Source: Minicystis rosea (GTDB lineage: Bacteria; Myxococcota_A; Polyangia; Polyangiales; Polyangiaceae). Taken from it: 64,000 bases of DNA. Below are positions 1 through 64,000 of this stretch, in pieces. Below the pieces are notes generated by a model that saw nothing but the letters and a program-made list of their open reading frames with translations, was not told the origin of the DNA and made no database searches. Numbering within the stretch: position 1 is the stretch's first letter; the number at the start of each line of letters is the position of its first letter. The stretch spans positions 4,567,573 to 4,631,572 of the forward strand of contig CP016211.1 in assembly GCA_001931535.1 (NCBI GenBank), in the 5' to 3' direction. A program made the translations under genes and the position numbers.

Positions 1-665
1 TGATCGACAGAGCCGCTAGCGCCAACGAGGAGGTTCGGCGGCGCACGGCCCTCCAACACCGGACCGTACGGCGGATGAGCCGGCTCGTCCGCAATGTGCT
101 GGACTCGAGCATGCTTGAGGCGGGCGAGCTGTCGCTCGATCTTGCCGTCGAATCGGTAGAGCCGCTCTTCGAGGAGGCCGTCGAGGAGCACGAGCCCGAA
201 GCACGGGCGAAGGCGGTGCGGCTCGAGTATGAACTCGCCTGTAACCTGCCCTTGGTACGCTGCGATCACGACCGGATCATCCAAGTCCTCTCGAATCTGC
301 TGGGCAACGCGCTACGGTTCACGCCGTCCGGCGGCCGCGTCTGGCTCACCGCCGACCTGGTGGATGGCGCCGTGCGGCTTTGCGTGCGCGACAGCGGCGC
401 CGGCATCTCGCCCGAGCTGCTCCCGCTCATCTTCGAGCGCTATTCGCGGGAGCGCCGTGATCGCGGTGGTCGGACCGGCCTCGGGCTTTCAATCGCGAAG
501 GCGATAGTCGAGCGGCATGGCGGGACGATCCAAGTGGAGAGCGAGGAAGGAGTGGGCAGCACGTTCTCGTTCACGCTTCCCATCACCGCCCCGCGTCCAA
601 CTGAGCTCCGCCCGCCGTCGTCGGAGGCCCACGCCGCGCCACTCGACACGAGCGTGAGATCCTGA
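1..665 (+). CDS. Sensor histidine kinase, C-terminal HATPase_c part (5' end lies outside the window)
   Basis: ORF 75..665 translation contains '[13 protein letters not shown]', '[23 protein letters not shown]' and '[35 protein letters not shown]', i.e. the N, G1 and G2 boxes of a histidine kinase. The reading frame is open back to position 1. Confidence 0.85.
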
Positions 666-694
666 CGCCGGCGCCGCGGAAACGTCGCCTCCCC

Positions 695-3310
695 TCATCC
701 GCACTGCCACAACAAGGCGCCTTCGTGCTCTTCGGAGCATACGAAGACGTACGCCTCGCCGTCGCCGCCGAAGTTCAGCACGTCGTCGAACTCGCTGAAC
801 TCCGCGACGAAACGCATCGGCTTCGTGCAGACGCGACACGCGGGCACGTCCGCGAACTGGTACCACGCCGGATAGCCGCCGGTCTTGTTCGCCAGGGCGA
901 GATCGTCGGCGTCGTCGCCCTCGGGATCCGGCTCGAACCGCGCCGTGTACGCGATGCGCTTCGCCTCCAGCATCGGCACGCCCTCCTCCTTGGCCGGCGC
1001 GTCGCCCTTCCACGCGGCGGGCAGGGTCTGGTGCAAGAGGACGGCGTTGCCGCCGCCGTGCGCGTCGAAGGTCCCGCAGTTGCCGGCTTCGTTCGCGCAA
1101 ATGTACGCGGAGAGCGCGGCGTGTTTCGCCAGCGGCAGCCGTTCGGGATGGGCAGCGAGCGTCACGATGTGCACCATCGGTCTTTCGCAACCCGAGCACA
1201 CGGGCACGTTCGCCACCGGCGAAGGGCCCCCGGCGACGTCGTCTCCGTCGCAGCCGAGCTCCCAGTGGTAGCTCGTCTTGCCCGGGAGCTCGGCGGCGCG
1301 TTCTCCCTCGGGTGCGTCCCAGTATCCCTCGTCCAGCTTCTCGGCGACCATCTTGTCGAAGGCGCGGCGCGCGGCGGCCGCGTTGTCGAGTTCGTGCACC
1401 TCGGTTTGGCCCGCGGTGCCCCGCTGGCCCCAGCGCACTTGAAACGAACGCTCGGAGAGCTCGGCGAACCAGAACTTGTCGGTGCCGCCCTCGTCGGAGC
1501 GGAGATACCGCTTCGTGGGTGAGCTCTCCTCGGGGACCGTCTCCCCGGGGGGCGCGGAGGGGGCGCGCGCCGCCTCGTCGAGCAAGGCGCCGAGCGCGAC
1601 GCGCTGAAAGCCGTCCGCTCCGGTGCCGCCGAGCGCGTACAGCGTCCGCGCCTCCCCGTCGTAGGCCACCTCGGTGGCGCCCCCGCTCGGCGCGGGCATC
1701 GTGCCGATCAGGCGCCACTTGCCCTTGCCTTCGTACGCGCGCACCTCGTTGCTCGACAAGAGCAACACCCTGTCGAGCGCGGCATCGTAGGTCAACGTGG
1801 CCCCGCGCGCCGTTCCACCTTCCATCTGCGTGAGGAACGAGGTCCATTTCTTCTCGTCGGTCTCGAAGGTGAAGTCGTTCGACTTGTATCGCTTGTCGCG
1901 GCCTCCGACGACGACGAGCACCTTTCGCCCAGGATCCCAACACGCGAGCATGTGTTGGAACGCGGGCTTTTTCCCCACGATCTCGAGCGACGTCCAGCCC
2001 GCGTCGGGCGTCCAACGAAAGCAATCGGTCGGGAACTTGCTCCCGTCGATGGGGGCGCCGCCGAGCGCGTACACGCGCTCGGGCGCGGACTTCGGCCCCG
2101 GAGCGCTCCACGCCACGGCCGCGTTCCTGCGGCTCACGAAGCCGGGCGGAGCCTCGGCGATGTTGCGCCACGTGCCGCTCTCCCCCAACGAATACAGCGC
2201 TGCGTCCCCGGTGAGCGCGTGGAGCCCACCCTCGTGGACGTGCAACCCGTACACCCCCCAGCCGAACGCGGGCACCGCCGTCCAGGGCTCGCGGCCTGCG
2301 CCCCGCGTGGCGCCGAGCGAGACGTTGAACGACACCACACGCCCGGCACCGGCCGCGAGGCGCTCGCAGGGCGGGAACACCGGCCCCGTGGGGAGGATGC
2401 GCTCTCCGTCGTATTCGCCGAAGACCTGGGGCGGGTGTCCTTCGGTCTCGTGTGCGAGGAAGAAGAGCGTGCGCCCCGCGGCGGTGCGCACGCCGCGGTC
2501 GAAGCTCAACTGCCCTCTCCACGGGACGATGTTGGCCTCTTTGCGGTGCCAGGCGTCTTCGCCGAGCTCCCACAAGATCGACTTGGGCCAGGTCGCGCGC
2601 TCGGTGTGGAGCATCACGAGCCGGCGGGACCTCGGCGAAGCGGTGAAGTGCACAGGCCCCCAACCTCCATCCGGATGTTTGGGGAGCGCGCTCCACGAGG
2701 TGCCGTCGAAGCCGGCGCAATTGCCGTCGGTGTCCAGCGCCACGATGAGGCCGCGCGCCTCATCGAAGCCGGCGTAGACATTCAAAGAGCCGATCTCCGG
2801 CGCCGCCGGCCCGGCGTCGCGCCACGTGGCCGAAGCGCCCGTCCGCACGAGCTCACGACAGCGAACACCACGGTCCTGGTCGCGGCGGAAGAGCGCCAGC
2901 ACGTGCACGAGCCGCTGCCTCTCGGCGTCCCACACGATCACGTCGTACCCGTTGGAGCTGCCTCCATCCGCGGTCTCGACGCGGTCGAAACGTCCGTCGG
3001 CGTACTCGAACACGTCCGGCGGCTGCTCGGCGAACCCCACGAGCGCCGCGAACCCGACGCGCGCCCGCTCCGCGTCCCAATACAACGTCGCCGACGTCGC
3101 ATCCTTGGGGGCGATGCCCTCGAGCAGGATGCCCGTGGTGACAGGCTCGAATTGGCCTTCGATCCAACGCCAGAGCTCGCCGACCTCGGGATAAAAGATC
3201 CAGATAGCGTTCTCGATCGGGTGGTACACACAAAACGCCGGTAGGACGGCCGGAGGAAGAACCGGTTGAAACAACGGCTCCCAGGCAGGTGCAACGTGCG
3301 CGGTGGACAT
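695..3310 (-). CDS. Large multidomain protein: Kelch-like beta-propeller region, WGR domain, C-terminal DUF1963 (YwqG-like) domain
   Basis: ORF 695..3559(-); likely start is 'MSTAHVAPAW' at 3310. WGR signature 'FWFAELSERSFQVRWGQRGTAGQTEVHE…AFDKMVAEKLDEGYW'. DUF1963-like Cys pairs 'CSGCERPM…' and 'CRVCTKPMRFVAEF…GDGEAYVFVCSEEHEG'. Repeated 'YALGG / VVVGG' Kelch-like strands. Confidence 0.7.
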   Translation of the reverse strand: MSTAHVAPAWEPLFQPVLPPAVLPAFCVYHPIENAIWIFYPEVGELWRWIEGQFEPVTTGILLEGIAPKDATSATLYWDAERARVGFAALVGFAEQPPDVFEYADGRFDRVETADGGSSNGYDVIVWDAERQRLVHVLALFRRDQDRGVRCRELVRTGASATWRDAGPAAPEIGSLNVYAGFDEARGLIVALDTDGNCAGFDGTSWSALPKHPDGGWGPVHFTASPRSRRLVMLHTERATWPKSILWELGEDAWHRKEANIVPWRGQLSFDRGVRTAAGRTLFFLAHETEGHPPQVFGEYDGERILPTGPVFPPCERLAAGAGRVVSFNVSLGATRGAGREPWTAVPAFGWGVYGLHVHEGGLHALTGDAALYSLGESGTWRNIAEAPPGFVSRRNAAVAWSAPGPKSAPERVYALGGAPIDGSKFPTDCFRWTPDAGWTSLEIVGKKPAFQHMLACWDPGRKVLVVVGGRDKRYKSNDFTFETDEKKWTSFLTQMEGGTARGATLTYDAALDRVLLLSSNEVRAYEGKGKWRLIGTMPAPSGGATEVAYDGEARTLYALGGTGADGFQRVALGALLDEAARAPSAPPGETVPEESSPTKRYLRSDEGGTDKFWFAELSERSFQVRWGQRGTAGQTEVHELDNAAAARRAFDKMVAEKLDEGYWDAPEGERAAELPGKTSYHWELGCDGDDVAGGPSPVANVPVCSGCERPMVHIVTLAAHPERLPLAKHAALSAYICANEAGNCGTFDAHGGGNAVLLHQTLPAAWKGDAPAKEEGVPMLEAKRIAYTARFEPDPEGDDADDLALANKTGGYPAWYQFADVPACRVCTKPMRFVAEFSEFDDVLNFGGDGEAYVFVCSEEHEGALLWQCG

Positions 3311-3670
3311 GGCGCGCACGGTACCCGATCGTGTGCGGCGCGATCCATGTGCGACGATTCTCAATGAAAGCTCCCGGTGACGGCGATGCCGCCCGGCGCG
3401 ATGTGCACCCTCGCCACGCTCTCGCGCGCGCCGCGTGCGGAGTGTCAGGTGCCAGCTACGCCGCGCTTGGGTTGGCGTTCGCGTTCGTTCAACAACCGTC
3501 CCGGTTTGGAGTGACACGAATGCGCTGCGCGCCGATGCGAGAGGAATTCCCTGGCGCACTGTCCGCGAAACTGGGGAGGTTCATGCAAACTCGTCCCCCC
3601 ACAGCGTCCATCGGGCGCTTACGAGTTAGAGTCCGCGAGCGGGATCGCGCTCGACAGATGATGCGGGCCC

Positions 3671-4675
3671 TCAAAACGTCCCGGAGAGCGCCAGGCCGCC
3701 CGGCATCGATACGACGTCGAACGACGTCTTTGGGGCGGTCCCCGGCGAGGGGGCAGGCTCCCACCGGCGTGGCCGCCCATTGCGATCGAAGCGACGCCAA
3801 TAAGCGACGTTTGACAAGGCGAGCCCCATGAGCGCGCCCGCCCAGATGTCACTGGGGTTGTGGCGCTCGTCATAGAACCGGCTCATCGCCACGAAACCGG
3901 CCGTCGTGAAGACCCCCGCCTGCACAGCGACACCGAACACCCGCGAGGTTGGGGTTGCCGTATCACCCCATATGTATGCTCCGCCGATAGCGAGCGCGGA
4001 ATAGTTTGCGAAGGCGAACGATGTGGAAGCGTGGCCCGACGGGAAACTTTTCCGCCCATCCTCGATATCGATGCCACGCCGAACGCGGTCATCGTAGTCA
4101 GGTCGGAGCCGGCCAACGATGCGCTTCAGGGACTCGGTCGCGGTCAATGTCATGAGCATGGTGTCGACGAGGCCCACAGCCGTCTCATACGTTCGCCGAT
4201 CCCAGCCATTGCCTCGGGCCCCGCCGTTGGCCTCCGCGACAGATAGAATCAGTGTCGCGCCCAGCACCATTGTACCTGCAGTGACAGCCGCCAGCGGCAC
4301 GGTATCTACATCCTTGTAGGGTTTCCCTGTGCGGTCCGGCTTGATAATCGGGGTTGGGTTTGGGTGTGTCGCGCCAACAACCACACCCAGAGCGAGACCG
4401 TTGGCCGCGAGGAGCCCGAGGTCGATGCTGTCATACCACCTGAAGCGAAATGGATAGGGCTGCTCCGCTCCGCCGCTTCTTTCGCCAGCCTTCGCTCCCT
4501 CGCTGTTGGCACGCACAGCCTGCGCCGGAGACGCATGCCCCTCGGGTGGCACCAGCCTCGGCCGCTGCTGTGCCCACACCGGACCCTCGGCTCCTACGAA
4601 CACGCTCAGCGACGAGGCGCTGCACACGATGATATTGTGCCAAGTCCAAATAGCCTTCATTCCGCTCCTGCTCAT
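3671..4675 (-). CDS. PAP2-family phosphatase, secreted or membrane-associated
   Basis: Motifs 'KRIVGRLRPDYDD', 'PSGHAS' and 'SRFYDERHNPSD' match the PAP2 KxxxxxxRP / PSGH / SRxxxxxHxxxD pattern. N-terminal signal-like 'MSRSGMKAIWTWHNIIVCSASSLSVFVGA'. Confidence 0.75.
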   Translation of the reverse strand: MSRSGMKAIWTWHNIIVCSASSLSVFVGAEGPVWAQQRPRLVPPEGHASPAQAVRANSEGAKAGERSGGAEQPYPFRFRWYDSIDLGLLAANGLALGVVVGATHPNPTPIIKPDRTGKPYKDVDTVPLAAVTAGTMVLGATLILSVAEANGGARGNGWDRRTYETAVGLVDTMLMTLTATESLKRIVGRLRPDYDDRVRRGIDIEDGRKSFPSGHASTSFAFANYSALAIGGAYIWGDTATPTSRVFGVAVQAGVFTTAGFVAMSRFYDERHNPSDIWAGALMGLALSNVAYWRRFDRNGRPRRWEPAPSPGTAPKTSFDVVSMPGGLALSGTF

Positions 4676-5007
4676 GACAATACGTCCAGGATATCGACAT
4701 CGACATCGACGCGATGGTGCCAACCTCATCGAGCGCGTCGGTCACGTGCTCTGCAAGCACCGTAATCTATTGTGCCGTCGTGCGCAGTTGGCGGAACCTG
4801 CCCTTCTCCTCACGAGCTCGTGGCCATGAAAGAGTCACCTTCGCTGTAGCCTCCCTCGTCATCGCCGCGGGCCGACCCCTGTCAACCCTCGACACCCGCT
4901 GCGCGAGGGATCGCGCGACGAAGAGAGCCCGCACACACCGCCGTAACCGAGCGCTGACGCTGTTGCACCGTTGCTGTCGAGCAATGGAGACCAACATCGA
5001 GCGCCGC

Positions 5008-6246
5008 TCAGAGCGCCTCGACGAAGGCGAGAAGCGCATTGCGGTCTTGAAGCGAGAGCGCCCGGAAGCGGGCGATGGAATCGTTGGCCTCCGAGCCCGG
5101 ACCCTCGTGGGCGAGCACGGCCATCTCCACGGTCTTGGCGCGACCGTCGTGGAGGAAGCCCTTCAGGTGGCGCACGCCGATGAGCGGCGCGGTCTTCCAC
5201 GTGCGGCTCGTCGCCGACTCTTCGGCGAGACCGTCGGCGAGCGCGTCGCCCATGTCGTGGAGGAGGAAGTCGGTGAACACCTCTGCGTTGATCCCCGCCA
5301 GCGCGGCGAGGGGATACGAGCTCGAGGTCTTCAGCGAAGGGGCGTGACAGACGCTGCAGCGCATCTCCGCGAAGAGATCCTGACCGCGCCCCGTCGGCAG
5401 ATCGCGCTCCGGGATCTCGAGCAGGCGCATGTAGTCGGCGACGACGTTCACGGTGGCGAGGTCGACGTCCACGCCGGGCTTCATGTCGTCGGCGAGGCCG
5501 TCGGGGTTCGACAACTCGACCGGGCGGAGCGGCGTGGTCAGGCCCATGTCGCTTTGGAAGGCGTCGGCAGTGAACTCGTCGAGCGTCGAGATGCGTGCCT
5601 TGAAGCCGAAGCGACCGATGATGTTCGTCTGGCCCTCGGAGAACGCGTGGTACGGCTGATCGGGGTTGGGCTTCGAGTGGTAGGTGACGCGGTTGATGCG
5701 GCCGTGAATGCCGTCGTCGCGGCTCGCCTGCTCGGACTCGAGGCGGACGATCTCGGCGTCTTCCACCGCCTCGAGATACCCGCGACCGAACACCGCGGGC
5801 CCGAGCCGGCTGCTCAGCTTCACGTCGGGCTCGTCGGGCGGCTCGATGGACGTCATCGCGCCTGCGGTCATGAACGGACGCGCGGTATGTCCGTTGGGGA
5901 GCCCCGATTGATCGGGCAGCGGCGTGATGCCGTCGGCCTCGACGAGCGCCATCTTCTGAACGGCGCCGGGGCCGCGCGCCGCAGCCTTGTGGCATGAGCC
6001 GCAGGCTTGGCGGATGTAGAGTGGGCCAAGCCCGTCGGCTTCACGGAAGATCGCATCGAAGCGTGCGTCGCCCTCGTGGAACCGCTTGGCCTGGTCGTCG
6101 GTCGCCTTCGCCAGCGCAATGTCGGTGGGATCATTGCCTACGATCGTGATCCCTGCGAGCGGATCTTCCGGCGTTTTCGACGAGCACCCGGCTACGCCGA
6201 GAAACCCAAGAATCATCAGTCGGTGCGCCTTGCGCAGCGTAGGCAT
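5008..6246 (-). CDS. DUF1111 di-heme c-type enzyme (thiol oxidoreductase / cytochrome-c-peroxidase-like) lipoprotein
   Basis: Two CxxCH motifs ('CGSCH', 'CSVCH'). Lipoprotein signal 'MPTLRKAHRLMILGFLGVAGCSS'. Overall resemblance to the DUF1111 family. Confidence 0.8.
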   Translation of the reverse strand: MPTLRKAHRLMILGFLGVAGCSSKTPEDPLAGITIVGNDPTDIALAKATDDQAKRFHEGDARFDAIFREADGLGPLYIRQACGSCHKAAARGPGAVQKMALVEADGITPLPDQSGLPNGHTARPFMTAGAMTSIEPPDEPDVKLSSRLGPAVFGRGYLEAVEDAEIVRLESEQASRDDGIHGRINRVTYHSKPNPDQPYHAFSEGQTNIIGRFGFKARISTLDEFTADAFQSDMGLTTPLRPVELSNPDGLADDMKPGVDVDLATVNVVADYMRLLEIPERDLPTGRGQDLFAEMRCSVCHAPSLKTSSSYPLAALAGINAEVFTDFLLHDMGDALADGLAEESATSRTWKTAPLIGVRHLKGFLHDGRAKTVEMAVLAHEGPGSEANDSIARFRALSLQDRNALLAFVEAL

Positions 6247-6457
6247 GCAAGTACTGAAATTGAAGATCATTGTCGGTGTGGTTCTGTGGTTGCCAAGCAG
6301 CATCCGGATCGAGCTTCGCGATCTTTCTCGGGGCTCTCTTCGCCTCGATGTTCACTCGAGAAGGGGTGGGTATTCTCTTCGTGCCGAGAGCCCCTCAGCA
6401 CGACGTCCTCCGATGACCTCCATGGTCTGAAAGCGCTGTGTTGGATGCCAGAGGCTT

Positions 6458-6904
6458 TCATCGTTTGAGTGCCAGCACCACCACGCCGCTGGCCACGAGC
6501 CCGATGCCCAGCCATTCTCGCCCCGACGGGCGCTCTCCGAGGAATATGAACGCGAACACCGCCACGAGCACTAGGCTGAGCTTGTCTACGGGCGCGACCC
6601 TGAAGGCTTCGCCGACTTGGAGCGCGCGGAAGTAGCATACCCAGGACGCGCCTGTGGCCAGGGCCGAGAGCGTCAGGAAACACCAAGCCTTCGGCGACAG
6701 GGATCGCGGGTCGCTCCACTTGCCAGCATAAACGACGAAGGCGGCCAGCACGACGATGATGATGGCGGTACGAAAGAGTGTCGCCAAATCGGGATCGACA
6801 CCACGGATACCCACTTTGGCGAAGATCGCCGTGAGCGCCGCAAAGCACGCGGAGAGGGTGGCCCAGAAAAACCAACCGTGCGGTATCGGCGGCATCGTTG
6901 TCAT
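6458..6904 (-). CDS. EamA/DMT-superfamily small membrane transporter
   Basis: Four predicted TM helices. 'WCFLTLSALATGASWVCYFRALQ…VAPVDKLSLVLVAVFAFIFLGERPS' is typical of the EamA domain. Start 'MTTMPP' overlaps the upstream stop as ATGA. Confidence 0.65.
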   Translation of the reverse strand: MTTMPPIPHGWFFWATLSACFAALTAIFAKVGIRGVDPDLATLFRTAIIIVVLAAFVVYAGKWSDPRSLSPKAWCFLTLSALATGASWVCYFRALQVGEAFRVAPVDKLSLVLVAVFAFIFLGERPSGREWLGIGLVASGVVVLALKR

Positions 6905-7248
6905 AAGCGTACGGCTCGACGTCCGGTGCCGCGCTTCGGCGCAGCCAATGCCGCGCGAACTCTTGCGAGCGCCGCGCTCGACATGCGCAGACGTCGTCGG
7001 TAGCCAACCCATGCATCACCGAGGTTGAGACTGCCAGTCGTGACAGGACTCGCACTGGCGAGGAATCTCTCCTGAACGGTGTCAGCGGCCGCATGAACGG
7101 TGGCGCGCAGGACGAGACGGCGCACGCCGTCCTGATCGCGACCGTCAAACACGCTGAGATCCGAGAGGCCGCCGTTGGCGTCGTTCTCCGTGCGCTTGGG
7201 CGGCGTCATCTTGCAGCCCGCCACCGTGATTGCTGCACGCGTCAGCAC
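6901..7248 (-). CDS. Small putative lipoprotein (GTG start); degenerate paralog of the 24471..25229 lipoprotein
   Basis: '(V/M)LTRAAITVAGCK…' lipobox-like. Its 5' leader is ~80% identical to the leader of 24471..25229. The ATG-initiated frame is broken by a 2-nt indel relative to that paralog, so the gene may be decaying. Confidence 0.3.
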   Translation of the reverse strand: MLTRAAITVAGCKMTPPKRTENDANGGLSDLSVFDGRDQDGVRRLVLRATVHAAADTVQERFLASASPVTTGSLNLGDAWVGYRRRLRMSSAALARVRAALAAPKRGTGRRAVRL

Positions 7249-7860
7249 TCATCGTGCTCCTCATTCGATTCTCCTCTCCGGGGTAGGTCCTGCTCGCCGA
7301 CATTGGCGCGGGGCCTCGAGAACCTTCAAATTTCGTAGGCACGCGCTCCAGCGGCGAGCGTCCTCGCCGCCCGTGAGCCGGATCACCATCGGTCCCCACG
7401 AACGCATTGTTGGCCCTTCCGAGAGCCGCCGCGCTGGGCGCGATCCGGTGCACCGCAGTAGGCGGCGAAGGCGCCGGTTCGTATCGGCATGCCAACCCGC
7501 GAAGAAAAATTCTGAAGCTCGAGGTCTTGTCGCGCCAAGGCTTGGCGCACACCCCTCGACGCCGGCAAGGAGACGCGACCGCCGCTCACGACTTCGCCCA
7601 ACTCACAATGTTCGCCTCCGATGCAGGGCGCCCTGCTCGCCGAGCTCGTAGCTACGCCTGCGTGACACGTCGGTTCCCACCCACGTGCACGATACGTGAA
7701 CGACCGTGCTGCTCCGCACCACTCTCCCTCTCGACCGTAGCGCACGACTCGCGCATCCATCGTTCCTTGCCAGCGGCCAGCGTGGCTGTCGCGACTGGCT
7801 CGGGGCATCGGTCGACGCACCACCTCCACGGGCTCTCGAGATGCCGGTGGAGGTCGTGAG

Positions 7861-8109
7861 TCACAGTCCCGCGCTGCCCACGCCCGAGCCGACGCCGCTC
7901 TCTACCGTTGGGATGGAACCGCAATCCATGTCACTGGCCGCGCCGTCAGCTCCTGCATCGCATGAACCATAGTCCTCCTCATAGTGATCGAGACAGGTCA
8001 CCAAGATGGAACCACCGATGAAGCCCATGCCCACGATGACGAGCACCGTGCGCGCCATCATCCACCGTTCGGGGCTCCGCATCGCAGAGAAGATCGAGCC
8101 GAACAACAT
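7861..8109 (-). CDS. Hypothetical small membrane protein
   Basis: 82-aa ORF with one TM-like segment 'MMARTVLVIVGMGFIGGSILV' and balanced composition. No recognisable family. Weak ribosome-binding site. Confidence 0.25.
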   Translation of the reverse strand: MLFGSIFSAMRSPERWMMARTVLVIVGMGFIGGSILVTCLDHYEEDYGSCDAGADGAASDMDCGSIPTVESGVGSGVGSAGL

Positions 8110-8207
8110 GATGTTTCTCTTATCACACGATCGCGCTCACAAATAACAAATCGATATCTGACATCGTCTCGCCAATCGGATGCCCGATCGTGTGCTCGTC
8201 ATCCATC

Positions 8208-9527
8208 ATGAGCCATCAACTCCTGTCATCTGCCGCGCTGCTCGGATTCTTCATCATGTCTCCTGCCCGCGCGCACGCGGAGCCGCCGCCGAGCCCGCCG
8301 TCCACCGTCGCTCCGCCCGCAGGCCCGGTCATCGAGCTCGCGCCCGATGACGCGGAGCCGAAGCTGCCTGCCGTCGCCATCGGGCAAGGGAAGGTCTCCG
8401 ACGCCGATGTCATGCGCGGGTTGCGCGAGCGGCGGTACCGCGCCGCTCAGGAGAGCCTCGGTCACACGTCGATTGGTGGCTACGGAGAGATTCAAGTGAT
8501 CGGGCTCACGAGCGGAAAAGACGACGCGCGGCAGTGGTCGGCCGACGTGCGTCGGCTGGTGCTTTTCGTCGCCCACTCGTTCACCAGCAACATCCGTGCG
8601 TACACCGAGCTCGAGGTCGAGCATGCCAAGCAGGTCGAGATCGAGCAGGCCATCGTCGATTGGACCGTGGCCGGCCGCTATCTTGGGCTGCGCGCCGGTC
8701 TCCTCCTCATTCCCATGGGCCTGACGAACGAAGTCCACGAGCCGCCAGCCTTCAACGGTGTCGTTCGCCCGCGACTGGAGACGGTGGTCATCCCCTCGAC
8801 GTGGCGGGAGCTCGGAGCAGGCTTCTTCGGCAATCCTACCGATACCCTCCGCTACCAACTCTATGCCGTCACGGGAATCAATCCCCTGGGTATGGCGGCC
8901 GGCGGCTTCGCCAGCGGGCTCGGCAACGGCGCGAACAGCAAGGCGAAGGCCTGGGCCGTAGTCGGGCGCGTGGAGTACGAGCCCGTCGCCGGCATCGTCG
9001 TCGGAGTCTCCGGTTACGCGAGCGACGCCGGGAAGAACGCCACGTATCATCTGCGCGATCGCTCCTCCGTGGACGTGAGCGTGCCAGTCCTCGGGTACTC
9101 GATCGACGCGCGCATGCGCCGCGCCGGTCTCGAGTGCAAAGCGCTCTTTACCGAATGGCACCTGCCGGGCTCGAGCGCACTCATGCACACGTTTGACGAT
9201 GCGGGCAAACGGCTCTTTGCCGACACCGCCGGCCCCCTGCCCACCCGGATGCGTGGAGCCTACGTCGAGGGTGGTTATGACGTCTTCCGCCCTTTCCACC
9301 TGTCCCATCAGCTCGTCCCCTTCGCACGGGTCGAGGGCTACAGCACGCAGGCCGCCGTCCCCGACGGCTTCAAGGCGAACCCCACATATTCGATCCGCGA
9401 GCACACCTTCGGCGTCTCGTATCGGCCGGTGCGTGAAGTCGCGGTCAAGGCCGACTACCAACTTCGCAATCGAAAGGCTGGACCGGACGAAACCCAGATC
9501 AACTTCGGAGTAGGATTCATGTACTGA
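8208..9527 (+). CDS. Outer-membrane beta-barrel porin-like protein
   Basis: Signal peptide 'MSHQLLSSAALLGFFIMSPARAHA', alternating beta-strand pattern, C-terminal '…INFGVGFMY' ending in an aromatic residue as in outer-membrane proteins. Resembles porin O/P-like proteins. Confidence 0.5.
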   Translation: MSHQLLSSAALLGFFIMSPARAHAEPPPSPPSTVAPPAGPVIELAPDDAEPKLPAVAIGQGKVSDADVMRGLRERRYRAAQESLGHTSIGGYGEIQVIGLTSGKDDARQWSADVRRLVLFVAHSFTSNIRAYTELEVEHAKQVEIEQAIVDWTVAGRYLGLRAGLLLIPMGLTNEVHEPPAFNGVVRPRLETVVIPSTWRELGAGFFGNPTDTLRYQLYAVTGINPLGMAAGGFASGLGNGANSKAKAWAVVGRVEYEPVAGIVVGVSGYASDAGKNATYHLRDRSSVDVSVPVLGYSIDARMRRAGLECKALFTEWHLPGSSALMHTFDDAGKRLFADTAGPLPTRMRGAYVEGGYDVFRPFHLSHQLVPFARVEGYSTQAAVPDGFKANPTYSIREHTFGVSYRPVREVAVKADYQLRNRKAGPDETQINFGVGFMY

Positions 9528-9615
9528 CCACGGGGGCGCGGTGGAGCTCTACAATTGGAGTGCCGCGCCATCCTGTGACGGTAGGGTTCCAATTGTTAGG
9601 CGCTGAGGTCTCTGT

Positions 9616-9741
9616 TCATCTGCACTTCGGCTTGGCCGCTCGACACGAGCTTACGAAAGGGTCACTCGCGTCCCGCTCACTTAAACGGCCGTCGCGTGTT
9701 GCCTCAACAAGCGACGCCATTGGGCAGGGGGGCTGTGTCAT
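9616..9741 (-). pseudogene. 5' remnant of an anti-sigma factor gene (first ~23 codons identical to anti-sigma 21822..22949, then a divergent tail and stop)
   Basis: 'MTQPPCPMASLVEATRDGRLSER' is identical to the N-terminus of the intact anti-sigma factor. It keeps the ATGA overlap with the sigma gene. Confidence 0.6.
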
Positions 9742-10343
9742 GTGCTTTTCTTCTTGGCGAGAGCGCGCCTCACCTCGGTGCGCGCATAATGTAGCCGGGT
9801 CCAAACCGTCCCCACCGGGATGTCGAGCGCGGCTGCAACCTCCTCACCGGAGAGCCCCTCGCGCTCAATCATCAGGAGAACGGCGCGCTTTTCCTCCGAA
9901 AGGCGCAGGACAGCCCGCGTGACCATCTCGATGTCTTGCGCGTCGGACGCCTCGTCCTCCGGGGACCGCGTCACGACGCGGGTCAACGTCTCTCCAAACG
10001 AGGCGATGATCCGCAGAAAACGGGCGTGTTTGCGTAGCCGATCGCGCGCGATCCGCGCAGCAATCCCGATCAGGAATGGACGCGCGCACGGCCGCCCATC
10101 GTACGTGGCACCGGCCCGCGGCAAGGCGAGGAAGGTCTCTTGAACGATGTCGTCGGCGTCGGCCGCACGCATGGTGAAGCGCAGCACGGAGCGGCGCACA
10201 TCGTCGTGATACCGATCGTAGAGCGCACCGAGCGCCGCGAGGTTGCCAGCGACAACTTTGGTGATGAGCTCGGCGTCGTCCTCCGCGCGATCCAAGCGCG
10301 TCATCACGGGGGCTTCTCCGCGAAGCTCGGCTCTGGATTTCAT
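9738..10343 (-). CDS. ECF (sigma-70 family) RNA polymerase sigma factor, copy 1 (orphan; its anti-sigma partner is truncated)
   Basis: '…FLALPRAGATYDGRPCARPFLIGIAARIARDRLRK…' (region 2) and 'LSEEKRAVLLMIEREGLSGEEVAAALDIPVGTVWTRLHYART' (region 4 helix-turn-helix). About 93% amino-acid identity to 22946..23551. Confidence 0.85.
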   Translation of the reverse strand: MKSRAELRGEAPVMTRLDRAEDDAELITKVVAGNLAALGALYDRYHDDVRRSVLRFTMRAADADDIVQETFLALPRAGATYDGRPCARPFLIGIAARIARDRLRKHARFLRIIASFGETLTRVVTRSPEDEASDAQDIEMVTRAVLRLSEEKRAVLLMIEREGLSGEEVAAALDIPVGTVWTRLHYARTEVRRALAKKKST

Positions 10344-10570
10344 AGAATGGCCATGTGCCAGAGCGCGATGGTGCACGCCTCGTCCTCGTCGAGCGCGCCC
10401 GCGTCCCCGAGCCGCGGTGGCAGCGAAGGCGCGCGTGTGGGGTCGCCCACCGCGTGCTTCGACGAGGCATCAATCTGATGGCCGCCCCACGCGCGATCGC
10501 ACGGCGGCGAGGGCGCGCAGCCGGGCAGCGCTCCGAGTGCGATGGCGCATCCGAGGGACCCACGAAGCAT
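10340..10570 (-). CDS. Hypothetical small lipoprotein
   Basis: 'MLRGSLGCAIALGALPGCAPS…' signal and lipobox. 76 aa. Sits upstream of the ECF sigma gene with a 4-nt overlap. Confidence 0.3.
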   Translation of the reverse strand: MLRGSLGCAIALGALPGCAPSPPCDRAWGGHQIDASSKHAVGDPTRAPSLPPRLGDAGALDEDEACTIALWHMAIL

Positions 10571-10670
10571 GGGCCGCGATGAGAGCACGCGCGTCTTAAC
10601 GGCACCTGAACACGGCCGCGCCTTGCTCCACGACGCTACGCCGGCGCGGCTCGCGCGCGTGGTAGACACA

Positions 10671-10775
10671 TGCGATCGCGTGCTCGTCGTGGACGACCAC
10701 ACAGAGGTTCGCGATCTCCTGGCGCGAAGCCTGCGCCGCGATGGTCACGAAATCGCCACCGCCGCGAGCGCGCCG
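10671..10775 (+). pseudogene. Fragment of a response-regulator receiver domain
   Basis: 'RVLVVDDHTEVRDLLARSLRRDGHEIATAASA' is an N-terminal REC motif; the rest of the frame is nonsense. Flanked by 20-bp direct repeats. Confidence 0.35.
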
Positions 10776-10889
10776 CGATCACTGCCGCCGAGGCCAGCGC
10801 CGCATTGCGGCGGCGCTTCGCGCTCGGGCATCACTATCGGTTTCGATGGGGCCTCGCCCCAACCCCCGCCGCGCTTCGCGCTCGGGCCT

Positions 10890-11951
10890 TTAGTGAGGCA
10901 GCGCATCAATCCAGGCGGCGAGCTTCGCGGTGCCGTCTTCGTCGATGGCGTGGCTCACCAGGGGCGGCATCTGGTAGTTGCCGCGGAGGTGCGAGACCAG
11001 CCAGACCAGGCTATGGTCATGCGCGCCGGGCGTGAGCCGCAGCGCCCCGGGGAAGTGTTGAGCGACTGACATCGTGGTGGGCATCTGGTTGATCATCGAA
11101 GCCCACATCTCGGTCTTGTCGACCGAGACCTTCTCGACCGCTCCGCTTGCCCCGTCGGGCCAAAAGTCGCTCGCGCGGAGCCGGAGGACGAGCTTCGTCT
11201 CCTCGCCCAGGCCGCGGGTCGAGTGGCAGGCGATGCCGCAGTTGACGTCCAGATAGCCCAGGGCCGCTGCCGCCTTCCCCGTGCTGTCCTCGGGGAGCGT
11301 TACCGTCGTGTGAGCTGGAGGATGGCTCAGGTGACCGTTCGCTGCGAGCGAGGCGAGGGTGGCGCCCTCGGCGTTGGGCAAACCGAGGAGCAGCGCCTCG
11401 ACGCCGAGCAGGTGGTCGGACGCGCCGTGGTGGCACTTGTCGCACGACTTGACCGTGGGGATCTCGTACCCACTGGGAAGGATGATCCCCTTGGTCTCCG
11501 TGTTGAGCGTCGCCGCGGTGCCGGCGGCGTTCCACACGTACGTGCCACTCGCCCATTCGGTGGCGGTGCGCTTCCACTCGAGGCGCGTCTCCACCAGCTT
11601 GCCGTCGACCTTGAAATCCTTCCAGGCCTTTGTCCCCACCGGGAATTGCCAGGAATCGAGATCGCTCGTGTCGATCGGCTCGCCCTCCGGGAGGAGGAGA
11701 TATCGGTGCTTCTCGGCGCCGTCGCTCCAGAGAACGGCCCCCGGCGTGTAGGCCTGTACGCCGGCCGCGAGGTCCGCCGAGACGCGGTTGGCATAGAGCC
11801 CGGTGCAGTAGACGTCGTCCGGCAAGCCGGTCGCCGGAATCACGCACCCTTCGGTAGCCGGGGGCGGACCGCAGCTCACCACGGAAGCGCCGCCTCCGAG
11901 GACGAGCATCGTGCGCCCGAGCACCACCGCGAGCCTGCGAATCTTCACCAT
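10890..11951 (-). CDS. c-type cytochrome lipoprotein (two CxxCH haem-binding motifs)
   Basis: 'CDKCHH' and 'CGIACH'. Lipoprotein signal 'MVKIRRLAVVLGRTMLVLGGGASVVSC'. Confidence 0.7.
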   Translation of the reverse strand: MVKIRRLAVVLGRTMLVLGGGASVVSCGPPPATEGCVIPATGLPDDVYCTGLYANRVSADLAAGVQAYTPGAVLWSDGAEKHRYLLLPEGEPIDTSDLDSWQFPVGTKAWKDFKVDGKLVETRLEWKRTATEWASGTYVWNAAGTAATLNTETKGIILPSGYEIPTVKSCDKCHHGASDHLLGVEALLLGLPNAEGATLASLAANGHLSHPPAHTTVTLPEDSTGKAAAALGYLDVNCGIACHSTRGLGEETKLVLRLRASDFWPDGASGAVEKVSVDKTEMWASMINQMPTTMSVAQHFPGALRLTPGAHDHSLVWLVSHLRGNYQMPPLVSHAIDEDGTAKLAAWIDALPH

Positions 11952-11966
11952 GAATCCTCCCGTGGC

Positions 11967-12372
11967 TCAGTCGTTGGGTGCCCCGGCCTCGATCCAGCTA
12001 CGCACGGCTTCGAGCTGGTCTGCCGTCAGCGCACTGCCACCAAGCGGCATTGGTCCACCGCACGTCGGAGCGCCGGAAAGCTTCTCGTAGAAGAGGCTCT
12101 CCTCGGGGTGGCCGGGCACGACCAGTGTCCGACCAGCGCACGTCTTGCTCATCGACGGCTTGCCCACGAGGGAGGCGTACGCAGCTGCCTTGTCCATGCC
12201 CGTGGAGAGCGCGCCGTTGCTGAGCTCGTTGGGCGGCAAGCTGTGGCAGAACTCGCACTGTGCCTTGGTGTGGACGGGGAAGAGATCGGTGTAGATCTGC
12301 GAGAACGTCCCCGGCGCGGGCGAGCTGCACGCGGACGCGCCCCCGAGGAGCGCAGCGAGGAGGAGGCGCTGA
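11967..12372 (-). CDS. Small mono-haem c-type cytochrome lipoprotein (GTG start)
   Basis: 'CEFCH' motif and signal 'LSPQRLLLAALLGGASAC'. Lies between two cytochrome genes in the same orientation. Confidence 0.55.
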
Positions 12373-12376
12373 GGGC

Positions 12377-13348
12377 TCAAGGTACGCACTGGAAAGGACC
12401 GTTCTGCACCGGCGGCAAGGTGTGGATGTAGACGGCGAGGTCGCGGGTGTCGCCGTCGGTCAGGCCGCCGAGCGCGTCGGGGCCGCCCGGATGGGTGTTG
12501 CAAAAGGGCCGCGCGGTGCCCTTCTCGGTGTTCGACTTGAGCGCGGCGACGATGTCATCGACGCTCCAGCCGGCGAGCCCCGTCGCGTCGGGGGTGATGT
12601 TCACCGAGGTGTGCTCCGGGGCGCCGCGGATATAGGTGTACTTCTTTCCGCCGGCGAAGGCCTTGGTGAGGTCCGGAACGTCTGCCGAGATCTGCTCAGT
12701 GTGGCAGTTGAGGCAGGCTGTAGCCGCCAGATAACGCCCGCGCTCGGCCGCGGCGAAGTCCGGGTCACTTGCCGGAAGGGTCGTGTGCGGAATCTTGCTC
12801 TCGTCGACCGGCTGCGCGGGCGGGTTCTGATCGAAATAGGGGTAGTCGGCCGGCACGACGTTGTCGTTGGGCGGGATGGAGCGCAGGTATTGGATGATGG
12901 AGTCCTGGTCCTCGTGGGTGAGGAGCGAGTACTCCGGGTAGGGCATGATCGGGTAGATAGCGATGTTCTCGTCGTCGATGCCCTGGGTGAGGGCGCGCCG
13001 AATCTGCTCGTCCGACCATGTGGCGAGGCCTTCCGGGTTGTGCGAAGTGAGGTTCTCCGCGTTGACGGTGACCACCGTGCCGTCCGTGTCGGTGAAGTCG
13101 TACGAGCGACTCCCGGCCAGGTATTTCGTCTTGTCAGGCTTCCCATCTGCGTCGTTGGGCGTGTGACAGGCGCCGCAGACGAGCAGATGATCGACCAGGT
13201 ACTTGCCCCGCTCGATCGTCCCCGTCGTCGCGGTGGGCGCCCTGCCGCCCCCGCCTCCCGAGCCGCCCGTGCCCGTGCCGCTCTTCGAGCAGGCGAACGA
13301 GCCCGCGGCAAGGAGCGATAGACCTGCAATCAAGTGAACGATGCGCAT
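12377..13348 (-). CDS. Di-haem cytochrome c lipoprotein
   Basis: 'CGACH' and 'CLNCH' motifs. Lipoprotein signal 'MRIVHLIAGLSLLAAGSFAC'. Confidence 0.75.
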   Translation of the reverse strand: MRIVHLIAGLSLLAAGSFACSKSGTGTGGSGGGGGRAPTATTGTIERGKYLVDHLLVCGACHTPNDADGKPDKTKYLAGSRSYDFTDTDGTVVTVNAENLTSHNPEGLATWSDEQIRRALTQGIDDENIAIYPIMPYPEYSLLTHEDQDSIIQYLRSIPPNDNVVPADYPYFDQNPPAQPVDESKIPHTTLPASDPDFAAAERGRYLAATACLNCHTEQISADVPDLTKAFAGGKKYTYIRGAPEHTSVNITPDATGLAGWSVDDIVAALKSNTEKGTARPFCNTHPGGPDALGGLTDGDTRDLAVYIHTLPPVQNGPFQCVP

Positions 13349-13351
13349 GGC

Positions 13352-13861
13352 TCAATACCCCTGTCCGTTGTCGCAATAGGTCGCGTGGAACGTGCCGACG
13401 ATCTCGTCTCCGCCGTACGTGGCGTGGAGGGTGCCCTCGACGAGGCTTTTCTCCACGGCCTTGGTGAAGACGATCTCGCCCGAGTCCGCGGAGGTCTCGT
13501 AAGCCGACGACTTGCCAGTTGGGGCGAAGTTCACCTCGCTCGGCGGCACCGCGTATGTTTTCACCTTCGGAGCACCTTGGATGACCAGCTCGACGACCTG
13601 TGATCCGGCGGCGACGCCGCCCAGCCAGCGCGACTCCTGCATCGTGGCGCAAGTGATCTTGGCCGAGCTCAGGTAGACGAGCGTCTCGCCGCTGTTCGCG
13701 ATCATCAGCGAAGAGACGGTGGTCTGGGCGTCGCCGAGCGTTCCGAGCGTGCCTGACAGCTTGGTCACCGAGGTATCACTAAGGTCTACGCCGTTCGAGC
13801 TACCGCAAGCGAGCAGCGCGGAGCTAAAGGCCATGATGGCGAGTGCGGATCGGAGCGACAT
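13352..13861 (-). CDS. Hypothetical lipoprotein (first gene of the cytochrome operon)
   Basis: 'MSLRSALAIMAFSSALLACGSS' lipobox. 4-nt gap to the next gene. Confidence 0.55.
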   Translation of the reverse strand: MSLRSALAIMAFSSALLACGSSNGVDLSDTSVTKLSGTLGTLGDAQTTVSSLMIANSGETLVYLSSAKITCATMQESRWLGGVAAGSQVVELVIQGAPKVKTYAVPPSEVNFAPTGKSSAYETSADSGEIVFTKAVEKSLVEGTLHATYGGDEIVGTFHATYCDNGQGY

Positions 13862-14843
13862 GGTGCAGCCTCGAGCCACGCTTCTCGCGCGTGGCGTGAC
13901 CTGCCGTAGCGTGGTTGGTGCGGGCGCCTGGGCCAGCGTCAAGCAGACGACAACTTAAGATCTCGGCTCAACAGATGACTTAGTATCTCGGCTCAACAAC
14001 CGCCGTTAACACGAATGCGGAACACCGGCAGGGCAATGCCCTGCCAATGCACACTTGCGTGGATGACGCAGAACGGAGCTCCGGGGCGGAATCACCGAAT
14101 GATGAAAGGGGACAGACACCGGCGGACATGGGGCGCAGCGGCGCGGCGCTCCACCTGCCTCGCATCGGGCCTCCGTTCGAATGACGCATTCACCCTTCTT
14201 GGCGCGCGGCTGGGAGAAACTTCATACTCATTGTGGTGCTTTTTCGCCCCAACCGTGAGCACGTTTGGTGCGCCGGTCTTCGTTGCGAAGCTCGTTGCAC
14301 GTCGGTGACATTTCGCCCTGTCTGCGATGGGGATTCGCGGCGCACAACATCCGCCCACGGAGATTCGCCGGGGCAATCGCGATGGATCTACCTGACAGTA
14401 TCAACGAGGCGGATGTCTTCGACGCATGAGCGTCGCTTGAGCCCGTCCGCGTCGCCTCGGCATTGCCGTGGGTGCTTGCGTGCGAGGGGCATCATGGTGA
14501 CCGATACGACGACACAGGTAAGCGAGGGGGCGCGAGCTTGTTTCTGGCTGTCGGGAGGGCCCCGTAGACTCATCGTGATTCGACCGTTGGGAATCGAACG
14601 GTCGATGCCGCGGATCCTCGCCGCGAGGAGGCTTGCGCCCTGGAACGAGGATTCAATGGGACCATGAGATGGCAAACCATCGCATTCGGGTGCGCGTTAG
14701 CCCTTGTCGCAACGGGGCTGGCGTTTATTACGGCATGTGCTGTTGGAAGAAGCCTGGGAAACTAACGCACTATTCCCTGAGCTTGCGCTCGCGGCAACCC
14801 GTGGGGATGGCTCCTTACAACCATGCTCTGGAGCAGGGCGATA

Positions 14844-16652
14844 TTACCCTGCCGAGCTGGATCCATCGATAGCCGGGGACTGCGTATACGACGGCGGCGA
14901 TAGTCGCGCTCCACCGTCGACTTGGACGATCGAGAGATCTTGCCCCCCTCTCCAGGGAACCGCGAGGCCGGAGCAATCCACCCGACGTGGACCAACCCCT
15001 GCGACGAGCGTGGCGCCAATCGACGCGCTGATCACCGCAGGACCTACCAAGAACAGCGCGACCCCCGCGACCGGTGGCGGCACGGTGGTCGGATCCCAAC
15101 CGACCCACGCGGCCAGCAAAGCGAACGGGACAACCGTTGCCGCGAGGAGAGCCCATGGCTCATGTCGCAGGGGCGGTGACCACCACGCGAGCGCGCGGAC
15201 CGCGGCCACCGCGAGCAGGACGCCGGGGATCGATTGGAGGATGAAGGTCGGCGCGGGAGGCATGAGACTGAAGGTTGGCCGGCAGCCCAGAACGAGAAGG
15301 TAACCAGCGAACACCGCGAGGTTCAGGAGCGGCAGACGCAGAGCTCGAGGCGCCGCGAGCGGCCCCAGTCTCACCCCGAAACGCCGCACCGCGAGCGCCG
15401 CAATCGCGAGCGCGACGACCAGCGTCGCCACGTGCAGGACGCCGTCGGCGGTACGGCGTGCGACGAGATCGGCGGCGCGTGCCTCGGCGAGCGCAGCGTG
15501 AAGCTCCGCGGCGAGAGGCAGCGCCGCGGGGTCTGCCGTGCGCAGGCGAGCCACGAGAGCGTCGACTTGATTGCAGCGGTCGAGCGGCAACAGGGCACAT
15601 GAGAAGTGAGCGACCTGATCGAATGGAGCCGCCAGCACCCTGGCGGCACGAGGCGCGTCGAGCGCCAGCGCATCGAGCATCGGAAGGCCCAGGCTCGAGC
15701 TCGGAGCGCGCACCCCGGCGATCACGGACAGCGTAGCGGCGACATCGTGCATCGGTCGCTCCTCGAGCTGGATGCCGCGGCGAAACGCAGCGCCGACGCC
15801 GAGCATGAAAGCGTGCATCACCTCTGGCTCGGTACCTCCGTGGCCGCCTGACGCAAGATGTCCGTGGTCGCTCAATACGACGAGCGAGTCACGCTCCGGA
15901 TCCAGCGATCGCATCCGACTCGCGATCAACGCGCCCGCCTTGCGCGCCGCGCGTTGGTACTCGGCGGAGCGACCGCCGTGCTCGTGGCCTGCATCGTCGA
16001 CCTCGCCGATGTACAGAAACTCGAGCGCTCGCTGGTCGGGAATCGTCGCACGTTCGGCAGGGCTCGGCGCATCGGGGGCAGCGCCAAGCTCATCGTGCTC
16101 GACGCTCGCGCCCGGCGGCGGCATGAGCAGCTCGGCGAAAGGCCTCCACCCACGGGTGCGGATCACGATCGGGATGCTCGCGTCCCGGGCGGCGCCAAGC
16201 ACGCTGTCGAGACCGTCAACACGCAGGACTCCCGCGTTCAGGCGCACGCCGCTGTCGACGGGGTGGAGGCCGGTGACGAACGATGTGATTGCCGGCGACG
16301 TGAAGCTCGGAAACTCGACACGAAGGCTCCGGAACGTGCCCTCGCGCCTCAGTGGGGCGATCTCTTCGAGCGCCCGGGCAGCCTCGAACGAGAGTCCATC
16401 GACCACCACCACAGCGAGTCGGCGGGTGAGCGGCGGAGAGGGGGAGATCGCCGACGGACGATGGGGGACGCCCTCGAGCGACGTATGCCGCGTGTTCAGC
16501 GAGGGGAGGTAAACACCAAGCAAGTGCCAGACGACGAGCGCCGAGACCACGATCGCCGTGAGCTTCACGGAGTAAGACGCCCGTCGGGCCGGCCGTGCCG
16601 GCGAGATAGGACGCGTGGTCGAGATGGGGGGGCACATCGCCATGGGGAGCAC
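14844..16652 (-). CDS. Alkaline-phosphatase-superfamily (type I phosphodiesterase / sulfatase-like) membrane protein
   Basis: 'VVVVDGLSFEAAR', 'VVLSDHGH' and 'GGHGG' metal-site motifs. The C-terminal half has multiple TM helices. Confidence 0.6.
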   Translation of the reverse strand: MLPMAMCPPISTTRPISPARPARRASYSVKLTAIVVSALVVWHLLGVYLPSLNTRHTSLEGVPHRPSAISPSPPLTRRLAVVVVDGLSFEAARALEEIAPLRREGTFRSLRVEFPSFTSPAITSFVTGLHPVDSGVRLNAGVLRVDGLDSVLGAARDASIPIVIRTRGWRPFAELLMPPPGASVEHDELGAAPDAPSPAERATIPDQRALEFLYIGEVDDAGHEHGGRSAEYQRAARKAGALIASRMRSLDPERDSLVVLSDHGHLASGGHGGTEPEVMHAFMLGVGAAFRRGIQLEERPMHDVAATLSVIAGVRAPSSSLGLPMLDALALDAPRAARVLAAPFDQVAHFSCALLPLDRCNQVDALVARLRTADPAALPLAAELHAALAEARAADLVARRTADGVLHVATLVVALAIAALAVRRFGVRLGPLAAPRALRLPLLNLAVFAGYLLVLGCRPTFSLMPPAPTFILQSIPGVLLAVAAVRALAWWSPPLRHEPWALLAATVVPFALLAAWVGWDPTTVPPPVAGVALFLVGPAVISASIGATLVAGVGPRRVDCSGLAVPWRGGQDLSIVQVDGGARLSPPSYTQSPAIDGSSSAG

Positions 16653-17251
16653 TCCTATGCGGACGCGTCGACAGGTCGAATCAGCGCATTGCTGATGCGG
16701 TCTGCCATTGGGCGAGCTGGCGGCCGTCTCCGAAGATCTCGCGATGGTCGTCGAATCGACTCGTTCGCTTCCATGATGGTTCCCCGTCCGGAGCGAGATC
16801 CTTCATAAAAATCGTCTAGTAACAGCGCACGTACTTTTTATGAAGGTTCGCTAAAGAGCGCGCTAAGGCTTGCGGTTGTTCATTGCGCCCAAAGGGTCGG
16901 TGCGTGGAGCAGACGATTTGACTGAATGCCCCGACCGGAGAGCCGTGGAAGGACTCGCCTTCACGGGTCATGGCGCCTCGATCCCGAGACGGCCCGAGCA
17001 AGGACGCTGAACCCACTGTCGTTAGGTGGGGCACCTGGACTTGGAGTGTCGTGTCGCACTTTTCGATCGTCGAGTCGTCAGGTTGCTCGAGAGCAAGCGA
17101 TAGTTTCATGGGCTCGGTGCAACGAACGGTGACAATAGCCCGCTCGGACCGGTTTCGTTAGTTATGGGCGGTTATCCAGGCCACGTCTTGGCCCAATCGA
17201 GTCGACTTCGTCGGTCGTGTCGTTGTCCTCAATACCTACGGATTACCCATC

Positions 17252-18445
17252 ATGAACTGGCATAGTCTACTCACCGTTGCGCCAACCGCGCTGTCCGCGG
17301 TGCTGTTCTCCACGACGCATGCCGTCTTCACTCGAGCGCTGTCCCGTCGCTGTCCTCTCGACGGCTGCTCGACACCGCCACTCGTGAGCATCCTGAAGCC
17401 AATCGCGGGTTGCGACGAGGGCTTGCTCGACAACCTGACCTCGTTCGCCCATCTCGAAGGGGCGAGGTACGAGCTGCTTCTCGGCATTGCGTGCCCCGAT
17501 GACCCGGCCATTCCAGTGATCAGGACCTTTCTCGCAGCGCACCCGGCGCTCTCGGCGAGGCTCGTCGTGACCACCCCTCCCTGCGGGGAGATCCAGAATC
17601 CCAAGGTCGCGCAGCTCATCAGCTTGAGTCGCGCGGCGCGCGGCTCGGTCATCGTGGTCTCGGATGCGAACGTGCGCGTCTCACCGAGCCACCTGCGCTC
17701 GCTCCTGGCCGCGCTGTCGCAGCCCGGCATCGGTTTGGTCTCCTCCGTGGTGGTCGGCGGTGGCGAGCGAACGCTCGCCGCCGCCATCGATAGCGCCCAG
17801 CTCGGAGCCTATATCGCCCCGTCGGTCGTCGCAGCGCACACGCTCCGTCTCTGGCCCATCACGGTTGGAAAGACGATGGCCATGCGAAGTCGCGATCTGA
17901 CGTCGATCGGCGGCTTCGAGAGCGTCGGCGCAGTATTGGCCGAGGACGACGTGCTGGGGCAGCGGTTCGTCGCGCGAGGGCTCGGCGTGGCCCTGTGTCT
18001 GGAGCCCGTGGAGAACTACAGCCCGACGGCCTGTTGGTCCAGCGTTCTGAAGCGTCATGTCCGGTGGGCGGCGATGCGTCGCTCGCTGACCATGCTCGGC
18101 TTCGCCTTCGAGCTGTTTCTCTCTCCGCTCCTCGTCGCGACCGTCACTGCCGTCATCGCGCTCTCGCGCCTGTCTTTGGGCCTGCTGATCGCGGCGACCA
18201 TCTTCTCGTGTGGTGGCGCCTATCTCTCGCTCAGCCGCACGCGCCGCCAGAACGCGGCGGCGCTCGCCGCTCTCGAGCCGGTGCGGGTCGCTGTCATGTT
18301 CTCGTGCTGGCTCGCCGGTTGGTTCATTCGCACGGTCACCTGGCGGGGCAATGCCTTCCGGATCGCGAGCGGCACGAGGCTCACGTCCATCCTGGCCACT
18401 CCCGTCGCGAGCACGGCACGCGCGTCGGTGTCGCCCCATGGCTGA
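17252..18445 (+). CDS. Family-2 glycosyltransferase, ceramide glucosyltransferase / HpnI-like (Glyco_transf_21)
   Basis: 'VSILKPIAGCDEGLLDNLTSFAHLEGARYELLLGI…' N-terminal GT-A fold and C-terminal TM helices. Overall architecture matches the HpnI/GT21 family. Confidence 0.75.
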   Translation: MNWHSLLTVAPTALSAVLFSTTHAVFTRALSRRCPLDGCSTPPLVSILKPIAGCDEGLLDNLTSFAHLEGARYELLLGIACPDDPAIPVIRTFLAAHPALSARLVVTTPPCGEIQNPKVAQLISLSRAARGSVIVVSDANVRVSPSHLRSLLAALSQPGIGLVSSVVVGGGERTLAAAIDSAQLGAYIAPSVVAAHTLRLWPITVGKTMAMRSRDLTSIGGFESVGAVLAEDDVLGQRFVARGLGVALCLEPVENYSPTACWSSVLKRHVRWAAMRRSLTMLGFAFELFLSPLLVATVTAVIALSRLSLGLLIAATIFSCGGAYLSLSRTRRQNAAALAALEPVRVAVMFSCWLAGWFIRTVTWRGNAFRIASGTRLTSILATPVASTARASVSPHG

Positions 18446-18959
18446 TCCGCTCGAGATCGTGAGCGCGACGGCGACGCGCACGCCGCCCGTTCCAACCGCG
18501 GTTCGTCACATCACGCGCGCGCAAACCTGGCTCGCTGTGCGGTTGAGCACGTTCACGCGCTCGCTCGTCACGGGCGGCGCCGCATCGCTGGCGGACCTGG
18601 CCACGCTCGGGGTCGCCGTCGGCGCGTTCGAGGTCTCTCCGGCGACGGCGAGCATTCCAGCGCTCCTCACCGGCGCCAGCGTGCAGTTCTTCGGCAACCG
18701 ACACTTCGCCTTTCGAGCCACGTCGGGGCGAGTCCGGCGCCAGGCGTTGCTCTTCGTCGCTACCGAGGTCATGGGCCTGATCTTCAATGCGCTGCTCTAC
18801 GATCGCGTGGCCGCGTTGCTCCCAGCCACCGCGACGAGCGCAGTCTTCGGCCGAGTCGTCACCACGAATCTCGTCTTCCTGCTGTGGAGCTATCCAATGT
18901 GGTGCCGCGTCTTCCGCACGAACGACATGAGCCAATCGATGTGGGGTAAGGCATCGTGA
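18441..18959 (+). CDS. GtrA-family membrane protein (polysaccharide/glycolipid biosynthesis associated)
   Basis: Four TM helices; 'GGAASLADLATLGVAVG…VQFFGNRHFAFR' is a GtrA signature. ATGA overlap with the GT2 gene. Confidence 0.7.
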   Translation, partial: ADPLEIVSATATRTPPVPTAVRHITRAQTWLAVRLSTFTRSLVTGGAASLADLATLGVAVGAFEVSPATASIPALLTGASVQFFGNRHFAFRATSGRVRRQALLFVATEVMGLIFNALLYDRVAALLPATATSAVFGRVVTTNLVFLLWSYPMWCRVFRTNDMSQSMWGKAS

Positions 18960-21490
18960 AACGTGAACCGTCGACTCCTATGCGAGCGCACACACTGGTT
19001 CACTGGCTCATCCGGCTTCAGCTCGAGCGGCCTCACGTGGTCATCACGGTCGTCGCGCTGCTGAGCGCCTGCGCCCTGGCCCTGGCAGCTCGTCTCGAGC
19101 TCCTGATGGGCTTCGAGAGCCTTCTGCCCGACGCTCGGCCGAGCGTTCAAGAGCTCCGCCGCGTCGCTGCGCGAACGAGCGGTGTATCGACGCTGTTCGT
19201 CGTCCTGGAAGGCGAGGATCCACACGCCTTGCGCTGCACGGGGGATGCCCTCGTGCCGGCGCTGATCGCGTTGGGGCTGCCGTGGGTCGGTCAGGCAGAG
19301 GACGGAGTCCACGATGCTGCGAAGTTTCTCACGCCGCGAGCGGGGCTGTACGCAGACTTGAAGGGGCTCGAGCAGCTCCGCGACGACGTCGAGGCGCGCG
19401 TCGCCTACGAGGTCGGCGAGCAGACCGGTTCGAACCTGCCGCTCGATCCGGCAGACGTCCCGCCACCGCTCGACGCCGATCTCTTGAAGAAGCGTCTGGG
19501 CGTGAACGCAGCCGACGAGAAACGCTTCCCGGACGGTTACTATCAGAGCCAGGACGGCAAGACACTCGTGGTCGCGATTCGCTCGGCGGTGATGGCGAGC
19601 GACTTCACCAAGGGGCGAGAGGCGATGGCGAGGGTTCGCGCCGTCGTCGAGCAGGTGAGCCCACGGTCGTTCGATCCGACGGCGAAGTGGGGAATCACCG
19701 GCGATCTCGCAATCGGCGTCGGCGAGTATGATGCCATCAACCGAGACCTGACTGAAGTCGGCGTCGCCGGTGCCTTGCTCATCCTCGGTGTCGTCTCTCT
19801 CTATTACCTCCGGCTGCGTGCGGTGGTCGCCATGAGCATCACGATCGCAGTCGGTCTGGCGTGGACCTTCGGTCTCACGCAGCTTGCACTCGGTCACCTC
19901 AACCTCGCGACCGGATTCCTCTTCACCATCATCGGTGGCAACGGCATCAACTTCAGCATCATCTACATGGCGCGCTACCTCGAGGAGCGCCGGAGTGGGC
20001 GCTCGCTTTCACAGGCCATCACCGTAGCGCATCTGGAAACCTGGAAACCGACGCTCACCGCCGCCGCCGCCGCGTCCGCCGCCTATGGGTCTCTCGTCAT
20101 CACGGCATTCCGAGGCTTTCGCGAATTCGGTATCGTCGGCGGCGCCGGGATGGCGATCTGCTGGCTCGCCACGTATCTCTTGCTTCCTGCAGTCCTCGTC
20201 GTGATGGAGCGAGTCGTTCCGCTCGACCGCGTGCGCAGCGGGCTGGTCGGCAAAATCCAGCGAGCCACCGATGTGGGTATTCCCTTCGGCGAGCCTTTCG
20301 CTCGTCTCGTCGAGCGCGCGCCGCGCTTCCTCACCGTCGTCGGTTTGGCATTGACGTGCGCCGGTGTCGACCTGGCGGCCCGCTACCTTCGCACCGATCC
20401 GATGGAATACGATCTGGCGCAGGTCCAAAGCGACCAGCGCGTCGTCGGCGAGGCGCAGCGGCTCATCCACGCCGCGAAGGCGATTACCGGCTACATCGGC
20501 CTCGACGGCATGGCCATCCTCGTTGACCGTGTCGAGCAGGTGCCGCCGCTCAAGCGGGCGCTCGAAGCGCGACGCGACGCCGCGCCCGCCGGTGCCAAGC
20601 CCTTCAAGGCGCTGCATGCGCTCCAGGACTTCGTGCCGGCGGACCAGCGCGAAAAGCTCGATATCCTAAGTCGGCTCGCAGAGCGAGCACGCTGGGCGCG
20701 GCGGCGCGGCCTGGTGCGTGATGCTGATTGGTCCAAGATCGAGCCCTTCCTCCCCACGTCCGAGGTTCAGCCCTTCGGGATTGCGGACTTGCCCGACGCG
20801 CTCGCGCGGCCGTTCACCGAGCGTGACGGCACGCGCGGTCGGGTCGTGTACATCAGCCCGACCGACGGTGAGCTCACCAGCGACGCGCGATATCTCTTCC
20901 GGTGGGCCGATTCGTTTCGTCGGACCGCGCTCCCCGACGGGAGTGTCGTTCTCGGCTCCGGCCGCGCGGTGATCTACGCAGACATGTGGTCCGCGATCCT
21001 CGATGACGTCCCGCCCGCGGTCTGCCTCTCCTTCACCGCGACGTTCCTCATCGTCATTGCCGCGTTTCGCGGAAGACGCGCATCGCTCGGCATACTGGCT
21101 GCGCTCCTGATCGGAGTCTCCTGGATGGCGGGCCTCCTGGCCTTGCTCGGCGCCAAGCTGAACTTCCTCAATTTCATCGCCCTGCCCATCACCTTTGGTA
21201 TCGGCGTCGACTACGCGGTCAACATCGTGGAGAGAGATTGCCACCTGCGCGACGCGCTGGGCGCGCTTCGCCGCACGGGAGGCGCGGTCATCCTCTGTAG
21301 CCTGACCACCCTGCTGGGATATCTGGCTCTCGTGAAATCGATGAACCACGCAGTTCGGAGCCTCGGTGTCGCCGCGGTAATCGGCGAGATTGCATGCTTG
21401 CTGGCGGCCGTGCTCGTACTGCCTGCTGCGCTCGTCTGGTGGCGGTCACGCGCCTGGGGTGTCCGGAAATCATCTGACTCGGCAATCTGA
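18956..21490 (+). CDS. MMPL/RND-family transporter (HpnN-like lipid exporter)
   Basis: 843 aa with two 6-TM bundles each preceded by a periplasmic loop. MMPL-type motifs ('GIDYAVNIVER', 'AICWLATYLLLPAVLVVME'). GTG start overlaps the GtrA stop. Confidence 0.85.
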   Translation: MKREPSTPMRAHTLVHWLIRLQLERPHVVITVVALLSACALALAARLELLMGFESLLPDARPSVQELRRVAARTSGVSTLFVVLEGEDPHALRCTGDALVPALIALGLPWVGQAEDGVHDAAKFLTPRAGLYADLKGLEQLRDDVEARVAYEVGEQTGSNLPLDPADVPPPLDADLLKKRLGVNAADEKRFPDGYYQSQDGKTLVVAIRSAVMASDFTKGREAMARVRAVVEQVSPRSFDPTAKWGITGDLAIGVGEYDAINRDLTEVGVAGALLILGVVSLYYLRLRAVVAMSITIAVGLAWTFGLTQLALGHLNLATGFLFTIIGGNGINFSIIYMARYLEERRSGRSLSQAITVAHLETWKPTLTAAAAASAAYGSLVITAFRGFREFGIVGGAGMAICWLATYLLLPAVLVVMERVVPLDRVRSGLVGKIQRATDVGIPFGEPFARLVERAPRFLTVVGLALTCAGVDLAARYLRTDPMEYDLAQVQSDQRVVGEAQRLIHAAKAITGYIGLDGMAILVDRVEQVPPLKRALEARRDAAPAGAKPFKALHALQDFVPADQREKLDILSRLAERARWARRRGLVRDADWSKIEPFLPTSEVQPFGIADLPDALARPFTERDGTRGRVVYISPTDGELTSDARYLFRWADSFRRTALPDGSVVLGSGRAVIYADMWSAILDDVPPAVCLSFTATFLIVIAAFRGRRASLGILAALLIGVSWMAGLLALLGAKLNFLNFIALPITFGIGVDYAVNIVERDCHLRDALGALRRTGGAVILCSLTTLLGYLALVKSMNHAVRSLGVAAVIGEIACLLAAVLVLPAALVWWRSRAWGVRKSSDSAI

Positions 21491-21821
21491 CTCTCTGATC
21501 CGTGCCCGAGCCCGGCTCGCCCACGCCAAGCCCGGTCGCGTGGTCCGGGTGCGGTATCCGTTGCGTCGACTGCCTCGTTGTGGCGCGAGGCCGGGGCCAC
21601 CGAAATGGGCTCGGCCGCAAGAGCAGTGTGCAAACCGGTGCAAGAGCGTGCACGACGCGCGATGAAGTGCGCGACTCGGTGCGCGTAAAGTCCATCCCGA
21701 GGTGGTTCTCGATAGCGAAGAGCGGCTGTCACCACACCGACCCCGTCCCACAGCAGTAAGGGCTGAAGCGCCGCGCTTGAAGCGCCGCGGAAACGCCGAC
21801 CGCTCGTGCGACGCTGACCCA

Positions 21822-22949
21822 TCAGGGCCGACTGGGCTCGGCCAGGATCGCCTCCGCCTCCGCGCGGCGATAGCCCGTCGGATACAGCGCCAGGTAGCGG
21901 CGCGCCTCCGCGCGGGCGGCGGCCATACGGCCGGCGCGTTGCAGCGAGACCATGGCCAGAAATGCAGCGTCTTCGGCTCGCTCGTCACTCGGATATGCCT
22001 CGCGGAAGGCCGAGAGCTGCCGGGCGGCGGCATCGTAGTCCCCTCGGTCGGCGAGCCGGATACCTTCGCGCAGCGTATCCGCTGGATCCCGACGCGCGCT
22101 CTGCTCGTCCGGCCCCGGCTTGGCACCGGGGTGGTCGGACGAAGTCGCAGCGGATGTCGACCTGGCGAACACGGTAGATTCAGAAGGACCTTTCGGATTG
22201 GGTGTTGGCCTGGCAGGCACAGTCGCTCCTACCTCCGAGGGGCAGGACCAACGCTCTCCGGCGGCCACCAACCATGTCGTGCCGTGAAATCTCACCTCGA
22301 CCTTGCCCTCGGTTACGCGCACCGCGCGTAGGTGAGACGATCGCGCCTCGACGTGAAAGCGGGTACCACGCACCTCGACCTCAGCGTCAGCCGTGCGCAC
22401 GATGAAGCGCTCGGCGCCATGGAGCGGCCGAACTGAGAGCGCAATCACACCATCGTGCAAGGCCACGATCTCCGTGCCATCCGCCTTGGTGCGCATGAAC
22501 ACTGCCTTTCCGTCGGGAACGACCGTCGTTTCCGTGCGCATATGCAGTTCGGCAGGTGTCCCTTGCATATCGATCGGGGGCGCGATGGACCGCTGGATCT
22601 TCGGCAAGTGGGCGAGGATGGCGGGCCGTTCGGGCTCGTGATGATGTGCGATCCACCGAATAGCGGGCACGATGAGGAGCAGGAGTGCCACGTGTCGTCC
22701 CATGTTCGGCACAGGGCGCCGTGGTCGCGCAGCTTCGCGGAGTAGGGCGAGGCGTCCACGCTGCTTCTCCAAACGCGTGAGGGGTTGCACGCGCAGGATT
22801 CCACCCAGGTGGTCGAGCTCGGCCTTGAGTGCGGCGCATGCAGGACACACGAGAAGGTGGCGCGCGACCGAGGTCGCTTCCCGCTCGCTTAGACGGCCGT
22901 CGCGTGTTGCCTCAACAAGCGACGCCATTGGGCAGGGGGGCTGTGTCAT
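21822..22949 (-). CDS. Anti-sigma factor (zinc-finger N-terminus, FecR-like domain, TPR-like C-terminus)
   Basis: 'LLVCPACAALKAE' zinc-finger anti-sigma N-terminal domain. FecR-like beta region 'AEVEVRGTRFHVEA'. TPR-like C-terminus. ATGA overlap with the upstream ECF sigma gene. Confidence 0.75.
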   Translation of the reverse strand: MTQPPCPMASLVEATRDGRLSEREATSVARHLLVCPACAALKAELDHLGGILRVQPLTRLEKQRGRLALLREAARPRRPVPNMGRHVALLLLIVPAIRWIAHHHEPERPAILAHLPKIQRSIAPPIDMQGTPAELHMRTETTVVPDGKAVFMRTKADGTEIVALHDGVIALSVRPLHGAERFIVRTADAEVEVRGTRFHVEARSSHLRAVRVTEGKVEVRFHGTTWLVAAGERWSCPSEVGATVPARPTPNPKGPSESTVFARSTSAATSSDHPGAKPGPDEQSARRDPADTLREGIRLADRGDYDAAARQLSAFREAYPSDERAEDAAFLAMVSLQRAGRMAAARAEARRYLALYPTGYRRAEAEAILAEPSRP

Positions 22950-23551
22950 GTGCTCCTCTTCTTCACGAGAGCGCGCCTCACCTCGGTGCGCGCATAGTGT
23001 AGCCGGGTCCAGACCGTCCCCACCGGGATGTCGAGCTCGGCTGCGACCTCCTCACCGGAGAGCCCCTCGCGCTCAATCAACAGGAGAACGGCGCGCTTCT
23101 CCTCCGAAAGGCGCAGGACAGCCCGTGTGACCATCTCGATGTCTTGCGCGTCGGACGCCTCGTCCTCGGGGGTCCGCATCACGACGCGGGTCAACGTCTC
23201 TCCAAACGAGGCGATGATCCGCAGAAAACGGGCGTGTTTGCGCAGCCGATCGCGCGCGATCCGCGCAGCGATCCCGATCAGGAATGGACGCGCGCACGGC
23301 CGCCCGTCGTACGTGGCGCCGGCCCGCGGCAAGGCGAGGAAGGTCTCCTGAACGATGTCGTCGGCGTCGGCCGCACGCACGGTGGAACGCAGCACGAAGC
23401 GACGCACGTCGTCGTGATAGCGATCGTAGAGCACACCGAGCGCCGCGAGGTTGCCTGCAACGACTTTGGTGATGAGCTCGACGTCATCCTCCGCGCGGTC
23501 CGGACGCGTCATCACGGGGTCTTCTACGGGCATCTCGGCTCTGGATTTCAT
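22946..23551 (-). CDS. ECF sigma factor, copy 2 (with intact anti-sigma partner)
   Basis: Near-identical paralog of 9738..10343. Sigma-70 regions 2 and 4 are present. Confidence 0.85.
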   Translation of the reverse strand: MKSRAEMPVEDPVMTRPDRAEDDVELITKVVAGNLAALGVLYDRYHDDVRRFVLRSTVRAADADDIVQETFLALPRAGATYDGRPCARPFLIGIAARIARDRLRKHARFLRIIASFGETLTRVVMRTPEDEASDAQDIEMVTRAVLRLSEEKRAVLLLIEREGLSGEEVAAELDIPVGTVWTRLHYARTEVRRALVKKRST

Positions 23552-24471
23552 CGAATGGCCACGTCGACACCGAACGTGAGCCCTACGGAGTAGGCGGGGA
23601 GCGGCGGCAAAACAGGATCGATTCGGCGCGCTCCGATGGCGCTGGCAGGCGCGACCTCACCGTCGATCCCCAAGACCCCGCGCCAGGTCCGACTCCAGTG
23701 GAGCGTCGCGCGGAGCCCGAGCGCGACACGCGCATCCACCTTGGCGCCCTCAGCCTCGCTCCCCTGCTGGCGCGCCTCCATGGAGACGATGCCAATCGAT
23801 GGATCGAATGCCACTTGCAGCTCCAGGACTCGGGTCATGAGGATCCTGCGGCTGACTGAGAGGCCAAGCCCCAGGTCCGACATTGAGAAATCGCCAGGGA
23901 CCTCATCGAATGTGTGCGGCAGACCGAGCCGTCCCCAAGCCCCCACCGACCAGGTACCGAAGGGGACTGCGGCGCGAAGCGTGGCCGTCCCCCACAACGC
24001 TCGAAGGGCGCCGCCGTATCGAATCCCCGCCAGCGCCTCGATGAGCAAGCGCGGCTCCGAAGGGCCTTGTAACGGCGCGCTCACGGACTCGACCGGAGAT
24101 GATGGCGCACGAGCGAGCGGAGGCCATTGCAGCGAGAACGCGAGCAACGCTTCGACGGTGGGCAGGAGCTCAGTGGGGCCTGTCACCTGGCGAGTCGCCA
24201 CTCTCCCATGTGAATCGGTACGAGTGATGGTCGCGTTCTCTAGAGCTGAGCTCACGCGAAGGCGCAGCTCCCCTCCGGCACAACTCCATATGTGCCCCTC
24301 TTCGGCGATGGCGACCGCGACGTCGTCGTACGCCTGTTGCCAGGCGGCGGACAGGACGGCTTCCTCGACGATTAACTGCGGCGGTACGCACGACTCGGCC
24401 CGTACCGAGACGGCGCTGATCAACAGCGTCGTCGTGGCCACGAGGACGAGCCGTGCGCGCCGCCGCCCCAT
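23548..24471 (-). CDS. Hypothetical secreted protein
   Basis: Signal-like 'MGRRRARLVLVATTTLLISAVSVRAES'. No family recognised. Coupled by 4-nt overlaps to the flanking genes. Confidence 0.45.
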   Translation of the reverse strand: MGRRRARLVLVATTTLLISAVSVRAESCVPPQLIVEEAVLSAAWQQAYDDVAVAIAEEGHIWSCAGGELRLRVSSALENATITRTDSHGRVATRQVTGPTELLPTVEALLAFSLQWPPLARAPSSPVESVSAPLQGPSEPRLLIEALAGIRYGGALRALWGTATLRAAVPFGTWSVGAWGRLGLPHTFDEVPGDFSMSDLGLGLSVSRRILMTRVLELQVAFDPSIGIVSMEARQQGSEAEGAKVDARVALGLRATLHWSRTWRGVLGIDGEVAPASAIGARRIDPVLPPLPAYSVGLTFGVDVAIR

Positions 24472-25229
24472 CAATCGTCGTCCTGCTCGGTATCGTCGTC
24501 GTGCTCTTCGCCGTCGCCATCGCCGGCTGCGCACCCAATGGAGCTCGGTACCTCGAGGTCCGGAACGCCCATCGCATGCGTCGGATCCGCGCTGCTCGCG
24601 TCGTCGGCGGTCTCGGCGTCGGCGTCGTTCGCATCATCAGCCGTCTCCGTGTCGGCGTCGTCGTTCGTCTCGCCGTCGGACGCGCCGTCGCTCGTGGAGT
24701 TTGCCTGCGGGCCGCCGTCGCAGACTTGCTTCGTCTGCGCGTCGATGCCATCCACGCAGTCCGCCCCTCCGTCATCGTTCGTCTCGCCATCGCCGTCCCC
24801 CGCGGAGCAGGCCTGGACTGCCTTGCCTGCGGCACCTGGCGTGATCGGAGCGATCCTGCTGCGCGCCGTGAGCGCAGCGCGGAATCGAACGACGCCGATA
24901 TCGACGCTTGCGCCGATGGACTTCACGGCGACCATGGTCTCGAGGTGCCCCTTGTTGCTGCGCAGGACGAGCGGCGTGACCGTACTGCCTGCCGACAGCA
25001 TGAAGTGGTAGCTACTGCCACTCGGCAGCGGAAGCGAGAACCTGCCATCCACCGCGACCGCAACGTCGAACGACGTGCCCTTGTCACTGATAACCGTGAT
25101 GGCCGTTACCGCATCAGGGAACGACCCCTGCTGGACTTGTCCGCGGACGATCGACGATCCCGGTTGCGTCGAGCTGCAACCCGCCGCCGTGATACTCGCC
25201 AGCGCGAGCGCACCCATCATGCTCCTCAT
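24471..25229 (-). CDS. Acidic lipoprotein with Asp/Glu/Thr-rich C-terminal tail and repeated C-x-DGDGE motifs
   Basis: 'MRSMMGALALASITAAGCSS' lipobox. Ribosome-binding site GGAGAGGAG. C-terminus 'CSAGDGDGETNDDGGADCVDG…CAAGDGDGEEHDDDTEQDDD'. Confidence 0.6.
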   Translation of the reverse strand: MRSMMGALALASITAAGCSSTQPGSSIVRGQVQQGSFPDAVTAITVISDKGTSFDVAVAVDGRFSLPLPSGSSYHFMLSAGSTVTPLVLRSNKGHLETMVAVKSIGASVDIGVVRFRAALTARSRIAPITPGAAGKAVQACSAGDGDGETNDDGGADCVDGIDAQTKQVCDGGPQANSTSDGASDGETNDDADTETADDANDADAETADDASSADPTHAMGVPDLEVPSSIGCAAGDGDGEEHDDDTEQDDD

Positions 25230-26170
25230 TCTTCGATTCTCCTCTCCAGGGTTAGTCACCCCGCTCATCGACGTTGGCGCGGGGCGTTGTGAACCTTCAA
25301 AAAAACCGAAGGCTCGCGACACAAGGAGCGAAGCGCCTTCTTCGTTCGTGGGCCGGCCCACGCCTCCTCCTTCCATGGCGCCTCGAGAAGTAAGGAGTCG
25401 ATATCGAGGCTCCCGCACAAGTTGATTTCGCCCATTCGACGATGCGCAAATACTCTGAAGGTTCTTCGCAGGCGTCGCCAAGAAGACGCCCACGCGTTGG
25501 TAGCGTGCAGCCAAACGGTAGACTTGATGCGAGCGCCGTGGGGCCAACGCCTCGCTGTGGAAAGCACCCGCCCCCGCGGGGTCTGGTGCGCGCACCTTAC
25601 TGAGCTGAAAGAGCACCCTGAGCTCAGCACTCCTCTCCTTGATCCTCTCCGCGCGGATAAGGACAAATACGTTCAAGACACCGTGGCGAATTGGCTCAAC
25701 GATGCAAGCAAAAGCCCCCCCAATGGGTAAAGGCCACATGCGCCCAGTGGGCTCGGAGCGGGGACGCTGCAACGCTCCGGATCGTGAAGCGGGCCTCGCG
25801 CATGTGGAGCCGCCGCTCGGCGCTGAACGCTTCGTGTGACACGCCCGAGCGTTCGAAGGCCTCGATGATCGTCGACCACTCGCTTGCGACGTCTACGCGC
25901 CTGCATGCGCGACCCTTGCCCGCTCGAGCGGCGGCGGGCAGAGGGTCAGGGCTCGTGGCGGCGGGTCACGGGCGTGACTCCGCTCCTCCAGATCGCGACA
26001 AATCAGCAGGCTGCATGATGTCGTTCGAGATCGTGGCCGCTGATTTAGCCACCCTGGTTGCGTTTTGCGAGCGTGGGGACGAGCAACGGCGCACGATGCC
26101 CCGACGTCGCTCTATCTCGATGAATCATGAGCTTACTCGAGGCTTTGACCAAGCGATGGGCAGCGCTCCG

Positions 26171-26947
26171 TCAGCCCACCGGATAGCCAAGGACGAGCAC
26201 ACCATCTCCGCTCGGCAGCGGTGCATAGCCAGCTCCCAAGAGCTCGAGCACGGATCCGAACGGATCAGGCAAATCAGCATACAGCCTGCCCTCCGCCTTC
26301 TCCCCCCGCGGCACACATTGCTGCGCGCTCACAGCGTTGATCCAGCGCTCCTTGGCAAACACCCACACACCGGCCACGCCTGCCGCGAACGCCCGGTGTT
26401 CGGGATCCATGGAGGCCACGGCGGCCTCGCCCGCGAGGCGATCGATCACCTGGCTCAGCTCCTCCCAGCGTGTAATGCCGGGAACGGCCAAGGCGAAGCC
26501 ATCCGGCTCCCAGACACCCGGCTTCGTGTCGTGGAGCTGGTATTCATAATCTTGCCTCGATGTCGGGACCCAGAGCACGGTGTCCGCCGCGTGCTCTCCC
26601 CACGGCTGCAACGCCGCCGCAAAGGCCCGTCCGCTGGCCTCGGCGCGCTCGATCCCTTTGACGTCGGCGGCCAGCAAAGCGCACGCGGCCACGTCATCGG
26701 GACACGAAGCTCGCGGGACGTATGGTGCTCTTCGAAGCTGCTGCGCTCGATCACGAGGATCCATGCCCGGGAACCAGGGGAAGCGGCGCCGCGGATCGTC
26801 GCGCCACGTAGAGGGGATGAGCCCGCGCGCGCAGAGGGCATCCCACGCCGCTCGAGGATCGGTGTACCCGGCGACCGCGGCGCGGGAAGCGCCCAGCGCG
26901 GTGCGCGAAGGTCTCAGCACGCGAGTGAGCAAGAGCGAGGTCGGCAC
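26171..26947 (-). CDS. Hypothetical protein
   Basis: 258-aa ORF with balanced, non-Arg-skewed composition. No family recognised. Confidence 0.4.
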   Translation of the reverse strand: MPTSLLLTRVLRPSRTALGASRAAVAGYTDPRAAWDALCARGLIPSTWRDDPRRRFPWFPGMDPRDRAQQLRRAPYVPRASCPDDVAACALLAADVKGIERAEASGRAFAAALQPWGEHAADTVLWVPTSRQDYEYQLHDTKPGVWEPDGFALAVPGITRWEELSQVIDRLAGEAAVASMDPEHRAFAAGVAGVWVFAKERWINAVSAQQCVPRGEKAEGRLYADLPDPFGSVLELLGAGYAPLPSGDGVLVLGYPVG

Positions 26948-27045
26948 GCGGTGAGCCTATATGCGGCGACGGCCCCACGACAACCGCGCTTCAACTGGAT
27001 CGCAGCATCGTCGCTCGTGCACGATCGGAGTTCGGTCGGCAAGGC

Positions 27046-27579
27046 TTGCGAGGTCCCCGTTTCGGGCGCCTCTCGCGCGGACAGCGCGACGGGGGTCGAG
27101 GAGGAACCGGGGGAAGCAAGGAGGCGCAGCTCGGCGACCAGGGCGCGCTCCGCGAGGCGCTCGAGGTCGCCCGCAAGCAGCTCAGCCCCGACGACCCGGC
27201 CTACCGCGAGACGCTCTTCCAGCTCGCACGGATGGTTGCGAAGTCGGGCAAGCTCGAGGACGCCGAGAAGCTCCTCCGCGAGGCGGTCGAGGTCCAGGAG
27301 AAGTACGGCGACCCTCACGCGGAGGGTTATGACGATGTGCGCCAGGCCCTCGTCGCCGTGCTGGTCAAGCAGGGCAAGACCGACGAGGCGAAAAAGCTGC
27401 GCAAGGATGATGACCCGCCGATCCCGGGGCTCGACACCGCCGCGCCAGCCGAGACCACCGCGCCCGTCAAGACTGCCGTGCCCGCCAAGACTGCCGTGCC
27501 CGTCAAGGCTGCGCCGCCTGCCAAGACAGCGACGCCGTCGGATCCCTTCGGTCCCTGGAACACCTACAAGAAGAAATGA
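27046..27579 (+). CDS. Hypothetical TPR-like / Lys-Glu-rich protein
   Basis: '…FQLARMVAKSGKLEDAEKLLREAVEVQEKYGDPHAEGYDDVRQALVAVLVKQGKTDEAKKL' is helical-repeat like, followed by Pro/Ala/Thr/Lys repeats. Start uncertain. Confidence 0.45.
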   Translation: MRGPRFGRLSRGQRDGGRGGTGGSKEAQLGDQGALREALEVARKQLSPDDPAYRETLFQLARMVAKSGKLEDAEKLLREAVEVQEKYGDPHAEGYDDVRQALVAVLVKQGKTDEAKKLRKDDDPPIPGLDTAAPAETTAPVKTAVPAKTAVPVKAAPPAKTATPSDPFGPWNTYKKK

Positions 27580-27649
27580 ACCCTACCCGCCCGGGCGCCG
27601 TCCCGGAGGCGCCCGCGCGAACAGCCCCGGCGACTCCATCCGATCGCGG

Positions 27650-27720
27650 CACCGGCAGCGGCATCTCGCCCGAGCTGCTCCCGCACATCTTCGGCCGCTA
27701 CTCGCGCGAGCGCTCCGGAC
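27650..27720 (+). pseudogene. ~70-nt fragment copied from a histidine-kinase G-box (paralog of 400..470)
   Basis: 'gcggcatctcgcccgagctgctcccgcacatcttcggccgctactcgcgcgagcgc' is ~85% identical to window positions 405-462. It encodes '[17 protein letters not shown]' with no kinase context. Confidence 0.5.
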
Positions 27721-27976
27721 GCCGTGCTCCCGGGGCGCTCCGCGGCGGGCGCTGTGCGAGCATCCGTGGGCCTGCTCCCTCGGATCGAGGTCCTCGGCCT
27801 CACGCTCTCGGACGAGCCCGTCGCGGTGGCAGAGCTCGGCCCCCATCTGATGAACCTCCAGATCGCGGGTGTGCTCGGCGTTCAGCGGCTCTTCCGCCGT
27901 GATGTGGTGATCCTCGATTATGTATGCCGCCGCGCGCGTCGAACGATCGCGGCAGAGCCGGGCCGAAGGTTAGCCG

Positions 27977-28396
27977 ATGGTGTTTCTGTCAGGCAGCGCC
28001 ATATCGGTGGAAGGGCGGCTCGATGGCGGGCTCGAGGGCTTGTTTCAAATCGACACCGGGGTCGCGGAGCCGATGGTCACCTCGAAATATCTCGAGCTCT
28101 CCCTCGCTGTCCACCCGCGCTGGTACGTGGGCCCCGTGCGACCCCAATCGTTTTTCGGCGCCGGGGGCATCAAGGCCGGCGCCGCCCGCCCGATCGAGGG
28201 GAGCCGCTTTTGCGCGCGCGGCGAGGGCGCCTGTCTCGATCTGCCGCGCATCCTCGCGTGGGCCGCGCTCGCCAGTGTGATTCAGGGCCCGAACGACATC
28301 GAGCACGCTGGCGTCTTCGGCGGCTCCGCGTTTCGAGGTCGCGTGTTGGAGCTCGATTATCCGGCCCTCAGGGTCCGGGTCCGGCCCAGCATGTGA
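27977..28396 (+). CDS. Retropepsin-like (clan AA) aspartyl protease domain protein; an upstream frameshifted half-domain suggests decay
   Basis: 'LFQIDTGVAEPMVT' (D-T-G active-site motif) and C-terminal 'VLELDYPALRVRV'. A second partial copy, '…LGVQRLFRRDVVILDYVCRRARR', lies in another frame at 27724-27960. Confidence 0.4.
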   Translation: MVFLSGSAISVEGRLDGGLEGLFQIDTGVAEPMVTSKYLELSLAVHPRWYVGPVRPQSFFGAGGIKAGAARPIEGSRFCARGEGACLDLPRILAWAALASVIQGPNDIEHAGVFGGSAFRGRVLELDYPALRVRVRPSM

Positions 28397-28544
28397 GGCG
28401 CCTCAGCCCGCCTCGGTCAAGCACTGTCTGGTAGCGCGTGGGCGGCGCACGCCAGGGCGGATGGTGCTTGTGCGCATCGGAGCGAAGCCGCGCCACACGG
28501 GTGCGTGAAGCCGCGCCGCTTCGCCCTCCGCCTTGTCGTCCTCC

Positions 28545-29147
28545 TCATCGGCCGCTCGCAGCTCGCCGCCGCATCCGGAACGCGTGCCAGATCGTGGGCA
28601 CGTCGGCGGCGTAGTCACGCAGGGTGAGGCTGATGGCGATCCCCTCGACGTGGGCGACGAGGCCGAGCGCGCAGGCGATCGGCAGCGCCGTCTCGGAGGC
28701 GACGCCACCGTAGAGCAGCAGCGTCCACACGAAGAGGCCGACCCCGAAGAGCTTGGCGCTGTAGGCATGGAATCCGGCGAACTGCCGCCATCTCACCGCG
28801 TCGAGCAGGATCCAGGCGGCGAGGCTTCCCAGACAGAGCGTGAGCGCCGTGGCGTGGGCGCGGAGCTCGTCCGCGTGGAGACGGTAGGTCACGACGGCGA
28901 GCGTGAGATAGAAGAGCGTGTCCGCGAAGCTGTCGGCCTTGCGCAGCGCGGGCGTCACCGTGCCCCAGCGGCGCGCCAAGGCACCGTCGAAGTAGTCGGC
29001 CCAGAATGCGGCGACGCACGCGGCGAGCACGAAGCGATCGCCGAGCGTCTCGGTCGCGAGGCCGGCCACGAACGCGGCCGCCAGCGCGGGGCGGAGGAGG
29101 ACCAGCGTCCAGGGGATGGCGATCCGAAGACGAGACGGCGTGATCAT
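28545..29147 (-). CDS. CDP-alcohol phosphatidyltransferase family protein
   Basis: 'DYFDGALARRWGTVTPALRKADSFAD' fits D-x2-DG-x2-AR-x8-G-x3-D-x3-D. Multiple TM helices. Confidence 0.7.
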   Translation of the reverse strand: MITPSRLRIAIPWTLVLLRPALAAAFVAGLATETLGDRFVLAACVAAFWADYFDGALARRWGTVTPALRKADSFADTLFYLTLAVVTYRLHADELRAHATALTLCLGSLAAWILLDAVRWRQFAGFHAYSAKLFGVGLFVWTLLLYGGVASETALPIACALGLVAHVEGIAISLTLRDYAADVPTIWHAFRMRRRAASGR

Positions 29148-29426
29148 CGGTGCCGAGGGTACTCCGGCGTCGACAGAAGGCCATTCCTGGGCCGCATCAC
29201 GAGAGCACGGCGGCGGCGATCTTCGCACGTCATGTCGCTGTTCGCGGCCGCCCTGCGGATCGCCTTGTCCACGCGGATTGAGAGGCGCGCGCGCTGTCCC
29301 GTGAACTTCTTCGCGAGGGCGCTTGGGACGCGCCGTACGCGGCGGGGTGGCGGGACGCTCGTCTTACGCGCCGTTAAGCCGTTGCACCGCATGCCGCATT
29401 GGCGCGGCGCATCCCGAGGGAGGTAC

Positions 29427-31533
29427 ATCCCGGTAGGGACGGCCCTTTCGGGCCGCCCCCCGGACAGAGCCCGGCGAGCGGATCTCCCGCACCGGGCTCC
29501 CACCTTCGGTCTACGGACATGCAAAGCGCTGACTGGGCCAGGGGTGGACGATGCGAGCCGGCGGAAACGGAAAGCAGACATCGAAACGCTTGGTCTTCTC
29601 GACGGTCCATTGGGCTCGTTGACTTCGCCTTTGAAGCTGGCGATGCCAGGCGAGCTCGACTTGCCGACGGAACATCACCAGCGCCCGTGAATTCGTGGAA
29701 ACTCCATAGTAGTTGCAGTGCCCACGAATCACAGCGCAGAGCCACCGATGTTGTAGCGCCGGTGGCTCGTGCCTTCGTCGTCTTATTTCCACACGTAGCT
29801 CTGACAGCTTCGCCACGCGCTTCTTCCGGGAGGTACGACGTTGCAGTTGGAACCTGCCACCGCGCGTTTGGCCGGCGATGTGCGTGAACCCAAGGAAGTC
29901 AAACGTCTCGGGCCGCGCACGGCCGTCGTGTCTGCACTCCTTGCGGGCGTAGCGCCCGAACCGCAGCACCCGAGTCTTCTCTGGGTGCAGCTCCAAGCCG
30001 AACTTCACGATGCGCTCGGCCATCGCCGACCGCATCGCGCGTGCGTCCTGTTCGTACTGAAAGCCCAGCACCACGTCGTCGGCATAGCGCACAATGTAGA
30101 CTTCCCCTCGCGCATGCCGCCGCCGCCATTGCTGGACCCACAGGTCGAGCGCGTAGTGCAGGTAGATGTTCGACAGCAAAGGGCTGATGCCACCCCCTTG
30201 TGGCGCTCCCTCCTGCACCGCGCGCACCTCACCGTCCTCCATGACGCCAGCGTGCAGCCACTTCATCAAGAGCCACACCATGCGTCGGTCTGCGATCGTG
30301 TGCTCGATGAACTTCTGCATCCATCCGTGCTCAATCGTGTCGTAGAACGCACGGATATCCGCGTCGAGCACCCAGCTCACCTTCTTGCCGATGGCCACCG
30401 CGAGAGCATCCAGAGCCCGATGCTGCGACCGGCCAGGCCGGAAGCCATACGAGAACCCCAGAAACGCCTGCTCGTAAATGGGCTCCAGGATCATCCGCGC
30501 TGCTTGTTGAACAATCTTGTCCTCCAGCGCAGGAATGCCGAGCGGACGCGTGCGACCATCTCCTTTGGGGACGTGTACACGCCGGACCGGCTGCGGATGA
30601 TAGTTGCCGCGGTGAACGCGGTCCTGAAGGTCACGCATTCGGGCGTCCAAATTCTCGCCGTATACGCGCCATGTTATCCCATCTACACCAGGAGCCGCTT
30701 CCTTGTTGAGACGGCTGTACGCCTCCTTCAGAAGTGGCACCTTGATGTGGCTCAGCAGGTTGGTGAACCGTTCCCCTTTCCTTTGCTTCACTCGCTGTCC
30801 GACCCGCTCCAGGGCCGTGAGCGCGCCTGCCCGGTTCTGAGCCCGGAGCGCGTTTCGTGGAGCAGGTTTCCCGTTGGCCGCGCGCCTTCCCTCCATCGAC
30901 TCCGCAGGCGTTACCCTCGCGTTCGCCGACTTCTTGCAGGTCGGTACTACGCGCGCGTCTGACTCCTCGGAGGACTGCTGCGGATTGCGGCTTCTGCCTT
31001 CCCGCCCGTGCCTGAGGACCGCTATCGGCCCACCGGCCCCTCCGAGGTCTCCCGGTTCCCGTGCATGAGACGTGTGGGGGCTTGCCGAACTCTTGGACCC
31101 CGGAGGGAGCAGTGAATCCAGGTCCACATTATTCGGAAACACGCTATGGCCATCCGCATGGTCTAACTGCGTTGGCTCCCTCGAACCATGTTGTTTCGGA
31201 GCTCGATCACCCGGCCCGCCCACATGCCCTCCTACGCTTCGCCCCGCAGGTCACCCTGCGTTGCGCAAAGATAGGCTTCCCAGGGGTGGACTCTTCCTGG
31301 GGCAGGACTTGCTCGACACGACATGTATCTTGCTCACCTGCTTTCTCATGCCGGTTTTCACCGGCGCACCAGACCGAACATTTGGGGAAATGTTCGTTCT
31401 TCCTCGTGAATCATCGGTCGGGTGCCACCAGCTTAACACGAGTCTGATCTCGGCGAGCTCCCCAACCTTGTCGGCGGCGATGCACGGACCGGGAGGCGCG
31501 GACTTCGTAGACACCGCCGACGGGCGACGGCGG
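29427..31533 (-). mobile_element. Group II intron (apparently full length, ~2.1 kb) with intron-encoded RT/maturase
   Basis: Minus-strand 5' end GTGCG at 31533. IEP ORF lies in domain IV. Domain V 'GAGCCCGGTGCGGGAGATCCGCTCGCCGGGCTC' and domain VI hairpin 'CCGGGGGGCGGCCCGAAAGGGCCGTCCCTACCGGGAT' have a bulged A 8 nt from the 3' end and end in AT at 29427. Confidence 0.75.
29511..30896 (-). CDS. Group II intron reverse transcriptase/maturase (intron-encoded protein)
   Basis: RT domains 0-7 ('GVDGITWRVYG', 'RRVHVPKGDGRTRPLGIPALEDKIVQ', 'FRPGRSQHRAL', 'YADDVVLG') and maturase X 'RGHCNYYGV'. No HNH endonuclease domain. Confidence 0.85.
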   Translation of the reverse strand: MEGRRAANGKPAPRNALRAQNRAGALTALERVGQRVKQRKGERFTNLLSHIKVPLLKEAYSRLNKEAAPGVDGITWRVYGENLDARMRDLQDRVHRGNYHPQPVRRVHVPKGDGRTRPLGIPALEDKIVQQAARMILEPIYEQAFLGFSYGFRPGRSQHRALDALAVAIGKKVSWVLDADIRAFYDTIEHGWMQKFIEHTIADRRMVWLLMKWLHAGVMEDGEVRAVQEGAPQGGGISPLLSNIYLHYALDLWVQQWRRRHARGEVYIVRYADDVVLGFQYEQDARAMRSAMAERIVKFGLELHPEKTRVLRFGRYARKECRHDGRARPETFDFLGFTHIAGQTRGGRFQLQRRTSRKKRVAKLSELRVEIRRRRHEPPALQHRWLCAVIRGHCNYYGVSTNSRALVMFRRQVELAWHRQLQRRSQRAQWTVEKTKRFDVCFPFPPARIVHPWPSQRFACP

Positions 31534-31687
31534 CGGGGCGCACGCCCCAGTCGCGGCGGACCCGACGAGTAGCGCGGCGGTCGCGGTGAGCGACTCCTCA
31601 TCTCGCGCTCATCGCCTATAACAGACCAGCCGTCGCCTCACCCGACTCCCTTTGGGGTTAGCGGGCTTCCCCTCGCGCTGCCCTCGT

Positions 31688-31912
31688 TCACCTGGGAAGG
31701 TGAACCAGGAACAGGCATCCACCCTCCGGGCTCGGTTCGACACCAACCTTTCCCCCGTGCCCCTCGACGAGTCTCCGGACGGCGAAGCAGCCATGCCGTG
31801 CGATCCCATCAGCCGGGACCGCGACGACGCTACCACGCTGAGACACGGTCACGCTGGGCGCCACGACGTGGTTCTGATTCATTCCCGAGCATCCCGTCAA
31901 CCGCCCCGGCAC
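31688..31912 (-). pseudogene. C-terminal fragment of a sensor histidine kinase (HATPase_c G2 box only)
   Basis: '…VRRLVEGHGGKVGVEPSPEGGCLFLVHLP*' and no upstream kinase ORF. It lies immediately 5' of the intron. Confidence 0.5.
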
Positions 31913-32120
31913 GATTCACGCGTGGTGTTGGACTTCTGGATCTCGATGCGAAGAAGCCGAGATCCGGTCGTGCCCGACGCTGGAGCGGGGGACATCATGC
32001 CGCGACACGCTCACTTCGGCTTTACCTCGTCGGTCTTGGCGTAGCTCACGTTCCCTGAGGTCGGATGGATGGTATTCCCGTTGACACCACCCGGGACGAC
32101 GATCCAGCTATCGTCGAGGC

Positions 32121-32768
32121 TCAGCGGCCCGGGTTCGCGGTGTCCTGCCACTCGAACTGGAAGCATGGGCCGTACGGATCGTGGACGGGGGGGACGTCCT
32201 CCGCCTCGTACCAGGAGGGCCAGAGGAGGAAACCGTGGATGTCCGCATTCCCGCTGGTGCCGGCGTGGAACGGTGGGCCGGATTCGATGTACCAGGTGCA
32301 GGTCGAACTCCGATTGTCGAACTTCACGTACCAAAACGTCTGGTAGTTGTTGAACGTCACGTTGCACCACGTGATGGTGTCCGCAACCTCGGACTCCGCC
32401 CGCCGTAGCGAGACCGCCTCGCCGTCGACGCGCCCGCGCAGCTCGCCGCCCGTGAGCGCTCCCTCGAATGCAGCGAGCGGCGCCGCGTCCGGCGAGGCAC
32501 CGCGGGCCCGCAGCGTGAAATGAACGGACCCGTCCGCGCCGAGCGTGCCTGCGATCACACCCCCTTTCGGCTTGTCGGTCAGCGCGCCTGTCCAGGCGCG
32601 GCCCGTCAGCTGCCCGCCGGAGGCCACGAGGACCACCTCGAGCCCCCGCGCGGCCCCCGCGAAAGTGCCCGTCCAGCGTCCGTCGAGCTCGTTCGAGGCC
32701 CTGGTGCCGGCGTTGGTCTTGGTGTTTTTGTCGAACTCACGCGAAGGTGTCTCATGGGGGCTGTTCAT
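32121..32768 (-). CDS. Hypothetical protein
   Basis: Good ribosome-binding site (AAAGGAGcaaacATG). 215 aa with mixed composition. No family recognised. Confidence 0.55.
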   Translation of the reverse strand: MNSPHETPSREFDKNTKTNAGTRASNELDGRWTGTFAGAARGLEVVLVASGGQLTGRAWTGALTDKPKGGVIAGTLGADGSVHFTLRARGASPDAAPLAAFEGALTGGELRGRVDGEAVSLRRAESEVADTITWCNVTFNNYQTFWYVKFDNRSSTCTWYIESGPPFHAGTSGNADIHGFLLWPSWYEAEDVPPVHDPYGPCFQFEWQDTANPGR

Positions 32769-33958
32769 GTTTGCTCCTTTGGATACGTCGGCACCACGGA
32801 CGACGTCGTATCGGCCCCTACAACATGCGCGCCAATCGAGGATACGGGCCACGGCGTTCGAGAGCCCGGGTTTCGGGCGCCTCGATGGCCTCCGCGAGGC
32901 ACCCGGAGACGGAGGTGACTCGGCACGTGCCCGGCACGTGCCTGTTTGGGTGCCCGCCGTCCAATGTCCTTACACACGGAAATCGGCGACGGCGACGTCA
33001 ACGGCAATCGGTCGTTGCCGTTGACGTTGACGTGAGCGTTGCGGCCGCCGTCGCCGTCGCCGAACGTGGCGTCCGGGACCAATTCCGAAGGTTGGAGCTG
33101 TGTGTCAGGATCGATCGACGCTCCTCGACGACGGCCGAGTGCTCGTCTCGGGGGGACAGGCGCCGCCCACGACGTCGGGGAGCGCGATCTTGGCGAGCGC
33201 CGAGTTGTTCGGACTTTGAGTCCGGCGAGATGGCGCGACTGGCCGTTGTCGCCCACCCTTACTCGCGCGGCGGCGCCGACGCCTGACCGTGCCCTTCGGT
33301 GAACAAGCAGATCGGCGAGCGCGGGGGCCTTTACCAGCTCGTCAGCGATGGTCGCGGAGGGCCGGGATACGCACTGCGTTGGCGCGGCGCGTCCCGAGGG
33401 GAGTGCCAGACCGAACAAGGTTGTCACTGTTCGATCTTCCTCGCGATCCATCGTCCAAGCCATTTCTGCCACAACCTGCTCGCCGTGGGTCGCGCCAACG
33501 ACGTGGCGCGTGCGGCGCGTCAGGCGCCCCCAACACCGCGCGCTCTCGCATCGCTTGGGGATTACGCGACGGAGCCCAGCGCACGCCCGCTGGGTGGTAT
33601 CCGATACCGCGGGTATCCGATCCCCGAAGCCGACCAGGCACCGAGCGGGTCTCCGAGGCGCACGTCGGTTCGGTCGAAGATGACGTCGTTCAGGGCGTTG
33701 ACGGCGCCCTCGATGGCTCATCTCCTCGCGCGTGAGGAGACGATGATGACGAAGACGATCGAGGAAATTCGGGCAGCGTTGGTGCGGAGCAACGTCGGAT
33801 TTGGCCGACCTTATTCGGAGGGCCCGTCCGACTTCCCCTGACCCCACCCGAGGCGCGATCCAGGATACTCGCCCACTCCCGGCACCCGGTCGTCTCCCCA
33901 GGTTCCGTTCGTCGTCCCGGATGCCTGCGCCGGACACGGCGCGCGAGTGAGGTCGAGC

Positions 33959-34918
33959 ATGGCGAAGAAAGACGTCCCCACCTCATGCCCCTGCTGCGGC
34001 CAGCCCCTCGTCGATGCAGCGGCGGTTCGCCGGGTGCAGCAGCACGAGGCCGAGCTCAGGAAGCACTTCGAGGCCGAGGCCGCTGAGCGCGCCGACCAGC
34101 GCGTAGCGGCCGAGCGCGCCAGGTTGGAGCAAAGCGTCAGGAAAGAGAGCGCCCAGCGCGAGCAGGGCCTTGAGCGCGCGATGTCGGCCCTGAAGAAGCA
34201 AAAGGAGGAACTCGAACGCCGCCTCCAGAAGTTGACCGCTCACGAGCGCGGCGACTCCCAGGAGATCGACGTCTTCGCGCGGCTCCAACAGGCTTTCGTC
34301 AGCGACAAGATCGAACGTCAGGGCAGGAGCGGCGACATCATCCACACCGTTCGCCACGACTTCGGCGGCGGTCTCCAAGAAACGGGCACGATCGTCTACG
34401 AGTGCAAGGACACGCTGCGCTGGAAGGGGGACTTCCTCACCCAGACGAAGAAAGCCGGCAGGGCGCACGGCTCGCTCTACAGGATGCTCGTGACGTGGGC
34501 GTTCCCGGCCGGCGAGAAGGATCTGTGCGTGCGCGACGGCGTGATCCTCGCCCACCCGTCCAAGGTCGTGCTCTTGGCCGACGTCGTGCGTCGGATGGTG
34601 ATCGAGGTTCGGCGCGCTGGCCTCACGGCCGAAGGCCAGGCAGACAAGGCGAGCAGCCTCTATGCGTACCTCACCGGGGACGAGTTCCGCAGTACCTTCG
34701 ATGGGATCGTCGGCGCCGCCGAGGAGCTCGAAAAGCTACTTCGCGACGAGAAGCAGGCCCACGAACGCACCTGGGGCCGGCGCGCGCAAGTTCATGAGAA
34801 CCTCGCCAGGAAGACGGCGGCGATCGACGGCAGCATCCGAGGGATCCTGGAGGCGCCGACCGCCGGTGCCAAGGTCATCGACTTCCCGGCGAAGGTCGGC
34901 CGAAGGATGCGAGCGTGA
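33959..34918 (+). CDS. DUF2130-family protein (N-terminal zinc ribbon, coiled coil, PD-(D/E)xK-like nuclease core)
   Basis: 'CPCCGQPL' zinc ribbon, long Glu/Arg-rich coiled coil, then 'GDIIHTV…IVYECKDTLRWK' (D…E-x-K) and 'AHPSKVVLLADVVRRMVIEV', typical of DUF2130. Confidence 0.7.
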   Translation: MAKKDVPTSCPCCGQPLVDAAAVRRVQQHEAELRKHFEAEAAERADQRVAAERARLEQSVRKESAQREQGLERAMSALKKQKEELERRLQKLTAHERGDSQEIDVFARLQQAFVSDKIERQGRSGDIIHTVRHDFGGGLQETGTIVYECKDTLRWKGDFLTQTKKAGRAHGSLYRMLVTWAFPAGEKDLCVRDGVILAHPSKVVLLADVVRRMVIEVRRAGLTAEGQADKASSLYAYLTGDEFRSTFDGIVGAAEELEKLLRDEKQAHERTWGRRAQVHENLARKTAAIDGSIRGILEAPTAGAKVIDFPAKVGRRMRA

Positions 34919-34989
34919 CGAGAGCACGGCCGCGGTTACGAGCCGCACGCGAAGTCCGCGCCGATGGCGAAATCGGAGCCGCCAAAGTC

Positions 34990-35160
34990 CGAGCTTGGAC
35001 TGGTCACCCGCTCGGTATCGTCGCGACGTGCCGCGCCATCGGCGTTCCGGTGCAGGCTTATCTCACATGGGTGTTCGAGCGCCTCGGCACCCACCGTGAG
35101 ATGTTCGGCCTCGCGCTCGAGGCGCTCACCCCGGCCGCCTTCAAGGCCGCGCGCGGCTGA
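34990..35160 (+). mobile_element. C-terminal fragment of an IS66-family transposase (TnpC); IS remnant
   Basis: 'GEIGAAKVRAWTGHPLGIVATCRAIGVPVQAYLTWVFERLGTH' matches the conserved IS66 TnpC C-terminus ('…AAMYSLIGTCKLNGVDPEAYLRDVLTRI…'). No upstream transposase body. Confidence 0.55.
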
Positions 35161-35284
35161 CGGCCGCGACCACCTGGGCCACGGCACATCTCGGCTGCGG
35201 CCGCATCCCGGCTTCGCTGATCGGTCACCCCGCTCGGTGCTCGGGAAGAAGGGGTGATTCCGCTGCGCCCACGACGCCGTCGAC

Positions 35285-36172
35285 CTACACGAGGGGCGAC
35301 CGCTTCAAGCGCTCCACGGCGAAGTCGATGAACGCGGATACCTTGCGCGGCACCTCCCCGCTCGACGGGTAGAGAAAGACGAAGGAGCCGCCGGTCTCGT
35401 TGGGCAGCCCCGCTGCGGACACGATTTCGAGCGCGCCGTCTCGCACGTCCTCCGCCGCGAGGAACGTCGGCAAAGGAGTGACGCCCGCGCCCGCGCGCGC
35501 GAGCAGACGCGCCGTGTTGATGTCGTCGCATTGGAAGCGCACGGCGCCGCGCGGAACCTTCCACATCGCTACGAAGTGCGGGGAGATGATCCAGTCGTGG
35601 TGGTCCGCGCCAACCTGCTTCGGGCGTCCCCTCCGCGCGACGTAGGAGGGCGAGGCGTACCAGGCCATCGCGACGGGCGCGAGCCGCCGCATGGTGAGCG
35701 CGGAGTCCTTTAGCTTCCCCGTCGTCGCGCGGACGGAGAGGTCATAACCCTCGCGAACGATGTCGACCTTCGTGTTGGTGATGCGCAGGTCGAAGCGGAC
35801 GTCAGGGTAGCGACGAGAGAACTGCGCGATGAGCTCGGGCAGGACGACGGCGCTGAAGTCGAGCGGCGCGGTGAGTCGGAGCTCGCCGGATGGCTCCACG
35901 CGGTGCTCGGGCAGGCGCACTACGGCGCTGTTCAATGCGGCGAGGTGTGGTGCCGTGCGCTCGTAGAGCGCCGTTCCCGCGGTCGAGAGCGAGACATCGT
36001 GGGTGGTTCGGTGAATCAGCTCGGCCCCCGCGAGCGCCTCGAGGCGCGCGATGGCGCGGCTGACAGTGCCCTTGCCGATCCCGAGCATCCTGGCCGCCCT
36101 CGAGAAGCTGTTCTGCTCCGCGACCGCCACGAAGATCGCGAGGAGTTGGTAGTCCACCTGTGTTTCCCGCAT
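35285..36172 (-). CDS. LysR-family transcriptional regulator
   Basis: N-terminal helix-turn-helix 'LLAIFVAVAEQNSFSRAARMLGIGKGTVSRAIARLE' and a LysR substrate-binding domain. Divergent from the DoxX gene. Confidence 0.85.
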   Translation of the reverse strand: MRETQVDYQLLAIFVAVAEQNSFSRAARMLGIGKGTVSRAIARLEALAGAELIHRTTHDVSLSTAGTALYERTAPHLAALNSAVVRLPEHRVEPSGELRLTAPLDFSAVVLPELIAQFSRRYPDVRFDLRITNTKVDIVREGYDLSVRATTGKLKDSALTMRRLAPVAMAWYASPSYVARRGRPKQVGADHHDWIISPHFVAMWKVPRGAVRFQCDDINTARLLARAGAGVTPLPTFLAAEDVRDGALEIVSAAGLPNETGGSFVFLYPSSGEVPRKVSAFIDFAVERLKRSPLV

Positions 36173-36269
36173 GGAACACCGTGTTGTCACGTTCGCATAT
36201 CGAACTCAAAAGGAAACACACTTACAAAGCCTCTCGTCAAGGAAGACGCACAGTCGTCGGAGGTTGAAC

Positions 36270-36695
36270 ATGTTCCTTTCGAAGTACAATAAAGCGATCT
36301 ATTGGGTCCTCACGCTCATCTCCGTGGTGCCGGCCGGCCTCGGAGGGCTCGTAGAGGTCTTCACCGATGGCCCGGCGTCGATCGTCGCCATCATGCAGCA
36401 CATCGGCTACCCGCTCTACGTGATGAAGATCCTCGGGACCGCAAAGGCGTTGGGCATGATCGCCATCGTCAGCGGCAAGTTCCCGCGCTTGAAGGAGTGG
36501 GCCTATGCGGGATTCACGATCGAGCTGCTGGGCGCGGCCGCTTCTCACGCGCTCGCGGGAGATTCGGCTACCGCCATCCTGTTCCCGCTCGTGATGCTGC
36601 TCCCCGTCCTGGCGTCGTACGGCCTCTGGCACCGGATTTCCGAGGAAGAGGGACTGCAGCCGAAGAACGCCGCGCCGGTGCCGACGATTGCGTAA
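36270..36695 (+). CDS. DoxX-family membrane protein
   Basis: Four TM helices; 'KILGTAKALGMIAIVSGKFPRLKEWAYAGFTIELLGAA' is DoxX-like. GGAGG ribosome-binding site 6 nt upstream. Confidence 0.7.
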   Translation: MFLSKYNKAIYWVLTLISVVPAGLGGLVEVFTDGPASIVAIMQHIGYPLYVMKILGTAKALGMIAIVSGKFPRLKEWAYAGFTIELLGAAASHALAGDSATAILFPLVMLLPVLASYGLWHRISEEEGLQPKNAAPVPTIA

Positions 36696-37640
36696 ACGAG
36701 GTCTCCTTGGGCTGGCCCTCATCGATGGCGCGCGACAAGCCGTCGAAACGATGGTGCGGAGGATGGCCGACGCCAACGTGGTAGGGTCGAGATAAGCGTA
36801 CCGCAGTATAATGTCCCACGTTCGCCGTGAAGGGCTACAAGTGCATAAAATCACGTTGAATTCCGACGTGCTGCGGGTATCGCAGGTCGGGCGTAGCTCG
36901 GGCAGCCTCTCACGTCCTCAAAACCTCGCAATCCCCTCCGCCAGCGGCCTGAACCGGTACACCCGATAGGGCGCCCCATTCCTCGCCACGCCGTCCGCCG
37001 CCATCCTCCGCGTCGGTGACGGTCGGATCGTAGAGGCTCGGCACGAAGCGCGCCGGATCGGACATGACCGTTCGGTAAAGGGCGTCATTCGTCAGCACGC
37101 TCCTTTGCCCCGGATGCGCCCGTCATCAGGGGATGTTCATGAGCGCCTCTGGTCTTCGACCCGAGGTCCCACGGACACCGAACAAGCGCAGGAGCCAAGT
37201 TCGAAGAACTGGTACAGTTGGGGCTTGCCCTCGGGCCAAGCGCCGCGGCCCACCCATCCGCACGCGTCTCTCCGAACGCGCGGGTGTACTTGGACGTTCG
37301 CGGTCTGGACTTCTGGCTCGGCGATTGACAACCCATCCGCCTCGCCCGTCCCTGAATGTTCATCCCTCTGTGGGTGTTCATGACCTCCATCGAGATCGTC
37401 GCCTACGCCGAACACATCACCCGGATTTCACGCTCGAACCCACTTGCTCATGACTTCCATCCCGAGGGAGGTGCTGAACACGCCAAAGAGCTCTCCCCCA
37501 TGTCAAGGGCGACGGAGCCGGCTCGCGTAGCGGGCGAACCCTCAACGCGGCTGAGCACTCTGCATGCTCATCCGGCGACGGGCTGACGGTCGACGCGAGG
37601 GTCAAAAATCCGCGGATCGTGGCGGCCGTCTACAGTTGAC

Positions 37641-37722
37641 CGAAGGTGGGAGCCCGGTGCGGGAAATCCGCCCGCCGGGTTCTGTCCGGGGGGCGGCCCG
37701 AAAGAGCCGTCCCTACCGGGAT
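37641..37722 (+). mobile_element. Orphan group II intron 3' remnant (domains V-VI only)
   Basis: 'GAGCCCGGTGCGGGAAATCCGCCCGCCGGGTTCTGTCCGGGGGGCGGCCCGAAAGAGCCGTCCCTACCGGGAT' is ~90% identical to DV-DVI of the full intron. No IEP or DI-IV lies upstream. Confidence 0.6.
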
Positions 37723-38185
37723 GCACTCCCCTCGGAAGGGAAGCGCGAACTGGATCCGCGGGATGAACTGTAGACGCTGGGCCACATGGGCGTTCGGGCC
37801 TCGCCCTCAGGGGCGTCAGCGGTGCTCGCCGCGCCGCTACGGCGGCACCCCGAAGCTCCGGGAGGCCGCACGGCACCCGAGGGCGGCCGCGGGCGCGTTC
37901 ATGTTCGGCGTCCTGCACACGGGAAACCCGTTCTACGCCGCGCTCATCTACGGGACGCTGGCCGCGTTCGTGGGCATGCCGGTGTTCGCCGGCGGCACCC
38001 TCGCCGTGCGGCGGCTGTTCCTGCGCGAAGCCCAGCAACACGGCCTCGCCAAGTCGACGTCGACGCTCATCCTCACCCGCGCCGAGCGCCGCGCGCGCCT
38101 CTTGCCGTTCTGGAAGCGCGAGGACGAGCGCCTCGAGCTCCTCCTGCAAGCGGTCCGCGAGCCCGATCGCGCCGACTGCCCCGGG

Positions 38186-38590
38186 TCAGGAGAAGTAGCG
38201 CTTCGGCGTCTGCCCGAGCACGGCCTTGAACGCGTGGATGAACGCGCTCGGGCTCTCGTAGCCGACGTCGAGCGCCACGGTGGTCACCGGCTGCCCCGCG
38301 GCCAGGCGCTTCAACGCCTCCATGATGCGCAGCCGCTGGCGCCAGCGGCCGAACGTCATCTGGGTTTCGGCGCGCCAGATGCGCTCGAGGGTGCGCGGGG
38401 ACGCGCCCGCGCGCTTCGCGACCGTCGACGTCGTCAGCGTGGGGTTCTCGCGCAGGAGCGCCGCGGCCTGCGCCCCGCGCTCGTCGACGGGCGACGGCAG
38501 CTGGAAGCACGCGTTCGCACGAAGCTCGCGAACTGCCTGCGTCCCGTCTTGGAACCCGCGCTGAGGCGGGCCGTGTGATCGGCTCGCGCG
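38186..38590 (-). pseudogene. AraC-family helix-turn-helix domain (C-terminal ~105 aa), no usable start codon or N-terminal domain
   Basis: '…TVAKRAGASPRTLERIWRAETQMTFGRWRQRLRIMEALKRLAAGQPVTTVALDVGYESPSAFIHAFKAVLGQTPKRYFS*'. An in-frame stop lies 9 codons upstream of the first residues and there is no ATG. Confidence 0.5.
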
Positions 38591-38664
38591 AATCCGTTTT
38601 CACGGGGGCCGAAAACTGTGACTGACCACCTGGGAGCTCCCGTCGGCGCCGCGGTGACGAGGAG

Positions 38665-39501
38665 TCAGGGGCTCACGTCGGTCGAGTGCGCGAGCTCCTT
38701 CTGGGCCTCGAGGGCCGCGAGTCGCTCGGTCAGGGCCTTGTGGACGAGCGCGTATGCGTCACTGCCCAGCGTGAGCCGCGTGGGGGCGGGGGTTCGGTCG
38801 GCCGAGGCAATGATCGCGGAGGCGACTTTGCGCGGGTCGCCTGGGAACATCGCGAGCCCCGCCGTCTCGGCCATGCGCCGGAAGTCTCCTGCCGGCGTAG
38901 CGTCATAGACGTCGAGGGGGCGGCCGACATCCGCGCTCGACGAGGCGAAGTTGGTGCGCGATGCGCCGGGCTCGACCAGCGTGACCTCGATACCGAACGG
39001 GGCGATCTCCGGAATCGTGCCCTCGAAGAACCCTTCGATTCCCCACTTCGTGGCGGAGTACACGCCCATCGTCGGATAGGCTGCCTGGCCGACCGAGGAC
39101 GAGATCTGAATGATGCGGCCGCCGCCCTGTCGGCGCAGGTTGGGGATGGCCGCTCGGGCAACGTGGATCGAGCCGAGCAGGTTCGTATCGAGCTGCCGCT
39201 CGATTTGCGCGTCGTCGACCTCCTCCGCTGCGCCGAAGAGCGCATATCCGGCATTGCTCACGACGACATCGATGCGACGGAGCTCCGAGAACGCGCGGTC
39301 GATGACGTTGCGCACGGCTGTACCGTCCGTGACGTCGAGGCTGGCGACCCAGAGGCGTTTACCGTACTTCGCCGAGAGGTCCTGCAACGCGTCCGGCTTC
39401 CGCACGGTCGCGGCGACGCTGTCGCCCTTCTCGAGGAGGAGCTCGGTGAGCTGCCGACCAAAACCGCTGCTCGCACCCGTGATGAACCAGGTCTTCGACA
39501 T
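38665..39501 (-). CDS. SDR-family oxidoreductase
   Basis: 'TGASSGFG' Rossmann motif, 'NAG' and 'YSATKWGIEG' (YxxxK). Confidence 0.85.
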   Translation of the reverse strand: MSKTWFITGASSGFGRQLTELLLEKGDSVAATVRKPDALQDLSAKYGKRLWVASLDVTDGTAVRNVIDRAFSELRRIDVVVSNAGYALFGAAEEVDDAQIERQLDTNLLGSIHVARAAIPNLRRQGGGRIIQISSSVGQAAYPTMGVYSATKWGIEGFFEGTIPEIAPFGIEVTLVEPGASRTNFASSSADVGRPLDVYDATPAGDFRRMAETAGLAMFPGDPRKVASAIIASADRTPAPTRLTLGSDAYALVHKALTERLAALEAQKELAHSTDVSP

Positions 39502-39542
39502 TGGATTGTCCTTTCGTTCTCGATTCCGTGAATCGAAGGTCG

Positions 39543-39989
39543 TCATTCGAATGAGTCGTCTGCGACGTCGCCGACCTTCATCTCCTGAAGGCTCCGGCGA
39601 AGTGTCTGGACGTTCGCCGCCCCGTTCAGCTTCCCGAACTGTCGCTGCGCTTCACGCCAGAGCGGGGCAGCCTTGTCGTGAAGGTCTTTCCCCGCCGCGG
39701 TGAGCTCGATGATGCGGCTTCGACCATCCGTGGGCGAGGGGCGAATCTTGACGGCTCCGTCCTTCTCCAAGAGCGACACCATCTTGCCCATCGCCGTGCG
39801 CTCGATGTCGAGGCGCTCGGCGAGTTCGTTGACGGCGGCGCTCCTCTGCTCGTGCAGCGCCGCCAAGATCAAGAATTGCGTGATGCGGAGTCCAGTCGGC
39901 TGGAGACAGGCATCGTAGAACCGAGTGATCTTCCGCGCCGCCTTCCGCACGGCGAAGCAGTTACATTGATCGATTCCGGTCTCGTTCAT
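39543..39989 (-). CDS. MarR-family transcriptional regulator
   Basis: Winged helix 'LRITQFLILAALHEQRSAAVNELAERLDIERTAMGKMVSLLEKDGAV'. Confidence 0.8.
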   Translation of the reverse strand: MNETGIDQCNCFAVRKAARKITRFYDACLQPTGLRITQFLILAALHEQRSAAVNELAERLDIERTAMGKMVSLLEKDGAVKIRPSPTDGRSRIIELTAAGKDLHDKAAPLWREAQRQFGKLNGAANVQTLRRSLQEMKVGDVADDSFE

Positions 39990-40028
39990 TGGCACGTCGC
40001 CTCCTCGCCCGGAAATCCGAGCGCGTCG

Positions 40029-40910
40029 TCAGGAAAAAGCGTTCCGGTACTTTCGCACGAACGCCTGCACCGAGAGCGCCGGTGTGCCGGTGATCTTCTC
40101 GACGGCGTCGTTGGTGCCGGCGAAGATCCCATCCTGGTAGTTCTGCGCGACCTCGACGAGGTGCTGAACGAGGAACGGAGGGAACTTGTAGAGCTCCTCC
40201 ATCTTGCGTTTGAACTCCACGATCGAGGTCGGCTCGTATTCGATCTTCGCGCCCAGTACCTCACTCATCGTCGCGGCGATCTCGGTGTGGTTCATCTCGA
40301 CCGGACCGTGGAGCGTGTAGATTTTGCCTTCGTGTCCTGCCGGCTTCGCGAGGAGGTGGGCGATGACACGTCCCTGGTCGTCGCTGCTGATCGGGGCGTG
40401 GCGCCCGTTTCCGAAGGGGAACTCGATCTTCTTCTTCCTCCAGATCTCGCTCGCGAAGTGCGGGTAGACGAGCCAGTCGGCAAAGAACGTCGGACGCAGG
40501 TGCGTCGTCGCCACGCCCGACCAGTCGAAGATCCGCTCGGAGATCCAGTGGTCCTGCGCTGCGTGACTCGCCGACTCTCGTCGCGCGGAGATCTGGGACA
40601 TGTTCACGATCGCTGTCACGCCCGCTTCCTTCGCGGCCTGCGCGAAGTAGGCGGCAGCGCTGACGATCCCCGGCGCGATTGGATAGAGGAAGTACGCCGA
40701 GCGGACCCCTTCCATCGCAGCGCGTATCTCATCGATGTTGGAGAAGTCGCCGATCGCGACGTCGACCCCGCGCGCCCTCAGCGCCGCCGCCCGCTCGTCA
40801 TTCGAGCGCACATACGCACGCACGCGCTTGCCCATCGCGAGCAGCTCGTCGATCGCTGCCCCGCCGGTGCGCCCCGTTGCTCCGCTCACGAGAATGTCCG
40901 CTGCACTCAT
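40029..40910 (-). CDS. NmrA-family NAD(P)-binding protein
   Basis: 'ILVSGATGRTGG' Rossmann motif; overall NmrA/isoflavone-reductase-like layout. Confidence 0.8.
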   Translation of the reverse strand: MSAADILVSGATGRTGGAAIDELLAMGKRVRAYVRSNDERAAALRARGVDVAIGDFSNIDEIRAAMEGVRSAYFLYPIAPGIVSAAAYFAQAAKEAGVTAIVNMSQISARRESASHAAQDHWISERIFDWSGVATTHLRPTFFADWLVYPHFASEIWRKKKIEFPFGNGRHAPISSDDQGRVIAHLLAKPAGHEGKIYTLHGPVEMNHTEIAATMSEVLGAKIEYEPTSIVEFKRKMEELYKFPPFLVQHLVEVAQNYQDGIFAGTNDAVEKITGTPALSVQAFVRKYRNAFS

Positions 40911-41597
40911 GAATCTCGACCTTTCGAATATAGGAGCATATGCTCTCTTCTGTCTATAGGTCTCCGTTTGGAGTGCGCAAGGTCTCGTCCGTCGGGCGGT
41001 CGTCGAGGACGACCTCGAGCGGTCGCACGCCTGGACACCGCTGCCGACCCTCAGCGTCGCTGCGTCGCGCGAAGCATGCGGCTCGACCAGCTCCGATGAC
41101 CTCAAGGCCGCATCCTCGCTCGGCGACAACGCGGGCGGTCTGCTGCCCGCGTGGAAGCGGCCCCTGTCCGGCGGTGGGGGCGGAGCCGGCAGGCGGTAGG
41201 GGTGGAGCCGGCAGGTGGGTTGCGCGTTTCCTCCCGGTTACCGGCGCGGGCGATCTTCCAGTCCCATCGAGTGCCGTAGAGTGCCGTGCCCCAAAAAGCA
41301 GAACGGCGAGGAACCCCGCGAACACGCGCGCCATGCGCTACGATCGGGCTCCCCGCCGTTGGGATGGGAGGCGCCACAGGGCCAGGGCTCGCTTGCGAGC
41401 CCGCCTGGACCAACGCCCGTGGAGGGAAAGGGGCAGCGCTCCTATCCCGGGACCCACACTTGACAGACAAGATCGACGTCAGGCCCGAAGCGGTGCGACG
41501 ATCAAGCATGCTCGGGTGGTTCGGGGTGTGGAGATAGCTCGAAGAGTGCACCGCGGGTGCGGCGGCCCGGAAAGCGCCGCGCCCGCGGTGGACGGTG

Positions 41598-44077
41598 TCA
41601 CTGGCAGACGTTGTTCACACAGGTCTTGCCGGTCTGGCAATCGGTCGTCGCCGTGCAGTTCGTGCCGGTGAAGTGCGCGCGATTGGCGTCGAACTTCATG
41701 TATGCCGAGTACGCGTCGTCGTTCCCGGTGATGGAGGCCTGCGGGATCTTGTTGAGGGTGCCTGCAACGGCGAGCGTGTCGATGTCGTTATCGGTGCCCA
41801 TCACGTCCGGCTGCTGCGCGTTGATCGCGGTCACGAGGCAGGCCACGACCTTGCAACCGCCCACGAGCGCGTCGAGCAACGAGTTGCAGTTGGGCCCGAC
41901 GGGCATGCCCGAGCCGCAGTAGGTGTACTTCTTCGAGCCGGTGCAGGCGCCGCACGCGGTCGCGCCCGTGGTGAGGACCTCCGGGATCGGGATCTGCGAG
42001 AGCGACTCCACGGTGATGTTGCCGCACAGGCCCTGGTTCGCGCCGCTGGCGGTGATGGTCTGGAAGACGGTGAGCCCGGCGGCGAGCTGCGCGGGCGGCG
42101 GGGCCGGCGCGTTCGGCGCGGGCGTGCCATTGAAGGTGGCCGCAACTCGCGAGTTGCGCATGCGGAGCAGCGCGGGCGAGCCGGCGAGCAGCAGCGTCAG
42201 GTTGATGTCGCTCGGGCCGGCCGTGAGGTTGCGGGCCGCGAGCGCGCCGTTCGTGAGGATGCCAGTCGGCAAACCCATGTTGTTCACCGTCGTTTGTTCG
42301 GCGCGGAACCACCAGTCGATGGGGTTGTTGCTCGGCCAGGTGCCCTTCGCCGGATCGAGCGTGCCGGAGAGCACGCCGATGGTGAGCCCGTTGGGGTCGG
42401 CGACGCCCGTCAGGTCGTCGAGGCCGAGGGCCTGCACGAGGATGTTGGTGGTGCCGTCGGTGATGCCGTCCTGGAGCGGGGTGTTGATCTGCCCGAGCGC
42501 GGTGCTCGTGAGCGACTGCGTCCCCAGGCGGTTCGTGGTCGGCGTGCAGAACGCCGGGGCCGCCGTGCCCTGGATGGACACCGAGGTCATGCGCGCGACG
42601 ACCTCGTACTTGCAGTTGGAGTCACAACCATCGAGGTTGAGCTTGTTGCCGTCGTCGCACTGCTCGCCGGCCTCGAGCACCCCGTTGCCGCAGACCGTGG
42701 CCGAGGTGCACGTGGCGGAGCAGGTCGAGCCGTTGGGCGGATCGCAGGCCTCACCCTTGGTCGCATCGACGCAACCATCACCGCACGTCGAGGCGACGCA
42801 CTGGCCGTTGCCATTGCAGAGGCCGCCGGAGCACGCAGCGCACTTGGCGGCGTTGGTGCCGGCCTGGCATTTGCCGACCTGCTGGCCGTTCACGGTCACC
42901 GTCTTGCAGGTCTCGACGCCGTTGCAGACGTTGTTGTCCGAGCAGTTGGCGTTGGTGGTGCAATCGAGCTGACAGGTCGCCGAGCAGCCCTGTTGGGTGC
43001 CGTTCATGGCACCGAGATCGCAGGCCTCGCCCGCCTCCTTGATCCCGTTGCCGCACACCGCGCCGGGCGTGCTGCAGACGCCCGTCTTGCACACCTTGCC
43101 CCCGCCGCACGCGGTGCCGTCGGGAAGCGGCGTGCCCGCAGCGCACTTCTGGCCAGCCGTGCTGTTCGGGCCCATCACCTGCGCGCAGGTCTCGGCGCCG
43201 TTACAGGGGTTTTCATCATCACAGGAGTTGGGAGCCGTCGTGCAGGAGAACGCGCACGTCGGCTCGCAGCCCGAGCCCGCGAGGTTGCCGGCGGTGCCGA
43301 AGTCACACGCCTCGCCCGTGCTCGGGATGCCATCACCGCATTGCTGCGCGACGCAGCCGCCGTTCACACAGATCTGGCCCGTCCCGCAGGATGCTCCGTT
43401 CGACAGCGGAGCGCTGGCGGTGCAGGTGTGGGTGACGTCATCGCAGGTGCCGTTGTTCACGCACGGATCGGTGGACGCGCAATTGCGCTTCGGATCGGTG
43501 GAGAGGCAGGAGAACGTACAGCCCGCCTCGCAGCCGTCACCGCTCTGCGCGTTGCCGTCGTCGCACTCCTCAGTGCCAGACGTGATCCCATCGCCGCAGG
43601 ACCCGTCGACGCAGTTGCCGCCGACACAGATCCTGTCCGTGTCGCAGGCGTCTCCTTGGTTGAGCGCCGTGCCGGGAGCGCACGCGTGATCGGCCCCGCA
43701 AGTCTCGATCCCGTTGCAGGCGTTGCCATCGTCACAGTGATCGCGCGTGGGGTTGCCCGCGATGCACGTGAAGGAGCAGTCGTTGTTGCAGCCGTCATCA
43801 CTGGTGAGGTTGCCGTCATCGCACTCCTCGGTGCCTTCGACCTTGCCGTTTCCGCACGCCGGCCCGGCGATGCCGCCCGTGCCACCGGAGCCACCCGTGC
43901 TTGAGGTGGTGGTGCTCCCGCCGGTGCCATCACCCCCGGTGCTCGTGCTGTTGCCGCTGGAGGTTGTATCCACCGATGCCCCCCGCCACAACCCACCGTA
44001 GGGCCGAGGCACACGGCGCCCAGCGAACCCATGACCCAGAGCCAACGCATTCGATTCGCGCGCAATTTCGTGAGCAT
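41598..44077 (-). CDS. Myxobacterial cysteine-rich repeat (TIGR02232-like) secreted lipoprotein; the signal peptide is in the -1 frame relative to the body at a G6 homopolymer
   Basis: More than 10 'CGNG…EGEECDDGN…DGC…C' repeats. Lipoprotein signal 'MLTKLRANRMRWLWVMGSLGAVCLGPTVGCGGG' ends in a GGGGGG run (forward C6 at ~44003-44008). The mature region continues in the adjacent frame. Confidence 0.7.
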
Positions 44078-44454
44078 ATTTACCTATTCCTCCGGCGAAC
44101 GAGCGAAGCCGCGCTACCGTCGCGCAATCGATGGCAAGCGAGAGCCTCTCGAAACACACCAGCGAGCCGGGCTCAAACGTGGTTTGACAGTGAAATGAGT
44201 GCTGTTGCCACTTCGACATGGCACATCGCATCCTAGGCGCGACCTAAAGAGAGCCTCTCTTTAGGTCGCGCCATGGTGCACATTCGCGTCCCCTTCCTCA
44301 ATGCGACGCCATCGCATAAAGTCTCTTTATTCTCCATCACGGAATCCAAGGTGGCAGTCTTTTCGGGCCCGCGATTGCCACCTTCGCCCCGATGCGCGCT
44401 GTGGCGCAGACGCTCTCGGCTGTTGTACGCGAGGGACTCCAGCCGCGTTTGCGC

Positions 44455-45366
44455 TCAGCCTTTCCCTCCAGCCCGGACCCGATCGGCGATACCCACTCGC
44501 GGCATGCGTGCGCGACGTTGTTCGCGCTGTTTGCTCACCGGCGCACGCTCTCTCGGGATCACGTCCACCGCGACCTCTTCGAGCAGCGCGCGTAGCCGCG
44601 CCTTTGCCTGCTCCTCGATCTGACGCACCCGTTCTCGGCTCACGCCCCAGGTCGTGGCGAGCGCGTCCAGCGTCGCGGGCGTCTCGGCCAGCAGTCGTCG
44701 CTGGAGGATGTCCTGCTGACGGGCCGGGAGCGCGGCGATGGCCTCGGCGAGGGCCGCGCGGAGTCGCGCTCTCTGCTCGACGTCTCCCACCGCGTCTTCC
44801 GGCGAGCCGGTCTGGTCGGCGAGACGCTCCGCGCGGCTCGGGCCATCATCATCCGGCGAGGCGCTCAAGCTGACGTCGTTCGCCATCAGCAAAGGAAGGA
44901 TCTCGGCGGTCCGCTCCGGCGTCAGGCCGGTCATGACGGCGAGCATTTCGGGCCGAGCCTCCTTGGTCCGGCGATAGAGCCAGAATGCGCGCAGCTCACC
45001 CTTGGTCGTCCCCAGCCGCACGATGCGATAATGGCGCACGACATACTCGCGGATCTCGGCCCGGATCCAGTAGCGCGCATATGCCCAGAGCCTCAACCCG
45101 TGCTGCGGATCGAAGCGCGGAAGGGCCTTGATCAGCCCGATGTTGCCCTCCTGGACGAGATCCTCGAGCGGCAGACCGCAATATCGATACTCGAGCGCGA
45201 TGGCGATGACGGCGCCCAGACACCCGGCGATGAGGCGCCGGCCCGCGTCGTGGTCGCCGCTCCGATATCGATCGAGGAGCTCCCGCTCCAGCATGGGAGT
45301 AATGGTCTCGTACCGTGCGAGGTCGGTCCGATACGAGGAGAGCGCAGTACTTCCCGAGCCAATCAT
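44455..45366 (-). CDS. Sigma-70-family RNA polymerase sigma factor (group 3 / RpoH-like)
   Basis: Region 2 'LVQEGNIGLIKALPRFDPQHGLRLWAYARYWIRAEIREYV' and region 4 'TLDALATTWGVSRERVRQIEEQAKARLR'. Confidence 0.75.
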   Translation of the reverse strand: MIGSGSTALSSYRTDLARYETITPMLERELLDRYRSGDHDAGRRLIAGCLGAVIAIALEYRYCGLPLEDLVQEGNIGLIKALPRFDPQHGLRLWAYARYWIRAEIREYVVRHYRIVRLGTTKGELRAFWLYRRTKEARPEMLAVMTGLTPERTAEILPLLMANDVSLSASPDDDGPSRAERLADQTGSPEDAVGDVEQRARLRAALAEAIAALPARQQDILQRRLLAETPATLDALATTWGVSRERVRQIEEQAKARLRALLEEVAVDVIPRERAPVSKQREQRRARMPRVGIADRVRAGGKG

Positions 45367-45479
45367 ATCGAGTGAGCTCCAATCCACGGTTGGGCCTGCG
45401 CCTCGGGTGCTACCGATGGCGGGAGATCACGAACGCGCGGGATGCTGCGGTGTTGGTTCCCAGCCCCTTGGCCAACTCG

Positions 45480-46309
45480 CTATCGGTCGAAGCGGACGTT
45501 GATCGCGACGGTCCCGGAGACCGGCGCGCCATGCGGATCGACCGCTGGAGTCCAGCGCCGGCCCATCGCGCACCGCTGCGCCTCCCGACCGAAACCATGT
45601 CCACCGTCGCTCGCGACGGAGACGCGGGTCACGCGTCCCGTGGCGTCGACGCTCACCGTGAGTGAGACCACCGCATGATCGATCCGACCTTCGTCGGCCT
45701 CCGCGGGGAATGGGCATCTCCACTCGGATCTCCCCTCGAGCGTCGGAGGCCGCGAGAGATCGGGCCCGGGCGTCGCGGGGGCACGCGCCGGCGCGCTGCC
45801 CGTTCCTCCCGGCGCGCCGCTCGGAGACGGACGCCCACGGACTGCGCTCGTGCTCGTCCCGTTGGCGAGCGTGGCGCCGCCGGCATAGGCATCGGCAGCG
45901 CCGGTGACGAAGCCGTCGCCGAGATCGATGGGCTCGTCGGGCGCAGGCTGCCGGGTCACCACCGCGCCGGCCTGGGCCGCCGCAGGTGGAGGCGGGGTGT
46001 CCCGTGTCGGGGCCCGAGGCGCGGCGTGCGGCGACGGGAGCGTGGGTGCCGGCGGCTCTTCGGCTTTCTGTGCCTCCACGGGCGGAGGAGGCTCGGGCTT
46101 CGGTACCCCGATCTCCACCATCTCGGTGGGAACATCTTTGACCGGCGCCCATGATCGGCTGGAGAGCCTGGTCAGCCTGTGAGCGATGAGCCCGTGAGCG
46201 AGCACCGCCGCCACGAGCGCAGCCGTGAGCCATTCCTGGTCCCGGTGCCGCGCGCGGAGGAGCCGCGCCAGCGGATCGTTGACGGGTGATACGCCGGCCC
46301 GATACGAGC

Positions 46310-46313
<4 letters not shown>
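45480..46313 (-). CDS. TonB-family energy transducer
   Basis: N-terminal TM segment, Pro-rich spacer 'PKPEPPPPVEAQKAEEPPAP', C-terminal TonB_C 'RIDHAVVSLTVSVDATGRVTRVSV…VAINVRF'. ATGA overlap with ExbD. Confidence 0.75.
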
Positions 46314-46752
<439 letters not shown>

Positions 46753-46756
<4 letters not shown>

Positions 46757-47505
46757 TCACCTCCCTGGAGCGAGAGGCTCGTCGCTCCATCTGCGCCGTC
46801 GGCGTGCGCCGGGTGCTCAGTGCTCGACGCCGGGCGCTTCTCATTCGATGTCGGGGGCTCGAGCGTGGCGGTCCTGCGGATGTGCGCGAGGACCACGTGG
46901 CCCAGCGTCTCGGCGTTCGCCAGCGTGGTGGTGAGCAACCCTTGGAAGTGGTTGAAGACGGCGACCGCGGGGATGGCCACGATGAGGCCGACCGCGGTGG
47001 CCACGAGCGCTTCGGCGATCGTGCCCATGACACGCTCGGGCGCGAGCTGCCCCGCGGCGGCGGCGCCTTGTCCGCTCCCGAGCGCGTCGAAAGCACCCAC
47101 GACGCCGATGACGGTGCCCAGGAGACCGATGAACGGAGCGTTATTGCCGAGCGTGCCGAGGAAGAGAAGCCGCCGCTCGAAGCGCGCGCGCTCGACGCCC
47201 GAGGCCGCGGCCATCGCCTCCGCCGCGGCCTCGGCACCGCTCTCCCAGTGCGAGAGCCCCGCCAGGGCGACCGTGGCCTCCGTGCTCTGTGACCTCTCGA
47301 GTCGCATCAGCGCGCCGTCGAGATCCCCGGCGCCGAGCAGGCGGTGGAGGTCGCGCACCAGCGTGGCAACGTCGTCGCGGCGCGACCAGAACACGCGCGC
47401 GCGTTCGATCATGATGGCAATCGACACCACGCTCAGCGCGAAGAGCAGCCAAAGGACCCAGCTCGCCCCCGAACGGACCATCACATTCTTGATAGATTCG
47501 ACCAT
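46753..47505 (-). CDS. exbB: MotA/TolQ/ExbB proton-channel protein
   Basis: 'LGTLGNNAPFIGLLGTVIGVVGAF' is the ExbB signature. Three TM helices. Confidence 0.85.
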
Positions 47506-47576
47506 GCGTGGGTGACCTCCTCGTCGATCATCCGTTTGCGATCGGCGTTCCATGCCCCTTTGGGCTCGTCTTCACT

Positions 47577-48539
47577 TCACTGAATGTGCAAAGGCACTTG
47601 CAGCCAGTTGATCCCTCCGCGGTTGTCATGGACCACGGCGAAGAGAACGCCTTCGGCCGGCGCCTCAGGCGCCGTGAGCGCATTGGCGGAGCTCGAAACT
47701 CGGCCGGTCGCCGGATCGTAGAGAAGGCGCAAGTCGTCCTTCACGCTCCCGGTCGTGACGTAATAGTCGACCCAGATCTGTTCCTTGTTAGTCTTGCCCT
47801 GCGGATCGATGGCCCCCGGATCGAGCTCCTGACTCGAGGCAGGGACCGAGATGTCGACAGGCTTCTCGGGACACTTGCGGGCATCCGTCGTCGCGCAGTG
47901 ATCCATCGTGATACCGAGGCTCGGATCGACGGGAGCCCCGTCGAACGTAAGTTGCTCGATCACCGGATTCGCATTCACTCGCTCGTCGAAGACGAACAGG
48001 CGAGAGAACGCGAAGACGAAGTCGTCGGGCCCGAGCTTCGCGTGCCCCGCGTCGAAGCAGCCGAAGGGGATCGCCTGGGGGCTCGTCGCGCTCTGGCCGA
48101 GGTATTCGACGTGCCCCGCGCAGGCCATGCTGAAGACGATCAACGTCCCGTACGCCGGTGTGCCCGCCGTCGCCGGGTGACCCTCGAGCGCGTCGGCGGG
48201 AACCTCCAGCGAAAATGTGGTCCCTTCGTGGAGGACGGGCGTGAGGTCCACGCCTCGCTGAAACTGGTTCGCGAAGGCGGGATAGCAGGCGTAGTAGGAG
48301 TCCCCCGGCGGGTTCGCGCAAACGGCCTTCACCCAAACCACGCTCATCGGAGACGCAGGGCTCCTTCGCCCGTCGTAGGCGAGGATATCGAAGCTCACGG
48401 TGTCCCCTGGCTTCGCATAGGGCTTGTCCGCGCGGGTCGCGAGGATGCGAACGCTCTCCACCTGGCTTTGGGGATCGAAGTCGTTACCGCAGCCGCTCGC
48501 CGCCACGAGCGCGATCGGCGCGAGGATCCAAGTCTTCAT
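47577..48539 (-). CDS. Hypothetical lipoprotein (between the Oar-like receptor and ExbB)
   Basis: 'MKTWILAPIALVAASGCGND' lipobox. Cys-containing, 320 aa. Confidence 0.6.
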   Translation of the reverse strand: MKTWILAPIALVAASGCGNDFDPQSQVESVRILATRADKPYAKPGDTVSFDILAYDGRRSPASPMSVVWVKAVCANPPGDSYYACYPAFANQFQRGVDLTPVLHEGTTFSLEVPADALEGHPATAGTPAYGTLIVFSMACAGHVEYLGQSATSPQAIPFGCFDAGHAKLGPDDFVFAFSRLFVFDERVNANPVIEQLTFDGAPVDPSLGITMDHCATTDARKCPEKPVDISVPASSQELDPGAIDPQGKTNKEQIWVDYYVTTGSVKDDLRLLYDPATGRVSSSANALTAPEAPAEGVLFAVVHDNRGGINWLQVPLHIQ

Positions 48540-48540
48540 G

Positions 48541-51129
48541 TCAGAGCTCCCCTCGGAGGCCGAAGCTGGGCAGGATGGGCAAGCCGCCCACCGTGGTGGA
48601 CTGGGTGTAGTTGTAGTTGTAGGAGACGCCCTCGGGGCTCTGGCGGTTGTAGATGTTCTGGATATCCAGATACGCAGTCAGCTTCCACCACTTGAACGTC
48701 CACGTCTTGTCGAGCCGGACATCGAGCTGATGGAAGAGCCCGAGTCGGGCGCCATTGGCGGGATACGCGGGCGCGGCCTGGACGACGCCGGCCGTCGCGT
48801 CGTACGCACCCTCGCCGTTCGGCGTGTAGGGGTTTCCCGAGACGAGGCGGAAGCGCGCGCCGAGGCGCCATCCGCCGCCGAAGTTGTAGCTACCGAGGAC
48901 GGTGAGCACGTGCGTTTGATCGTATTGAAAGGGCGAAAAAGGATCGGACGGGACAGCGCTCCTCTCGCTCCGCGAGAGCGTGTACGACAGCCACCCGAAG
49001 AAGCGATCATCGGCCTTGTACCGGAGGAACCATTCACCGCCGTAAGCGAGCCCGCGCCCCGTGTTCCCCGCACCCTGGGTGACCAGGCGATCCAGGTATT
49101 TGTAGAAGACGTCCACCGAGAGGTCGACCTGCCGGTGGAGCTCCTGCTCCACACCGAAATCGGCCTGGAGCGCGCGGTTCGACGAGAGCCCTTTCTGGCC
49201 AAAGGTAGGATCGGTCTCCAGCAGTTGCGGCGGCTGGTAGAAAAGACCGACTCCCCCCTTGAGCGTCGTGCGAGGGAAGCCGCGGGTGAGATCCTGGCGC
49301 ATGTTGATGCGGGGAGACACATCCCAGGTTTGGGTCGCGCTGGAGTAATCCAGCCGGACCCCCGGCACGATGCGCGCGCCCGACCAAGGCACGAGCTCCC
49401 ACTCCATGTACGCGCCGGGCTGGAAGCGAGCACCGGAGTCGCTGCTATCGATCGGCATGTCCAGCGGCCCGCCCGAGGGGACGCCCGGCCGGCGGGGCGC
49501 TGGGAGGCGGACGTGGAGCGTGTAAGGGCTGTAGTTGACGTCGAGCCCGACATTGACAGTGACCCCGCGGACCACCTTCTGCGTGAGCTCGGCGCGCCCG
49601 CTGATGGGGATGCTGCTGGTGTTGAAGAAGTTGCTGCCGAACCCGACGTCGTTGGAGTCCTGCCCGACGGCGGCCATGACCTTGATTTGGGTGCTGTCCG
49701 TGATCTTGTTCTGATACCGGGCCTGGACGCGCCAAAAGCTCGTATGCGAGCTGAACCCTCCAGCGAAGGTGGGATTCGACGCGCTGGGAGTCTGGTTGAC
49801 GAGCGCCATGGCGTCGTCGGATCCGAAGAAGAGCACGCGAAACGAAGAGCGCTGGTTGAAGTCGTGCTGGAGCATCAACTGGTAGTCGTAATAGACAGGC
49901 ACCGTCGACACGCTCGCTCCGGTGCTCTTGAGGACCGGGCCGAGCCAGAGGTCGAACCAAGACCGGCGGCCCGCGGCCAGGAAGTTCCAACCGGTCTTGG
50001 CAATGGGCCCCTCGACGAGGAGCCGAGCGTCGATGAGGTCGAGCTGCGCCATGCCGTGCAGCCCGTCCTTCTTGGGATCGCGGATGCCCACGTCGGCCAT
50101 GCCGCCCATGCCCCGCCCGTACAGGGTGCTGTAGTTGCCTGGGTAGAAGTCGATCTTGTCGAGCAGCTCGGTGGGCACCACGGAGCTCAGGCCACCGAAG
50201 TGGTAGACGAGTGGCACCAGCGTCCCGTCGACGAAGATGCTGGTGTCCTCCGGCGCCGACCCACGGACGATGAGCTGGCCGCTGAACGGAGGCGGCCGCG
50301 CCACGCCCGGCAGCGACTGGATCGACCGCAGCGCGTCCCCGTTCGTCCCGGGGATGAGGGCGATCTCTTCCTTCTCCAGCGTCCGCTTCGTCACCTCGCG
50401 CGGCGGGCGCTCACCGCGCACCTGGATCTCGAGCGCCGGCGGCGCGCCCGCGTCGGGCGCCGGCGCGCTGGGCTTCTGCGGCGCGAGCCGCAACACGACG
50501 CGGGTCTCCTCCCCGGGGGTCAGCTCCGCGTCCGCCGTCTCCGGTGCGTGATCGGCCAGCGTCACGGTGACGTGCACCGGGCCGCGGGGCGCGTCGGCGA
50601 TGCTCCACGAGCCATCGGCGGCGGTCTCGGTGGTCCGCTCGGTGCCGTCGGCCGCGCGCGCCGTGACGAGGACGCCTCGCAACGGGGCGTCGCTCGAAAG
50701 GAGCGCGACGCGCCCGACGAGCCGCGCCGGCGGCGGGGGGAAGACGTAGCGAAACTTGAAGCGGGCCGCGACGGGCGACCCGTCCCGCAGCGCCGGCTCG
50801 AAGGTGAGCTTCTCGGCGGCGGCGACGGCCACCTCGTCGAACCCGTGGCCCTGGGCCGCCTCGACGGTCGCCTTGCGCACGGCGCCGGAGGCGTCGACTT
50901 CGAGGACCAGGGTGACCGTCACGGTCTCGAAGAACCGCTCTTGAAGCGCCTTGTCCGGATACCGCACCCCAGGGTCGGACCGGAGCCGAGGCGGGACGAT
51001 GGATCCCTGCGGCGTTGCGATCGATGGAGGCGTCGCCGCGGTTTGCGCGGTCGCGCGCCCCGACCCCAGCAGGGCAACGAGCAGCGCGGCCGGCGGGCCC
51101 ACGCGGCGGGGATGGATCGGGGACGTGCT
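48541..51129 (-). CDS. Oar-like TonB-dependent receptor with N-terminal TonB_C-like and carboxypeptidase-regulatory-like domains (TTG start proposed)
   Basis: 'YPDKALQERFFETVTVTLVLEVDASGAVRKATV…FKFRYVF' (TonB_C-like), 'GRVALLSSDAPLRGVLVTARAADGTERTTETAADGSWSI' (CarbopepD_reg), then plug and 22-strand barrel regions. Signal 'VGPPAALLVALLGSGRATAQTA'. Confidence 0.7.
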   Translation of the reverse strand, partial: STSPIHPRRVGPPAALLVALLGSGRATAQTAATPPSIATPQGSIVPPRLRSDPGVRYPDKALQERFFETVTVTLVLEVDASGAVRKATVEAAQGHGFDEVAVAAAEKLTFEPALRDGSPVAARFKFRYVFPPPPARLVGRVALLSSDAPLRGVLVTARAADGTERTTETAADGSWSIADAPRGPVHVTVTLADHAPETADAELTPGEETRVVLRLAPQKPSAPAPDAGAPPALEIQVRGERPPREVTKRTLEKEEIALIPGTNGDALRSIQSLPGVARPPPFSGQLIVRGSAPEDTSIFVDGTLVPLVYHFGGLSSVVPTELLDKIDFYPGNYSTLYGRGMGGMADVGIRDPKKDGLHGMAQLDLIDARLLVEGPIAKTGWNFLAAGRRSWFDLWLGPVLKSTGASVSTVPVYYDYQLMLQHDFNQRSSFRVLFFGSDDAMALVNQTPSASNPTFAGGFSSHTSFWRVQARYQNKITDSTQIKVMAAVGQDSNDVGFGSNFFNTSSIPISGRAELTQKVVRGVTVNVGLDVNYSPYTLHVRLPAPRRPGVPSGGPLDMPIDSSDSGARFQPGAYMEWELVPWSGARIVPGVRLDYSSATQTWDVSPRINMRQDLTRGFPRTTLKGGVGLFYQPPQLLETDPTFGQKGLSSNRALQADFGVEQELHRQVDLSVDVFYKYLDRLVTQGAGNTGRGLAYGGEWFLRYKADDRFFGWLSYTLSRSERSAVPSDPFSPFQYDQTHVLTVLGSYNFGGGWRLGARFRLVSGNPYTPNGEGAYDATAGVVQAAPAYPANGARLGLFHQLDVRLDKTWTFKWWKLTAYLDIQNIYNRQSPEGVSYNYNYTQSTTVGGLPILPSFGLRGEL

Positions 51130-52073
51130 CAAGTCATCGCTCCAGCAAGGCTCGAGAGGCGCGGCGCAACCGTCCGCTGCGCGGAGGTCATCGACGACGT
51201 GAAGGTGCGCGCGTGATGCCCTCGGTGCGACGCAAAGCCGACGAGCAGTGGTTTCCTGCCGACGAGCCGTAGCGGCGCGGTCCCCAATCGTTCGCGCCGC
51301 CGCTCTGCCGAGCGACGACGACGTCTTCCCAGCACAAGGTCGCGCATCCCGTGTGCGCGGCTCCAACGACGAGAGGCATGCGCCGGCGTCACGCCGGGCA
51401 CGTGCGCTCGGCCCGTCATCGAGCAACTCGAGGAGGGCTCCGTTCGCCAGCGTAAGACGAAGCGCCCATCTCGACGGTGGAGCAGATCCTCGGTCGCACG
51501 GCGCTCACCCGGCGCGAGTGGACGCACGAGTATGCGAGCGCCTTCGCCTCAATCGGCGTTCGTGATTCTCGAACGCCGATTGAGCGGCCTGCGAAGCAGG
51601 CCCGGAGGGGTGAGGACCCCGGAAAACCACGTTTTCTGGGGCGGGGAGGCGCATGCCTCCCCGGGATGGGGAAGGCTCAATCATCGAGCGTGATCGAAGA
51701 TCATGCTCGGTGATTGAGCGAAGAGGCATCACCATGTTCCTCCACGGCAGGCCGGCCGGCCGCGGCACGAGTCGACTGACAACGATCCGTTCGTGGTCCG
51801 GACGACCCCTCTCGTCGGGAAATGGTGACGGTTCGTCGGATCCGGTTCGCGGAATCACAGGAGGGATCGGATGGTGGTTCGCCACCGCGGCATCGCTCCG
51901 CTCGAAGTGGTCCGCCATGCTCGCCCTCCTCACGAACACCACCCGCACGAAAGCCTGCGCCCAGCGCTCGCGGGGGCGGCACCGTGTGGAAGGCGACGTC
52001 TTCTTGGGGGCTTCCGCACCGTCGACTGCGCTTGGGCTACGCTCGATCCGAGCCGCACGGAGGCTCACGCATC

Positions 52074-53228
52074 ATGAGTTCACCTCCCCTTTCCCCGCAC
52101 GTGAGCGGCAGGAGGCGTTGGGCCGTCGGCATCGCGGTCATCTACCTCCTGGGGCTCGTCCAGCTGCTCCCCTCCGCGCTCGAAGGGAACACTCGCTGGC
52201 TCGCCGCCCGCACCGCGGGCTGGAGCCTGGCCATGCCGGTGTTCATGCTCCCGCTCATCGCGACCTTCAACTGGGCCGCGCGCCGTCGCCTGGGCTCGGT
52301 GCTGACGCTCGCCACGTCCCTGGCCGTCGCCGCCGGCGTCGCTCTCGGCGTCAGCCTCGGCATCTACTCCGTGCAACTGAGGTTTCCGCACCTCTTGCCG
52401 CGTCCGTCGCAACTGCCCACCTACGGGAGGGTCGCCGGGATCGGGCTGGTGCTCGGCATCATGCTCTGTGCCGTGTGGGCGCTCGCGTTCGTCTTTCCCT
52501 TCGCCGCGGATGACGCGCGGCTACGTGCGGTCGAGGCCGAGAAGCTCAAGCTCGAAGCCGAGAAGCTCAAGCTCGAAGCGGAGAAGCTCCGCAGCGCCGC
52601 CGAGCTTTCGCGGTTGCGCTCGCAGCTCGAGCCGCACTTCATGCTCAACACGCTCAACGCGATCGCCGGCCTGGTGACCCAAGATCCGCGCGAAGCCCGC
52701 CGCCTCATCGGCTGCCTCGGAGATCTACTCCGCGACGCGCTCCACGACGCGGACGAGATGCTGACGCTCGGCGAGGAGATCGCCTGGCTGCGTCGCTACG
52801 CCGAGATCCTCGAGTCGCGTCACGCCGGGTCGCTCAGCTTTCACTGGGAGATCGAGGGGAGCGCCGCCGCCGTCCTCCTGCCCCGGCTGCTCCTCCAACC
52901 CCTGGTCGAAAACGCCGTGAAGCACGGCGCCCTGCGCCGAAACGGCAGCGGACAGGTGCTCATCCGGGCGACGGTCACCCAACCGCGCGATGGGTCCGCG
53001 CGCCTCGTGTGCACCGTCGAGGACAATGGTCCGGGCATTCCGGCGAGCTCGCCCCGCCCGGGCGCCATCGGCCTGCGCGCCGTGCGCCGGCGCATCGAGC
53101 TCAAGTACGCGGACGGGGATTTTCGGCTCGATTCGTCGCCCGAAGGGACGCGGGCCATCGTCGATCTCCCGTACGTCACGGCATCGACCCCGACCTCCAG
53201 CGTCCGAGCCCCCGAGGTGACCGAATGA
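52074..53228 (+). CDS. LytS/YehU-type sensor histidine kinase (5-6 TM helices, His_kinase and HATPase_c domains)
   Basis: 'LRSQLEPHFMLNTLNAIAGL' His_kinase motif and 'VEDNGPGIP…GIGLRAVRRRIEL'. Contains an (EAEKLKL)x3 repeat. Confidence 0.8.
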   Translation: MSSPPLSPHVSGRRRWAVGIAVIYLLGLVQLLPSALEGNTRWLAARTAGWSLAMPVFMLPLIATFNWAARRRLGSVLTLATSLAVAAGVALGVSLGIYSVQLRFPHLLPRPSQLPTYGRVAGIGLVLGIMLCAVWALAFVFPFAADDARLRAVEAEKLKLEAEKLKLEAEKLRSAAELSRLRSQLEPHFMLNTLNAIAGLVTQDPREARRLIGCLGDLLRDALHDADEMLTLGEEIAWLRRYAEILESRHAGSLSFHWEIEGSAAAVLLPRLLLQPLVENAVKHGALRRNGSGQVLIRATVTQPRDGSARLVCTVEDNGPGIPASSPRPGAIGLRAVRRRIELKYADGDFRLDSSPEGTRAIVDLPYVTASTPTSSVRAPEVTE

Positions 53229-54010
53229 CGGTGAGCCTGCATCCGCTCCGTGCCCTGGTCGTCGAGGACGAGTGGCCCGCCCGCAACTATCTGGTCGAGC
53301 TGCTCGAAGCGTCCCACCTCGCCGAGGTCGTCGGCGCGGTCCCCAGCATCGACGAGGCGCGGCAGGCGTTGCAGCTCGCTCGTGACGGGCTCGGGATCGA
53401 CGTCGCCTTCGTCGACGTGGCGCTCGGCGGGAGCAGCCCGGAGACCGGGCTCGACCTGGTGCGGGACTCGGCGGCGAGCGCGCGGCGTCCCATGTTCGTG
53501 CTCGCGACGGCGTTCAAGGAGCACGCGCTCGAGGCCTTCGATCTGGGCATCGACGACTACCTATTGAAGCCGTTCACCGAAGAGCGGGTCGAGCAGTGCC
53601 TGCGCCGCCTGCACGCCCGTCGCCGCAGCTCACCTGCCGCAGGCCCGCTCCGCATCGTCGCCCGTCGGGGCAAGAGCCTCGTGTTCCTGGAGACGACCGA
53701 GGTGTGGGCCTTCGAGGCGGCCGACCGCCTCACCTCGGTCCACACCCCCCACGGCACCTTCGACCTCGATCTGTCGCTGTCTGCCATCGAGGCGTCGTTC
53801 GGCCGCGCGCTCACCCGGGTCCACCGGAACTGGCTGGTGAACGCGGCTCACATCAAGGAGCTCGAGCGCGAAGGGGCCGAGACGACGGTCTTCGTCGGTG
53901 CCGGCATCGGCCCCGAGCAGCCAGGCGTCCGGGTGCCCGTCGCCCGTGAGCGCGCTCAGTCCCTCCGCGAGATGCTCCTCGCGAACGCCACCGGGCTGCG
54001 CCGCGGCTGA
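53225..54010 (+). CDS. LytR/AlgR-family response regulator (REC + LytTR DNA-binding domain)
   Basis: 'RALVVEDEWPARNYL' receiver and 'LVFLETTEVWAFEAADRLTSVHTPHGTFDLDLSLSAIEASF' LytTR. ATGA overlap with the kinase. Confidence 0.85.
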   Translation: MTVSLHPLRALVVEDEWPARNYLVELLEASHLAEVVGAVPSIDEARQALQLARDGLGIDVAFVDVALGGSSPETGLDLVRDSAASARRPMFVLATAFKEHALEAFDLGIDDYLLKPFTEERVEQCLRRLHARRRSSPAAGPLRIVARRGKSLVFLETTEVWAFEAADRLTSVHTPHGTFDLDLSLSAIEASFGRALTRVHRNWLVNAAHIKELEREGAETTVFVGAGIGPEQPGVRVPVARERAQSLREMLLANATGLRRG

Positions 54011-54775
54011 GATACATCTACGTAGCAGAAATCGTCATGGCACCTGCCGCAGGGGCAACTTGCGGCATGAGAGGGCGACGGTTCTTCGCGACGCTATAGA
54101 CGGCGCTCAGCAGCTTCCGCACTACGGCAGCGAGCGTCTCGAATGTGACGCCGGCGAAGACGCATCGTGGATACGGGGACGCCCGGTATCGAGCGGGCAT
54201 CCAACTCTGCGCGGGTACCCGATATCGAGCGGGTATCCGCTACCCGGTACCGAGCGGGTACCCGATACCCGGCCGCCGCAGACCCGAGTGAGCATGCCCC
54301 AGTTGGCGCCATTCAAAGATCGCTCGCGCCGGTAACCGGCAGGCCACGCGGCACCGTGAGCCGCCGGCTGAGTGCGCGGCTGCTCCTCGGGGCGAGCCCC
54401 GAGGGGGCGGATTGTTCATCACTCCCCTCGGATGGGAGGTACGAACTGAAGCGCGGAACGAACTGCGGCAGGCGCTCGGGCCACAACAACTACCGCCGCA
54501 ATCTCCTCGCCGCGTGCAGCTGCCGAGGTTACGGCTTCTGCCCGAGCTGCCTGGACGCCGCATGGCGACCACCGCCGTACCCGTCCGTCGCGCGCGCGCT
54601 CGGCGGGTTTGGCCGGTACCCGATCTCCGACGGTGCTGCCGCGCCGCGACGACGCGCGGATCTACGTGGACCAGTCCCACGCGCTCTAGCCGCTGCACAT
54701 GCGTCCGCGGCCTCGGGAGGAGGCACCCAAGACCTTCCCCACCGGCGTGTAGCGGCACGCTCTGCGAAGCCTCCG

Positions 54776-55948
54776 TCACGCCGCGAGGACGACCTTCTCG
54801 CAACCGTCGAGCTTGTTGACGAACAGGTCGTATCCGCGGGGCGCGTCCTCGAGCTTCATGCGATGGGTGATGACGAAGCTCGGATCGATCTCGCCCTTCT
54901 GGATGCGCTCGAGCAGCGGGCGCATGTAACGCTGCACGTGGCACTGGCCGCTCTTGATGGTGAGCGAGCGGTTCATCACGGCGCCCATGGGGAACTTGTC
55001 GATGAAACCGCCGTACACGCCGATGACGCTGACGATGCCGCCGTTGCGGCACGCCTGGATCGCCTCGCGCAGCGCGATCGGGCGATCGGTCTCGAGCCGC
55101 ATGGCCTGCTTGGCGCGGTCGTAGGCGAACATCGGCCCGTGTCCGTGCGCCTCCATGCCCACGGCGTCGATGCACGCGTCGGGGCCGCGCCCGGCGGTCA
55201 TCTCGGCGAGCGCCTCGAGCACGTCCACCTCCTCGTAGTTGATCGTCGCCGACGCGCCTGCCTTGTCCCGCGCCATCTGGAGCCTATACGGGAAGCGATC
55301 GATGGCGATCACGCGCTCGGCGCCGAGCAGGCGCGCGCTGGCGACGGCGAGCAGACCGACCGGGCCCGCGCCCCACACGGCCACGACGTCGCCGGGCTCG
55401 ATCTCGGCCATCTCCGCGCCCATGTAGGCCGTCGGGAAGATGTCGGAGAGGAAGAGCACCTGTTCGTCAGTGAGCTCGGCCGGGACCTTGATCGGCCCGA
55501 CGTCGGCGAACGGCACGCGCGCGTACTCGGCCTGGCCGCCCGCATAACCGCCCAGCAGGTGCGAATAGCCGAAGATGCCCGCCGGCGAGTGGCCCCACAG
55601 CTTCTCGGCCATCCAGGCGTTGGGGTTCGAGTTCTCGCAGACCGAATACAGCTCCTCCTTGCACATCGCGCAGGTGCCGCAGGCGATGGGGAAGGGGACG
55701 ACCACGCGATCGCCGACCTTCAGGTTCTTCACCCCGGGCCCGACCTCGACGACCTCGCCCATGAACTCGTGGCCGAGGATGTCGCCCTTCTCCATGGTGG
55801 GGATGAAGCCGTTGAAGAGGTGCAGATCCGAGCCGCAGATGGCCGTCGACGTGATCTTGATGATGGCGTCGTGCGAATTCAGGATCTGCGGATCCGGCAC
55901 GTCCTCGACCCGAACCTTCCTCTTGTCGATCCAGCTGTTGGCTTTCAT
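54776..55948 (-). CDS. Zn-dependent alcohol dehydrogenase, glutathione-independent formaldehyde dehydrogenase-like
   Basis: 'CGSDLH', '[12 protein letters not shown]', structural-zinc Cys cluster '[15 protein letters not shown]', 'VWGAGPVG' Rossmann motif. Confidence 0.85.
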
Positions 55949-57051
55949 TGGGAACCTCCTCCGGCGCTCGCCGGCCAGGTGGGCTGCACCATCCGCGTTT
56001 GACCGAGCGCGGCCTCACGGCGCGGCGGGCGCATCGGCGCGGCCGGAGGCTGTGCCGGGTGCGGGCCGCGGCGCACGCTCGCGTCCGACCGGGCGACTTC
56101 GCCGGTCTCCATCACTTGCTTGAAGCGGTGCAGATCGGAGGCCACCTGATTCGCGGCCATCTTGCCGAAGAGCTTGGCGAGGGTCGCGGCGATGACGCCG
56201 CCGCGCCGCGCGGGCAACATCTCCACGCGCACCTCCGTGCCGCGCTCCCCCGGCGCGCGCGTGAAGTACACGGAGCCCGAGCCGAGCGGGCCCGCGTCCC
56301 GGAGCGTGCGCCACGCGATCCGCTCGCCGGGGCGATCCTCGGTGATCTCGACGCTCCACTCCATCCTCCTTCCGGCCGGCCCGCTCACACTCCAGCGGGA
56401 CCGCCGGTCGTCGAGCACCTTCACGGACGCGAGGCGGGCCATGAAGCTCGGCAGATTGCGGAAGTCGCGCCAGAAGCGATAGACGTCCTCGGGAGAGCGA
56501 TTGACGGTGATGGCCTTCACCACCTCCCGCCGGCGCTCCCTCCGCGCGCGCGGGGTCGCCGCCGCGGCGCCGCCGATGAGCCGCCGGCCGGCGAGCGCGT
56601 CCAGGATCGTCACGCCCACGAGCGAGGCCGTCGCCACGGCGATGCGGCCCCGCTTGGCGCGCTTCGCGCTGAAGGCCGAGCCCATGAGCCCGAGATCGGT
56701 GAGGTCGCCGCCGACGCGCGCCCAGAGCCAACCACCGTGTTGGGGTTGCGTGAGGATGCCAATCCCGGCCGCGATTTCGCGCACGCCGACGGCGCGCGTC
56801 ACGCTGCGACTGCCGCGATCATCGCGGACGCCGATCACGCGGACGAGGGCGCGCGGCGCCGTGAGCTGCACGATCCCGAGGCCCAGGCTGAACCAGCCGA
56901 GGCCGCGCGCGAGCCGCTTGTTGCGATCCGGCACGCTCGGCGGGACCTGGCCGCCCACGCGACGGCCGAGCGCCTCTCCGCCGGCGGCTCGCCTCCGCAG
57001 TTCGCCGTCCTTCCCGGCGTCCGGCCACGTTTGCTGCGTTGACGTGCTCAT
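55945..57051 (-). CDS. Membrane-anchored SRPBCC (polyketide cyclase/dehydrase-like) domain protein
   Basis: N-terminal TM region, then '[26 protein letters not shown]…[35 protein letters not shown]'. Confidence 0.6.
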
Positions 57052-57216
57052 CTCTCTCCTCCTTTGCCGTGGATGGTCTCTCCGTGCGAAAGGCCGTGAG
57101 GAGATTCATGCGCCATGCCACGAAGACGAGCACGCCAACGGGTGTGTCCCCGCAGTGTCTTGTCGCTTCCGGCCCGGAGTCACATGCTCGACCCTCGAGA
57201 GGGGAAAGACGTCATG

Positions 57217-57753
57217 AGCCACCTCAACCCGCCCGTGGGCCCGAACGATCACGTCCGCGGGAGCCCGGACGCGCTCGTCATGCTGGTCGAATATGGTGAT
57301 TTCGAGTGCCCATACTGCGGCCGCGCGCACCTCGCCCTTCTGGATGTGGAGAGACGGATGGGGCGCGACCTGCGCTTCGTCTTCCGCCACTTCCCGCTCG
57401 CCGAGCTGCACCCGCACGCGGTCGCGGCGGCCGAAGCCGCCGAGGCCGCCGGCGCGCAGCGGAAGTTCTGGCCGATGCACGACATGCTCTACGAGAACCA
57501 GGACGCGCTCGAGCTGGAGGATCTCATCGGCGATGCGGAGGACCTCAGGCTCGATGCCGCGCGCTTCACGCGCGCTCTCGCGTCCCACACCTACCTCGAC
57601 CGGGTGCAGCGCGACTTCCAGTCCGGCGTGCAGAGCGGCGTCAGAGGCACGCCGACGTTCTTCATCAACGACGTGCGCTACGAGGACAGCTGGGATCCCG
57701 ACACGCTCACCATCGCGTTGAGGGCGGCGGCCACCCGCGCGAAGGCGGCGTAG
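57217..57753 (+). CDS. DsbA-family thioredoxin-fold protein
   Basis: 'EYGDFECPYCGRAH' CxxC active site and 'RGTPTFFIN'. Confidence 0.75.
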   Translation, partial: SHLNPPVGPNDHVRGSPDALVMLVEYGDFECPYCGRAHLALLDVERRMGRDLRFVFRHFPLAELHPHAVAAAEAAEAAGAQRKFWPMHDMLYENQDALELEDLIGDAEDLRLDAARFTRALASHTYLDRVQRDFQSGVQSGVRGTPTFFINDVRYEDSWDPDTLTIALRAAATRAKAA

Positions 57754-58316
57754 TCACGCCGCCTTCGTCGAGCCGAGGATCGCGGCGCGCCGCTGGTCGA
57801 GGACGCGCAGCAGATCGTCGGCCGAGGCCGCGAACCTGGCCAGCCCGTCCACGAGCAGCTCGCCGGCGACCGCGTCGATGGAGATCCCGCGGCGCGCGAG
57901 GGCGTCGAGGACGCGCCGGGCGCGAGGCCGCTCTCGCTCCGGTACGACACCCCGGAGGCGCGGCGGGGCCACGGCTTCCCCACCGATCCGGACGAGAAGG
58001 AGATCGCGCAGGTGATCGACGACGTGATGGGGACGGGCGATACCCCACGTTGAGCGCGGCCCCGGCGATACGGGCGCCCCGTATCGTTGCTCGTCGTCGC
58101 AGCTCGTCACCACCATCGCCCCGACGAAGGCGGCGGGAGCCGCGAAACCGGAGGACAGGGCCCAACGCCGGCGCGACGGCTTTCGGCGGAGATGCGCACG
58201 TCCCGGAGAGCGTGACGAGATCGCCCCTCACGGTGCGTGACGTTGGGGGCCCCCCGACCCCGCTCGGCCATCACGGCCCAAAGCTCCCTGCAAGAGGTTC
58301 GCAGGGGGTGGGGGTC

Positions 58317-58961
58317 ATGGCATCGAAGGAAGGGGCGCGCGGCGGCGGCGCGAAGGCCTGCGCCGGTATCGGACAAGGGGACCAAGAGACGCCCGCGCGC
58401 GGCGCTCCCACGCCGGCGGGCCACGACGTGCCGAACGTGGCCTTCGCCGCGCTCGGACCGAACGCCACGCGCGTCACGAAGAGCGTCACCATCGGCCGGC
58501 CCCGCGCCGAGCTGTTCGGCATCCTCCGCCGCCCGGGCCTTGCGGCGCGGCTCGTGAAGGACGCCGAGCGCGTGCAGCTGTTGCCGGGGGTGGCCGGGAG
58601 CGCCCACTGGACGGTGCGTGGACGGCTGGGGCTCCGGCTCACGGGGGTGGCCGAAACCATCGCGGAGATCCCCGACCAGCTGATCGCCTGGCGCTCGCCA
58701 CCGGGCGCCTCCGTCCCCAACGCGGGGTCGATCAGCCTCGCGGACGCGCCGGGTGATCGCGGCACCGAGGTGAAGGTGGTCCTGGCGTATCGCCTGCGGG
58801 GCGGCGCCCTCGGTCGCCTGCTGGGCAAGCTTGTCTGGCTCGCGCCCGCGGAGCTCGTGCGCGGCGCGCTGCGCCGACTGCAGCAGCTCGTCGAGGCGGG
58901 CGAGATCGCGACGATCGAAGGTCAACCGTCCGGCCGGCGCTCCCGGCGGTTGGGAGGGTGA
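58317..58961 (+). CDS. SRPBCC-domain protein (paralog of 55945..57051)
   Basis: 'VTKSVTIGRPRAELFGILRRPGLAARL…QLIAWRSPPGASVPNAGSISLADAPGDRGTEVKVVLAY'. Confidence 0.6.
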   Translation: MASKEGARGGGAKACAGIGQGDQETPARGAPTPAGHDVPNVAFAALGPNATRVTKSVTIGRPRAELFGILRRPGLAARLVKDAERVQLLPGVAGSAHWTVRGRLGLRLTGVAETIAEIPDQLIAWRSPPGASVPNAGSISLADAPGDRGTEVKVVLAYRLRGGALGRLLGKLVWLAPAELVRGALRRLQQLVEAGEIATIEGQPSGRRSRRLGG

Positions 58962-58965
58962 AGCG

Positions 58966-60135
58966 ATGCGAGCAATCTGCTGGAACGGCGTCAACGACGT
59001 GCGCGCCGAGCGCGTGCCCGAGCCGAAGATCCTGAACCCGCGCGACGCCATCGTCCGCGTCACCATGTCGTCCGTGTGCGGGTCGGACCTCCACCTGTTG
59101 CACGGCTACATCCCCACGATGAAGGCGGGCGACATCATCGGCCACGAGTTCATCGGTGAGATCGTCGAGACGGGCCCGGGCGTGAAGAACCTGGCGAGGG
59201 GTGATCGCGTCGTCGTCTGCTCCATCCTCGGCTGCGGCGCCTGCTACTACTGCAAGCACCAGCTCTTCTCGCTCTGCGACAACTCGAACCCGAACCACGT
59301 CGTCACCGACAAGCTCTTCGGCGACACCACCGGCGGTATCTTCGGCTACTCGCACGCCTTCGGCGGCTACGCGGGCAGCCACGCCGAGTACGTCCGCGTG
59401 CCGCTCGCCGACGTCGGCGCCTTCCGGGTGCCGGCGGGCATCCCGGACGAGCGCCTCGTCTTCGCCTCGGACGCGCTCGCGACCGGGTACATGGGCGCGG
59501 ACATCGCGGGCATCCAGCGGGGCGACGTGGTCGCGGTGTGGGGGGCCGGCGGCGTCGGGCAGATGGCCATTCGATCCGCGTACCTGCTCGGCGCCGAGCG
59601 CGTCATCGCCATCGATCAGATCCCCGAGCGGCTCGCCGTGGCGCGCGAGAAGGGGCACGCCGAGACCTTGAACTTCCGCGAGGTCGACGTGCTCGAAGCC
59701 CTCCGCGAGCTGACCGGCGGCCGCGGGCCGGACCGCTGCATCGACGCGGTGGGCATGGAGGCCGAGCGCGGAGGCCTGCTCGGCGTCTACGACCGGGTGA
59801 AGCAGGCGCTGCGCCTCGAGACGGATCGGCCCCACGTGCTGCGCCAGGCGATCATGGCCTGCCGCAAGGGCGGCACCCTCTCGATCCTGGGCGTCTACGC
59901 CGGCCTCGTCGACAAGCTCCCCATGGGCGCGGTGATGAACAAGGCGCTCGTGATCCGCACGGGCCAGCAGCACGGGCAGCGCTACATCCCGCGGTTGATC
60001 GAGCACATCGTCCGCGGCGAGATCGATCCCTCGGACCTCGCCACCCACCGCTTGCCCATCGAGGATGCGCAACGCGGGTACGACCTGTTCGCGAGCCGCA
60101 AGGAAGGCTGCCTGCGCGTCGTCTTCACCCCGTGA
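58966..60135 (+). CDS. Zn-dependent alcohol dehydrogenase, formaldehyde-dehydrogenase-like (paralog, ~60% identical to 54776..55948)
   Basis: 'CGSDLHLLHGYIPTMKAGDIIGHEFIGEIVETG', 'CGACYYCKHQLFSLC', 'VWGAGGVG'. Confidence 0.85.
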   Translation: MRAICWNGVNDVRAERVPEPKILNPRDAIVRVTMSSVCGSDLHLLHGYIPTMKAGDIIGHEFIGEIVETGPGVKNLARGDRVVVCSILGCGACYYCKHQLFSLCDNSNPNHVVTDKLFGDTTGGIFGYSHAFGGYAGSHAEYVRVPLADVGAFRVPAGIPDERLVFASDALATGYMGADIAGIQRGDVVAVWGAGGVGQMAIRSAYLLGAERVIAIDQIPERLAVAREKGHAETLNFREVDVLEALRELTGGRGPDRCIDAVGMEAERGGLLGVYDRVKQALRLETDRPHVLRQAIMACRKGGTLSILGVYAGLVDKLPMGAVMNKALVIRTGQQHGQRYIPRLIEHIVRGEIDPSDLATHRLPIEDAQRGYDLFASRKEGCLRVVFTP

Positions 60136-60215
60136 CCGGCCGCAGGCGGGCCCGGCGCCGCCGGCCGCAGGCACCACCGCCCACGCGGACCGCGCCCGTC
60201 GAGGCGAGGTGCAGG

Positions 60216-60360
60216 ACCATCGGCTTCGTCCCGGCGGGGACGGTGACCTTCGTGCAGCGGTTCAGCGCGACGTTGCAGAGCTTCGTGCATCTGCACGTCG
60301 TCGCCATCGACGGTGTCTTCACCCGCGAGACGAGGGGCGGGCCCGCCGTCTTCCACGAGG
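60216..60360 (+). mobile_element. Fragment of an IS91-family (Y2) transposase
   Basis: 'IGFVPAGTVTFVQRFSATLQSFVHLHVVAIDGVFTRE…PAVFHEG' matches the conserved IS91 transposase core ('VTFxQRFGSALNLNxHFHxLVLDGVY'). No complete ORF. Confidence 0.45.
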
Positions 60361-60506
60361 GCCGCGCCCTACGCCGAGCGCGACGCCCGCCTGCTCGGTC
60401 GGCCCGTGGTGCCCGTGGTACACGAGTGGTTCGCGCACACGGCCCCGGGCCCGTGACCACCGTCGCCGCGCGCGCACGACGGTGACGGGCGCGCGTGATC
60501 GCGCCT

Positions 60507-61827
<1,321 letters not shown>

Positions 61828-61848
61828 GCCGGACGAAGCCAGGCCCGA

Positions 61849-62499
61849 TCAGTCGCGCGTCGTCAGGTGGATCGGCAGGAGGTAAAAGAGCGCCGCCAGG
61901 ATGATGAGGATGGCGCTGGCGAGAGGGCTCCACCAGGCGACGACGAACGCGATGGCATAGCCGATCGGCGCCACCAGGTAGCGCGCGGTGTTCGCCTCGA
62001 CCACGTCGGCGGGCAGATCCGGATCGACCAGGCGGCGCTTGTAGGTGGCGTACAACCACAAGGCCGAAAACAAGCTGGCGGTGATCAGGAGCGAGCCGGC
62101 GTAGACGAGGAGCGCCGTGCGCGCCCTCTCGTCGTGCGTGGTCCCGTACGTGCCGATGAGCGCCGTGGGAAACGGGAGGAGCGCGAGCATCATCAGGAAC
62201 AGCACGTTGAGCTTGAGGAAGATGTGATCGGTGCGACGGAAGTAGCTGAAGATACGTACGTGGTGGCTCCAATAAATCCCGAGGTACACGAAGCTCATCA
62301 CGTAGCTCACGTACGTCGGCCACTGGCTCGCCAGGGTGTCGAGGAGCTCACTCGAGTCCGAGATGCCTCGAGGAACCTTGAGCTCGACCACCAGCAACGT
62401 CGCCGCGATCGCGAACACTCCGTCGCTGAGCGCCTCGAGGCGGCTTGTCCCCTCGTGCGTCGTGAGCAGGAGGGCGAGCTTCGGGCGTCGACGCGGCAT
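61849..62499 (-). CDS. DUF1211/TMEM175-family membrane protein (putative K+ channel)
   Basis: 'RLEALSDGVFAIAATLLVVEL' signature and a six-TM layout. Confidence 0.75.
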   Translation of the reverse strand: MPRRRPKLALLLTTHEGTSRLEALSDGVFAIAATLLVVELKVPRGISDSSELLDTLASQWPTYVSYVMSFVYLGIYWSHHVRIFSYFRRTDHIFLKLNVLFLMMLALLPFPTALIGTYGTTHDERARTALLVYAGSLLITASLFSALWLYATYKRRLVDPDLPADVVEANTARYLVAPIGYAIAFVVAWWSPLASAILIILAALFYLLPIHLTTRD

Positions 62500-62513
62500 G
62501 CGCCCGGCCCGGG

Positions 62514-62711
62514 CTAGGGCGTCCGCTCCGCCCGCGCGAGCTTGTCCGCGACCTGGCGGTGGTCGCCGAGCACCTGGATGGCCTCCCCATCCCGGAGCTT
62601 GAGGATGCTCACGTGGTCAGCGTCGCTCGGTTCGGGGCGCAGGCTCACCACATAAGCGGGGTTGATGTAGACCTCGGTCCCGGCCACCTGGTCGTTCAGA
62701 TGCGCAAGCAT
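62514..62711 (-). CDS. Hypothetical small protein (66 aa)
   Basis: Compact ORF '[62 protein letters not shown]' with non-biased composition. Confidence 0.4.
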
Positions 62712-62934
62712 CGAAACACCTCCTTCGCAGCGCAAGCCCCGCGCGCGCCAACCATGGGCACGCGCAGCGTCACGTCAATCCCGCGTCCACGGGGATGGCG
62801 CTCGGGAACTGGCAGACGAAGGATGGTCTCCGGCGGATCCATGCGCGCGAGGCGGCGCTCTGGACAGGGAGAGACGAACCGAACTGGCTCGACGCGCCCT
62901 TCTTCGAAAAGGCGAGCTTGCCGCGACTGCGCGC

Positions 62935-63284
62935 GCTCCTCCGCCGCCTTCTTGAGCTTCGTCAGCACGTGCGACGAGACCTGCTGCGGCGAGATCGTTT
63001 TGCCGCCCACCTCGAACACCGCGTCGCCGTTCGGCGCCTTGACGACGGCGAACGGGACGCGCTTGATCTCGTCGGTCACCTCGTCGTACCGCCGCCCGAT
63101 GAAGCGCTTGGCCGAGTAGATGGTGCCGGTCGGGTTCACCACGGCCTGGCGTTTGGCGATCTGGCCGACGAGCACCTCGCCGCGCTCGTCCCAGGCAACG
63201 ACGGACGGCGTGAGGCGCGATCCCTCCTGGTTGGGGACGACCTTCGCCTCTCTCCCCTCCATCACGGCGACGACGCTGTTGGTC
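62935..63284 (-). pseudogene. dnaK: dnaK (Hsp70) N-terminal fragment (~115 codons) with a 1-nt frameshift at codon 6 and truncation after 'LKKAAEE'
   Basis: 'MAKII' then a -1 frameshift, then '…[25 protein letters not shown]…[80 protein letters not shown]', followed by an unrelated sequence and a stop. Confidence 0.65.
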
Positions 63285-63321
63285 GTGCCGAGGTCGATTC
63301 GATGATCTTGGCCATGGTGAC

Positions 63322-63825
63322 CTACGCGACCTTCCTCGCGGGTTCTTGGGGCACGACGCTCTCGGGCAGCTCCCCGCCGATGGCGAACGACGCGATGCGG
63401 GGGCGCTCGAGCCGCGCGAACTCGTCGTATGGGATCTCGATGCAGTCGCTCCGGGAGAACGCCTCGAACACGATGGCGGAGGCGATCGTCACGCGCGTGT
63501 CGACGATGGTGAGCGCGCCGAGCGCGCTACCGAGCGGTGGAATCGGCGCCGCCGCACCGGTGAACGGCGGCGGCAGATCGTCGGGTGTGGCTTCGATGAC
63601 CTCCACCTTGAGCTCGTTCACGAGCGCGGGCAGATCTACCTTGGTGCCCCGGGGCACACAGGCGACGGCAGCCCGGCCGCCGGCCAGGAGCACCATCGTG
63701 TCGACGAAGAGACCGCCCGGGGGCACGGGGTGCGCGACCTCCGGGAGCGGCTTGGGAGATGGCTGACTCGAGAGACGGAACGAGATGCCGCTCTTTTTCA
63801 GATGGTTGACGATACGACCCAGCAT
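63322..63825 (-). CDS. YbaK/ProX-like aminoacyl-tRNA deacylase-domain protein
   Basis: '[57 protein letters not shown]' resembles the YbaK/ProX editing domain. Confidence 0.55.
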
Positions 63826-64000
63826 GCATCGACTCGCAAGCGATCCGCGGACCAGCCCCCACGTTGTGCCGGCGTTGCACAACCCTTTCTCGATCTGCGG
63901 AGGCACTCGCCTGGGTGCTGTCCCGAGGAGGATTTCACCGCGCTCGATCCGGCGTTTCCGGCCCCGGAGGGGCCGCGACTGCTCGAGATGATCTGACCGC

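Follow-up and report, generated by a model that had tools for sequence, protein, structure and literature searches.

Non-homologous joining has placed a 691-bp excerpt of a sigma/anti-sigma cassette of Minicystis rosea DSM 24000 13.2 kb away from its source, with its orientation unchanged. The explanation that we favor as a whole, and consider fairly probable, is that copying of this excerpt gave rise to a functional paralogue of the ECF sigma factor, sigma1, which has a new transcriptional input and can probably still be sequestered in trans by the anti-sigma factor of the donor cassette (anti-sigma2). All coordinates given here refer to the window, i.e., the whole stretch of 64,000 nt that was analyzed. 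The two copies of the block and the sigma genes within them are located as follows:

9666-10356, minus strand: copy 1 of the block, 691 nt, comprising the last 13 nt of gene X, the whole of sigma1, and the first 76 nt of the anti-sigma gene
22874-23564, minus strand: copy 2 of the block, within the native cassette
9738-10343, minus strand: sigma1, encoding an intact 201-aa ECF sigma factor (APR78558.1)
22946-23551, minus strand: sigma2, encoding a 201-aa ECF sigma factor (APR78570.1), recognized by Pfam

Pairwise alignment of the two copies revealed a direct repeat, with the genes of both copies on the minus strand. The match extends over 691 nt without a gap, at a constant offset of 13208, and 645 of these positions are identical (93.3%), the differences comprising 32 transitions and 14 transversions. 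An ungapped match of such length and identity rules out chance or low complexity as the source of the repeat. The segmental duplication of an ECF sigma gene proposed in the initial annotation of the window was thus confirmed, with coordinates (9668-10365 and 22870-23563) that were correct to within a few bases and an expected nucleotide identity (93–95%) that agrees with the measured value. Both copies also have the ATGA overlap reported for the sigma/anti-sigma junction and a second ATGA overlap, between the upstream ORF and the sigma ATG. The edges required revision. The 5' edge lies 13 nt before the sigma ATG (10343 and 23551), rather than about 20 nt upstream of the start codon, and 52 nt before the GTG start used in GenBank; the portion of X in the block consists of its final four codons and the stop. 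At the 3' edge, the alignment includes a common anti-sigma 5' segment, and the identity is therefore not confined to the sigma coding sequence. The carry-over of the anti-sigma 5' end was thus correctly noted; its length, however, is 76 nt (codons 1-25 and one base) and not 69 nt or 23 codons. Residues 1-23 of this segment are identical between the copies, residue 24 changes from E to D, and residue 25 is again identical.

Outside the block, a Smith-Waterman comparison of 200 nt on each side detected no DNA similarity between the copies beyond either edge: the scores were at shuffle level (83 and 63 of 300 shuffles scored as well), and the block boundaries are therefore sharp. The tblastx matches of the flanks were swamped by high-GC compositional noise. 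Collinear copies with sharp edges and unrelated flanks, one of them in the ancestral context, identify the event as a segmental duplication of part of an operon. Group II intron reverse transcriptases are encoded nearby. A retro-copy made through these enzymes was considered and set aside because the block begins inside X and finishes inside the anti-sigma gene, and its ends do not fit a transcript unit.

The remaining genes of the donor cassette are as follows:

24471-25229, minus strand: lipoprotein, first gene of the cassette, with a TGATG junction with X and the lipobox AAGC
23548-24471, minus strand: X, a secreted protein, with an ATGA overlap with sigma2
21822-22949, minus strand: anti-sigma2, 375 aa, with the Pfam domains zf-HC2, FecR, YfiO, and TPR_16

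Together with sigma2 they form a conserved, translationally coupled four-gene cassette of envelope signaling that encodes a lipoprotein, X, an ECF sigma factor, and a transmembrane zinc-type anti-sigma factor whose FecR and TPR domains are periplasmic. The genes of anti-sigma2, X, and the lipoprotein are seemingly without annotation in GenBank. Anti-sigma2 consists of a class I zinc-type domain (C6, H31-x3-C35-x2-C38), a transmembrane helix, a FecR beta domain, and a TPR/YfiO-like domain; the zf-HC2 match, at 22.4 bits, exceeds the cut-off of 22.2. In the AF2 model (pLDDT 80), four N-terminal helices (residues 9-16, 22-34, 36-52, and 59-74; pLDDT 80-97) are predicted to precede the transmembrane segment (about 87-103), the beta domain (142-235), and the TPR domain (289-370). 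The four helices and the H-x3-C-x2-C motif place the N-terminal domain in class I, and residues E13, A14, R19, R30, H31, C35, and C38 are invariant across 40 homologues. The AF2 model of X (pLDDT 71) has an N-terminal alpha/beta domain followed by a C-terminal outer-membrane beta-barrel of eight strands, for which Foldseek returned NspA/OmpA/OmpX (E 5e-7 to 2e-5).

X, sigma, and anti-sigma genes were also found together in the related loci L006/L007, P0008, L088, L089, and L090. The 4-nt overlap of X and sigma occurs in all five of them, and the homology of X reaches E 3e-48. The cassette arrangement is also seen in L010 and L012, and the lipoprotein is 32% identical (E 4e-23) to the product of the gene at the equivalent position in L088. 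The 353-aa gene beside the cassette in L090 was compared, as possible kin, with the 353-aa cytochrome gene upstream of sigma1, and the two proved unrelated. A third complete cassette is located elsewhere in M. rosea (A7982_08359, APR83011.1 as the sigma factor, and A7982_08361); its sigma paralogue shows 79% amino acid identity. A literature search found no characterized members of this Polyangia cassette family.

The surroundings of copy 1 contain the following truncated genes:

10340-10570, minus strand: chimeric ORF of 76 aa (APR78559.1), with 72 efflux codons followed by the last 4 codons and TGA of X
10680-10775, plus strand: N-terminal fragment of about 32 aa of a response-regulator receiver (Pfam Response_reg)
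7057-7330, minus strand: older copy of the cassette, internally deleted and truncated (pairwise identity; tblastn E 1.9e-8)

Copy 1 took the place of all sequence of an efflux gene after codon 72. The 5' part of the chimeric ORF belongs to a gene of a TolC/CzcC-type outer-membrane efflux lipoprotein and is joined in frame to the end of X. With phmmer, the ORF matched P0244 (58% identity, E 2.6e-16) and P0247 (445 aa, Pfam OEP 5.7e-22), and the similarity to both ends at ...IALW, window positions 10355-10357, which is the exact edge of the block. In tblastn, residues 13-76 of P0247 aligned with 10549-10355 and nowhere else in the window, and no sequence in the window corresponds to its OEP domains (residues 263-441); of the efflux protein, only the lipoprotein signal and about 72 N-terminal residues are left, without the full-length OEP repeats. 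The efflux stub reads in frame into the stop of X, so the ATGA overlap survives, with the TGA of the chimeric ORF overlapping the sigma1 ATG. By this fusion copy 1 has therefore captured a 5' context. A response-regulator gene, now likewise reduced to a stub, was once the divergent neighbor of the efflux gene. The response-regulator fragment (RVLVVDDHTEVRDLLARSLRRDGHEI), a typical receiver N-terminus, is divergent from the efflux stub and matches positions 1-32 of 111 of the Response_reg profile (E 0.0026, under the curated cut-off). A fragment of a histidine-kinase gene is found at 27624-27729. In the older cassette copy, the promoter, 5'UTR, and lipoprotein start are fused to sigma codons about 13-73: positions 7217-7330 are 81.6% identical to 25180-25301, and 7057-7210 are 76.6% identical to 23333-23513 and 72.1% to sigma1. 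Its sigma fragment carries a frameshift and lies 2.4 kb from sigma1.

Two sites of one sequence motif are relevant to the transcription of the sigma genes:

25274-25299, minus strand: candidate cognate (autoregulatory) promoter of the cassette, TGAAGGTTC-N9-CGCGCCAA
14199-14224, minus strand: nearest same-strand motif upstream of sigma1, from the motif scan

We infer a candidate cassette promoter from the recurrence of this motif, which has six sites in the window at ≤3 mismatches vs 0.33 expected, with another site at 16841-16866. The cassettes of L006 (p 0.01) and L088 (p 0.001) are preceded by the motif as well; of 10 related loci scanned with the strict promoter matrix, only 2 gave a significant result. 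The scan detected no such promoter directly upstream of sigma1, and neither a sigma-70 promoter near sigma1 nor an obvious Shine-Dalgarno sequence for its ATG start was found. The motif at 14199-14224 heads a minus-strand run of genes for a lipoprotein, a cytochrome c, a CxxCH ORF, and a diheme cytochrome c, and the cytochrome gene run ends 319 nt ahead of the efflux stub. RNA folding showed no significant structure downstream of sigma1 or of the cytochrome gene (z -1.0 and -1.9).

Both sigma proteins have σ2 and σ4 domains only, within about 200 aa, and are ECF (group 4) members of the sigma-70 family; the GenBank name of sigma1, “sigma-54 RpoN,” is a misnomer. Pfam identified Sigma70_r2 (3.6e-14) and Sigma70_r4_2 (4.8e-12) in sigma1, and in both proteins these domains occupy residues 41-108 and 139-189, respectively. 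TIGR02937 scored 76-77 bits on both against a cut-off of 42.9, none of the NCBIfam equivalogs searched attained its cut-off, and the best PDB sequence matches were SigL and RpoE. Among the matches listed in a contig scan for relatives, identity was about 40% or less and M. rosea was absent; those listed in a metagenome scan were mostly distant ECFs.

The amino acid identity between sigma1 and sigma2 is 92%, with 16 positions differing. The 606-nt frame of sigma1 contains no stop or frameshift, and in the family alignment all 42 family-invariant columns are retained. The NG86 dN/dS ratio, a two-sequence estimate from 41 differences, was 0.23 over the entire gene and 0.17 when counted from codon 14 onward; dS was 0.17. 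When the third paralogue was used as an outgroup, at the protein level only, 9-10 replacements were assigned to the sigma1 lineage vs about 38 expected if it were neutral (Poisson P about 9e-8). As judged from these comparisons, sigma1 is intact and has been under purifying selection since the duplication; it is not decaying. The block might alternatively be rearrangement debris, with sigma1 un- or barely expressed and decaying, and its conservation a matter of youth or chance. The stubs of the efflux and receiver genes, the sigma fragment at 7057-7330, and the histidine-kinase fragment would suit such an inert by-product, as would the failure to find a promoter or Shine-Dalgarno sequence and the proportion of paralogues among M. 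rosea genes, 44% (PMC8436480). Nevertheless, a dS of 0.17 means that the copy is not very young, and the deficit of replacements and the intact frame with every family-invariant residue also argue against decay. True decay at this locus is represented by the older fragment, with its identity of about 77%, frameshift, internal deletion, and truncation. We therefore regard this alternative as unlikely.

The favored reading, a functional paralogue, includes control by an anti-sigma factor encoded elsewhere; a full-length anti-sigma gene is present on the same chromosome, 13 kb from sigma1. Sixteen positions at which sigma factors contact class I anti-sigma domains are available from four co-crystal structures (PMC7406223). 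The RpoE residues (22, 23, 26, 27, 31, 35, 47, 51, 54, 58, 131, 135, 149, 150, 151, and 178; PMC7406223 Table 2 and text) were mapped through a HMMER alignment to 1OR7_A onto sigma positions 38, 39, 42, 43, 47, 51, 64, 68, 71, 75, 141, 145, 159, 160, 161, and 188. All 16 are identical in sigma1 and sigma2, and none is among the 16 differing positions. Therefore, sigma1 is an orphan only in cis: the initial description of it as an orphan holds only for its immediate neighborhood, where no anti-sigma gene adjoins it, and the suggestion that it is possibly unregulated is unsupported. On sequence grounds, control of sigma1 by anti-sigma2 in trans would be the default expectation. With promoter-recognition segments and anti-sigma contacts that are identical in the two proteins, sigma1 should drive the same regulon and stay sequesterable by anti-sigma2.

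Contacts between anti-sigma helix 4 and region 2.1/2.2 have been reported to determine specificity inside ECF groups (PMC7406223), and the sigma1-specific replacements F52S and S56F lie in region 2.1, beside contact residue 51, so cross-binding of anti-sigma2 and sigma1 is not guaranteed. Together they move a family-conserved aromatic residue by one helical turn. The differing positions 40 (V40A in sigma1) and 158 also adjoin contact residues. Such divergence at region 2.1 could have made anti-sigma2 let go of sigma1, leaving a constitutive sigma factor whose output is set by transcription, an idea close to the “unregulated” sigma factor of the initial annotation. Both changes of the swap are derived in sigma1, position 52 is F, H, or Y in 24 of 24 other sequences of the alignment, and the helix 4 contacts are a proposed within-group specificity determinant (PMC7406223). 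We nevertheless consider such an escape distinctly improbable, with the common-contact positions unchanged and the overall identity at 92%; moreover, the RNA polymerase core binds to this surface too, and hence the swap may simply be compensatory.

If sigma1 is the functional, sequesterable paralogue that we favor, it would be transcribed not from the cassette promoter but from that of the captured efflux gene, for which the 10571-10680 intergenic region is a candidate, or by read-through of the cytochrome c genes from the motif at 14199-14224. Its translation would be coupled to the efflux stub ORF through the in-frame junction that retains the ATGA overlap. Being made without a stoichiometric co-translated anti-sigma factor, it would enlarge the pool by sigma that is free of anti-sigma; the result would be a higher basal output, a lower threshold for the envelope response, or a second input into it.

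What is left of the anti-sigma gene beside sigma1 is a short ORF:

9616-9741, minus strand: remnant anti-sigma ORF of 41 codons, unannotated, with an ATGA overlap with the sigma1 stop

As first noted, this ORF stops after 41 codons and is missing the zinc half. Residues 1-25 come from anti-sigma2 and are followed by an unrelated 16-codon tail (GC3 0.44). A tblastn search with residues 1-26 of anti-sigma2 finds the remnant (E 2.7e-10), and no entry for the peptide was found in the protein collection. Mapped on the AF2 model of anti-sigma2, the remnant keeps helix 1 and four residues of helix 2 and lacks helix 3, helix 4, which binds the σ2 domain, and residues H31, C35, and C38; C6 is the only zinc ligand left, and the peptide does not constitute a class I zinc-type domain. 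Once the block is removed, the efflux stub and the tail share a continuous frame. Their origin as one former gene was considered, and the continuity was judged to be chance because of the GC3 of the tail and its lack of similarity to efflux homologues. Most likely, the 41-aa remnant would be an inert by-product. The one hint of a role for the peptide is that its 25 shared codons carry 2 synonymous changes and a single replacement, compared with about 4.8 replacements predicted for a neutrally evolving lineage by a hand calculation from the dS and the sequences (Poisson P about 0.05). Helix 1, LVEAxRDGR, is the most conserved element of the anti-sigma domain, with three of the seven invariant residues (E13, A14, and R19) and four of the five nearly invariant ones. 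The co-translated peptide might conceivably act as a mini-modulator that binds the σ4 domain weakly and, together with F52S/S56F, turns sigma1 into a differently gated input of the former efflux-pump promoter into the envelope regulon; we hold this to be very doubtful.

Gene conversion would require an old sigma paralogue at each site and the recent overwriting of 691 bp of one by the other; it is the least credible alternative and was rejected because neither flank shows residual DNA or protein homology, the efflux stub rather than X being upstream of copy 1 and no anti-sigma gene downstream; third-position differences are not significantly heterogeneous (p 0.12) and there are no unusually long identical tracts, although the third paralogue and the old fragment testify to a longer family history in the genome and the first 260 nt have a somewhat higher density of differences (Fisher p 0.02 over all sites).

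The growth of giant myxobacterial genomes has been ascribed mainly to the duplication of signaling and transcription genes (PMC8436480), and single events of this kind are seldom recent enough to be traced. A stretch of 20 kb here still displays the donor cassette, the two breakpoints, the recipient gene that was destroyed, and a sibling copy that is older and decayed. The locus illustrates one concrete route of sigma/anti-sigma unbundling, by which a sigma factor leaves behind its own promoter, the sensor proteins of its module, and an inhibitor made in stoichiometric amount. With sigma1 now behind the promoter of another gene and its translational coupling intact, it is also a simple case of regulatory rewiring. 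The sigma-only copy is an ordinary, well-preserved example of regulator multiplication in giant bacterial genomes and not a new kind of system.

Comparison with known systems showed that the class I pairs RpoE-RseA (1OR7), SigE-ChrR (2Q1Z), SigW-RsiW (5WUQ), and SigK-RskA (4NQW) share with the donor cassette a sigma factor of σ2 and σ4 domains, a four-helix N-terminal anti-sigma domain having H-x3-C-x2-C and an upstream ligand at position 6, and an anti-sigma gene that follows the sigma gene and is translationally coupled to it. The spacing of the zinc ligands in anti-sigma2 is presumably that of ChrR (H6/H31/C35/C38). Unlike these pairs, the cassette has extracytoplasmic FecR and TPR domains, and its operon opens with a lipoprotein and an 8-stranded outer-membrane barrel. 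As in FecA-FecR-FecI, an outer-membrane protein, a transmembrane anti-sigma factor with a FecR domain, and an ECF sigma factor are encoded together; however, X is a small OmpA/OmpX-like barrel rather than a TonB-dependent transducer, the N-terminal domain is of the zinc type, and there are no iron-uptake genes here; the resemblance is one of architecture only.

The orphan ECFs sigma-AntA (Streptomyces) and SigZ (Bacillus subtilis), cited in PMC7826278, likewise have no adjoining anti-sigma gene. They are not known to have a cognate anti-sigma factor anywhere and are subject to other controls, whereas sigma1 has a near-identical twin with an anti-sigma gene 13 kb off. Non-canonical unlinked EcfG paralogues are known in Alphaproteobacteria, such as Rhizobium etli EcfG2 and the six EcfG copies of Methylobacterium extorquens (PMC3892343, PMC4814048). 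[quoted passage not shown] EcfG belongs to another ECF group and is controlled by the NepR/PhyR partner switch, in contrast to the transmembrane zinc-type FecR/TPR anti-sigma factor described here. In addition, the EcfG paralogues are old and diverged, whereas the sigma1 copy is recent enough (93% nucleotide identity) for its breakpoints, the stubs of both neighboring genes, and the destroyed gene to be still visible.

The locus is a real, cleanly bounded partial-operon duplication that gave rise to a retained ECF sigma paralogue, orphaned in cis. The two copies aligned without gaps as a direct repeat of 691 nt at an offset of 13208, with 645 identities (93.3%), 32 transitions and 14 transversions; the repeat search returned no longer direct repeat in the window. 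All genes concerned lie on the minus strand in both copies. The coordinates and identity estimated in the initial annotation were essentially right. The repeat does begin before the sigma ATG, by 13 nt and not the ~20 nt proposed, and it does include the 5' segment of the anti-sigma gene, over 76 nt compared with the 69 nt claimed. No alignable similarity was found past either edge, the Smith-Waterman scores of the 200-nt flanks being equalled by 83 and 63 of 300 shuffles. The features of the two loci are as follows:

9666-10356, minus strand: copy 1, comprising the last four codons and stop of X (the cassette gene directly 5' of sigma2), the whole of sigma1 (APR78558.1) and anti-sigma codons 1-25
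10340-10570, minus strand: ORF 5' of sigma1 (APR78559.1), classified by phmmer
about 10680-10775, plus strand: receiver-domain stub, first about 32 residues (Pfam E 0.0026, below cut-off)
21822-22949, minus strand: anti-sigma2, 375 aa, 3' of sigma2, with zf-HC2, FecR and TPR/YfiO-like domains
22874-23564, minus strand: copy 2, carrying sigma2 (APR78570.1)
23548-24471, minus strand: X, 5' of sigma2
24471-25229, minus strand: lipoprotein gene, first gene of the cassette, 5' of X

The donor is a conserved four-gene cassette (lipoprotein, X, ECF sigma, anti-sigma) whose junctions all overlap (TGATG, ATGA, ATGA). Five related loci each have a gene of 260-336 aa with a 4-nt overlap at the sigma start, and a FecR-type anti-sigma gene after the sigma gene; X is homologous among these loci (E 3e-48), as is the lipoprotein in those that have one (E 4e-23). 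The same gene order was observed on two shorter metagenome contigs, and a third complete cassette is located elsewhere in M. rosea (A7982_08359, the sigma APR83011.1, and A7982_08361). The predicted fold of X, from a model with pLDDT 71 based on only four sequences, combines an N-terminal alpha/beta domain with an eight-stranded outer-membrane barrel, and Foldseek matched it to NspA, OmpA, OprF, and OmpX (E 5e-7 to 2e-5). The AlphaFold model of anti-sigma2 (40 homologues, mean pLDDT 80) contains four N-terminal helices (9-16, 22-34, 36-52, and 59-74), a predicted membrane helix near 87-103, a beta domain (142-235), and a TPR domain (289-370). Because of this architecture, the cassette looks like a trans-envelope signalling unit. 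No identical or near-identical entry for anti-sigma2, X, or the lipoprotein was found in the protein database searched, whereas sigma2 has one; the GenBank record appears to carry no annotation for these three genes. No description of the cassette family was found in a literature search.

The site where copy 1 landed could be recognized from what precedes sigma1. The ORF APR78559.1 is not a copy of X; an exhaustive phmmer search matched it to a 103-aa protein (58% identity, E 2.6e-16) and to a TolC/CzcC-type member of Pfam OEP, 445 aa long. Similarity extends over the lipoprotein signal and roughly the first 72 residues and stops at "...IALW" (10355-10357), the exact edge of the block; no other part of an efflux gene of this type was found within the window. 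The efflux stub passes in frame into the last four codons and TGA of X, which keeps the ATGA overlap with the start of sigma1. The receiver-domain stub is divergent from it, which suggests that 10357-10775 is the vestige of a divergent response-regulator/efflux-operon locus, reduced to its shared promoter region and two 5' ends. An exact 17-nt direct repeat, GCCCGAGCGCGAAGCGC, at 10813-10829 and 10871-10887 (minus strand, 58 nt apart), lies directly after the stop of a diheme cytochrome c gene; it could mark a past rearrangement or be a small repeat element.

Gene conversion between old paralogues would also yield a patch of high identity. This origin is disfavoured, and a discrete non-homologous insertion accompanied by deletion is preferred, because neither flank shows residual homology, the heterogeneity of third-position differences is not significant (p 0.12), and long identical tracts between the copies are absent. 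Microhomology at the 5' junction of the insertion amounts to at most 2 nt ("AC"), and a longer piece may have been inserted first and trimmed afterwards.

Both sigma genes, deposited with the 16.04-Mb M. rosea chromosome, encode 201-aa ECF sigma factors with Sigma70_r2 and Sigma70_r4_2 domains; the GenBank name of sigma1, "sigma-54 factor RpoN," is wrong. The neighbouring entries APR78557.1 and APR78559.1 place the window in this genome. An ATG start at 10343 and 23551 is favoured over the annotated internal GTG, because homologues with 50-79% identity mostly begin with MK or MR and are about 200 aa long. The third M. rosea sigma, APR83011.1, is 79% identical to sigma2. Sigma1 is intact and under selection: dS between the copies is 0.17, and dN/dS (NG86) is 0.23 for the whole gene and 0.17 from codon 14. 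With the third paralogue as outgroup, nine replacements were assigned to sigma1 and six to sigma2, with one ambiguous; about 38 would be expected of a sigma1 evolving neutrally (Poisson P about 9e-8). In a family alignment of 25 sequences, none of the 42 invariant columns is altered in sigma1.

In contrast to sigma1, an older partial copy of the cassette at 7057-7330 (minus strand) is frameshifted, internally deleted, and truncated. Its promoter, 5'UTR, and first lipoprotein codons (81.6% identical to 25180-25301) run straight into sigma codons about 13-73 (76.6% identical to sigma2). The fragment may have brought a cassette-type promoter to the EamA transporter gene directly 3' of it (6458-7012).

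The initial annotation had also described a 41-codon anti-sigma ORF in copy 1, which was confirmed as 25 shared codons followed by 16 unrelated ones (GC3 0.44) and a stop. Of the anti-sigma helices, the resulting peptide retains the first and four residues of the second. Helices 3 and 4 are missing, as are H31, C35, and C38 of the zinc-type motif (C6, H31, C35, C38), the three residues that are invariant across the anti-sigma2 family. Sigma1 is an orphan in cis only, as a full-length anti-sigma2 is encoded 3' of sigma2.

Sigma1 and sigma2 do not differ in the segments aligned to the -10 and -35 recognition regions of RpoE. The residues contacting class I anti-sigma domains in all four co-crystal structures (Table 2 of PMC7406223), together with R178 from the text of that paper, were transferred through a HMMER alignment to 1OR7_A. 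Every mapped position (38, 39, 42, 43, 47, 51, 64, 68, 71, 75, 141, 145, 159, 160, 161, and 188) is the same in both proteins, which differ at 16 others (7, 8, 9, 11, 17, 24, 40, 52, 56, 58, 125, 127, 158, 172, 196, and 199). Because contacts and recognition segments are identical, the simplest expectation from sequence is that sigma1 would serve the same regulon as sigma2 and be sequestered by anti-sigma2 in trans. The earlier suggestion of a possibly unregulated factor is not supported. A caveat comes from the sigma1-derived pair F52S and S56F, which displaces a family-conserved aromatic residue by one helical turn beside contact residue 51; contacts of helix 4 with region 2.1/2.2 have been argued to tune specificity within groups (PMC7406223).

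The motif TGAAGGTTC-N9-CGCGCCAA, which follows an A/T-rich stretch, is located 45 nt 5' of the first ATG of the cassette. It has six intergenic sites in the window (0.33 expected), each preceded by A/T-rich sequence and including two divergent pairs:

25274-25299, minus strand: motif site
7303-7328, minus strand: motif site
14199-14224, minus strand: motif site, the closest same-strand copy to sigma1
16841-16866, plus strand: motif site
25456-25481, plus strand: motif site
7513-7538, plus strand: motif site

The motif also occurs 5' of the homologous cassette in loci L006 (p 0.01) and L088 (p 0.001), with no convincing recurrence in more distant cassette loci, and is a candidate cognate promoter of this ECF family and its regulon. 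Beside the cassette, behind a motif copy, 17252-21490 (plus strand) encodes an HpnI-like glycosyltransferase (TIGR03472, below cut-off) and an HpnN/BstA-like MMPL transporter; in locus L090 an MMPL gene is also near the cassette (8378-8603). These MMPL genes hint that the regulon may concern envelope lipid export.

The site at 14199-14224 heads a minus-strand run encoding a lipoprotein, a cytochrome c, a CxxCH ORF, and an SO2930-family diheme cytochrome c, which stops 319 nt before the efflux stub. Since the duplicated block lacks the motif and no copy was found between the cytochrome genes and sigma1, transcription of sigma1 would be expected from the captured efflux-gene promoter, from read-through, or from both. 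Sigma1 would then supply a sigma of the same specificity from another promoter, without a co-translated anti-sigma. This would either shift the sigma:anti-sigma ratio, and with it the response's threshold or its basal level, or give the response a second input.

The closest parallel is provided by the unlinked "non-canonical" EcfG paralogues of Alphaproteobacteria, in which the primary copy adjoins NepR and PhyR and extra copies lie elsewhere (PMC3892343, PMC4814048); however, these belong to a different ECF group with a different anti-sigma class. Growth of the M. rosea genome mainly through duplication has already been described (PMC8436480). The present case is instructive and well preserved, yet of a known type.

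Other repeats were observed in the window. A histidine-kinase ATPase-domain fragment of about 105 nt (27624-27729), which shares 79% identity with the kinase gene at the window start (367-471), sits in a region of poor coding signal (25.5-28.4 kb). Group II intron material is present at 29414-31311 (minus), 37648-37722 (plus), and 61097-61319 (minus): one copy includes a reverse-transcriptase ORF (29511-31223, RVT_1 7e-35) along with domains D1-D4 (Rfam RF02005), another D1-D4 lacks such an ORF, and an orphan domain 5/6 piece matches 29414-29514 in inverted orientation at 92%. Two zinc-type alcohol dehydrogenase paralogues (54776-55948, minus; 58831-60135, plus), with 72-79% nucleotide identity over about 1.1 kb, flank about 3 kb in inverted orientation. 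A cysteine-rich DUF4215 repeat protein of 877 aa is encoded at 41598-44231 (minus), and the internal DNA repeats of its gene are the source of families D2 and D4 in the window repeat search.

Follow-up and report, generated by a model that had tools for sequence, protein, structure and literature searches.

Two minus-strand copies of an upstream element in Minicystis rosea: a probable control region of an ECF sigma factor operon and its decayed paralogous counterpart

In a 64,000-nt stretch of the Minicystis rosea genome, referred to here as the window, closely similar sequences precede the lipoprotein gene lipoA (copy A) and the open reading frame 6901..7248 (copy B), which raises the question of what this element does and why it is present twice. 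A preliminary description had read it as a leader shared by two lipoprotein genes and had suggested a riboregulator, a sigma-factor-specific promoter or a remnant of the 5' end of a duplicated gene. Direct comparison of homology relations, operon conservation, motif conservation, position and recurrence leads us to regard the element as probably the control region of an ECF sigma factor operon that is read by the operon's own sigma factor, with copy B as a decayed paralogous copy. The second and third suggestions are both supported, each for a different part of the answer: a motif conserved upstream of orthologous ECF operons, and found again ahead of conserved genes nearby, speaks for the promoter, and the apparent descent of B from a paralogous operon copy speaks for the relic.

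The existence of two copies on the minus strand was confirmed by exact pattern searches, blastn and global alignment. Globally aligned, A (25305->25173) and B (7334->7210) are identical at 100 of 134 columns (74.6%), and blastn of the window against itself paired 7212-7330 with 25175-25301 (76% over 127 nt, E 1.5e-17). Exact matches to TGAAGGTTC-N5-GCCCCGCGCCAA-N-GTCG were found in the 64-kb window only at 25299->25269 and 7328->7298 on the minus strand (shuffles expect 0), while GGAGAGGAGAATCGAA matched exactly twice, at 25247->25232 and 7279->7264. Exact blocks of this kind are not expected by chance. The similarity sets in sharply at the T-tract and extends across the signal peptide as far as the lipobox Cys, the signal peptides ending in MRSMMGALALASITAAGC in A and, after a net 2-nt loss, in ITVAGC in B. 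Over the ~200 nt upstream of the T-tract the copies showed no similarity (53% identity versus a shuffled null of 51 +/- 1.6%). The ~80% identity reported in the preliminary description holds between the -35 element and the fifth codon, compared with 75% over the 134 columns, and several of its details needed correction: the first spacer is N5 and not N6, the similarity reaches the lipobox Cys instead of being limited to the first five codons, and its coordinate ranges were not in register, as the range for A (25230-25315) adds 14 non-homologous upstream nt and ends before the ATG, unlike that for B (7249-7330), which includes five codons.

Table 1 Features of the two copies, of the adjoining genes and of further motif sites. 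Positions refer to the window unless a locus of a relative (L number) is named.
Feature	Position	Strand	Basis or remarks
Copy A, putative promoter core	25274..25305	-	Exact pattern matches; motif conserved in orthologous upstream regions
Copy A, T-tract	25305->25300	-	Pattern match
Copy A, -35-like TGAAGG, then TTC	25299->25294	-	Pattern match
Copy A, 16-nt G+C-rich spacer, then -10-like CCAA (extended GCGCCAAC)	CCAA 25277->25274	-	Pattern match
Copy A, short 5' leader	25230..25273	-	Sequence
Copy A, Shine-Dalgarno GGAGAGGAG	25247->25239	-	9 nt before ATG at 25229
lipoA, 252-aa lipoprotein, first gene of operon A	24471..25229	-	22 homologues
geneX, ~307-328-aa protein of unknown function	23548..24471	-	Position conserved in L009
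ECF sigma factor A, 201 aa	22946..23551	-	Pfam Sigma70_r2, Sigma70_r4_2, Sigma70_ECF
Anti-sigma factor A, 375 aa	21822..22949	-	Pfam
Divergent copy TGAAGGTTC-N13-CCAA, no mismatch	25456..25481	+	157 nt upstream of A
Copy B, putative promoter core	7303..7334	-	Pattern matches, alignment
Copy B, AAATT + TGAAGG; 16-nt spacer; CCAA	TGAAGG 7328->7323; CCAA 7306->7303	-	Pattern match
Copy B, leader, Shine-Dalgarno (7279->7271), ATG 7264 and signal-peptide remnant	7210..7302	-	Alignments, ORF list
Copy B, sigma remnant, ~ codons 14-73 of sigma A (region 1.2/2)	7050..7209	-	blastn, blastp, blastx, three-way alignment
EamA-family transporter gene, immediately downstream of B relic	6458..6904	-	Pfam EamA, E 8e-23
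Divergent copy TGAAGC-N16-CCAA (CGCGCCAAGG)	7513..7538	+	185 nt upstream of B
Third motif copy TGAAGT-N16-CCAA (GCCGCGCGCCAAG)	14199..14224	-	Pattern search
Back-to-back divergent motif pair	16780..16866	both	Pattern searches
First of pair, TTTTTATGAAGG-N16-GGAA	16805->16780	-	Faces phosphodiesterase-family gene 16652..14844
Second of pair, TTTTTATGAAGGTTC..GCGCTAA	16841-16866	+	Faces GT21 glycosyltransferase gene 17252..18445, start ~400 nt off
Sites in L009	615 and 1508 (second before geneX)		Common -10 variant CGCGTGAAC
Sites in L011	886 and 4289 (second before 190-aa lipoprotein + cytochrome c cluster)		Common -10 variant GGCCAA
Sites in L008	3300 and 3287 (second divergent)		Common -10 variant CGCCAAG

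As proposed here, the control region would consist of a T-rich tract, TGAAGG (usually TGAAGGTTC), 16 nt and CCAA (extended to CGCGCCAA in this genome), followed by an apparently unstructured leader with a strong Shine-Dalgarno sequence and by the start and signal peptide of the first gene; the predicted 5' UTR of copy A is ~33 nt long. All motif positions of copy B are identical to those of copy A, and its Shine-Dalgarno sequence and ATG are also intact; at 75% overall identity, two sequences would not suffice to tell selection on the B motif blocks from chance. CGTCG or TGTCG closely follows CCAA in A and B and is not conserved in orthologues. AAC in the -35 and CGT in the -10 element are typical of ECF promoters, though not universal, and these canonical features are replaced here by TGAAGG and by CCAA, GAAC or CACCCA, respectively. 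A search for sigma-70-type promoters (TTGACA-N16-18-TATAAT-like) gave no sites in 25100-25600 or in 6400-7600. A sigma-54 reading (GG-N10-GC) was rejected, as it fits loosely in one relative (L012) and its geometry is absent from A and B.

Copy A lies 70 nt ahead of lipoA, the first of four minus-strand genes with overlapping or abutting ends (lipoA, geneX, ECF sigma factor and anti-sigma factor). The lipoA product carries a signal peptide with lipobox ITAAGC (25229->25176), a beta-sandwich N-domain and an acidic, Cys-containing C-terminal region; its lipobox Cys (position 18) is invariant in 22 homologues, as expected of a lipoprotein family, and its AlphaFold model (pLDDT 72) gave structural matches to generic beta-sandwiches only. 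A paralogue, A7982_04434, is 86% identical to lipoA. The probable ATG of geneX at 24471 overlaps the lipoA stop (TGATG), and the protein, which matched no Pfam or NCBIfam family, is 38% identical over 312 aa to the product of the gene at the same position in L009. Sigma A is 55% identical to the L009 sigma factor, matched in NCBIfam only the general superfamily model TIGR02937, and retrieved from genome contigs only distant ECFs of unrelated phyla (L001-L007). It also has a 93%-identical paralogue, sigma B, whose anti-sigma factor is truncated. Anti-sigma A, whose start overlaps the sigma A stop, combines an N-terminal zf-HC2 domain, a FecR domain and a C-terminal TPR/YfiO-like region, an architecture that also occurs downstream of the sigma gene in L009, L011, L012, L019 and L021.

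The loci of relatives were contigs encoding metagenomic homologues, with proteins 30-48% identical; a metagenome search with a 6-sequence alignment yielded four loci. Conservation of the operon (lipoprotein, ~310-330-aa protein, ECF sigma factor, FecR-TPR anti-sigma factor) was observed in L009, L011, L017, L019 and L021, while the L012 operon lacks geneX and in L022 the lipoprotein gene is divergent from the remaining genes. The orthologous operons are preceded by a bipartite motif made up of a T-rich stretch, TGAAGG (often TGAAGGTTC) and an A-rich block exactly 16 nt further on. Of 12 distinct upstream regions of orthologues or paralogues, 11 had GAAGG at -54 to -82 relative to the start codon, with a chance expectation of ~0.1 per locus for the interval from -100 to -40. 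When k-mers were counted without bias in loci outside the 64-kb window, GAAGG was the top enriched 5-mer (9/9 loci, Bonferroni 4e-5), and TGAAGG was the top enriched 6-mer (7/9 non-window loci, Bonferroni 1.3e-5). The -10-like block reads CCAA in M. rosea, L008, L011 and L012, GAAC in L009, GGAA in L013, and CACCCA in L017 and L019. In L022, the motif is inverted along with the sigma operon, which it faces. Downstream of the -10-like block, the orthologous leaders have only a Shine-Dalgarno sequence in common and are otherwise not alignable. As to gene neighbourhood, PAP2 genes adjoin the operon in L012, L017 and L019/L020, and a sigma-54 activator gene lies next door in L012.

The motif is not confined to the two copies. 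With at most one mismatch, TGAAGG-N16-CCAA occurs nine times in the window versus 1.7 expected (0/100 shuffles reached nine). Six of these sites are non-coding, a seventh non-coding site at 16805(-) was recovered with a looser -10 pattern, and the three sites in coding sequence are probably chance matches. Sites 25299, 7328, 14224 and 7513 have the -10 variant CGCGCCAA in common, and paired sites with a common variant were also found within individual loci of relatives (Table 1). Site 14224(-) lies upstream of the cluster 13861..10890, which encodes a 169-aa lipoprotein and then dihaem cytochromes c, with the start codon ~340 nt off. This cluster is 65-73% identical to L011 4446-6012, itself preceded by the motif at L011 4289, and the motif thus precedes orthologous target clusters in two organisms. 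In L008, the gene downstream of the divergent site at 3287 gave no match to window gene 8190..9527, the next plus-strand gene after site 7513(+), ~650 nt away. However, the adjacent 195-aa gene of L008 is distantly homologous to the 169-aa lipoprotein gene of the window. One of the cytochrome genes, 12377..13348, corresponds to APR78563.1. This distribution is best read as a small regulon around operon A whose members are marked by the motif. Points against the overall interpretation are the variation of the -10-like block between subgroups, the distance of several window sites from start codons, and site 25456(+), downstream of which no convincing target gene was found.

Taken with the conserved position, these comparisons lead us to infer promoter function for the motif, recognition by the co-encoded sigma factor and a transcription start close to CCAA. 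Sigma A, once freed from the FecR/TPR anti-sigma factor, would read TGAAGG-N16-CCAA in a positive autoregulatory loop; transcription would start a few nt downstream of CCAA, giving rise to the ~33-nt leader, and the strong Shine-Dalgarno sequence would drive translation of lipoA. Copy A would in this way drive lipoA-geneX-ECF sigma-anti-sigma, with the same motif marking the neighbouring regulon. ECF sigma factors often transcribe their own operons, and ECF promoters have been found as over-represented bipartite motifs upstream of orthologous sigma operons (PMC7826278, PMC7776599). Spacers of 16-18 bp have been used for ECF promoters, which the fixed 16-nt spacer fits (PMC7776599).

A real cis-regulatory site could also be read by another alternative sigma factor or bound by a transcription factor, which we consider unlikely. 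An AAC core is common in the -35 element of many ECF promoters, and the -35-like TGAAGG without it is a point against the co-encoded sigma factor as reader. GAAGGTTC is quasi-palindromic in several loci, and the sigma-54 activator gene beside the operon in L012 likewise favours a different reader. About half of ECF sigma factors are not autoregulated (PMC7776599), which counts against autoregulation here. However, the motif always accompanies the sigma-containing operon, including the inverted one in L022, and it is bipartite with a fixed spacer, 54-82 nt from the ATG. Its -10 variant differs between organisms and is common within one, as expected if it co-evolves with the locus-encoded sigma factor. 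Only TGAAGG, and not the palindrome, is invariant across loci, and for the other candidate readers no sigma-70-type promoter and, in A and B, no sigma-54 geometry was present.

It is very unlikely that the resemblance between A and B reflects shared ancestry alone, with motif blocks that have no function in either copy and persist as a neutral relic. Identity is alike in the leader (75%) and the sigma remnant downstream of B (74%), and long perfect runs can occur by chance at this level, as such a relic would allow. Against this, the motif occupies the same position where the encoded proteins are only 30-48% identical, a distance at which neutral non-coding DNA would be randomised, and it is the top-ranked k-mer in distant loci and recurs at further non-coding sites.

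Shared ancestry does appear to explain what follows copy B. The lipobox Cys codon of B (7215->7213) is out of frame with ATG 7264 through the net 2-nt loss, and the frame of this ATG reaches a stop at 7145 after 39 codons. In the blastn self-comparison, 7057-7168 matched 23333-23450, a stretch of the sigma A gene, at 74%, and the 115-aa product of ORF 6901..7248 could be aligned by blastp with the first 73 residues of sigma A (45%, E 2e-12), with which blastx concurred. A three-way DNA alignment of B, sigma A and sigma B showed B passing from the lipobox codon straight into sigma codon ~14; the sigma remnant, which has lost 21 and 6 nt in frame, reaches as far as the FLA motif in region 2. As the signal-peptide remnant is joined directly to the sigma remnant, a deletion of ~1.66 kb relative to A (about 25172..23513) is indicated. 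Because the signal peptide runs directly into the sigma remnant, these alignments identify copy B as a decayed paralogous copy of operon A with an internal deletion and not a second lipoprotein gene, and 6901..7248 as a chimeric pseudogene, in which a frameshifted signal-peptide remnant is fused to an ECF sigma remnant. Such descent would also explain why A and B are alike beyond the promoter blocks. The proposed course of events is that a paralogous operon lost the ~1.66 kb, with fusion of the signal peptide to sigma codon ~14 and a frameshift, and that the sigma remnant would then have decayed to give B.

This changes the earlier picture of two lipoprotein genes, since the second is the combined signal-peptide and sigma remnant, and the statement that the coding sequences diverge quickly is misleading in that the sequence downstream of B is homologous to the sigma factor, another gene of operon A. 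The 2-nt indel described for B was seen again as a net 2-nt loss, but the GTG-started lipoprotein gene derived from it is the chimeric remnant. Equally similar coding regions had been named as grounds for rejecting a shared module in favour of a simple recent gene duplication; this holds in part, as the identities of remnant and leader are indeed similar (74% and 75%), but the remnant is displaced by the deletion.

That B is instead a genuine, expressed small lipoprotein gene with a GTG start at 7248, sharing a regulatory module with lipoA, is even less probable than a neutral relic. From this GTG 115 codons are open, V-A-G-C is kept and the stop overlaps the EamA start codon (ATGA). However, GTG 7248 lies 23 nt past a Shine-Dalgarno sequence that is positioned for ATG 7264 in another frame, the Cys would have just 11 residues ahead of it, and the remainder of the ORF is the decayed sigma region-2 remnant. 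No homologue of the 115-aa product was found among 5.8 billion proteins, and it matched no Pfam family and was absent from the protein collection.

Folding of the copy A leader gave a weak 6-bp hairpin just upstream of the Shine-Dalgarno sequence (-9.5 kcal/mol, z -1.96), which could be taken to favour the suggested riboregulator. That two lipoprotein genes share an RNA regulator acting in cis from their 5' UTR (riboswitch, thermosensor or sRNA target) is nonetheless the least probable of all readings weighed here, as a 3-nt deletion destroys this hairpin in B (z +1.52), the two leaders have no common fold and none better than shuffles, Rfam gave no match at the element (whole window at the gathering threshold, 25100-25500 at E<=1), and transcription is likely to start only downstream of the conserved blocks, leaving a predicted UTR of just ~33 nt that is not conserved in orthologues beyond its Shine-Dalgarno sequence.

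In its arrangement GAA..-N16-..CAA, the element resembles the GGAACTT-N16-TCAAA of E. coli sigma-E. More generally, it shares with autoregulated ECF promoters (sigma-E/RpoE-type and SigW-type; PMC7826278, PMC7776599) its place upstream of a sigma/anti-sigma operon, as well as the bipartite motif with 16-nt spacer, the short leader, the conservation in orthologues and the repeats before neighbouring genes. It differs from them in its T-tract and TGAAGG(TTC) without AAC core, and in a -10-like CCAA, GAAC or CACCCA in place of CGTC or CGTA. We know of no experimentally characterized member with this motif. Cell-surface signalling of the FecI/FecR type likewise involves an ECF sigma factor and a FecR-domain anti-sigma factor encoded beside envelope proteins. 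In contrast, operon A has no TonB-dependent transducer, its anti-sigma factor has the zf-HC2 N-terminus and the C-terminal TPR/YfiO-like domain, its partners are a lipoprotein and an uncharacterised ~300-aa protein, and its sigma factor fits the general ECF superfamily model only. Copy B, for its part, resembles the pseudogenised segmental duplicates of large myxobacterial genomes in consisting of a 5' end and an internal-gene fragment at ~75% identity, frameshifted and with in-frame losses and a large deletion; it departs from them in keeping all promoter motif positions, Shine-Dalgarno sequence and ATG, and in being abutted by an apparently functional EamA gene.

An ECF operon promoter is an element of a well-known kind and, together with a pseudogenised paralogue, is unsurprising to ECF specialists. 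The analysis nevertheless offers, for a repeat that had no explanation, a regulatory model open to testing, with the predicted promoter motif TTTGAAGG-N16-CCAA and a candidate regulon that comprises envelope lipoproteins, dihaem cytochromes and enzymes that modify lipids. It also brings out an uncharacterised ECF signalling operon that Minicystis rosea shares with uncultured relatives. It further suggests how an intact alternative-sigma promoter can remain beside unrelated genes once an operon has decayed. The EamA ATG at 6904 shares bases with the stop codon of the relic ORF (ATGA), and a terminator scan found no convincing terminator between B and EamA. Capture of promoter B by the genes that follow (EamA, dihaem oxidoreductase and PAP2) is possible, as B keeps its motif positions, Shine-Dalgarno sequence and ATG, and the EamA gene next to the relic is apparently functional. 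Only tentatively do we suggest the more far-reaching view that the operon family defines an undescribed ECF group of Polyangiales-like bacteria with a T-tract and TGAAGG as -35 element, and that B has been exapted to control EamA through sigma A and sigma B. If this were true, a T-tract and TGAAGG without the usual AAC core would imply a different read-out of DNA by sigma-4, and the ECF promoter and leader of B would now place EamA, and possibly the dihaem oxidoreductase and PAP2 genes, under sigma A and sigma B. Two gene models also call for correction: 6901..7248 should be treated as a pseudogene, and the annotation of lipoA is too short, its sequence being 100% identical to A7982_03919, NCBI's shortened version of the gene.

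A second ECF sigma gene (sigma B), intact and 93% identical in DNA across 691 nt to the ECF sigma gene of operon A (sigma A), was located within a duplicated segment elsewhere in the window. The duplication ends 72 nt inside the anti-sigma gene, and the anti-sigma copy that follows sigma B is therefore only a 41-codon stub, which does not carry the zf-HC2 motif. The cytochrome cluster, whose promoter-like TGAAGG motif is found at position 14224, carries sigma B at its 3′ end. Sigma B may be an orphan sigma factor lacking an anti-sigma partner, with the same promoter specificity as sigma A.

The lipoprotein gene that opens operon A (lipoA) is annotated by NCBI (A7982_03919) as a 176-aa protein starting at an internal Met. 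The Shine–Dalgarno sequence, the signal peptide and the lipobox favour a 252-aa form, as do 22 homologues. The annotation of a lipoA paralogue (A7982_04434) likewise appears to begin at the second ATG. No family was found in Pfam or NCBIfam for geneX, which is conserved and stands second in the operon, and the alternating patterns of hydrophobic residues in its C-terminal half suggest that this region is a candidate outer-membrane beta-barrel.

Envelope and lipid functions are abundant around the motif sites, comprising an EamA transporter, a DHOR dihaem oxidoreductase, a PAP2 phosphatase, a type I phosphodiesterase family member, a GT21 glycosyltransferase, an MMPL transporter and a CDP-alcohol phosphatidyltransferase. 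PAP2 genes also adjoin the orthologous operons of related metagenomic contigs (L012, L017 and L019/L020), and together these neighbors hint at the role of the regulon. Motif sites frequently occur as back-to-back divergent pairs with one T/A-rich tract common to both sites, suggesting that bidirectional promoter regions are a repeated architecture of the regulon.

Coordinates of features in the window and in contigs of relatives.
Feature	Position (strand)	Remark
Duplicated segment	9616-10356 (-) vs 22874-23564 (-)	
Sigma B	10343..9738 (-)	
Anti-sigma stub	9741..9616	
lipoA	24471-25229 (-)	start 25229
geneX	23548-24471 (-)	counterpart L009 1554-2540
Envelope/lipid regions	3671-6904 (-), 14844-21490, 28545-29228 (-)	
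Divergent pair, window	16805 (-) / 16841 (+)	
Divergent pair, L008	3287 (-) / 3300 (+)	
Group II intron matches	61097-61319 (-), 31088-31311 (-), 37648-37722 (+)	
ORF reported with intron matches	29511..31223 (-)	570 aa
Related repeat	29414-29514 / 37735-37635	92%
Related repeat	30868-30967 / 60881-60977	
Inverted duplication, 1.1 kb	54820-55915 (+ coordinates) vs 60091-58999	73%
Genes spanned by it	54776..55948 (-), 58831..60135 (+)	
Repeat, 69 nt	387-455 vs 27645-27713	87%

Three Rfam matches to group II introns (D1-D4, 181 and 113 bits; domain V-VI, 48.5 bits), together with the accompanying ORF and related repeats, indicate that the window holds several copies or fragments of group II introns. 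Both genes spanned by the inverted duplication have a very high GC3 (0.94). The 69-nt repeat codes for a histidine-kinase ATPase-type motif (22 residues); its 27.6-kb copy, around which no clean gene model was obtained, may be a further gene relic.

Follow-up and report, generated by a model that had tools for sequence, protein, structure and literature searches.

An endonuclease-less group II intron, its uninterrupted target, and an intron remnant within 8.4 kb of the Minicystis rosea genome

Introduction

Minicystis rosea is a myxobacterium with a genome of roughly 16 Mb. In one stretch of this genome, 64,000 nt long and referred to here as the window, a short sequence that adjoins a group II intron is found again without any intron in it. 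A preliminary description of the window took this sequence to be an intron homing site of about 40 bp, defined by some 30 nt of the 3' exon and present in three copies, two of them occupied. The locus raises the question of whether the repeated sequence is indeed the target of the intron, and if so, which part of it is recognized and what the sequence represents in its host.

Within 8.4 kb, the locus displays in compact form the natural life cycle of a group II intron: one apparently intact copy, one target without an intron, and one decayed stump. An intron side by side with its uninterrupted target is an ordinary but clean example of its kind, and the current understanding of group II intron movement is unchallenged by it.

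The full-length intron and its protein

The intron and its reading frame occupy the minus strand:

29427 to 31369, minus strand: full-length group II intron of 1,943 nt (Rfam RF02005 and reading of the sequence)
29511 to 30896, or out to 31223, minus strand: reverse transcriptase/maturase ORF (Pfam RVT_1, E=4e-35, and translation)

The ends of the intron were set by comparing the empty site and 10 related introns. The ribozyme features sought for a mobile bacterial group II intron were a 5' GUGYG, a domain V (DV), a domain VI (DVI) whose bulged A lies 7-8 nt from a 3' end of the form AY, and agreement with a curated covariance model, and the window intron has them. Its 5' end is GUGCG (GTGCGCCGG at 31369), its 3' end reads ...CTACCGGGAT (also written ...GTCCCTACCGGGAT) at 29427, and DV and DVI with the bulged A stand at the 3' end, terminating ...CUACCGGGAU 3'. 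The model RF02005 (group-II-D1D4-6) matches 31088-31311 on the minus strand with 112.6 bits, against a gathering score of 49, over model positions 1-225. The reverse transcriptase/maturase expected in domain IV is present as a frame open over 461-570 aa with an intact YADD (...VRYADDVVLGF...), and the endonuclease domain is absent from this protein. GenBank starts the ORF at the GTG at 31223, giving APR78576.1 of 570 aa, an exact match; the product of the downstream gene, APR78575.1, a 200-aa CDP-alcohol phosphatidyltransferase-like protein, is an exact match as well. Judged by GUGCG, DV, the bulged A of DVI, the open YADD frame, and RF02005, the window intron looks intact.

Searches with blastn and tblastn found one full copy of the intron in the window, an 88-nt 3' fragment, and an unrelated 5' fragment at 60511-61354. 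This last, on the minus strand, belongs to a second, different group II intron (RF02005, 180.8 bits, matched at 61097-61319), of which the first 133 protein residues remain, 52% identical to the main intron protein, and which breaks off beside a dehydrogenase-like gene. Its 5' exon, ending ...GTGCAGCAGATA, also forms a hairpin (z=-2.7). Positions 9821 and 23029, returned by a loose pattern for intron 3' ends, were rejected as chance matches in the 3' parts of two paralogous ECF-sigma-like genes. The window also contains a 691-nt direct repeat, 93% identical (9666-10356 and 22874-23564), that consists of the 3' parts of two minus-strand ECF-sigma-like genes, and an inverted paralogous pair (54820-55915 and 58999-60091), 73% identical over 1.1 kb, that resembles zinc-type dehydrogenase genes.

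Copies of the unit in the window

The repeated sequence, called the unit from here on, takes three forms in the window:

31370 to 31442, minus strand: occupied copy, 5' half (nhmmer E=1.8e-23)
29396 to 29426, minus strand: occupied copy, 3' half, GTACCTCCCTCGGGATGCGCCGCGCCAATGC, the interval of the preliminary description (26/31 identical to the empty copy)
33376 to 33476, minus strand: empty, uninterrupted copy of the whole unit (nhmmer E=3e-27)
37635 to 37722, plus strand: intron remnant of 88 nt, 5'-truncated, DV-DVI only (RF00029, 48.5 bits at 37648-37722)
37723 to 37735, plus strand: remnant of a third copy, GCACTCCCCTCGG, confined to +1 to +13 of the 3' half (13/13 match with the empty copy)

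All three sequences are present where the preliminary description placed them, and its observation is confirmed in a stronger form than it had realized. It rested on the 3' exon, of which the first 31 nt match between occupied and empty copies at 26 positions, and overlooked the 5' exon, which is repeated there too: in the empty copy, its final 11 nt (TGTTCGGTCTG) are identical and 35 of its final 47 nt match. The empty copy consists of both intron flanks joined with nothing between them, the junction falling exactly between 33407 and 33406, so that the one still-empty site it had proposed holds up and 33376-33476 looks as an unoccupied homing site should. As for two of the three copies being occupied, one does hold the full intron, but the third amounts to a 13-nt remnant after a stump. 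The stump shares 94% identity with the full intron's 3' end, and, as had been stated, the intron 3' end lies at the same relative position in both, with full intron and stump in the same register. The 13 nt of the third copy are likewise in register with the stump's 3' end; similarity then drops to 17/31, and no 5' half of the unit was found beside the stump at 37635-37722.

The length given for the unit has to be revised from ~40 bp to ~90 nt across species and ~105 nt within the M. rosea window. Beyond ~75 nt upstream and 31 nt downstream, the occupied and empty loci are unrelated, and the unit is therefore a discrete one and not part of a longer duplicated segment, the circumstance named at the outset as fatal to the homing-site reading. 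When the window was searched with the consensus pattern, exactly two sites were obtained against 0.00 expected from shuffles, and across the 64 kb an nhmmer profile of the unit turned up no additional full copy. The occupied and empty copies have the same orientation and lie ~2 kb apart, the third is inverted, and all of them (two full copies and one remnant) fall within 8.4 kb. Both full copies are upstream of same-strand genes, and no transposase gene was identified next to either.

The unit in other genomes

Copies elsewhere were sought with the exact pattern AAGAWCGAACA-N8-12-TGTTCGGTCTG in 185,579 bacterial and archaeal genomes, one per species, and in JGI metagenomes. The species genomes returned two genuine copies, both empty (a Byssovorax MAG, L013, and a Myxococcales MAG, L014), along with one unrelated match, and the metagenomes returned one further empty copy (L016) and two unrelated matches. 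These three further genuine copies are each on a separate contig and match the unit with nhmmer E=1e-34 to 3e-30. No M. rosea genome was returned by the scan of species genomes, and M. rosea copies are counted in the 64-kb window only. Occupied versions exist as well: the closest relative of the intron, with a 94% identical protein, is preceded by the matching 5' exon cgATGATTCACCAGGAAGATCGAACAttcatccaaaTGTTCGGTCTG on a metagenome contig (L003), and an 87%-identical relative (L006) is preceded by a diverged version of the unit's 5' exon. A search for an orthologous version of the occupied locus without the intron yielded none, the upstream region of one contig not being alignable.

Across species the conserved unit spans ~-75 (GGTTGTGGTAAGCT) to ~+14 (...CCTCCCTCGG), and similarity past +14 is confined to the two window copies. 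The neighboring genes differ in every case. From these alignments, the unit can be called conserved in several myxobacteria of the Polyangiales type, where it is found with the intron as well as without it. At 2346-2566 of one further contig (L005), a class III adenylate/guanylate cyclase domain is represented by its final 59 residues (Pfam positions 125-183 of 183), directly preceded by eleven nt from the 3' half of the unit (CTCCCTCCCTC), and the unit appears joined to a truncated gene. The idea that the 3' flanks of L013 and L014 are decayed forms of this cyclase fragment was rejected, as no pair of 3' flanks is similar past +14 except those of the window copies.

Proposed recognition of the target by the intron RNA

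The segments that would pair between intron RNA and target are as follows:

31160 to 31165, minus strand: EBS1, 5'-UAGACC-3' (6/6 pairs, one of them G-U, with IBS1 GGUCUG at -6 to -1)
31188 to 31192, minus strand: EBS2, 5'-AACAU-3' (5/5 pairs with IBS2 AUGUU at -12 to -8)
31370 to 31375, minus strand: IBS1 of the occupied copy
31377 to 31381, minus strand: IBS2 of the occupied copy

The complementarity to EBS1 and EBS2 that had been suggested as a check is complete on the occupied copy, at 6/6 and 5/5 pairs with the 5' exon. In the empty copy, IBS1 is identical to that of the occupied copy and pairs 6/6 with EBS1 while IBS2 pairs 4/5 with EBS2, and it is therefore still a good target. Across 9 related introns, EBS1 and IBS1 covary (UAGACC or CAGACC with GGUCUG, CAGAUC with GAUCUG, and CGGAUC with GAUCCG), and EBS2 and IBS2 covary at the same alignment columns (AACAU with (A/G)UGUU, GACG with CGUC, and GACA with UGUC), such that three EBS1 types fit three IBS1 types and three EBS2 types fit three IBS2 types. 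Non-cognate EBS1 combinations also pair fairly well when G-U is allowed, with a mean of 5.4/6 vs 5.9/6 for cognate ones. The covariation identifies these loops as EBS1 and EBS2, and the recognized target is therefore in the 5' exon, at -12 to -1, rather than in the ~30 nt of 3' exon by which the site had first been defined. For EBS3-IBS3 or delta-delta', no alignment column of domain I covaries with the +1 base among the 6 introns compared, and within the 3' exon the intron RNA could pair with position +1 at most. The IBS sequences sit in the 3' arm of a hairpin, and unless the DNA is unwound, this hairpin would be in competition with EBS pairing.

Another reading is that the conserved motif of the 3' exon (G[CT]AC[CT][TC]CCCTCGG...) is itself a recognition element, read by the intron protein. 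In every copy, conservation 3' of the junction is highest over +1 to +13, and the protein of RmInt1, which also has no endonuclease domain, requires positions up to +5 (PMC4615759). Relatives with 79-89% identical protein nevertheless use dissimilar 3' exons (TGGGGGCCCC, TGGGTCCAG, CGTCCAGG, and ATCCGAAG), and empty copies in other genomes keep the same bases with no intron present. Membership in the host element is therefore sufficient to explain these bases, and we regard recognition of the motif by the protein as unlikely.

Probable retrohoming into the unit

The homing-site reading of the preliminary description, once corrected for the recognized part, the length of the unit, and its dispersal, is well supported: the empty junction is exact, the EBS/IBS pairing covaries, and other assemblies hold the unit both occupied and empty. 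That the unit is a dispersed repeat is not established. On this evidence, it is probable that M. rosea carries a mobile endonuclease-less group II intron that retrohomes into a specific site inside a conserved ~90-nt intergenic element, and retrohoming into the unit can be called well supported as a reading of these sequences. The excised intron RNA, together with its own reverse transcriptase/maturase, would locate the target via base pairing, with EBS2 (AACAU) on -12 to -8 (ATGTT) and EBS1 (UAGACC) on -6 to -1 (GGTCTG), and would reverse-splice between ...GGTCTG and G(C/T)AC. Since the protein is without an endonuclease domain, copying into cDNA would presumably be primed from the replication fork. 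The conservation of the 3'-exon sequence would follow from its being part of the host element and not from any reading of it by the intron RNA. The window copies would then represent different states of the process, the first holding an apparently intact intron, the second empty, and the inverted third, its own 5' half presumably lost, holding no more than an 88-nt 3' stump of a related intron. We infer the mobility of the intron, the priming of its cDNA, and the origin of the stump from this arrangement.

Two other accounts of the same copies have to be weighed. The first is that the host DNA was duplicated locally, segmentally or in tandem, with one copy happening to carry an intron for which the element is not a preferred target. 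The confinement of all window copies to 8.4 kb, the shared orientation and ~2-kb spacing of the two full ones, and a similarity between window copies that reaches +31 rather than the +14 seen between species are what such an event would leave. Flanks that are unrelated beyond ~105 nt are not, and neither are the match of both EBS1 and EBS2 to the unit, its occupation by related introns elsewhere (L003 and L006) while three others are empty, or the fact that the full intron and the stump (94% identical) are independent insertions at one identical position. We consider local duplication extremely improbable.

According to the second account, the unit travels with the intron, through co-conversion of flanks or retro-copying of spliced and unspliced transcripts, and empty copies are footprints of intron loss. 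A different gene lies downstream in every copy examined, several contigs terminate close to the unit, and the 11 nt of its 3' half in L005 abut a truncated cyclase gene as if inserted or joined there. Against this, the stretches read around the three empty copies on other contigs contain no intron sequence, relatives of the intron sit at other targets without the unit, and the conserved box at the start of the unit, ~75 nt upstream, is explained by no part of the intron. A unit carried along by its intron is improbable.

Nature of the unit

Three features of the unit itself are referred to in this section, with coordinates for the occupied copy:

31391 to 31399 and 31372 to 31380, minus strand: arms of the 9-bp hairpin (z=-3.9)
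31412 to 31414, minus strand: conserved ATG (at 33449-33451 in the empty copy)
31430 to 31439, minus strand: GTGTTAAGCT box

The unit is a relatively AT-rich island, with 48-58% GC vs ~67% in the window, and contains a conserved 9-bp inverted repeat, GATCGAACA-N10-TGTTCGGTC, the intron lying 2 nt past the stem. Folded as single-stranded DNA, the occupied copy gives a significant hairpin (z=-3.9), whereas that of the empty copy falls short of significance (z=-1.1). RNAalifold recovers the hairpin together with an outer CGAGG/CCUCG helix, with no compensatory changes. A candidate long-range helix between the GTGGTAAG box and UCUG-GYAC across the junction was rejected, as RNAalifold did not predict it, and the structure predicted instead lacks covariation support (covariation term +0.75). 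Among Rfam models the unit has no match, with only intron models appearing at E<=1; it also gave no tRNA or tmRNA and no plasmid BLAST match. On the strand opposite the intron, window 31375-31396 (plus) forms a hairpin followed by TTCTTCCTCG and scores as a weak terminator-like site, and other copies of the unit carry a similar (A/T)TCTTCCTCG tail after the hairpin. At the ends of the unit, only a weak 7/9 complementarity (GTGGTAAGC vs GCTACCTC) was found in place of terminal inverted repeats, and no target-site duplication. An insertion-sequence end, a terminal inverted repeat, and a tRNA fragment were each considered for the unit and are not supported by the alignment or the tRNA search. The N-terminus of a larger protein was likewise rejected, given that the frame runs into arginine-rich nonsense or an early stop and no database protein shares it.

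The unit is treated here as an uncharacterized conserved intergenic element, for which a promoter-proximal leader or a micro-ORF appears the most plausible function. In the fuller proposal, which would add to retrohoming rather than compete with it, the unit serves the host as a small gene or regulatory module and gives the intron a transcribed safe harbor. The candidate micro-ORF has 20-36 codons (M-I-x-E-E-D-R-T-[FV]-x-x-[ML]-F-G-L, with [VAL]-[PL]-P-S past the junction) and would be interrupted in phase 0 after codon 15. Its ATG is invariant in 7 copies and lies exactly 15 codons before the junction, its frame is the sole one open in all copies, and several of the differences between copies are synonymous (GAG/GAA, ACA/ACG, TTC/TTT, CCC/CCA, and TCG/TCT). 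Past codon 19, however, the frames diverge completely and stop at different places, the third-position excess is not significant (8/15 variable sites, p=0.09), no Shine-Dalgarno sequence was found, and the peptide is in none of 5.8 billion predicted proteins, where 3 word candidates arose and none scored. For either function, the relatively AT-rich composition (48-58% against ~67% GC) and the position of both window copies upstream of same-strand genes can be cited, as can a TGnTAAGCT box, which resembles an extended -10 element and stands 12-16 nt upstream of the ATG. By eye, an ECF-like GAAC-N18-TCTG can also be made out. Against the proposal, a scan of the unit with the sigma-70 consensus found no promoter, and the hairpin is without compensatory changes. 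A host module of this sort is a tentative proposal, and we think it less likely than not to be correct.

Relatives of the intron and their targets

Relatives were gathered via the intron protein, which gave 8,000 hits, the named ones (~80% identical) being from Sorangium and Pendulispora, and their flanks were then read. Three classes of target emerged, namely the unit, the reverse transcriptase gene of another group II intron, and the DV/DVI junction of a host intron. In the second class, the insertion falls between ANIYLHYVFDL and WVQ of the other intron's protein (L004 1266, L005 400, and L007 25). The third class consists of twintrons, in which 79-89%-identical relatives lie between DV and DVI of the host intron (L001, L008-L010, and L018-L028; for example, L019 2676-4623). 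The 3' exons of these host introns themselves form a C-rich repeat (cgcctccccgcctccctg...). Beyond these classes, two copies of a more distant relative were seen in an IS66-rich contig (L011 1193-3978 and 8786-12481); they share one repeated target with near-identical flanks over ~65 nt 5' and 53 nt 3', unlike the window unit.

An intron with one identical protein (P0003) has been assembled beside both the flank of the reverse transcriptase gene and the flank of the unit. Because of this, the unit may have been colonized from the intron-borne target, whose IBS is similar (GTTCGATCTG vs GTTCGGTCTG), followed by a one-base change in EBS1, as the sequences suggest. Contigs with identical intron protein also combine different 5' and 3' flanks, and these mixed flanks are probably assembly chimeras across the repeated intron.

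A possible hairpin with the IBS segment as its 3' arm can be drawn in all three target classes, and in the reverse transcriptase gene the ANIYLHYVFDL segment likewise reads CGAACA...TGTTCG. A lineage that is not IIC and has no endonuclease might accordingly prefer structured targets, in which IBS2-IBS1 supplies the 3' arm of the hairpin and the intron enters 2-5 nt beyond the stem. Were this true, the unit would be an uncharacterized Polyangiales-type element (a hairpin and a possible 20-36-codon micro-ORF) serving as the intron's safe harbor. In two other related targets (L002 and L011) no hairpin reaches significance, so that the association is an observation and not a rule, and we hold a general preference for structure to be doubtful.

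From the related loci, it appears that small changes in EBS1 and EBS2 shift the lineage among three kinds of target. This may be of use in studies of target switching and in the design of targetrons from endonuclease-less introns. The locus also flags a conserved myxobacterial element of ~90 nt.

Comparison with known intron systems

The closest parallels are RmInt1 and RmInt2 of Sinorhizobium meliloti, endonuclease-less introns of class D/IIB3 whose homing targets are ISRm2011-2 and the inverted repeats of ISRm17 (PMC4615759). Their targets extend from about -20 to +5, lie in repeated insertion-sequence DNA, and are read mainly via EBS1, EBS2, and EBS3 (PMC4615759). Like the window intron, they have the reverse transcriptase and maturase regions without the endonuclease domain, and their target is set mainly by EBS pairing (EBS1, EBS2, and EBS3 over about -14 to +1). 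A genome holds more than one copy of the target sequence, so that sites with and without the intron occur together, and truncated copies are common. The RmInt1 target even shares with the window target the single-nucleotide linker from IBS2 to IBS1. In contrast to these systems, the host element in the window is not an insertion sequence, and the window intron is a putatively mobile one. The class D signature LX3AX3PXLF[V/A]HW (PMC4615759) resembles the C-terminus of the window protein (...PPARIVHPWPSQRFACP / ...FDVCFPFPPARIVHPWPSQRFACP) but has no exact match there, and the intron is therefore not filed under class D. Among myxobacterial introns, Mx.xa.I1 and Sg.ce.I1 belong to group g2 (PMC3552965).

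Introns of group IIC insert at terminator hairpins or integron attC stem-loops (PMC4424553), and the insertion in the window, 2 nt 3' of a conserved hairpin, is reminiscent of them, as are the relatives whose insertion point lies 2 nt past another hairpin, domain V of a host intron. The window intron differs in its clear, covarying EBS2-IBS2 pairing, in having the IBS inside the 3' arm of the hairpin and not after it, in the absence of a T-run after the hairpin on the intron strand, and in matching the Rfam model group-II-D1D4-6. The related targets without a significant hairpin (L002 and L011) are a further difference. Since EBS2 pairing is present and the hairpin holds the IBS rather than preceding it, the window intron is, as judged from its sequence features, not a IIC intron.

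Nested introns and twintrons are known in bacteria from Thermosynechococcus (PMC2882425) and Trichodesmium (PMC4649490). Close relatives of the window intron resemble these in being nested between the DV and DVI of a host or inside the reverse transcriptase gene of another intron, whereas the window copy is not nested, with no host intron around it by Rfam and tblastn. Bacterial group II introns have three target strategies, which are homing sites, terminators, and attC sites (PMC4424553), and the case in the window is one of the homing-site strategy.

Follow-up and report, generated by a model that had tools for sequence, protein, structure and literature searches.

A full-length group II intron, most probably of class E, in an intergenic palindromic repeat of Minicystis rosea

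A stretch of 64,000 nucleotides of the Minicystis rosea genome (contig CP016211.1, assembly GCA_001931535.1; the whole stretch is called the window below) harbors a retroelement whose exact limits, class and capacity to move are the questions raised by this locus. A sequence-only reading had described it as an apparently complete group II intron whose RT/maturase is intact and lacks the En domain and whose domains V and VI are well formed, and this description is borne out, although its 5' end has to be moved. Overall, the element, a group II intron of full length (1,943 nt), is very probably a bacterial retroelement of class E (IIE, IIB-like); it occupies the minus strand at 31369..29427, as delimited by the limits of family similarity and by an empty paralogous site. 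All six domains are present in its RNA, and the intron is an ordinary representative of the known class E family, biologically a routine retroelement.

Among about 30 related introns compared, the family similarity spans the interval from GUGCGCC (31369) to ...CCGGGAU (29427); the nhmmer alignments of about 30 loci start at model position 1–2, and the alignment with the closest relatives starts with G(U/AU)GCGCCGG and ends with CCCUACCGGGA(U/C). The 5' splice-site motif GUGCG (31365..31369, on the minus strand, like all features of the intron and its target given below) is followed by the family-conserved hairpin CCGG-UGAAAA-CCGG (31364-31351); the pattern (G)UGCGCCGG..CCGGCA is kept in about 57 relatives, and its hairpin pairs in 54–57 of 57. 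Downstream of this motif, as expected of a group II 5' end, lies a structured domain I, the core of which (31088..31311) is matched by the Rfam model group-II-D1D4-6 with 112.6 bits (E=4e-31; gathering score 49). Domain II (30965..31047) is closed by the basal stem CCUCGGAGG/CCUCCGAGG, which displays compensatory changes over 83 relatives (e.g., UA in 41 and CG in 38, CG in 42 and UA in 39, GC in 49 and AU in 21), and the putative domain III (30918..30955; CGCG-UAGUAC-CGAC...GUCG-GCGAA-CGCG) was delineated from the sequence and the conserved AGUAC/GAA blocks. In the 5' 473 nt, 109 of the 111 positions conserved in at least 90% of the relatives are kept, and the two deviating ones (31173 G>A and 31152 A>U) lie opposite each other in an internal loop. 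The minimum-free-energy fold of the 5' 490 nt (z = -2.8) was set aside, since it did not reproduce the canonical layout of domain I.

Domain V (29467..29499, 33 nt), called "textbook" earlier, is well formed: it contains the AGC triad, a 2-nt bulge and the 5-nt loop GAGAU, and all its pairs are intact and covary in relatives. Domain VI (29430..29463) features a bulged UA and a covarying upper stem; the bulged A announced 8 nt from an ...AU end at 29427 was found at 29434, where the branch-point A is the 8th base from the 3' end (..GAU at 29427), i.e., 7 nt before it. Both domains are matched by Rfam Intron_gpII at 29501-29427 with 39.4 bits (E=1.3e-5), just below the gathering score of 40, and the end of the model lands on the ...AU at 29427. 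Compensatory changes were recorded in 12 of the 28 pairs of the two domains (21 relatives), all of which are intact in the present intron.

Domain IV encodes the RT/maturase (29511..30896; 461 aa and a stop codon), which comprises RT domains 0-7, with YADD at 30086-30075, and the X/maturase domain but no D/En domain. It matches TIGR04416 group_II_RT_mat with 353.1 bits (cut-off 300) over residues 56-424, the protein ending 37 aa further, and is also matched by Pfam RVT_1; no En/HNH domain was found by the domain search, so the claim of an intact ORF of 461 codons without En holds. The reading frame is free of stops and frameshifts, 15 relatives share its start (MEGR..), and every invariant column is retained along with YADD, but one near-invariant residue of the maturase region is changed (YGVP to YGVS). 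Exact-protein look-ups returned no other copies of it. The closest relatives, introns of the D1D4-6 type from Sorangium sp. So ce134 (L002, L003), a deltaproteobacterial MAG (L001) and the metagenome contig Ga0315910_10047588 (L083), have IEPs 70–79% identical and the same domain layout and DV/DVI. Unlike the present intron, L001–L003 start with GAUGCG (an extra A) and carry an insertion of about 21 nt in the DVI loop. These three reside in different targets, L002 and L003 within a GCCAAGAC-repeat palindrome; the IBS1 of L001 is GGUCUG, as in the present intron.

The 5' exon ends (31370..31381) with IBS2 AUGUU (31381-31377), a C, and IBS1 GGUCUG (31375-31370). The latter pairs over 6 bp with EBS1 UAGACC (31160..31165) in a terminal loop of domain I above a covarying stem. 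An anchored complementary run of at least 6 to the last bases of the 5' exon was present in 47 of 67 unique intron/exon pairs, which include 31 different IBS1 hexamers, vs. 5.5% of 4,300 mismatched controls. EBS2 AACAU (31188..31192) pairs with IBS2 over 5 bp, and the closest relatives pair with their 5' exons at this position too (L001 CACCCU:GGGGUG, L002 CGGUUC:GAACCG, copy C UGCAC:GUGCA). In the family at large, EBS2-IBS2 is only weakly above controls in a position-restricted test, and in a free-register test real and control pairs were not distinguishable. This pairing was dispensable for IIE self-splicing in vitro (PMC3753933). The candidate EBS3 is C at 31095 (intron position 275), which pairs with IBS3, the first base of the 3' exon (G, 29426); its column is the sole variable column of domain I complementary to the 3'-exon +1 base, in 17 of 19 unique relatives. 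Family-wide covariation thus supports both EBS1 and EBS3. The three elements match the flanking exons solely when the intron ends at 31369 and 29427, and the predicted ligated exons join ...UGUUCGGUCUG to GUACCUCC (in a longer or shorter writing, ...AAAUGUUCGGUCUG to GUACCUCCCUCGG).

The insertion is intergenic, lies in a palindromic repeat of about 80 nt and is located 279 nt upstream of the ATG of a co-oriented CDP-alcohol phosphatidyltransferase gene. This gene is real (Pfam 36 bits vs. a cut-off of 22), whereas the histidine-kinase remnant proposed on the other side (31912-31688) amounts to a weak, partial hit on HATPase_c, in its last third (E=0.0026, below the cut-off). The element was rightly placed outside any recognizable coding sequence, as no homologous ORF spans the joined exons; its location in the 5' leader of the phosphatidyltransferase gene is unproven, and no promoter was located. 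The neighborhood of the intron appears to be rearranged.

The 5'-exon half of the target is predicted to fold into a 13-bp hairpin (31371..31400; AGAACGAACAUUU-CCCC-AAAUGUUCGGUCU), which ends 1 nt before the insertion site, holds IBS2 and IBS1 in its 3' arm and was also picked by a scan for terminator-like structures. This arm and the base that follows are read by EBS2, EBS1 and EBS3. The 3'-exon portion (29393..29426; GUACCUCCCUCGGGAUGCGCCGCGCCAAUGC...) matches the empty site and two further copies of the motif. The empty site, an unoccupied paralogous target 4 kb from the intron (33376..33454; ...CCTTGTTCGGTCTG followed by GCACTCCCCTCGGGACGCGCCGCGCCAACGC..., with the junction between 33407 and 33406), continues uninterrupted over the junction as TGTTCGGTCTG followed by GCAC... 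(the joined target sequence around the junction is also written as TGTTCGGTCTG followed by GYACYYCCCTCGG) and, by prediction, folds like the 5'-exon hairpin of the occupied site. The joined exons align with it at 88% over 42 nt (blastn, E=2e-8), roughly from -48 to +34. Four copies of the motif occur within 8 kb: one with the full intron, one with a 3' remnant, one empty and one degenerate. The empty-site motif had no matches in the metagenome scan and is absent from 82 intron loci. A search for a known RNA at the target (Rfam, E<=5) gave nothing but chance miRNA-like matches. A coding origin of the repeat, suggested by the alignable short ORFs MIHEEERT..FGL/VPPSG.. and MDREEDRT..FGL/ALPSG.. 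(the slash marks the junction), was rejected: the substitutions are even over codon positions, and the ORF of the occupied site stops after 35 codons. A sigma-54-like reading of TGGCAC-N5, made by eye, was rejected as well, because GG-N10-GC is not present.

As to mobility, the integrity of the sequence suggests that the intron can still splice and retrohome. By analogy with other members of the family, the RT/maturase would bind its own intron RNA after transcription and aid its splicing; the excised RNA-protein particle would then locate a DNA target by base pairing with AUGUU-C-GGUCUG and the G across the insertion point and would reverse-splice into it. A point against this picture is that the IIE ribozymes assayed in vitro spliced by hydrolysis only, with no lariat (PMC3753933). 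Since there is no endonuclease, cDNA synthesis would presumably rely on the nascent strand at the replication fork as a primer; the GC skew across the window is too weak to reveal the direction of replication. The best-studied working model for its probable way of moving is RmInt1 of Sinorhizobium meliloti (class D, IIB3), also an element with an RT-maturase without En: its homing into a repeated element is guided by EBS1, EBS2 and EBS3, and strands of the replication fork are thought to serve as primers (PMC5894124).

Present mobility is hence plausible. The contrary reading, in which the intron is a structurally complete yet immobile relic that has lost splicing or retrohoming, is the less probable one, although it has to be taken seriously. 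The almost cognate target 4 kb away is still empty, the two other copies in the window are fragments, the domain V match is below the Rfam gathering score, and the P to S change affects a near-invariant maturase position. Moreover, decay is frequent among bacterial introns, and of six IIE introns assayed in vitro, three were inactive (PMC3753933). Against these points stand the 461 codons with neither stop nor frameshift and with every invariant IEP residue, the ribozyme positions kept but for two changes facing each other across an internal loop, the intact pairs of DV and DVI, and the three intact EBS-IBS pairings.

The class of this potentially mobile intron was judged from the class-specific consensus sequences that Abebe et al. 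2013 (Fig. S1) give for the 5' boundary, for DV and for DVI with the 3' boundary. The class E consensus is matched at 52 of 59 positions (88%), that of class F at 40 of 56 (71%), and all others at 67% or less; two of the class E mismatches represent one compensatory pair. Assignment to class E, based on RNA consensus motifs and the exclusion of other classes rather than on an IEP tree, is made with high confidence. It is consistent with the 5-nt DV loop in place of a GNRA tetraloop, a hallmark of IIE/IIF (PMC3753933), with the size of the ribozyme (473 nt + 84 nt; small IIB-like class E introns have 450-700 nt without the ORF) and with an IEP lacking the D and En domains. Similar to the class E introns Cl.be.I2, Ch.ph.I2-1 and Sy.wo.I1-1 (Toro et al. 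2002; Nagy et al. 2013, PMC3753933), with which it was compared through the RNA consensus, the present intron shows 5' GUGCGCC...GGUGnAA, a 33-nt DV with a 5-nt loop, a DVI starting with UGU(G/C)nGGGGG, a branch A 7 nt from the ...GAy 3' end and EBS1/EBS2/EBS3 of the IIB-like kind. Its ORF, preceded by some 470 nt of ribozyme, likewise encodes an En-less RT-X protein, and its location is intergenic, too. At the same time, it differs from most family members found, to which its IEP is only 50–54% identical (79% at best); its DV loop is GAGAU as opposed to GAAAU or UAAUU in relatives, and a compensatory G-C to C-G swap in DV and DVI marks a Sorangium/Polyangiaceae sub-clade. The class D consensus, in which the 5' end is GUGUG, the 34-nt DV is capped by a GAGA tetraloop and 6 nt follow the branch A, is matched at 55%.

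It is highly unlikely that the intron belongs to class F (or to g1–g4) instead. The second-best consensus match points to class F, which has in common with class E the IIB-like architecture, the small size and the 5-nt DV loop, and the Sorangium and Myxococcus introns Sg.ce.I1 and Mx.xa.I1 are members of g2; however, g2 proteins carry FADD in place of the YADD found here, and in the class F consensus the branch A is followed by 6 nt and DVI opens with GAyGAGGG, vs. 7 nt and UGUCCGGGGGG (in another writing, UGUCCGGGG) in the present intron, as in class E. The F/g3 reference Ni.ha.I1 (Nitrobacter hamburgensis plasmid 1) is likewise IIB-like, En-less, about 1.9 kb long and endowed with a 5-nt DV loop, but the Rfam model that it matches is D1D4-4, not D1D4-6, and the two IEPs share 34% identity, compared with 50–79% within the D1D4-6 family.

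The upstream hairpin and the En-less IEP also brought class C into consideration, that is, a IIC intron inserted after a terminator-like stem-loop and recognizing the DNA structure plus an IBS1 of 3–4 nt. Class C introns, which insert after terminator or attC stem-loops, are indeed small and En-less and occupy "safe" intergenic sites beside a DNA hairpin, and the top PDB matches of the RT/maturase are IIC RTs, if marginally (153 bits vs. 149 for LtrA), in a search where IIC, IIA and IIB IEPs all scored 134–153 bits and which is therefore uninformative for class. Still, class C is a very improbable assignment and was rejected on account of EBS2, the length of IBS1 and the form of DV: EBS1-IBS1 comprises 6 bp and EBS2 exists, whereas EBS2 and part of EBS1 are missing from IIC introns (PMC3753933), and DV has 33 nt and a 5-nt loop, while the class C consensus, matched at 64%, has 30 nt and a 4-nt loop. 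In addition, no U-tract accompanies the hairpin on the intron strand, and its 3' arm contains the IBS sequences, which in this respect do not lie after it.

The longer intron proposed originally, in which domains I–III take up about 640 nt and the 5' end is a GUGCG at 31533 (or, alternatively, the one at 31543), with the 3' end at 29427, is refuted: no GUGCG is present at 31533, which is 164 nt too far out, and the nearest one (31543-31539), though real, is a chance motif given the 283 occurrences of GTGCG in the window; no relative shows similarity upstream beyond 31369, the relatives have only 445–475 nt before the ORF and 1,904–1,969 nt in total (median 1,915), the empty site at 33.4 kb aligns with 31370-31417 as exon, and the partners of EBS1 and EBS2 are 31381-31370 and not anything upstream of 31543. 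The EBS/IBS check of the boundaries is likewise positive at 31369, where EBS1, EBS2 and EBS3 all pair, and negative at 31533. With the real 5' end at 31369, the segment preceding the ORF measures 473 nt rather than about 640, and the intron 1,943 nt rather than 2,107. The corrected ends matter for annotation: the proper entry for the element is a class E intron of 1,943 nt that encodes an RT/maturase of 461 aa, and the 318 nt at 31370-31687 are host sequence outside it.

Three target strategies of bacterial group II introns are recognized: homing sites, terminators and attC. It might be speculated, as an unlikely possibility, that the class E lineage colonizes short, generic, structure-forming intergenic motifs rather than one long unique homing site, which, if true, would be a strategy beyond these three. 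In the window, the target motif is the palindromic repeat with IBS2 and IBS1 in a hairpin arm; in an acidobacterial genome, it is a REP-like hairpin (CAGACCTC-N7-GAGGTCTG); and in about one third of the relatives, it is the antisense strand directly upstream of the Shine-Dalgarno sequences of unrelated genes. Self-splicing of class E introns has been demonstrated in vitro, but to our knowledge their movement has never been. An intact copy with cognate exons and a natural empty site 4 kb away would make a ready donor/recipient pair for the first class E mobility assay. Of the two fragmentary copies in the window, one is 5'-truncated and the other 3'-truncated, so the window also illustrates the decay of such elements.

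The minus-strand element of the window is, judging from its sequence, a real group II intron whose core lies well beyond chance. Domain I is recognized at 31311-31088 (minus strand) by the Rfam model group-II-D1D4-6 (112.6 bits vs. a gathering score of 49), and domains V and VI (DV, DVI) at 29501-29427 (minus strand) by Intron_gpII, which narrowly misses its gathering score (39.4 bits, E=1.3e-5; gathering score 40) and whose final two model positions fall on the ...AU at 29427. Between them lies an uninterrupted ORF of 461 aa (30896..29511, minus strand) for the intron-encoded protein (IEP), matched by Pfam RVT_1 and by TIGR04416, the NCBI curated model of group II intron RT/maturases (353 bits, cut-off 300, residues 56-424); the domain search of the product revealed no endonuclease (En) domain. 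These parts agree with the sequence-only reading, which had described an intact 461-codon RT/maturase without En, DV followed by DVI, and a 3' end at 29427.

The same reading had set the 5' GUGCG at 31533, where no such motif starts (the nearest spans 31543-31539, and the window contains 283 instances of GTGCG). The 5' end is to be placed at 31369, with GUGCG at 31369-31365, since three independent lines converge there: similarity to related introns, an unoccupied copy of the target, and the fit of the exon-binding sites (EBS). In the alignment with the three closest genomic relatives (two copies from Sorangium sp. So ce134 and one from a deltaproteobacterial MAG; IEP 70-71% identical), similarity is absent upstream, starts sharply at G(U/AU)GCGCCGG and ceases at CCCUACCGGGA(U/C) at the 3' end. 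When the first 330 nt were compared by nhmmer with about 30 further loci, the alignments began at model position 1-2. The relatives carry GUGYG 445-469 nt ahead of the ORF and are 1,904-1,969 nt long in total; the window copy, at 1,943 nt, has 473 nt ahead of its ORF, instead of the ~640 nt of domains I-III claimed earlier. The unoccupied target copy (33454-33376, minus strand) reads ...CCTTGTTCGGTCTG|GCACTCCCCTCGGGACGCGCCGCGCCAACGC, and the intron flanks are ...AAATGTTCGGTCTG on the 5' side and GTACCTCCCTCGGGATGCGCCGCGCCAATGC on the 3' side; the joined exons match this copy by blastn at 88% over 42 nt (E=2e-8) and are alignable over about -48..+34.

The EBS fit the flanking exons with the ends at 31369/29427 only; therefore, the pairing test proposed along with the earlier boundary failed there and succeeded at the corrected one, where EBS1, EBS2 and EBS3 all pair. 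On the minus strand, EBS1 (UAGACC, 31165-31160) is complementary to GGUCUG at 31375-31370, EBS2 (AACAU, 31192-31188) to AUGUU at 31381-31377, and the C of a single variable domain I column (31095) to the G at 29426 that opens the 3' exon. Among relatives, 67 unique intron/exon pairs were compared with 4,300 mismatched pairs: an anchored EBS1-IBS1 run of at least 6 is present in 47 of the former, spanning 31 different IBS1 hexamers, vs. 5.5% of the latter. The EBS3 column was complementary to exon position +1 in 17/19 unique cases; EBS2-IBS2 pairing was clear within the close clade and weakly above controls family-wide.

The intron appears to be an ordinary, well-preserved member of class E, as assigned from RNA consensus motifs and by exclusion of other classes. 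Scored against the class-specific consensus published by Abebe, Candales and Zimmerly (2013, Fig. S1) for the 5' end, DV and DVI/3' end, it matches class E at 52/59 positions (88%), class F at 71%, CL1 at 67%, C at 64%, and A, B, D, CL2 and ML at no more than 63%. Its DV comprises 33 nt with a 5-nt loop, a loop form that Nagy et al. (2013, PMC3753933) describe as confined to IIE and IIF, and the 7 nt after the branch A correspond to class E spacing. All relatives scanned against Rfam (L001, L004 and L082) match D1D4-6, whereas the class F/g3 intron Ni.ha.I1 from Nitrobacter plasmid 1 matches D1D4-4, its IEP being 34% identical to that of the window copy vs. 50-79% for the relatives as a whole. 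Toro's group g2, which includes the known Sorangium and Myxococcus introns, features FADD in contrast to YADD here. An EBS1 of 6 bp, an EBS2 and the form of DV together rule out class C.

The sequence shows no sign of inactivity, and the intron may still be active. DV and DVI fold as expected, with compensatory changes in 12 of 28 pairs (21 relatives); covariation was also found in the basal stem of domain II and in the stem beneath EBS1. Conservation of at least 90% among 84 distinct relatives marks 111 positions of the 5' 473 nt, 109 of which are retained in the window copy. The exceptions, 31173 G>A and 31152 A>U (minus strand), lie on facing sides of the internal loop beneath the EBS1 stem; the double change could represent a G.A to A-U swap, and its first component is also present in L001 (from the deltaproteobacterial MAG). 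The IEP shares the conserved start MEGR with aligned relatives and retains all invariant columns, including PQGG.SP and YADD (15-sequence alignment), with a serine at one near-invariant proline (YGVP).

With the anatomy and exon pairing of the intron established, we infer its mobility pathway by analogy with studies of RmInt1 (class D) and of class C introns (PMC5894124, PMC4424553). The IEP would assist splicing, the RNP would reverse-splice into DNA chosen by EBS1, EBS2 and EBS3, and, En being absent, cDNA synthesis would be primed by the nascent strand of the replication fork. As a caveat, the IIE ribozymes tested in vitro spliced only hydrolytically, and EBS2 was dispensable for them (PMC3753933).

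The intron is co-oriented with a CDP-alcohol phosphatidyltransferase gene (Pfam 36 bits, cut-off 22), whose ATG (29147) lies 279 nt downstream. Neither a homologous ORF across the joined exons nor a promoter at this locus was found; hence, the intergenic placement is supported and the 5' leader remains conjectural. Apart from this and the 5' boundary, the earlier interpretation stands. The insertion target is a short palindrome, in which 31400-31371 folds as a 13-bp hairpin with IBS2-C-IBS1 as its 3' arm, and an outer CGAGG/CCUCG pairing spans the insertion junction. The unoccupied copy has the same fold; substitutions between the two show no preference for any codon position; the element is therefore non-coding, and an Rfam search with it gave no match. 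The window contains four instances of the 3'-exon motif GYACYYCCCTCGGRA (0.12 expected): at the intron, at the unoccupied site, at 37460-37474 (minus strand) and at 37723-37737 (plus strand). The third site is a degenerate target copy, GTGTTCA|GCACCTCCCTCGGGA, without GGTCTG. It lies 248 nt from the fourth and is inverted relative to it.

The fourth motif, reading GCACTCCCCTCGGAA, follows an 88-nt orphan DV/DVI remnant from a close relative of the main intron; together (37635-37737, plus strand) they are 92% identical to 29514-29414, and Intron_gpII matches 37648-37722 with 48.5 bits. The remnant begins right where the IEP stop codon would fall and looks like a 5'-truncated insertion in another target copy, e.g., by abortive reverse transcription. 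A second class E intron, distinct from the main one, is present as a 5' fragment at ~60510-61354 on the minus strand (D1D4-6, 180.8 bits, 61319-61097), with GUGCG at ~61354 and its own EBS1 UAUCUGU complementary to the 5' exon GCAGAUA. Its RT ORF (61095..60319) shares 52% identity with the main IEP across 133 aa, similarity being lost past ..EDKIVQRAA, and no DV/DVI was found downstream. Adjoining this fragment, inverted zinc-type alcohol-dehydrogenase-like paralogues (54776-55948, minus strand; 58831-60135, plus strand; 72-79% identical) bound ~3 kb.

Two histidine-kinase pieces on opposite strands, 27651-27722 (plus) and 31795-31694 (minus), match consecutive parts of the HATPase_c profile (45-68 and 75-108) and align with one intact paralogue at ~300-560 (plus strand), which suggests that a ~4.07-kb inversion (~27.74-31.80 kb), carrying the phosphatidyltransferase gene and the main intron, divided what had been a single kinase gene; no repeats turned up at the proposed breakpoints. 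Elsewhere, a 300-nt direct repeat of 95% identity (9666-9965 and 22874-23173) is spaced by 13.2 kb.

Related class E introns occupy 71 unique insertion sites, of which 25 (including L004, L005, L009, L010, L019, L020, L050, L095, L097, L117, L119, L125 and L142) carry AGGAG/GGAGG on the antisense strand of the junction, usually with an ATG 10-15 nt on; 13 of these continue into a long or open-ended ORF of up to 483 aa. By this sequence context, such introns lie in antisense orientation directly ahead of ribosome-binding sites that belong to unrelated genes, with an EBS1 equal to a Shine-Dalgarno sequence; no description of this pattern was found in the literature searched. In an acidobacterial MAG, every copy of a multicopy class E intron (L031, L036, L039-L041, L044, L053, L059) sits directly 3' of a REP-like hairpin, CAGACCTC-N7-GAGGTCTG|, and has the IBS1 GGUCUG in common with the main intron. 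L001 and the two So ce134 introns (L002, L003) begin with GAUGCG, i.e., with an extra A past the first G, and have a DVI loop enlarged by an insertion of ~21 nt; L002 and L003 reside within a palindrome of GCCAAGAC repeats.
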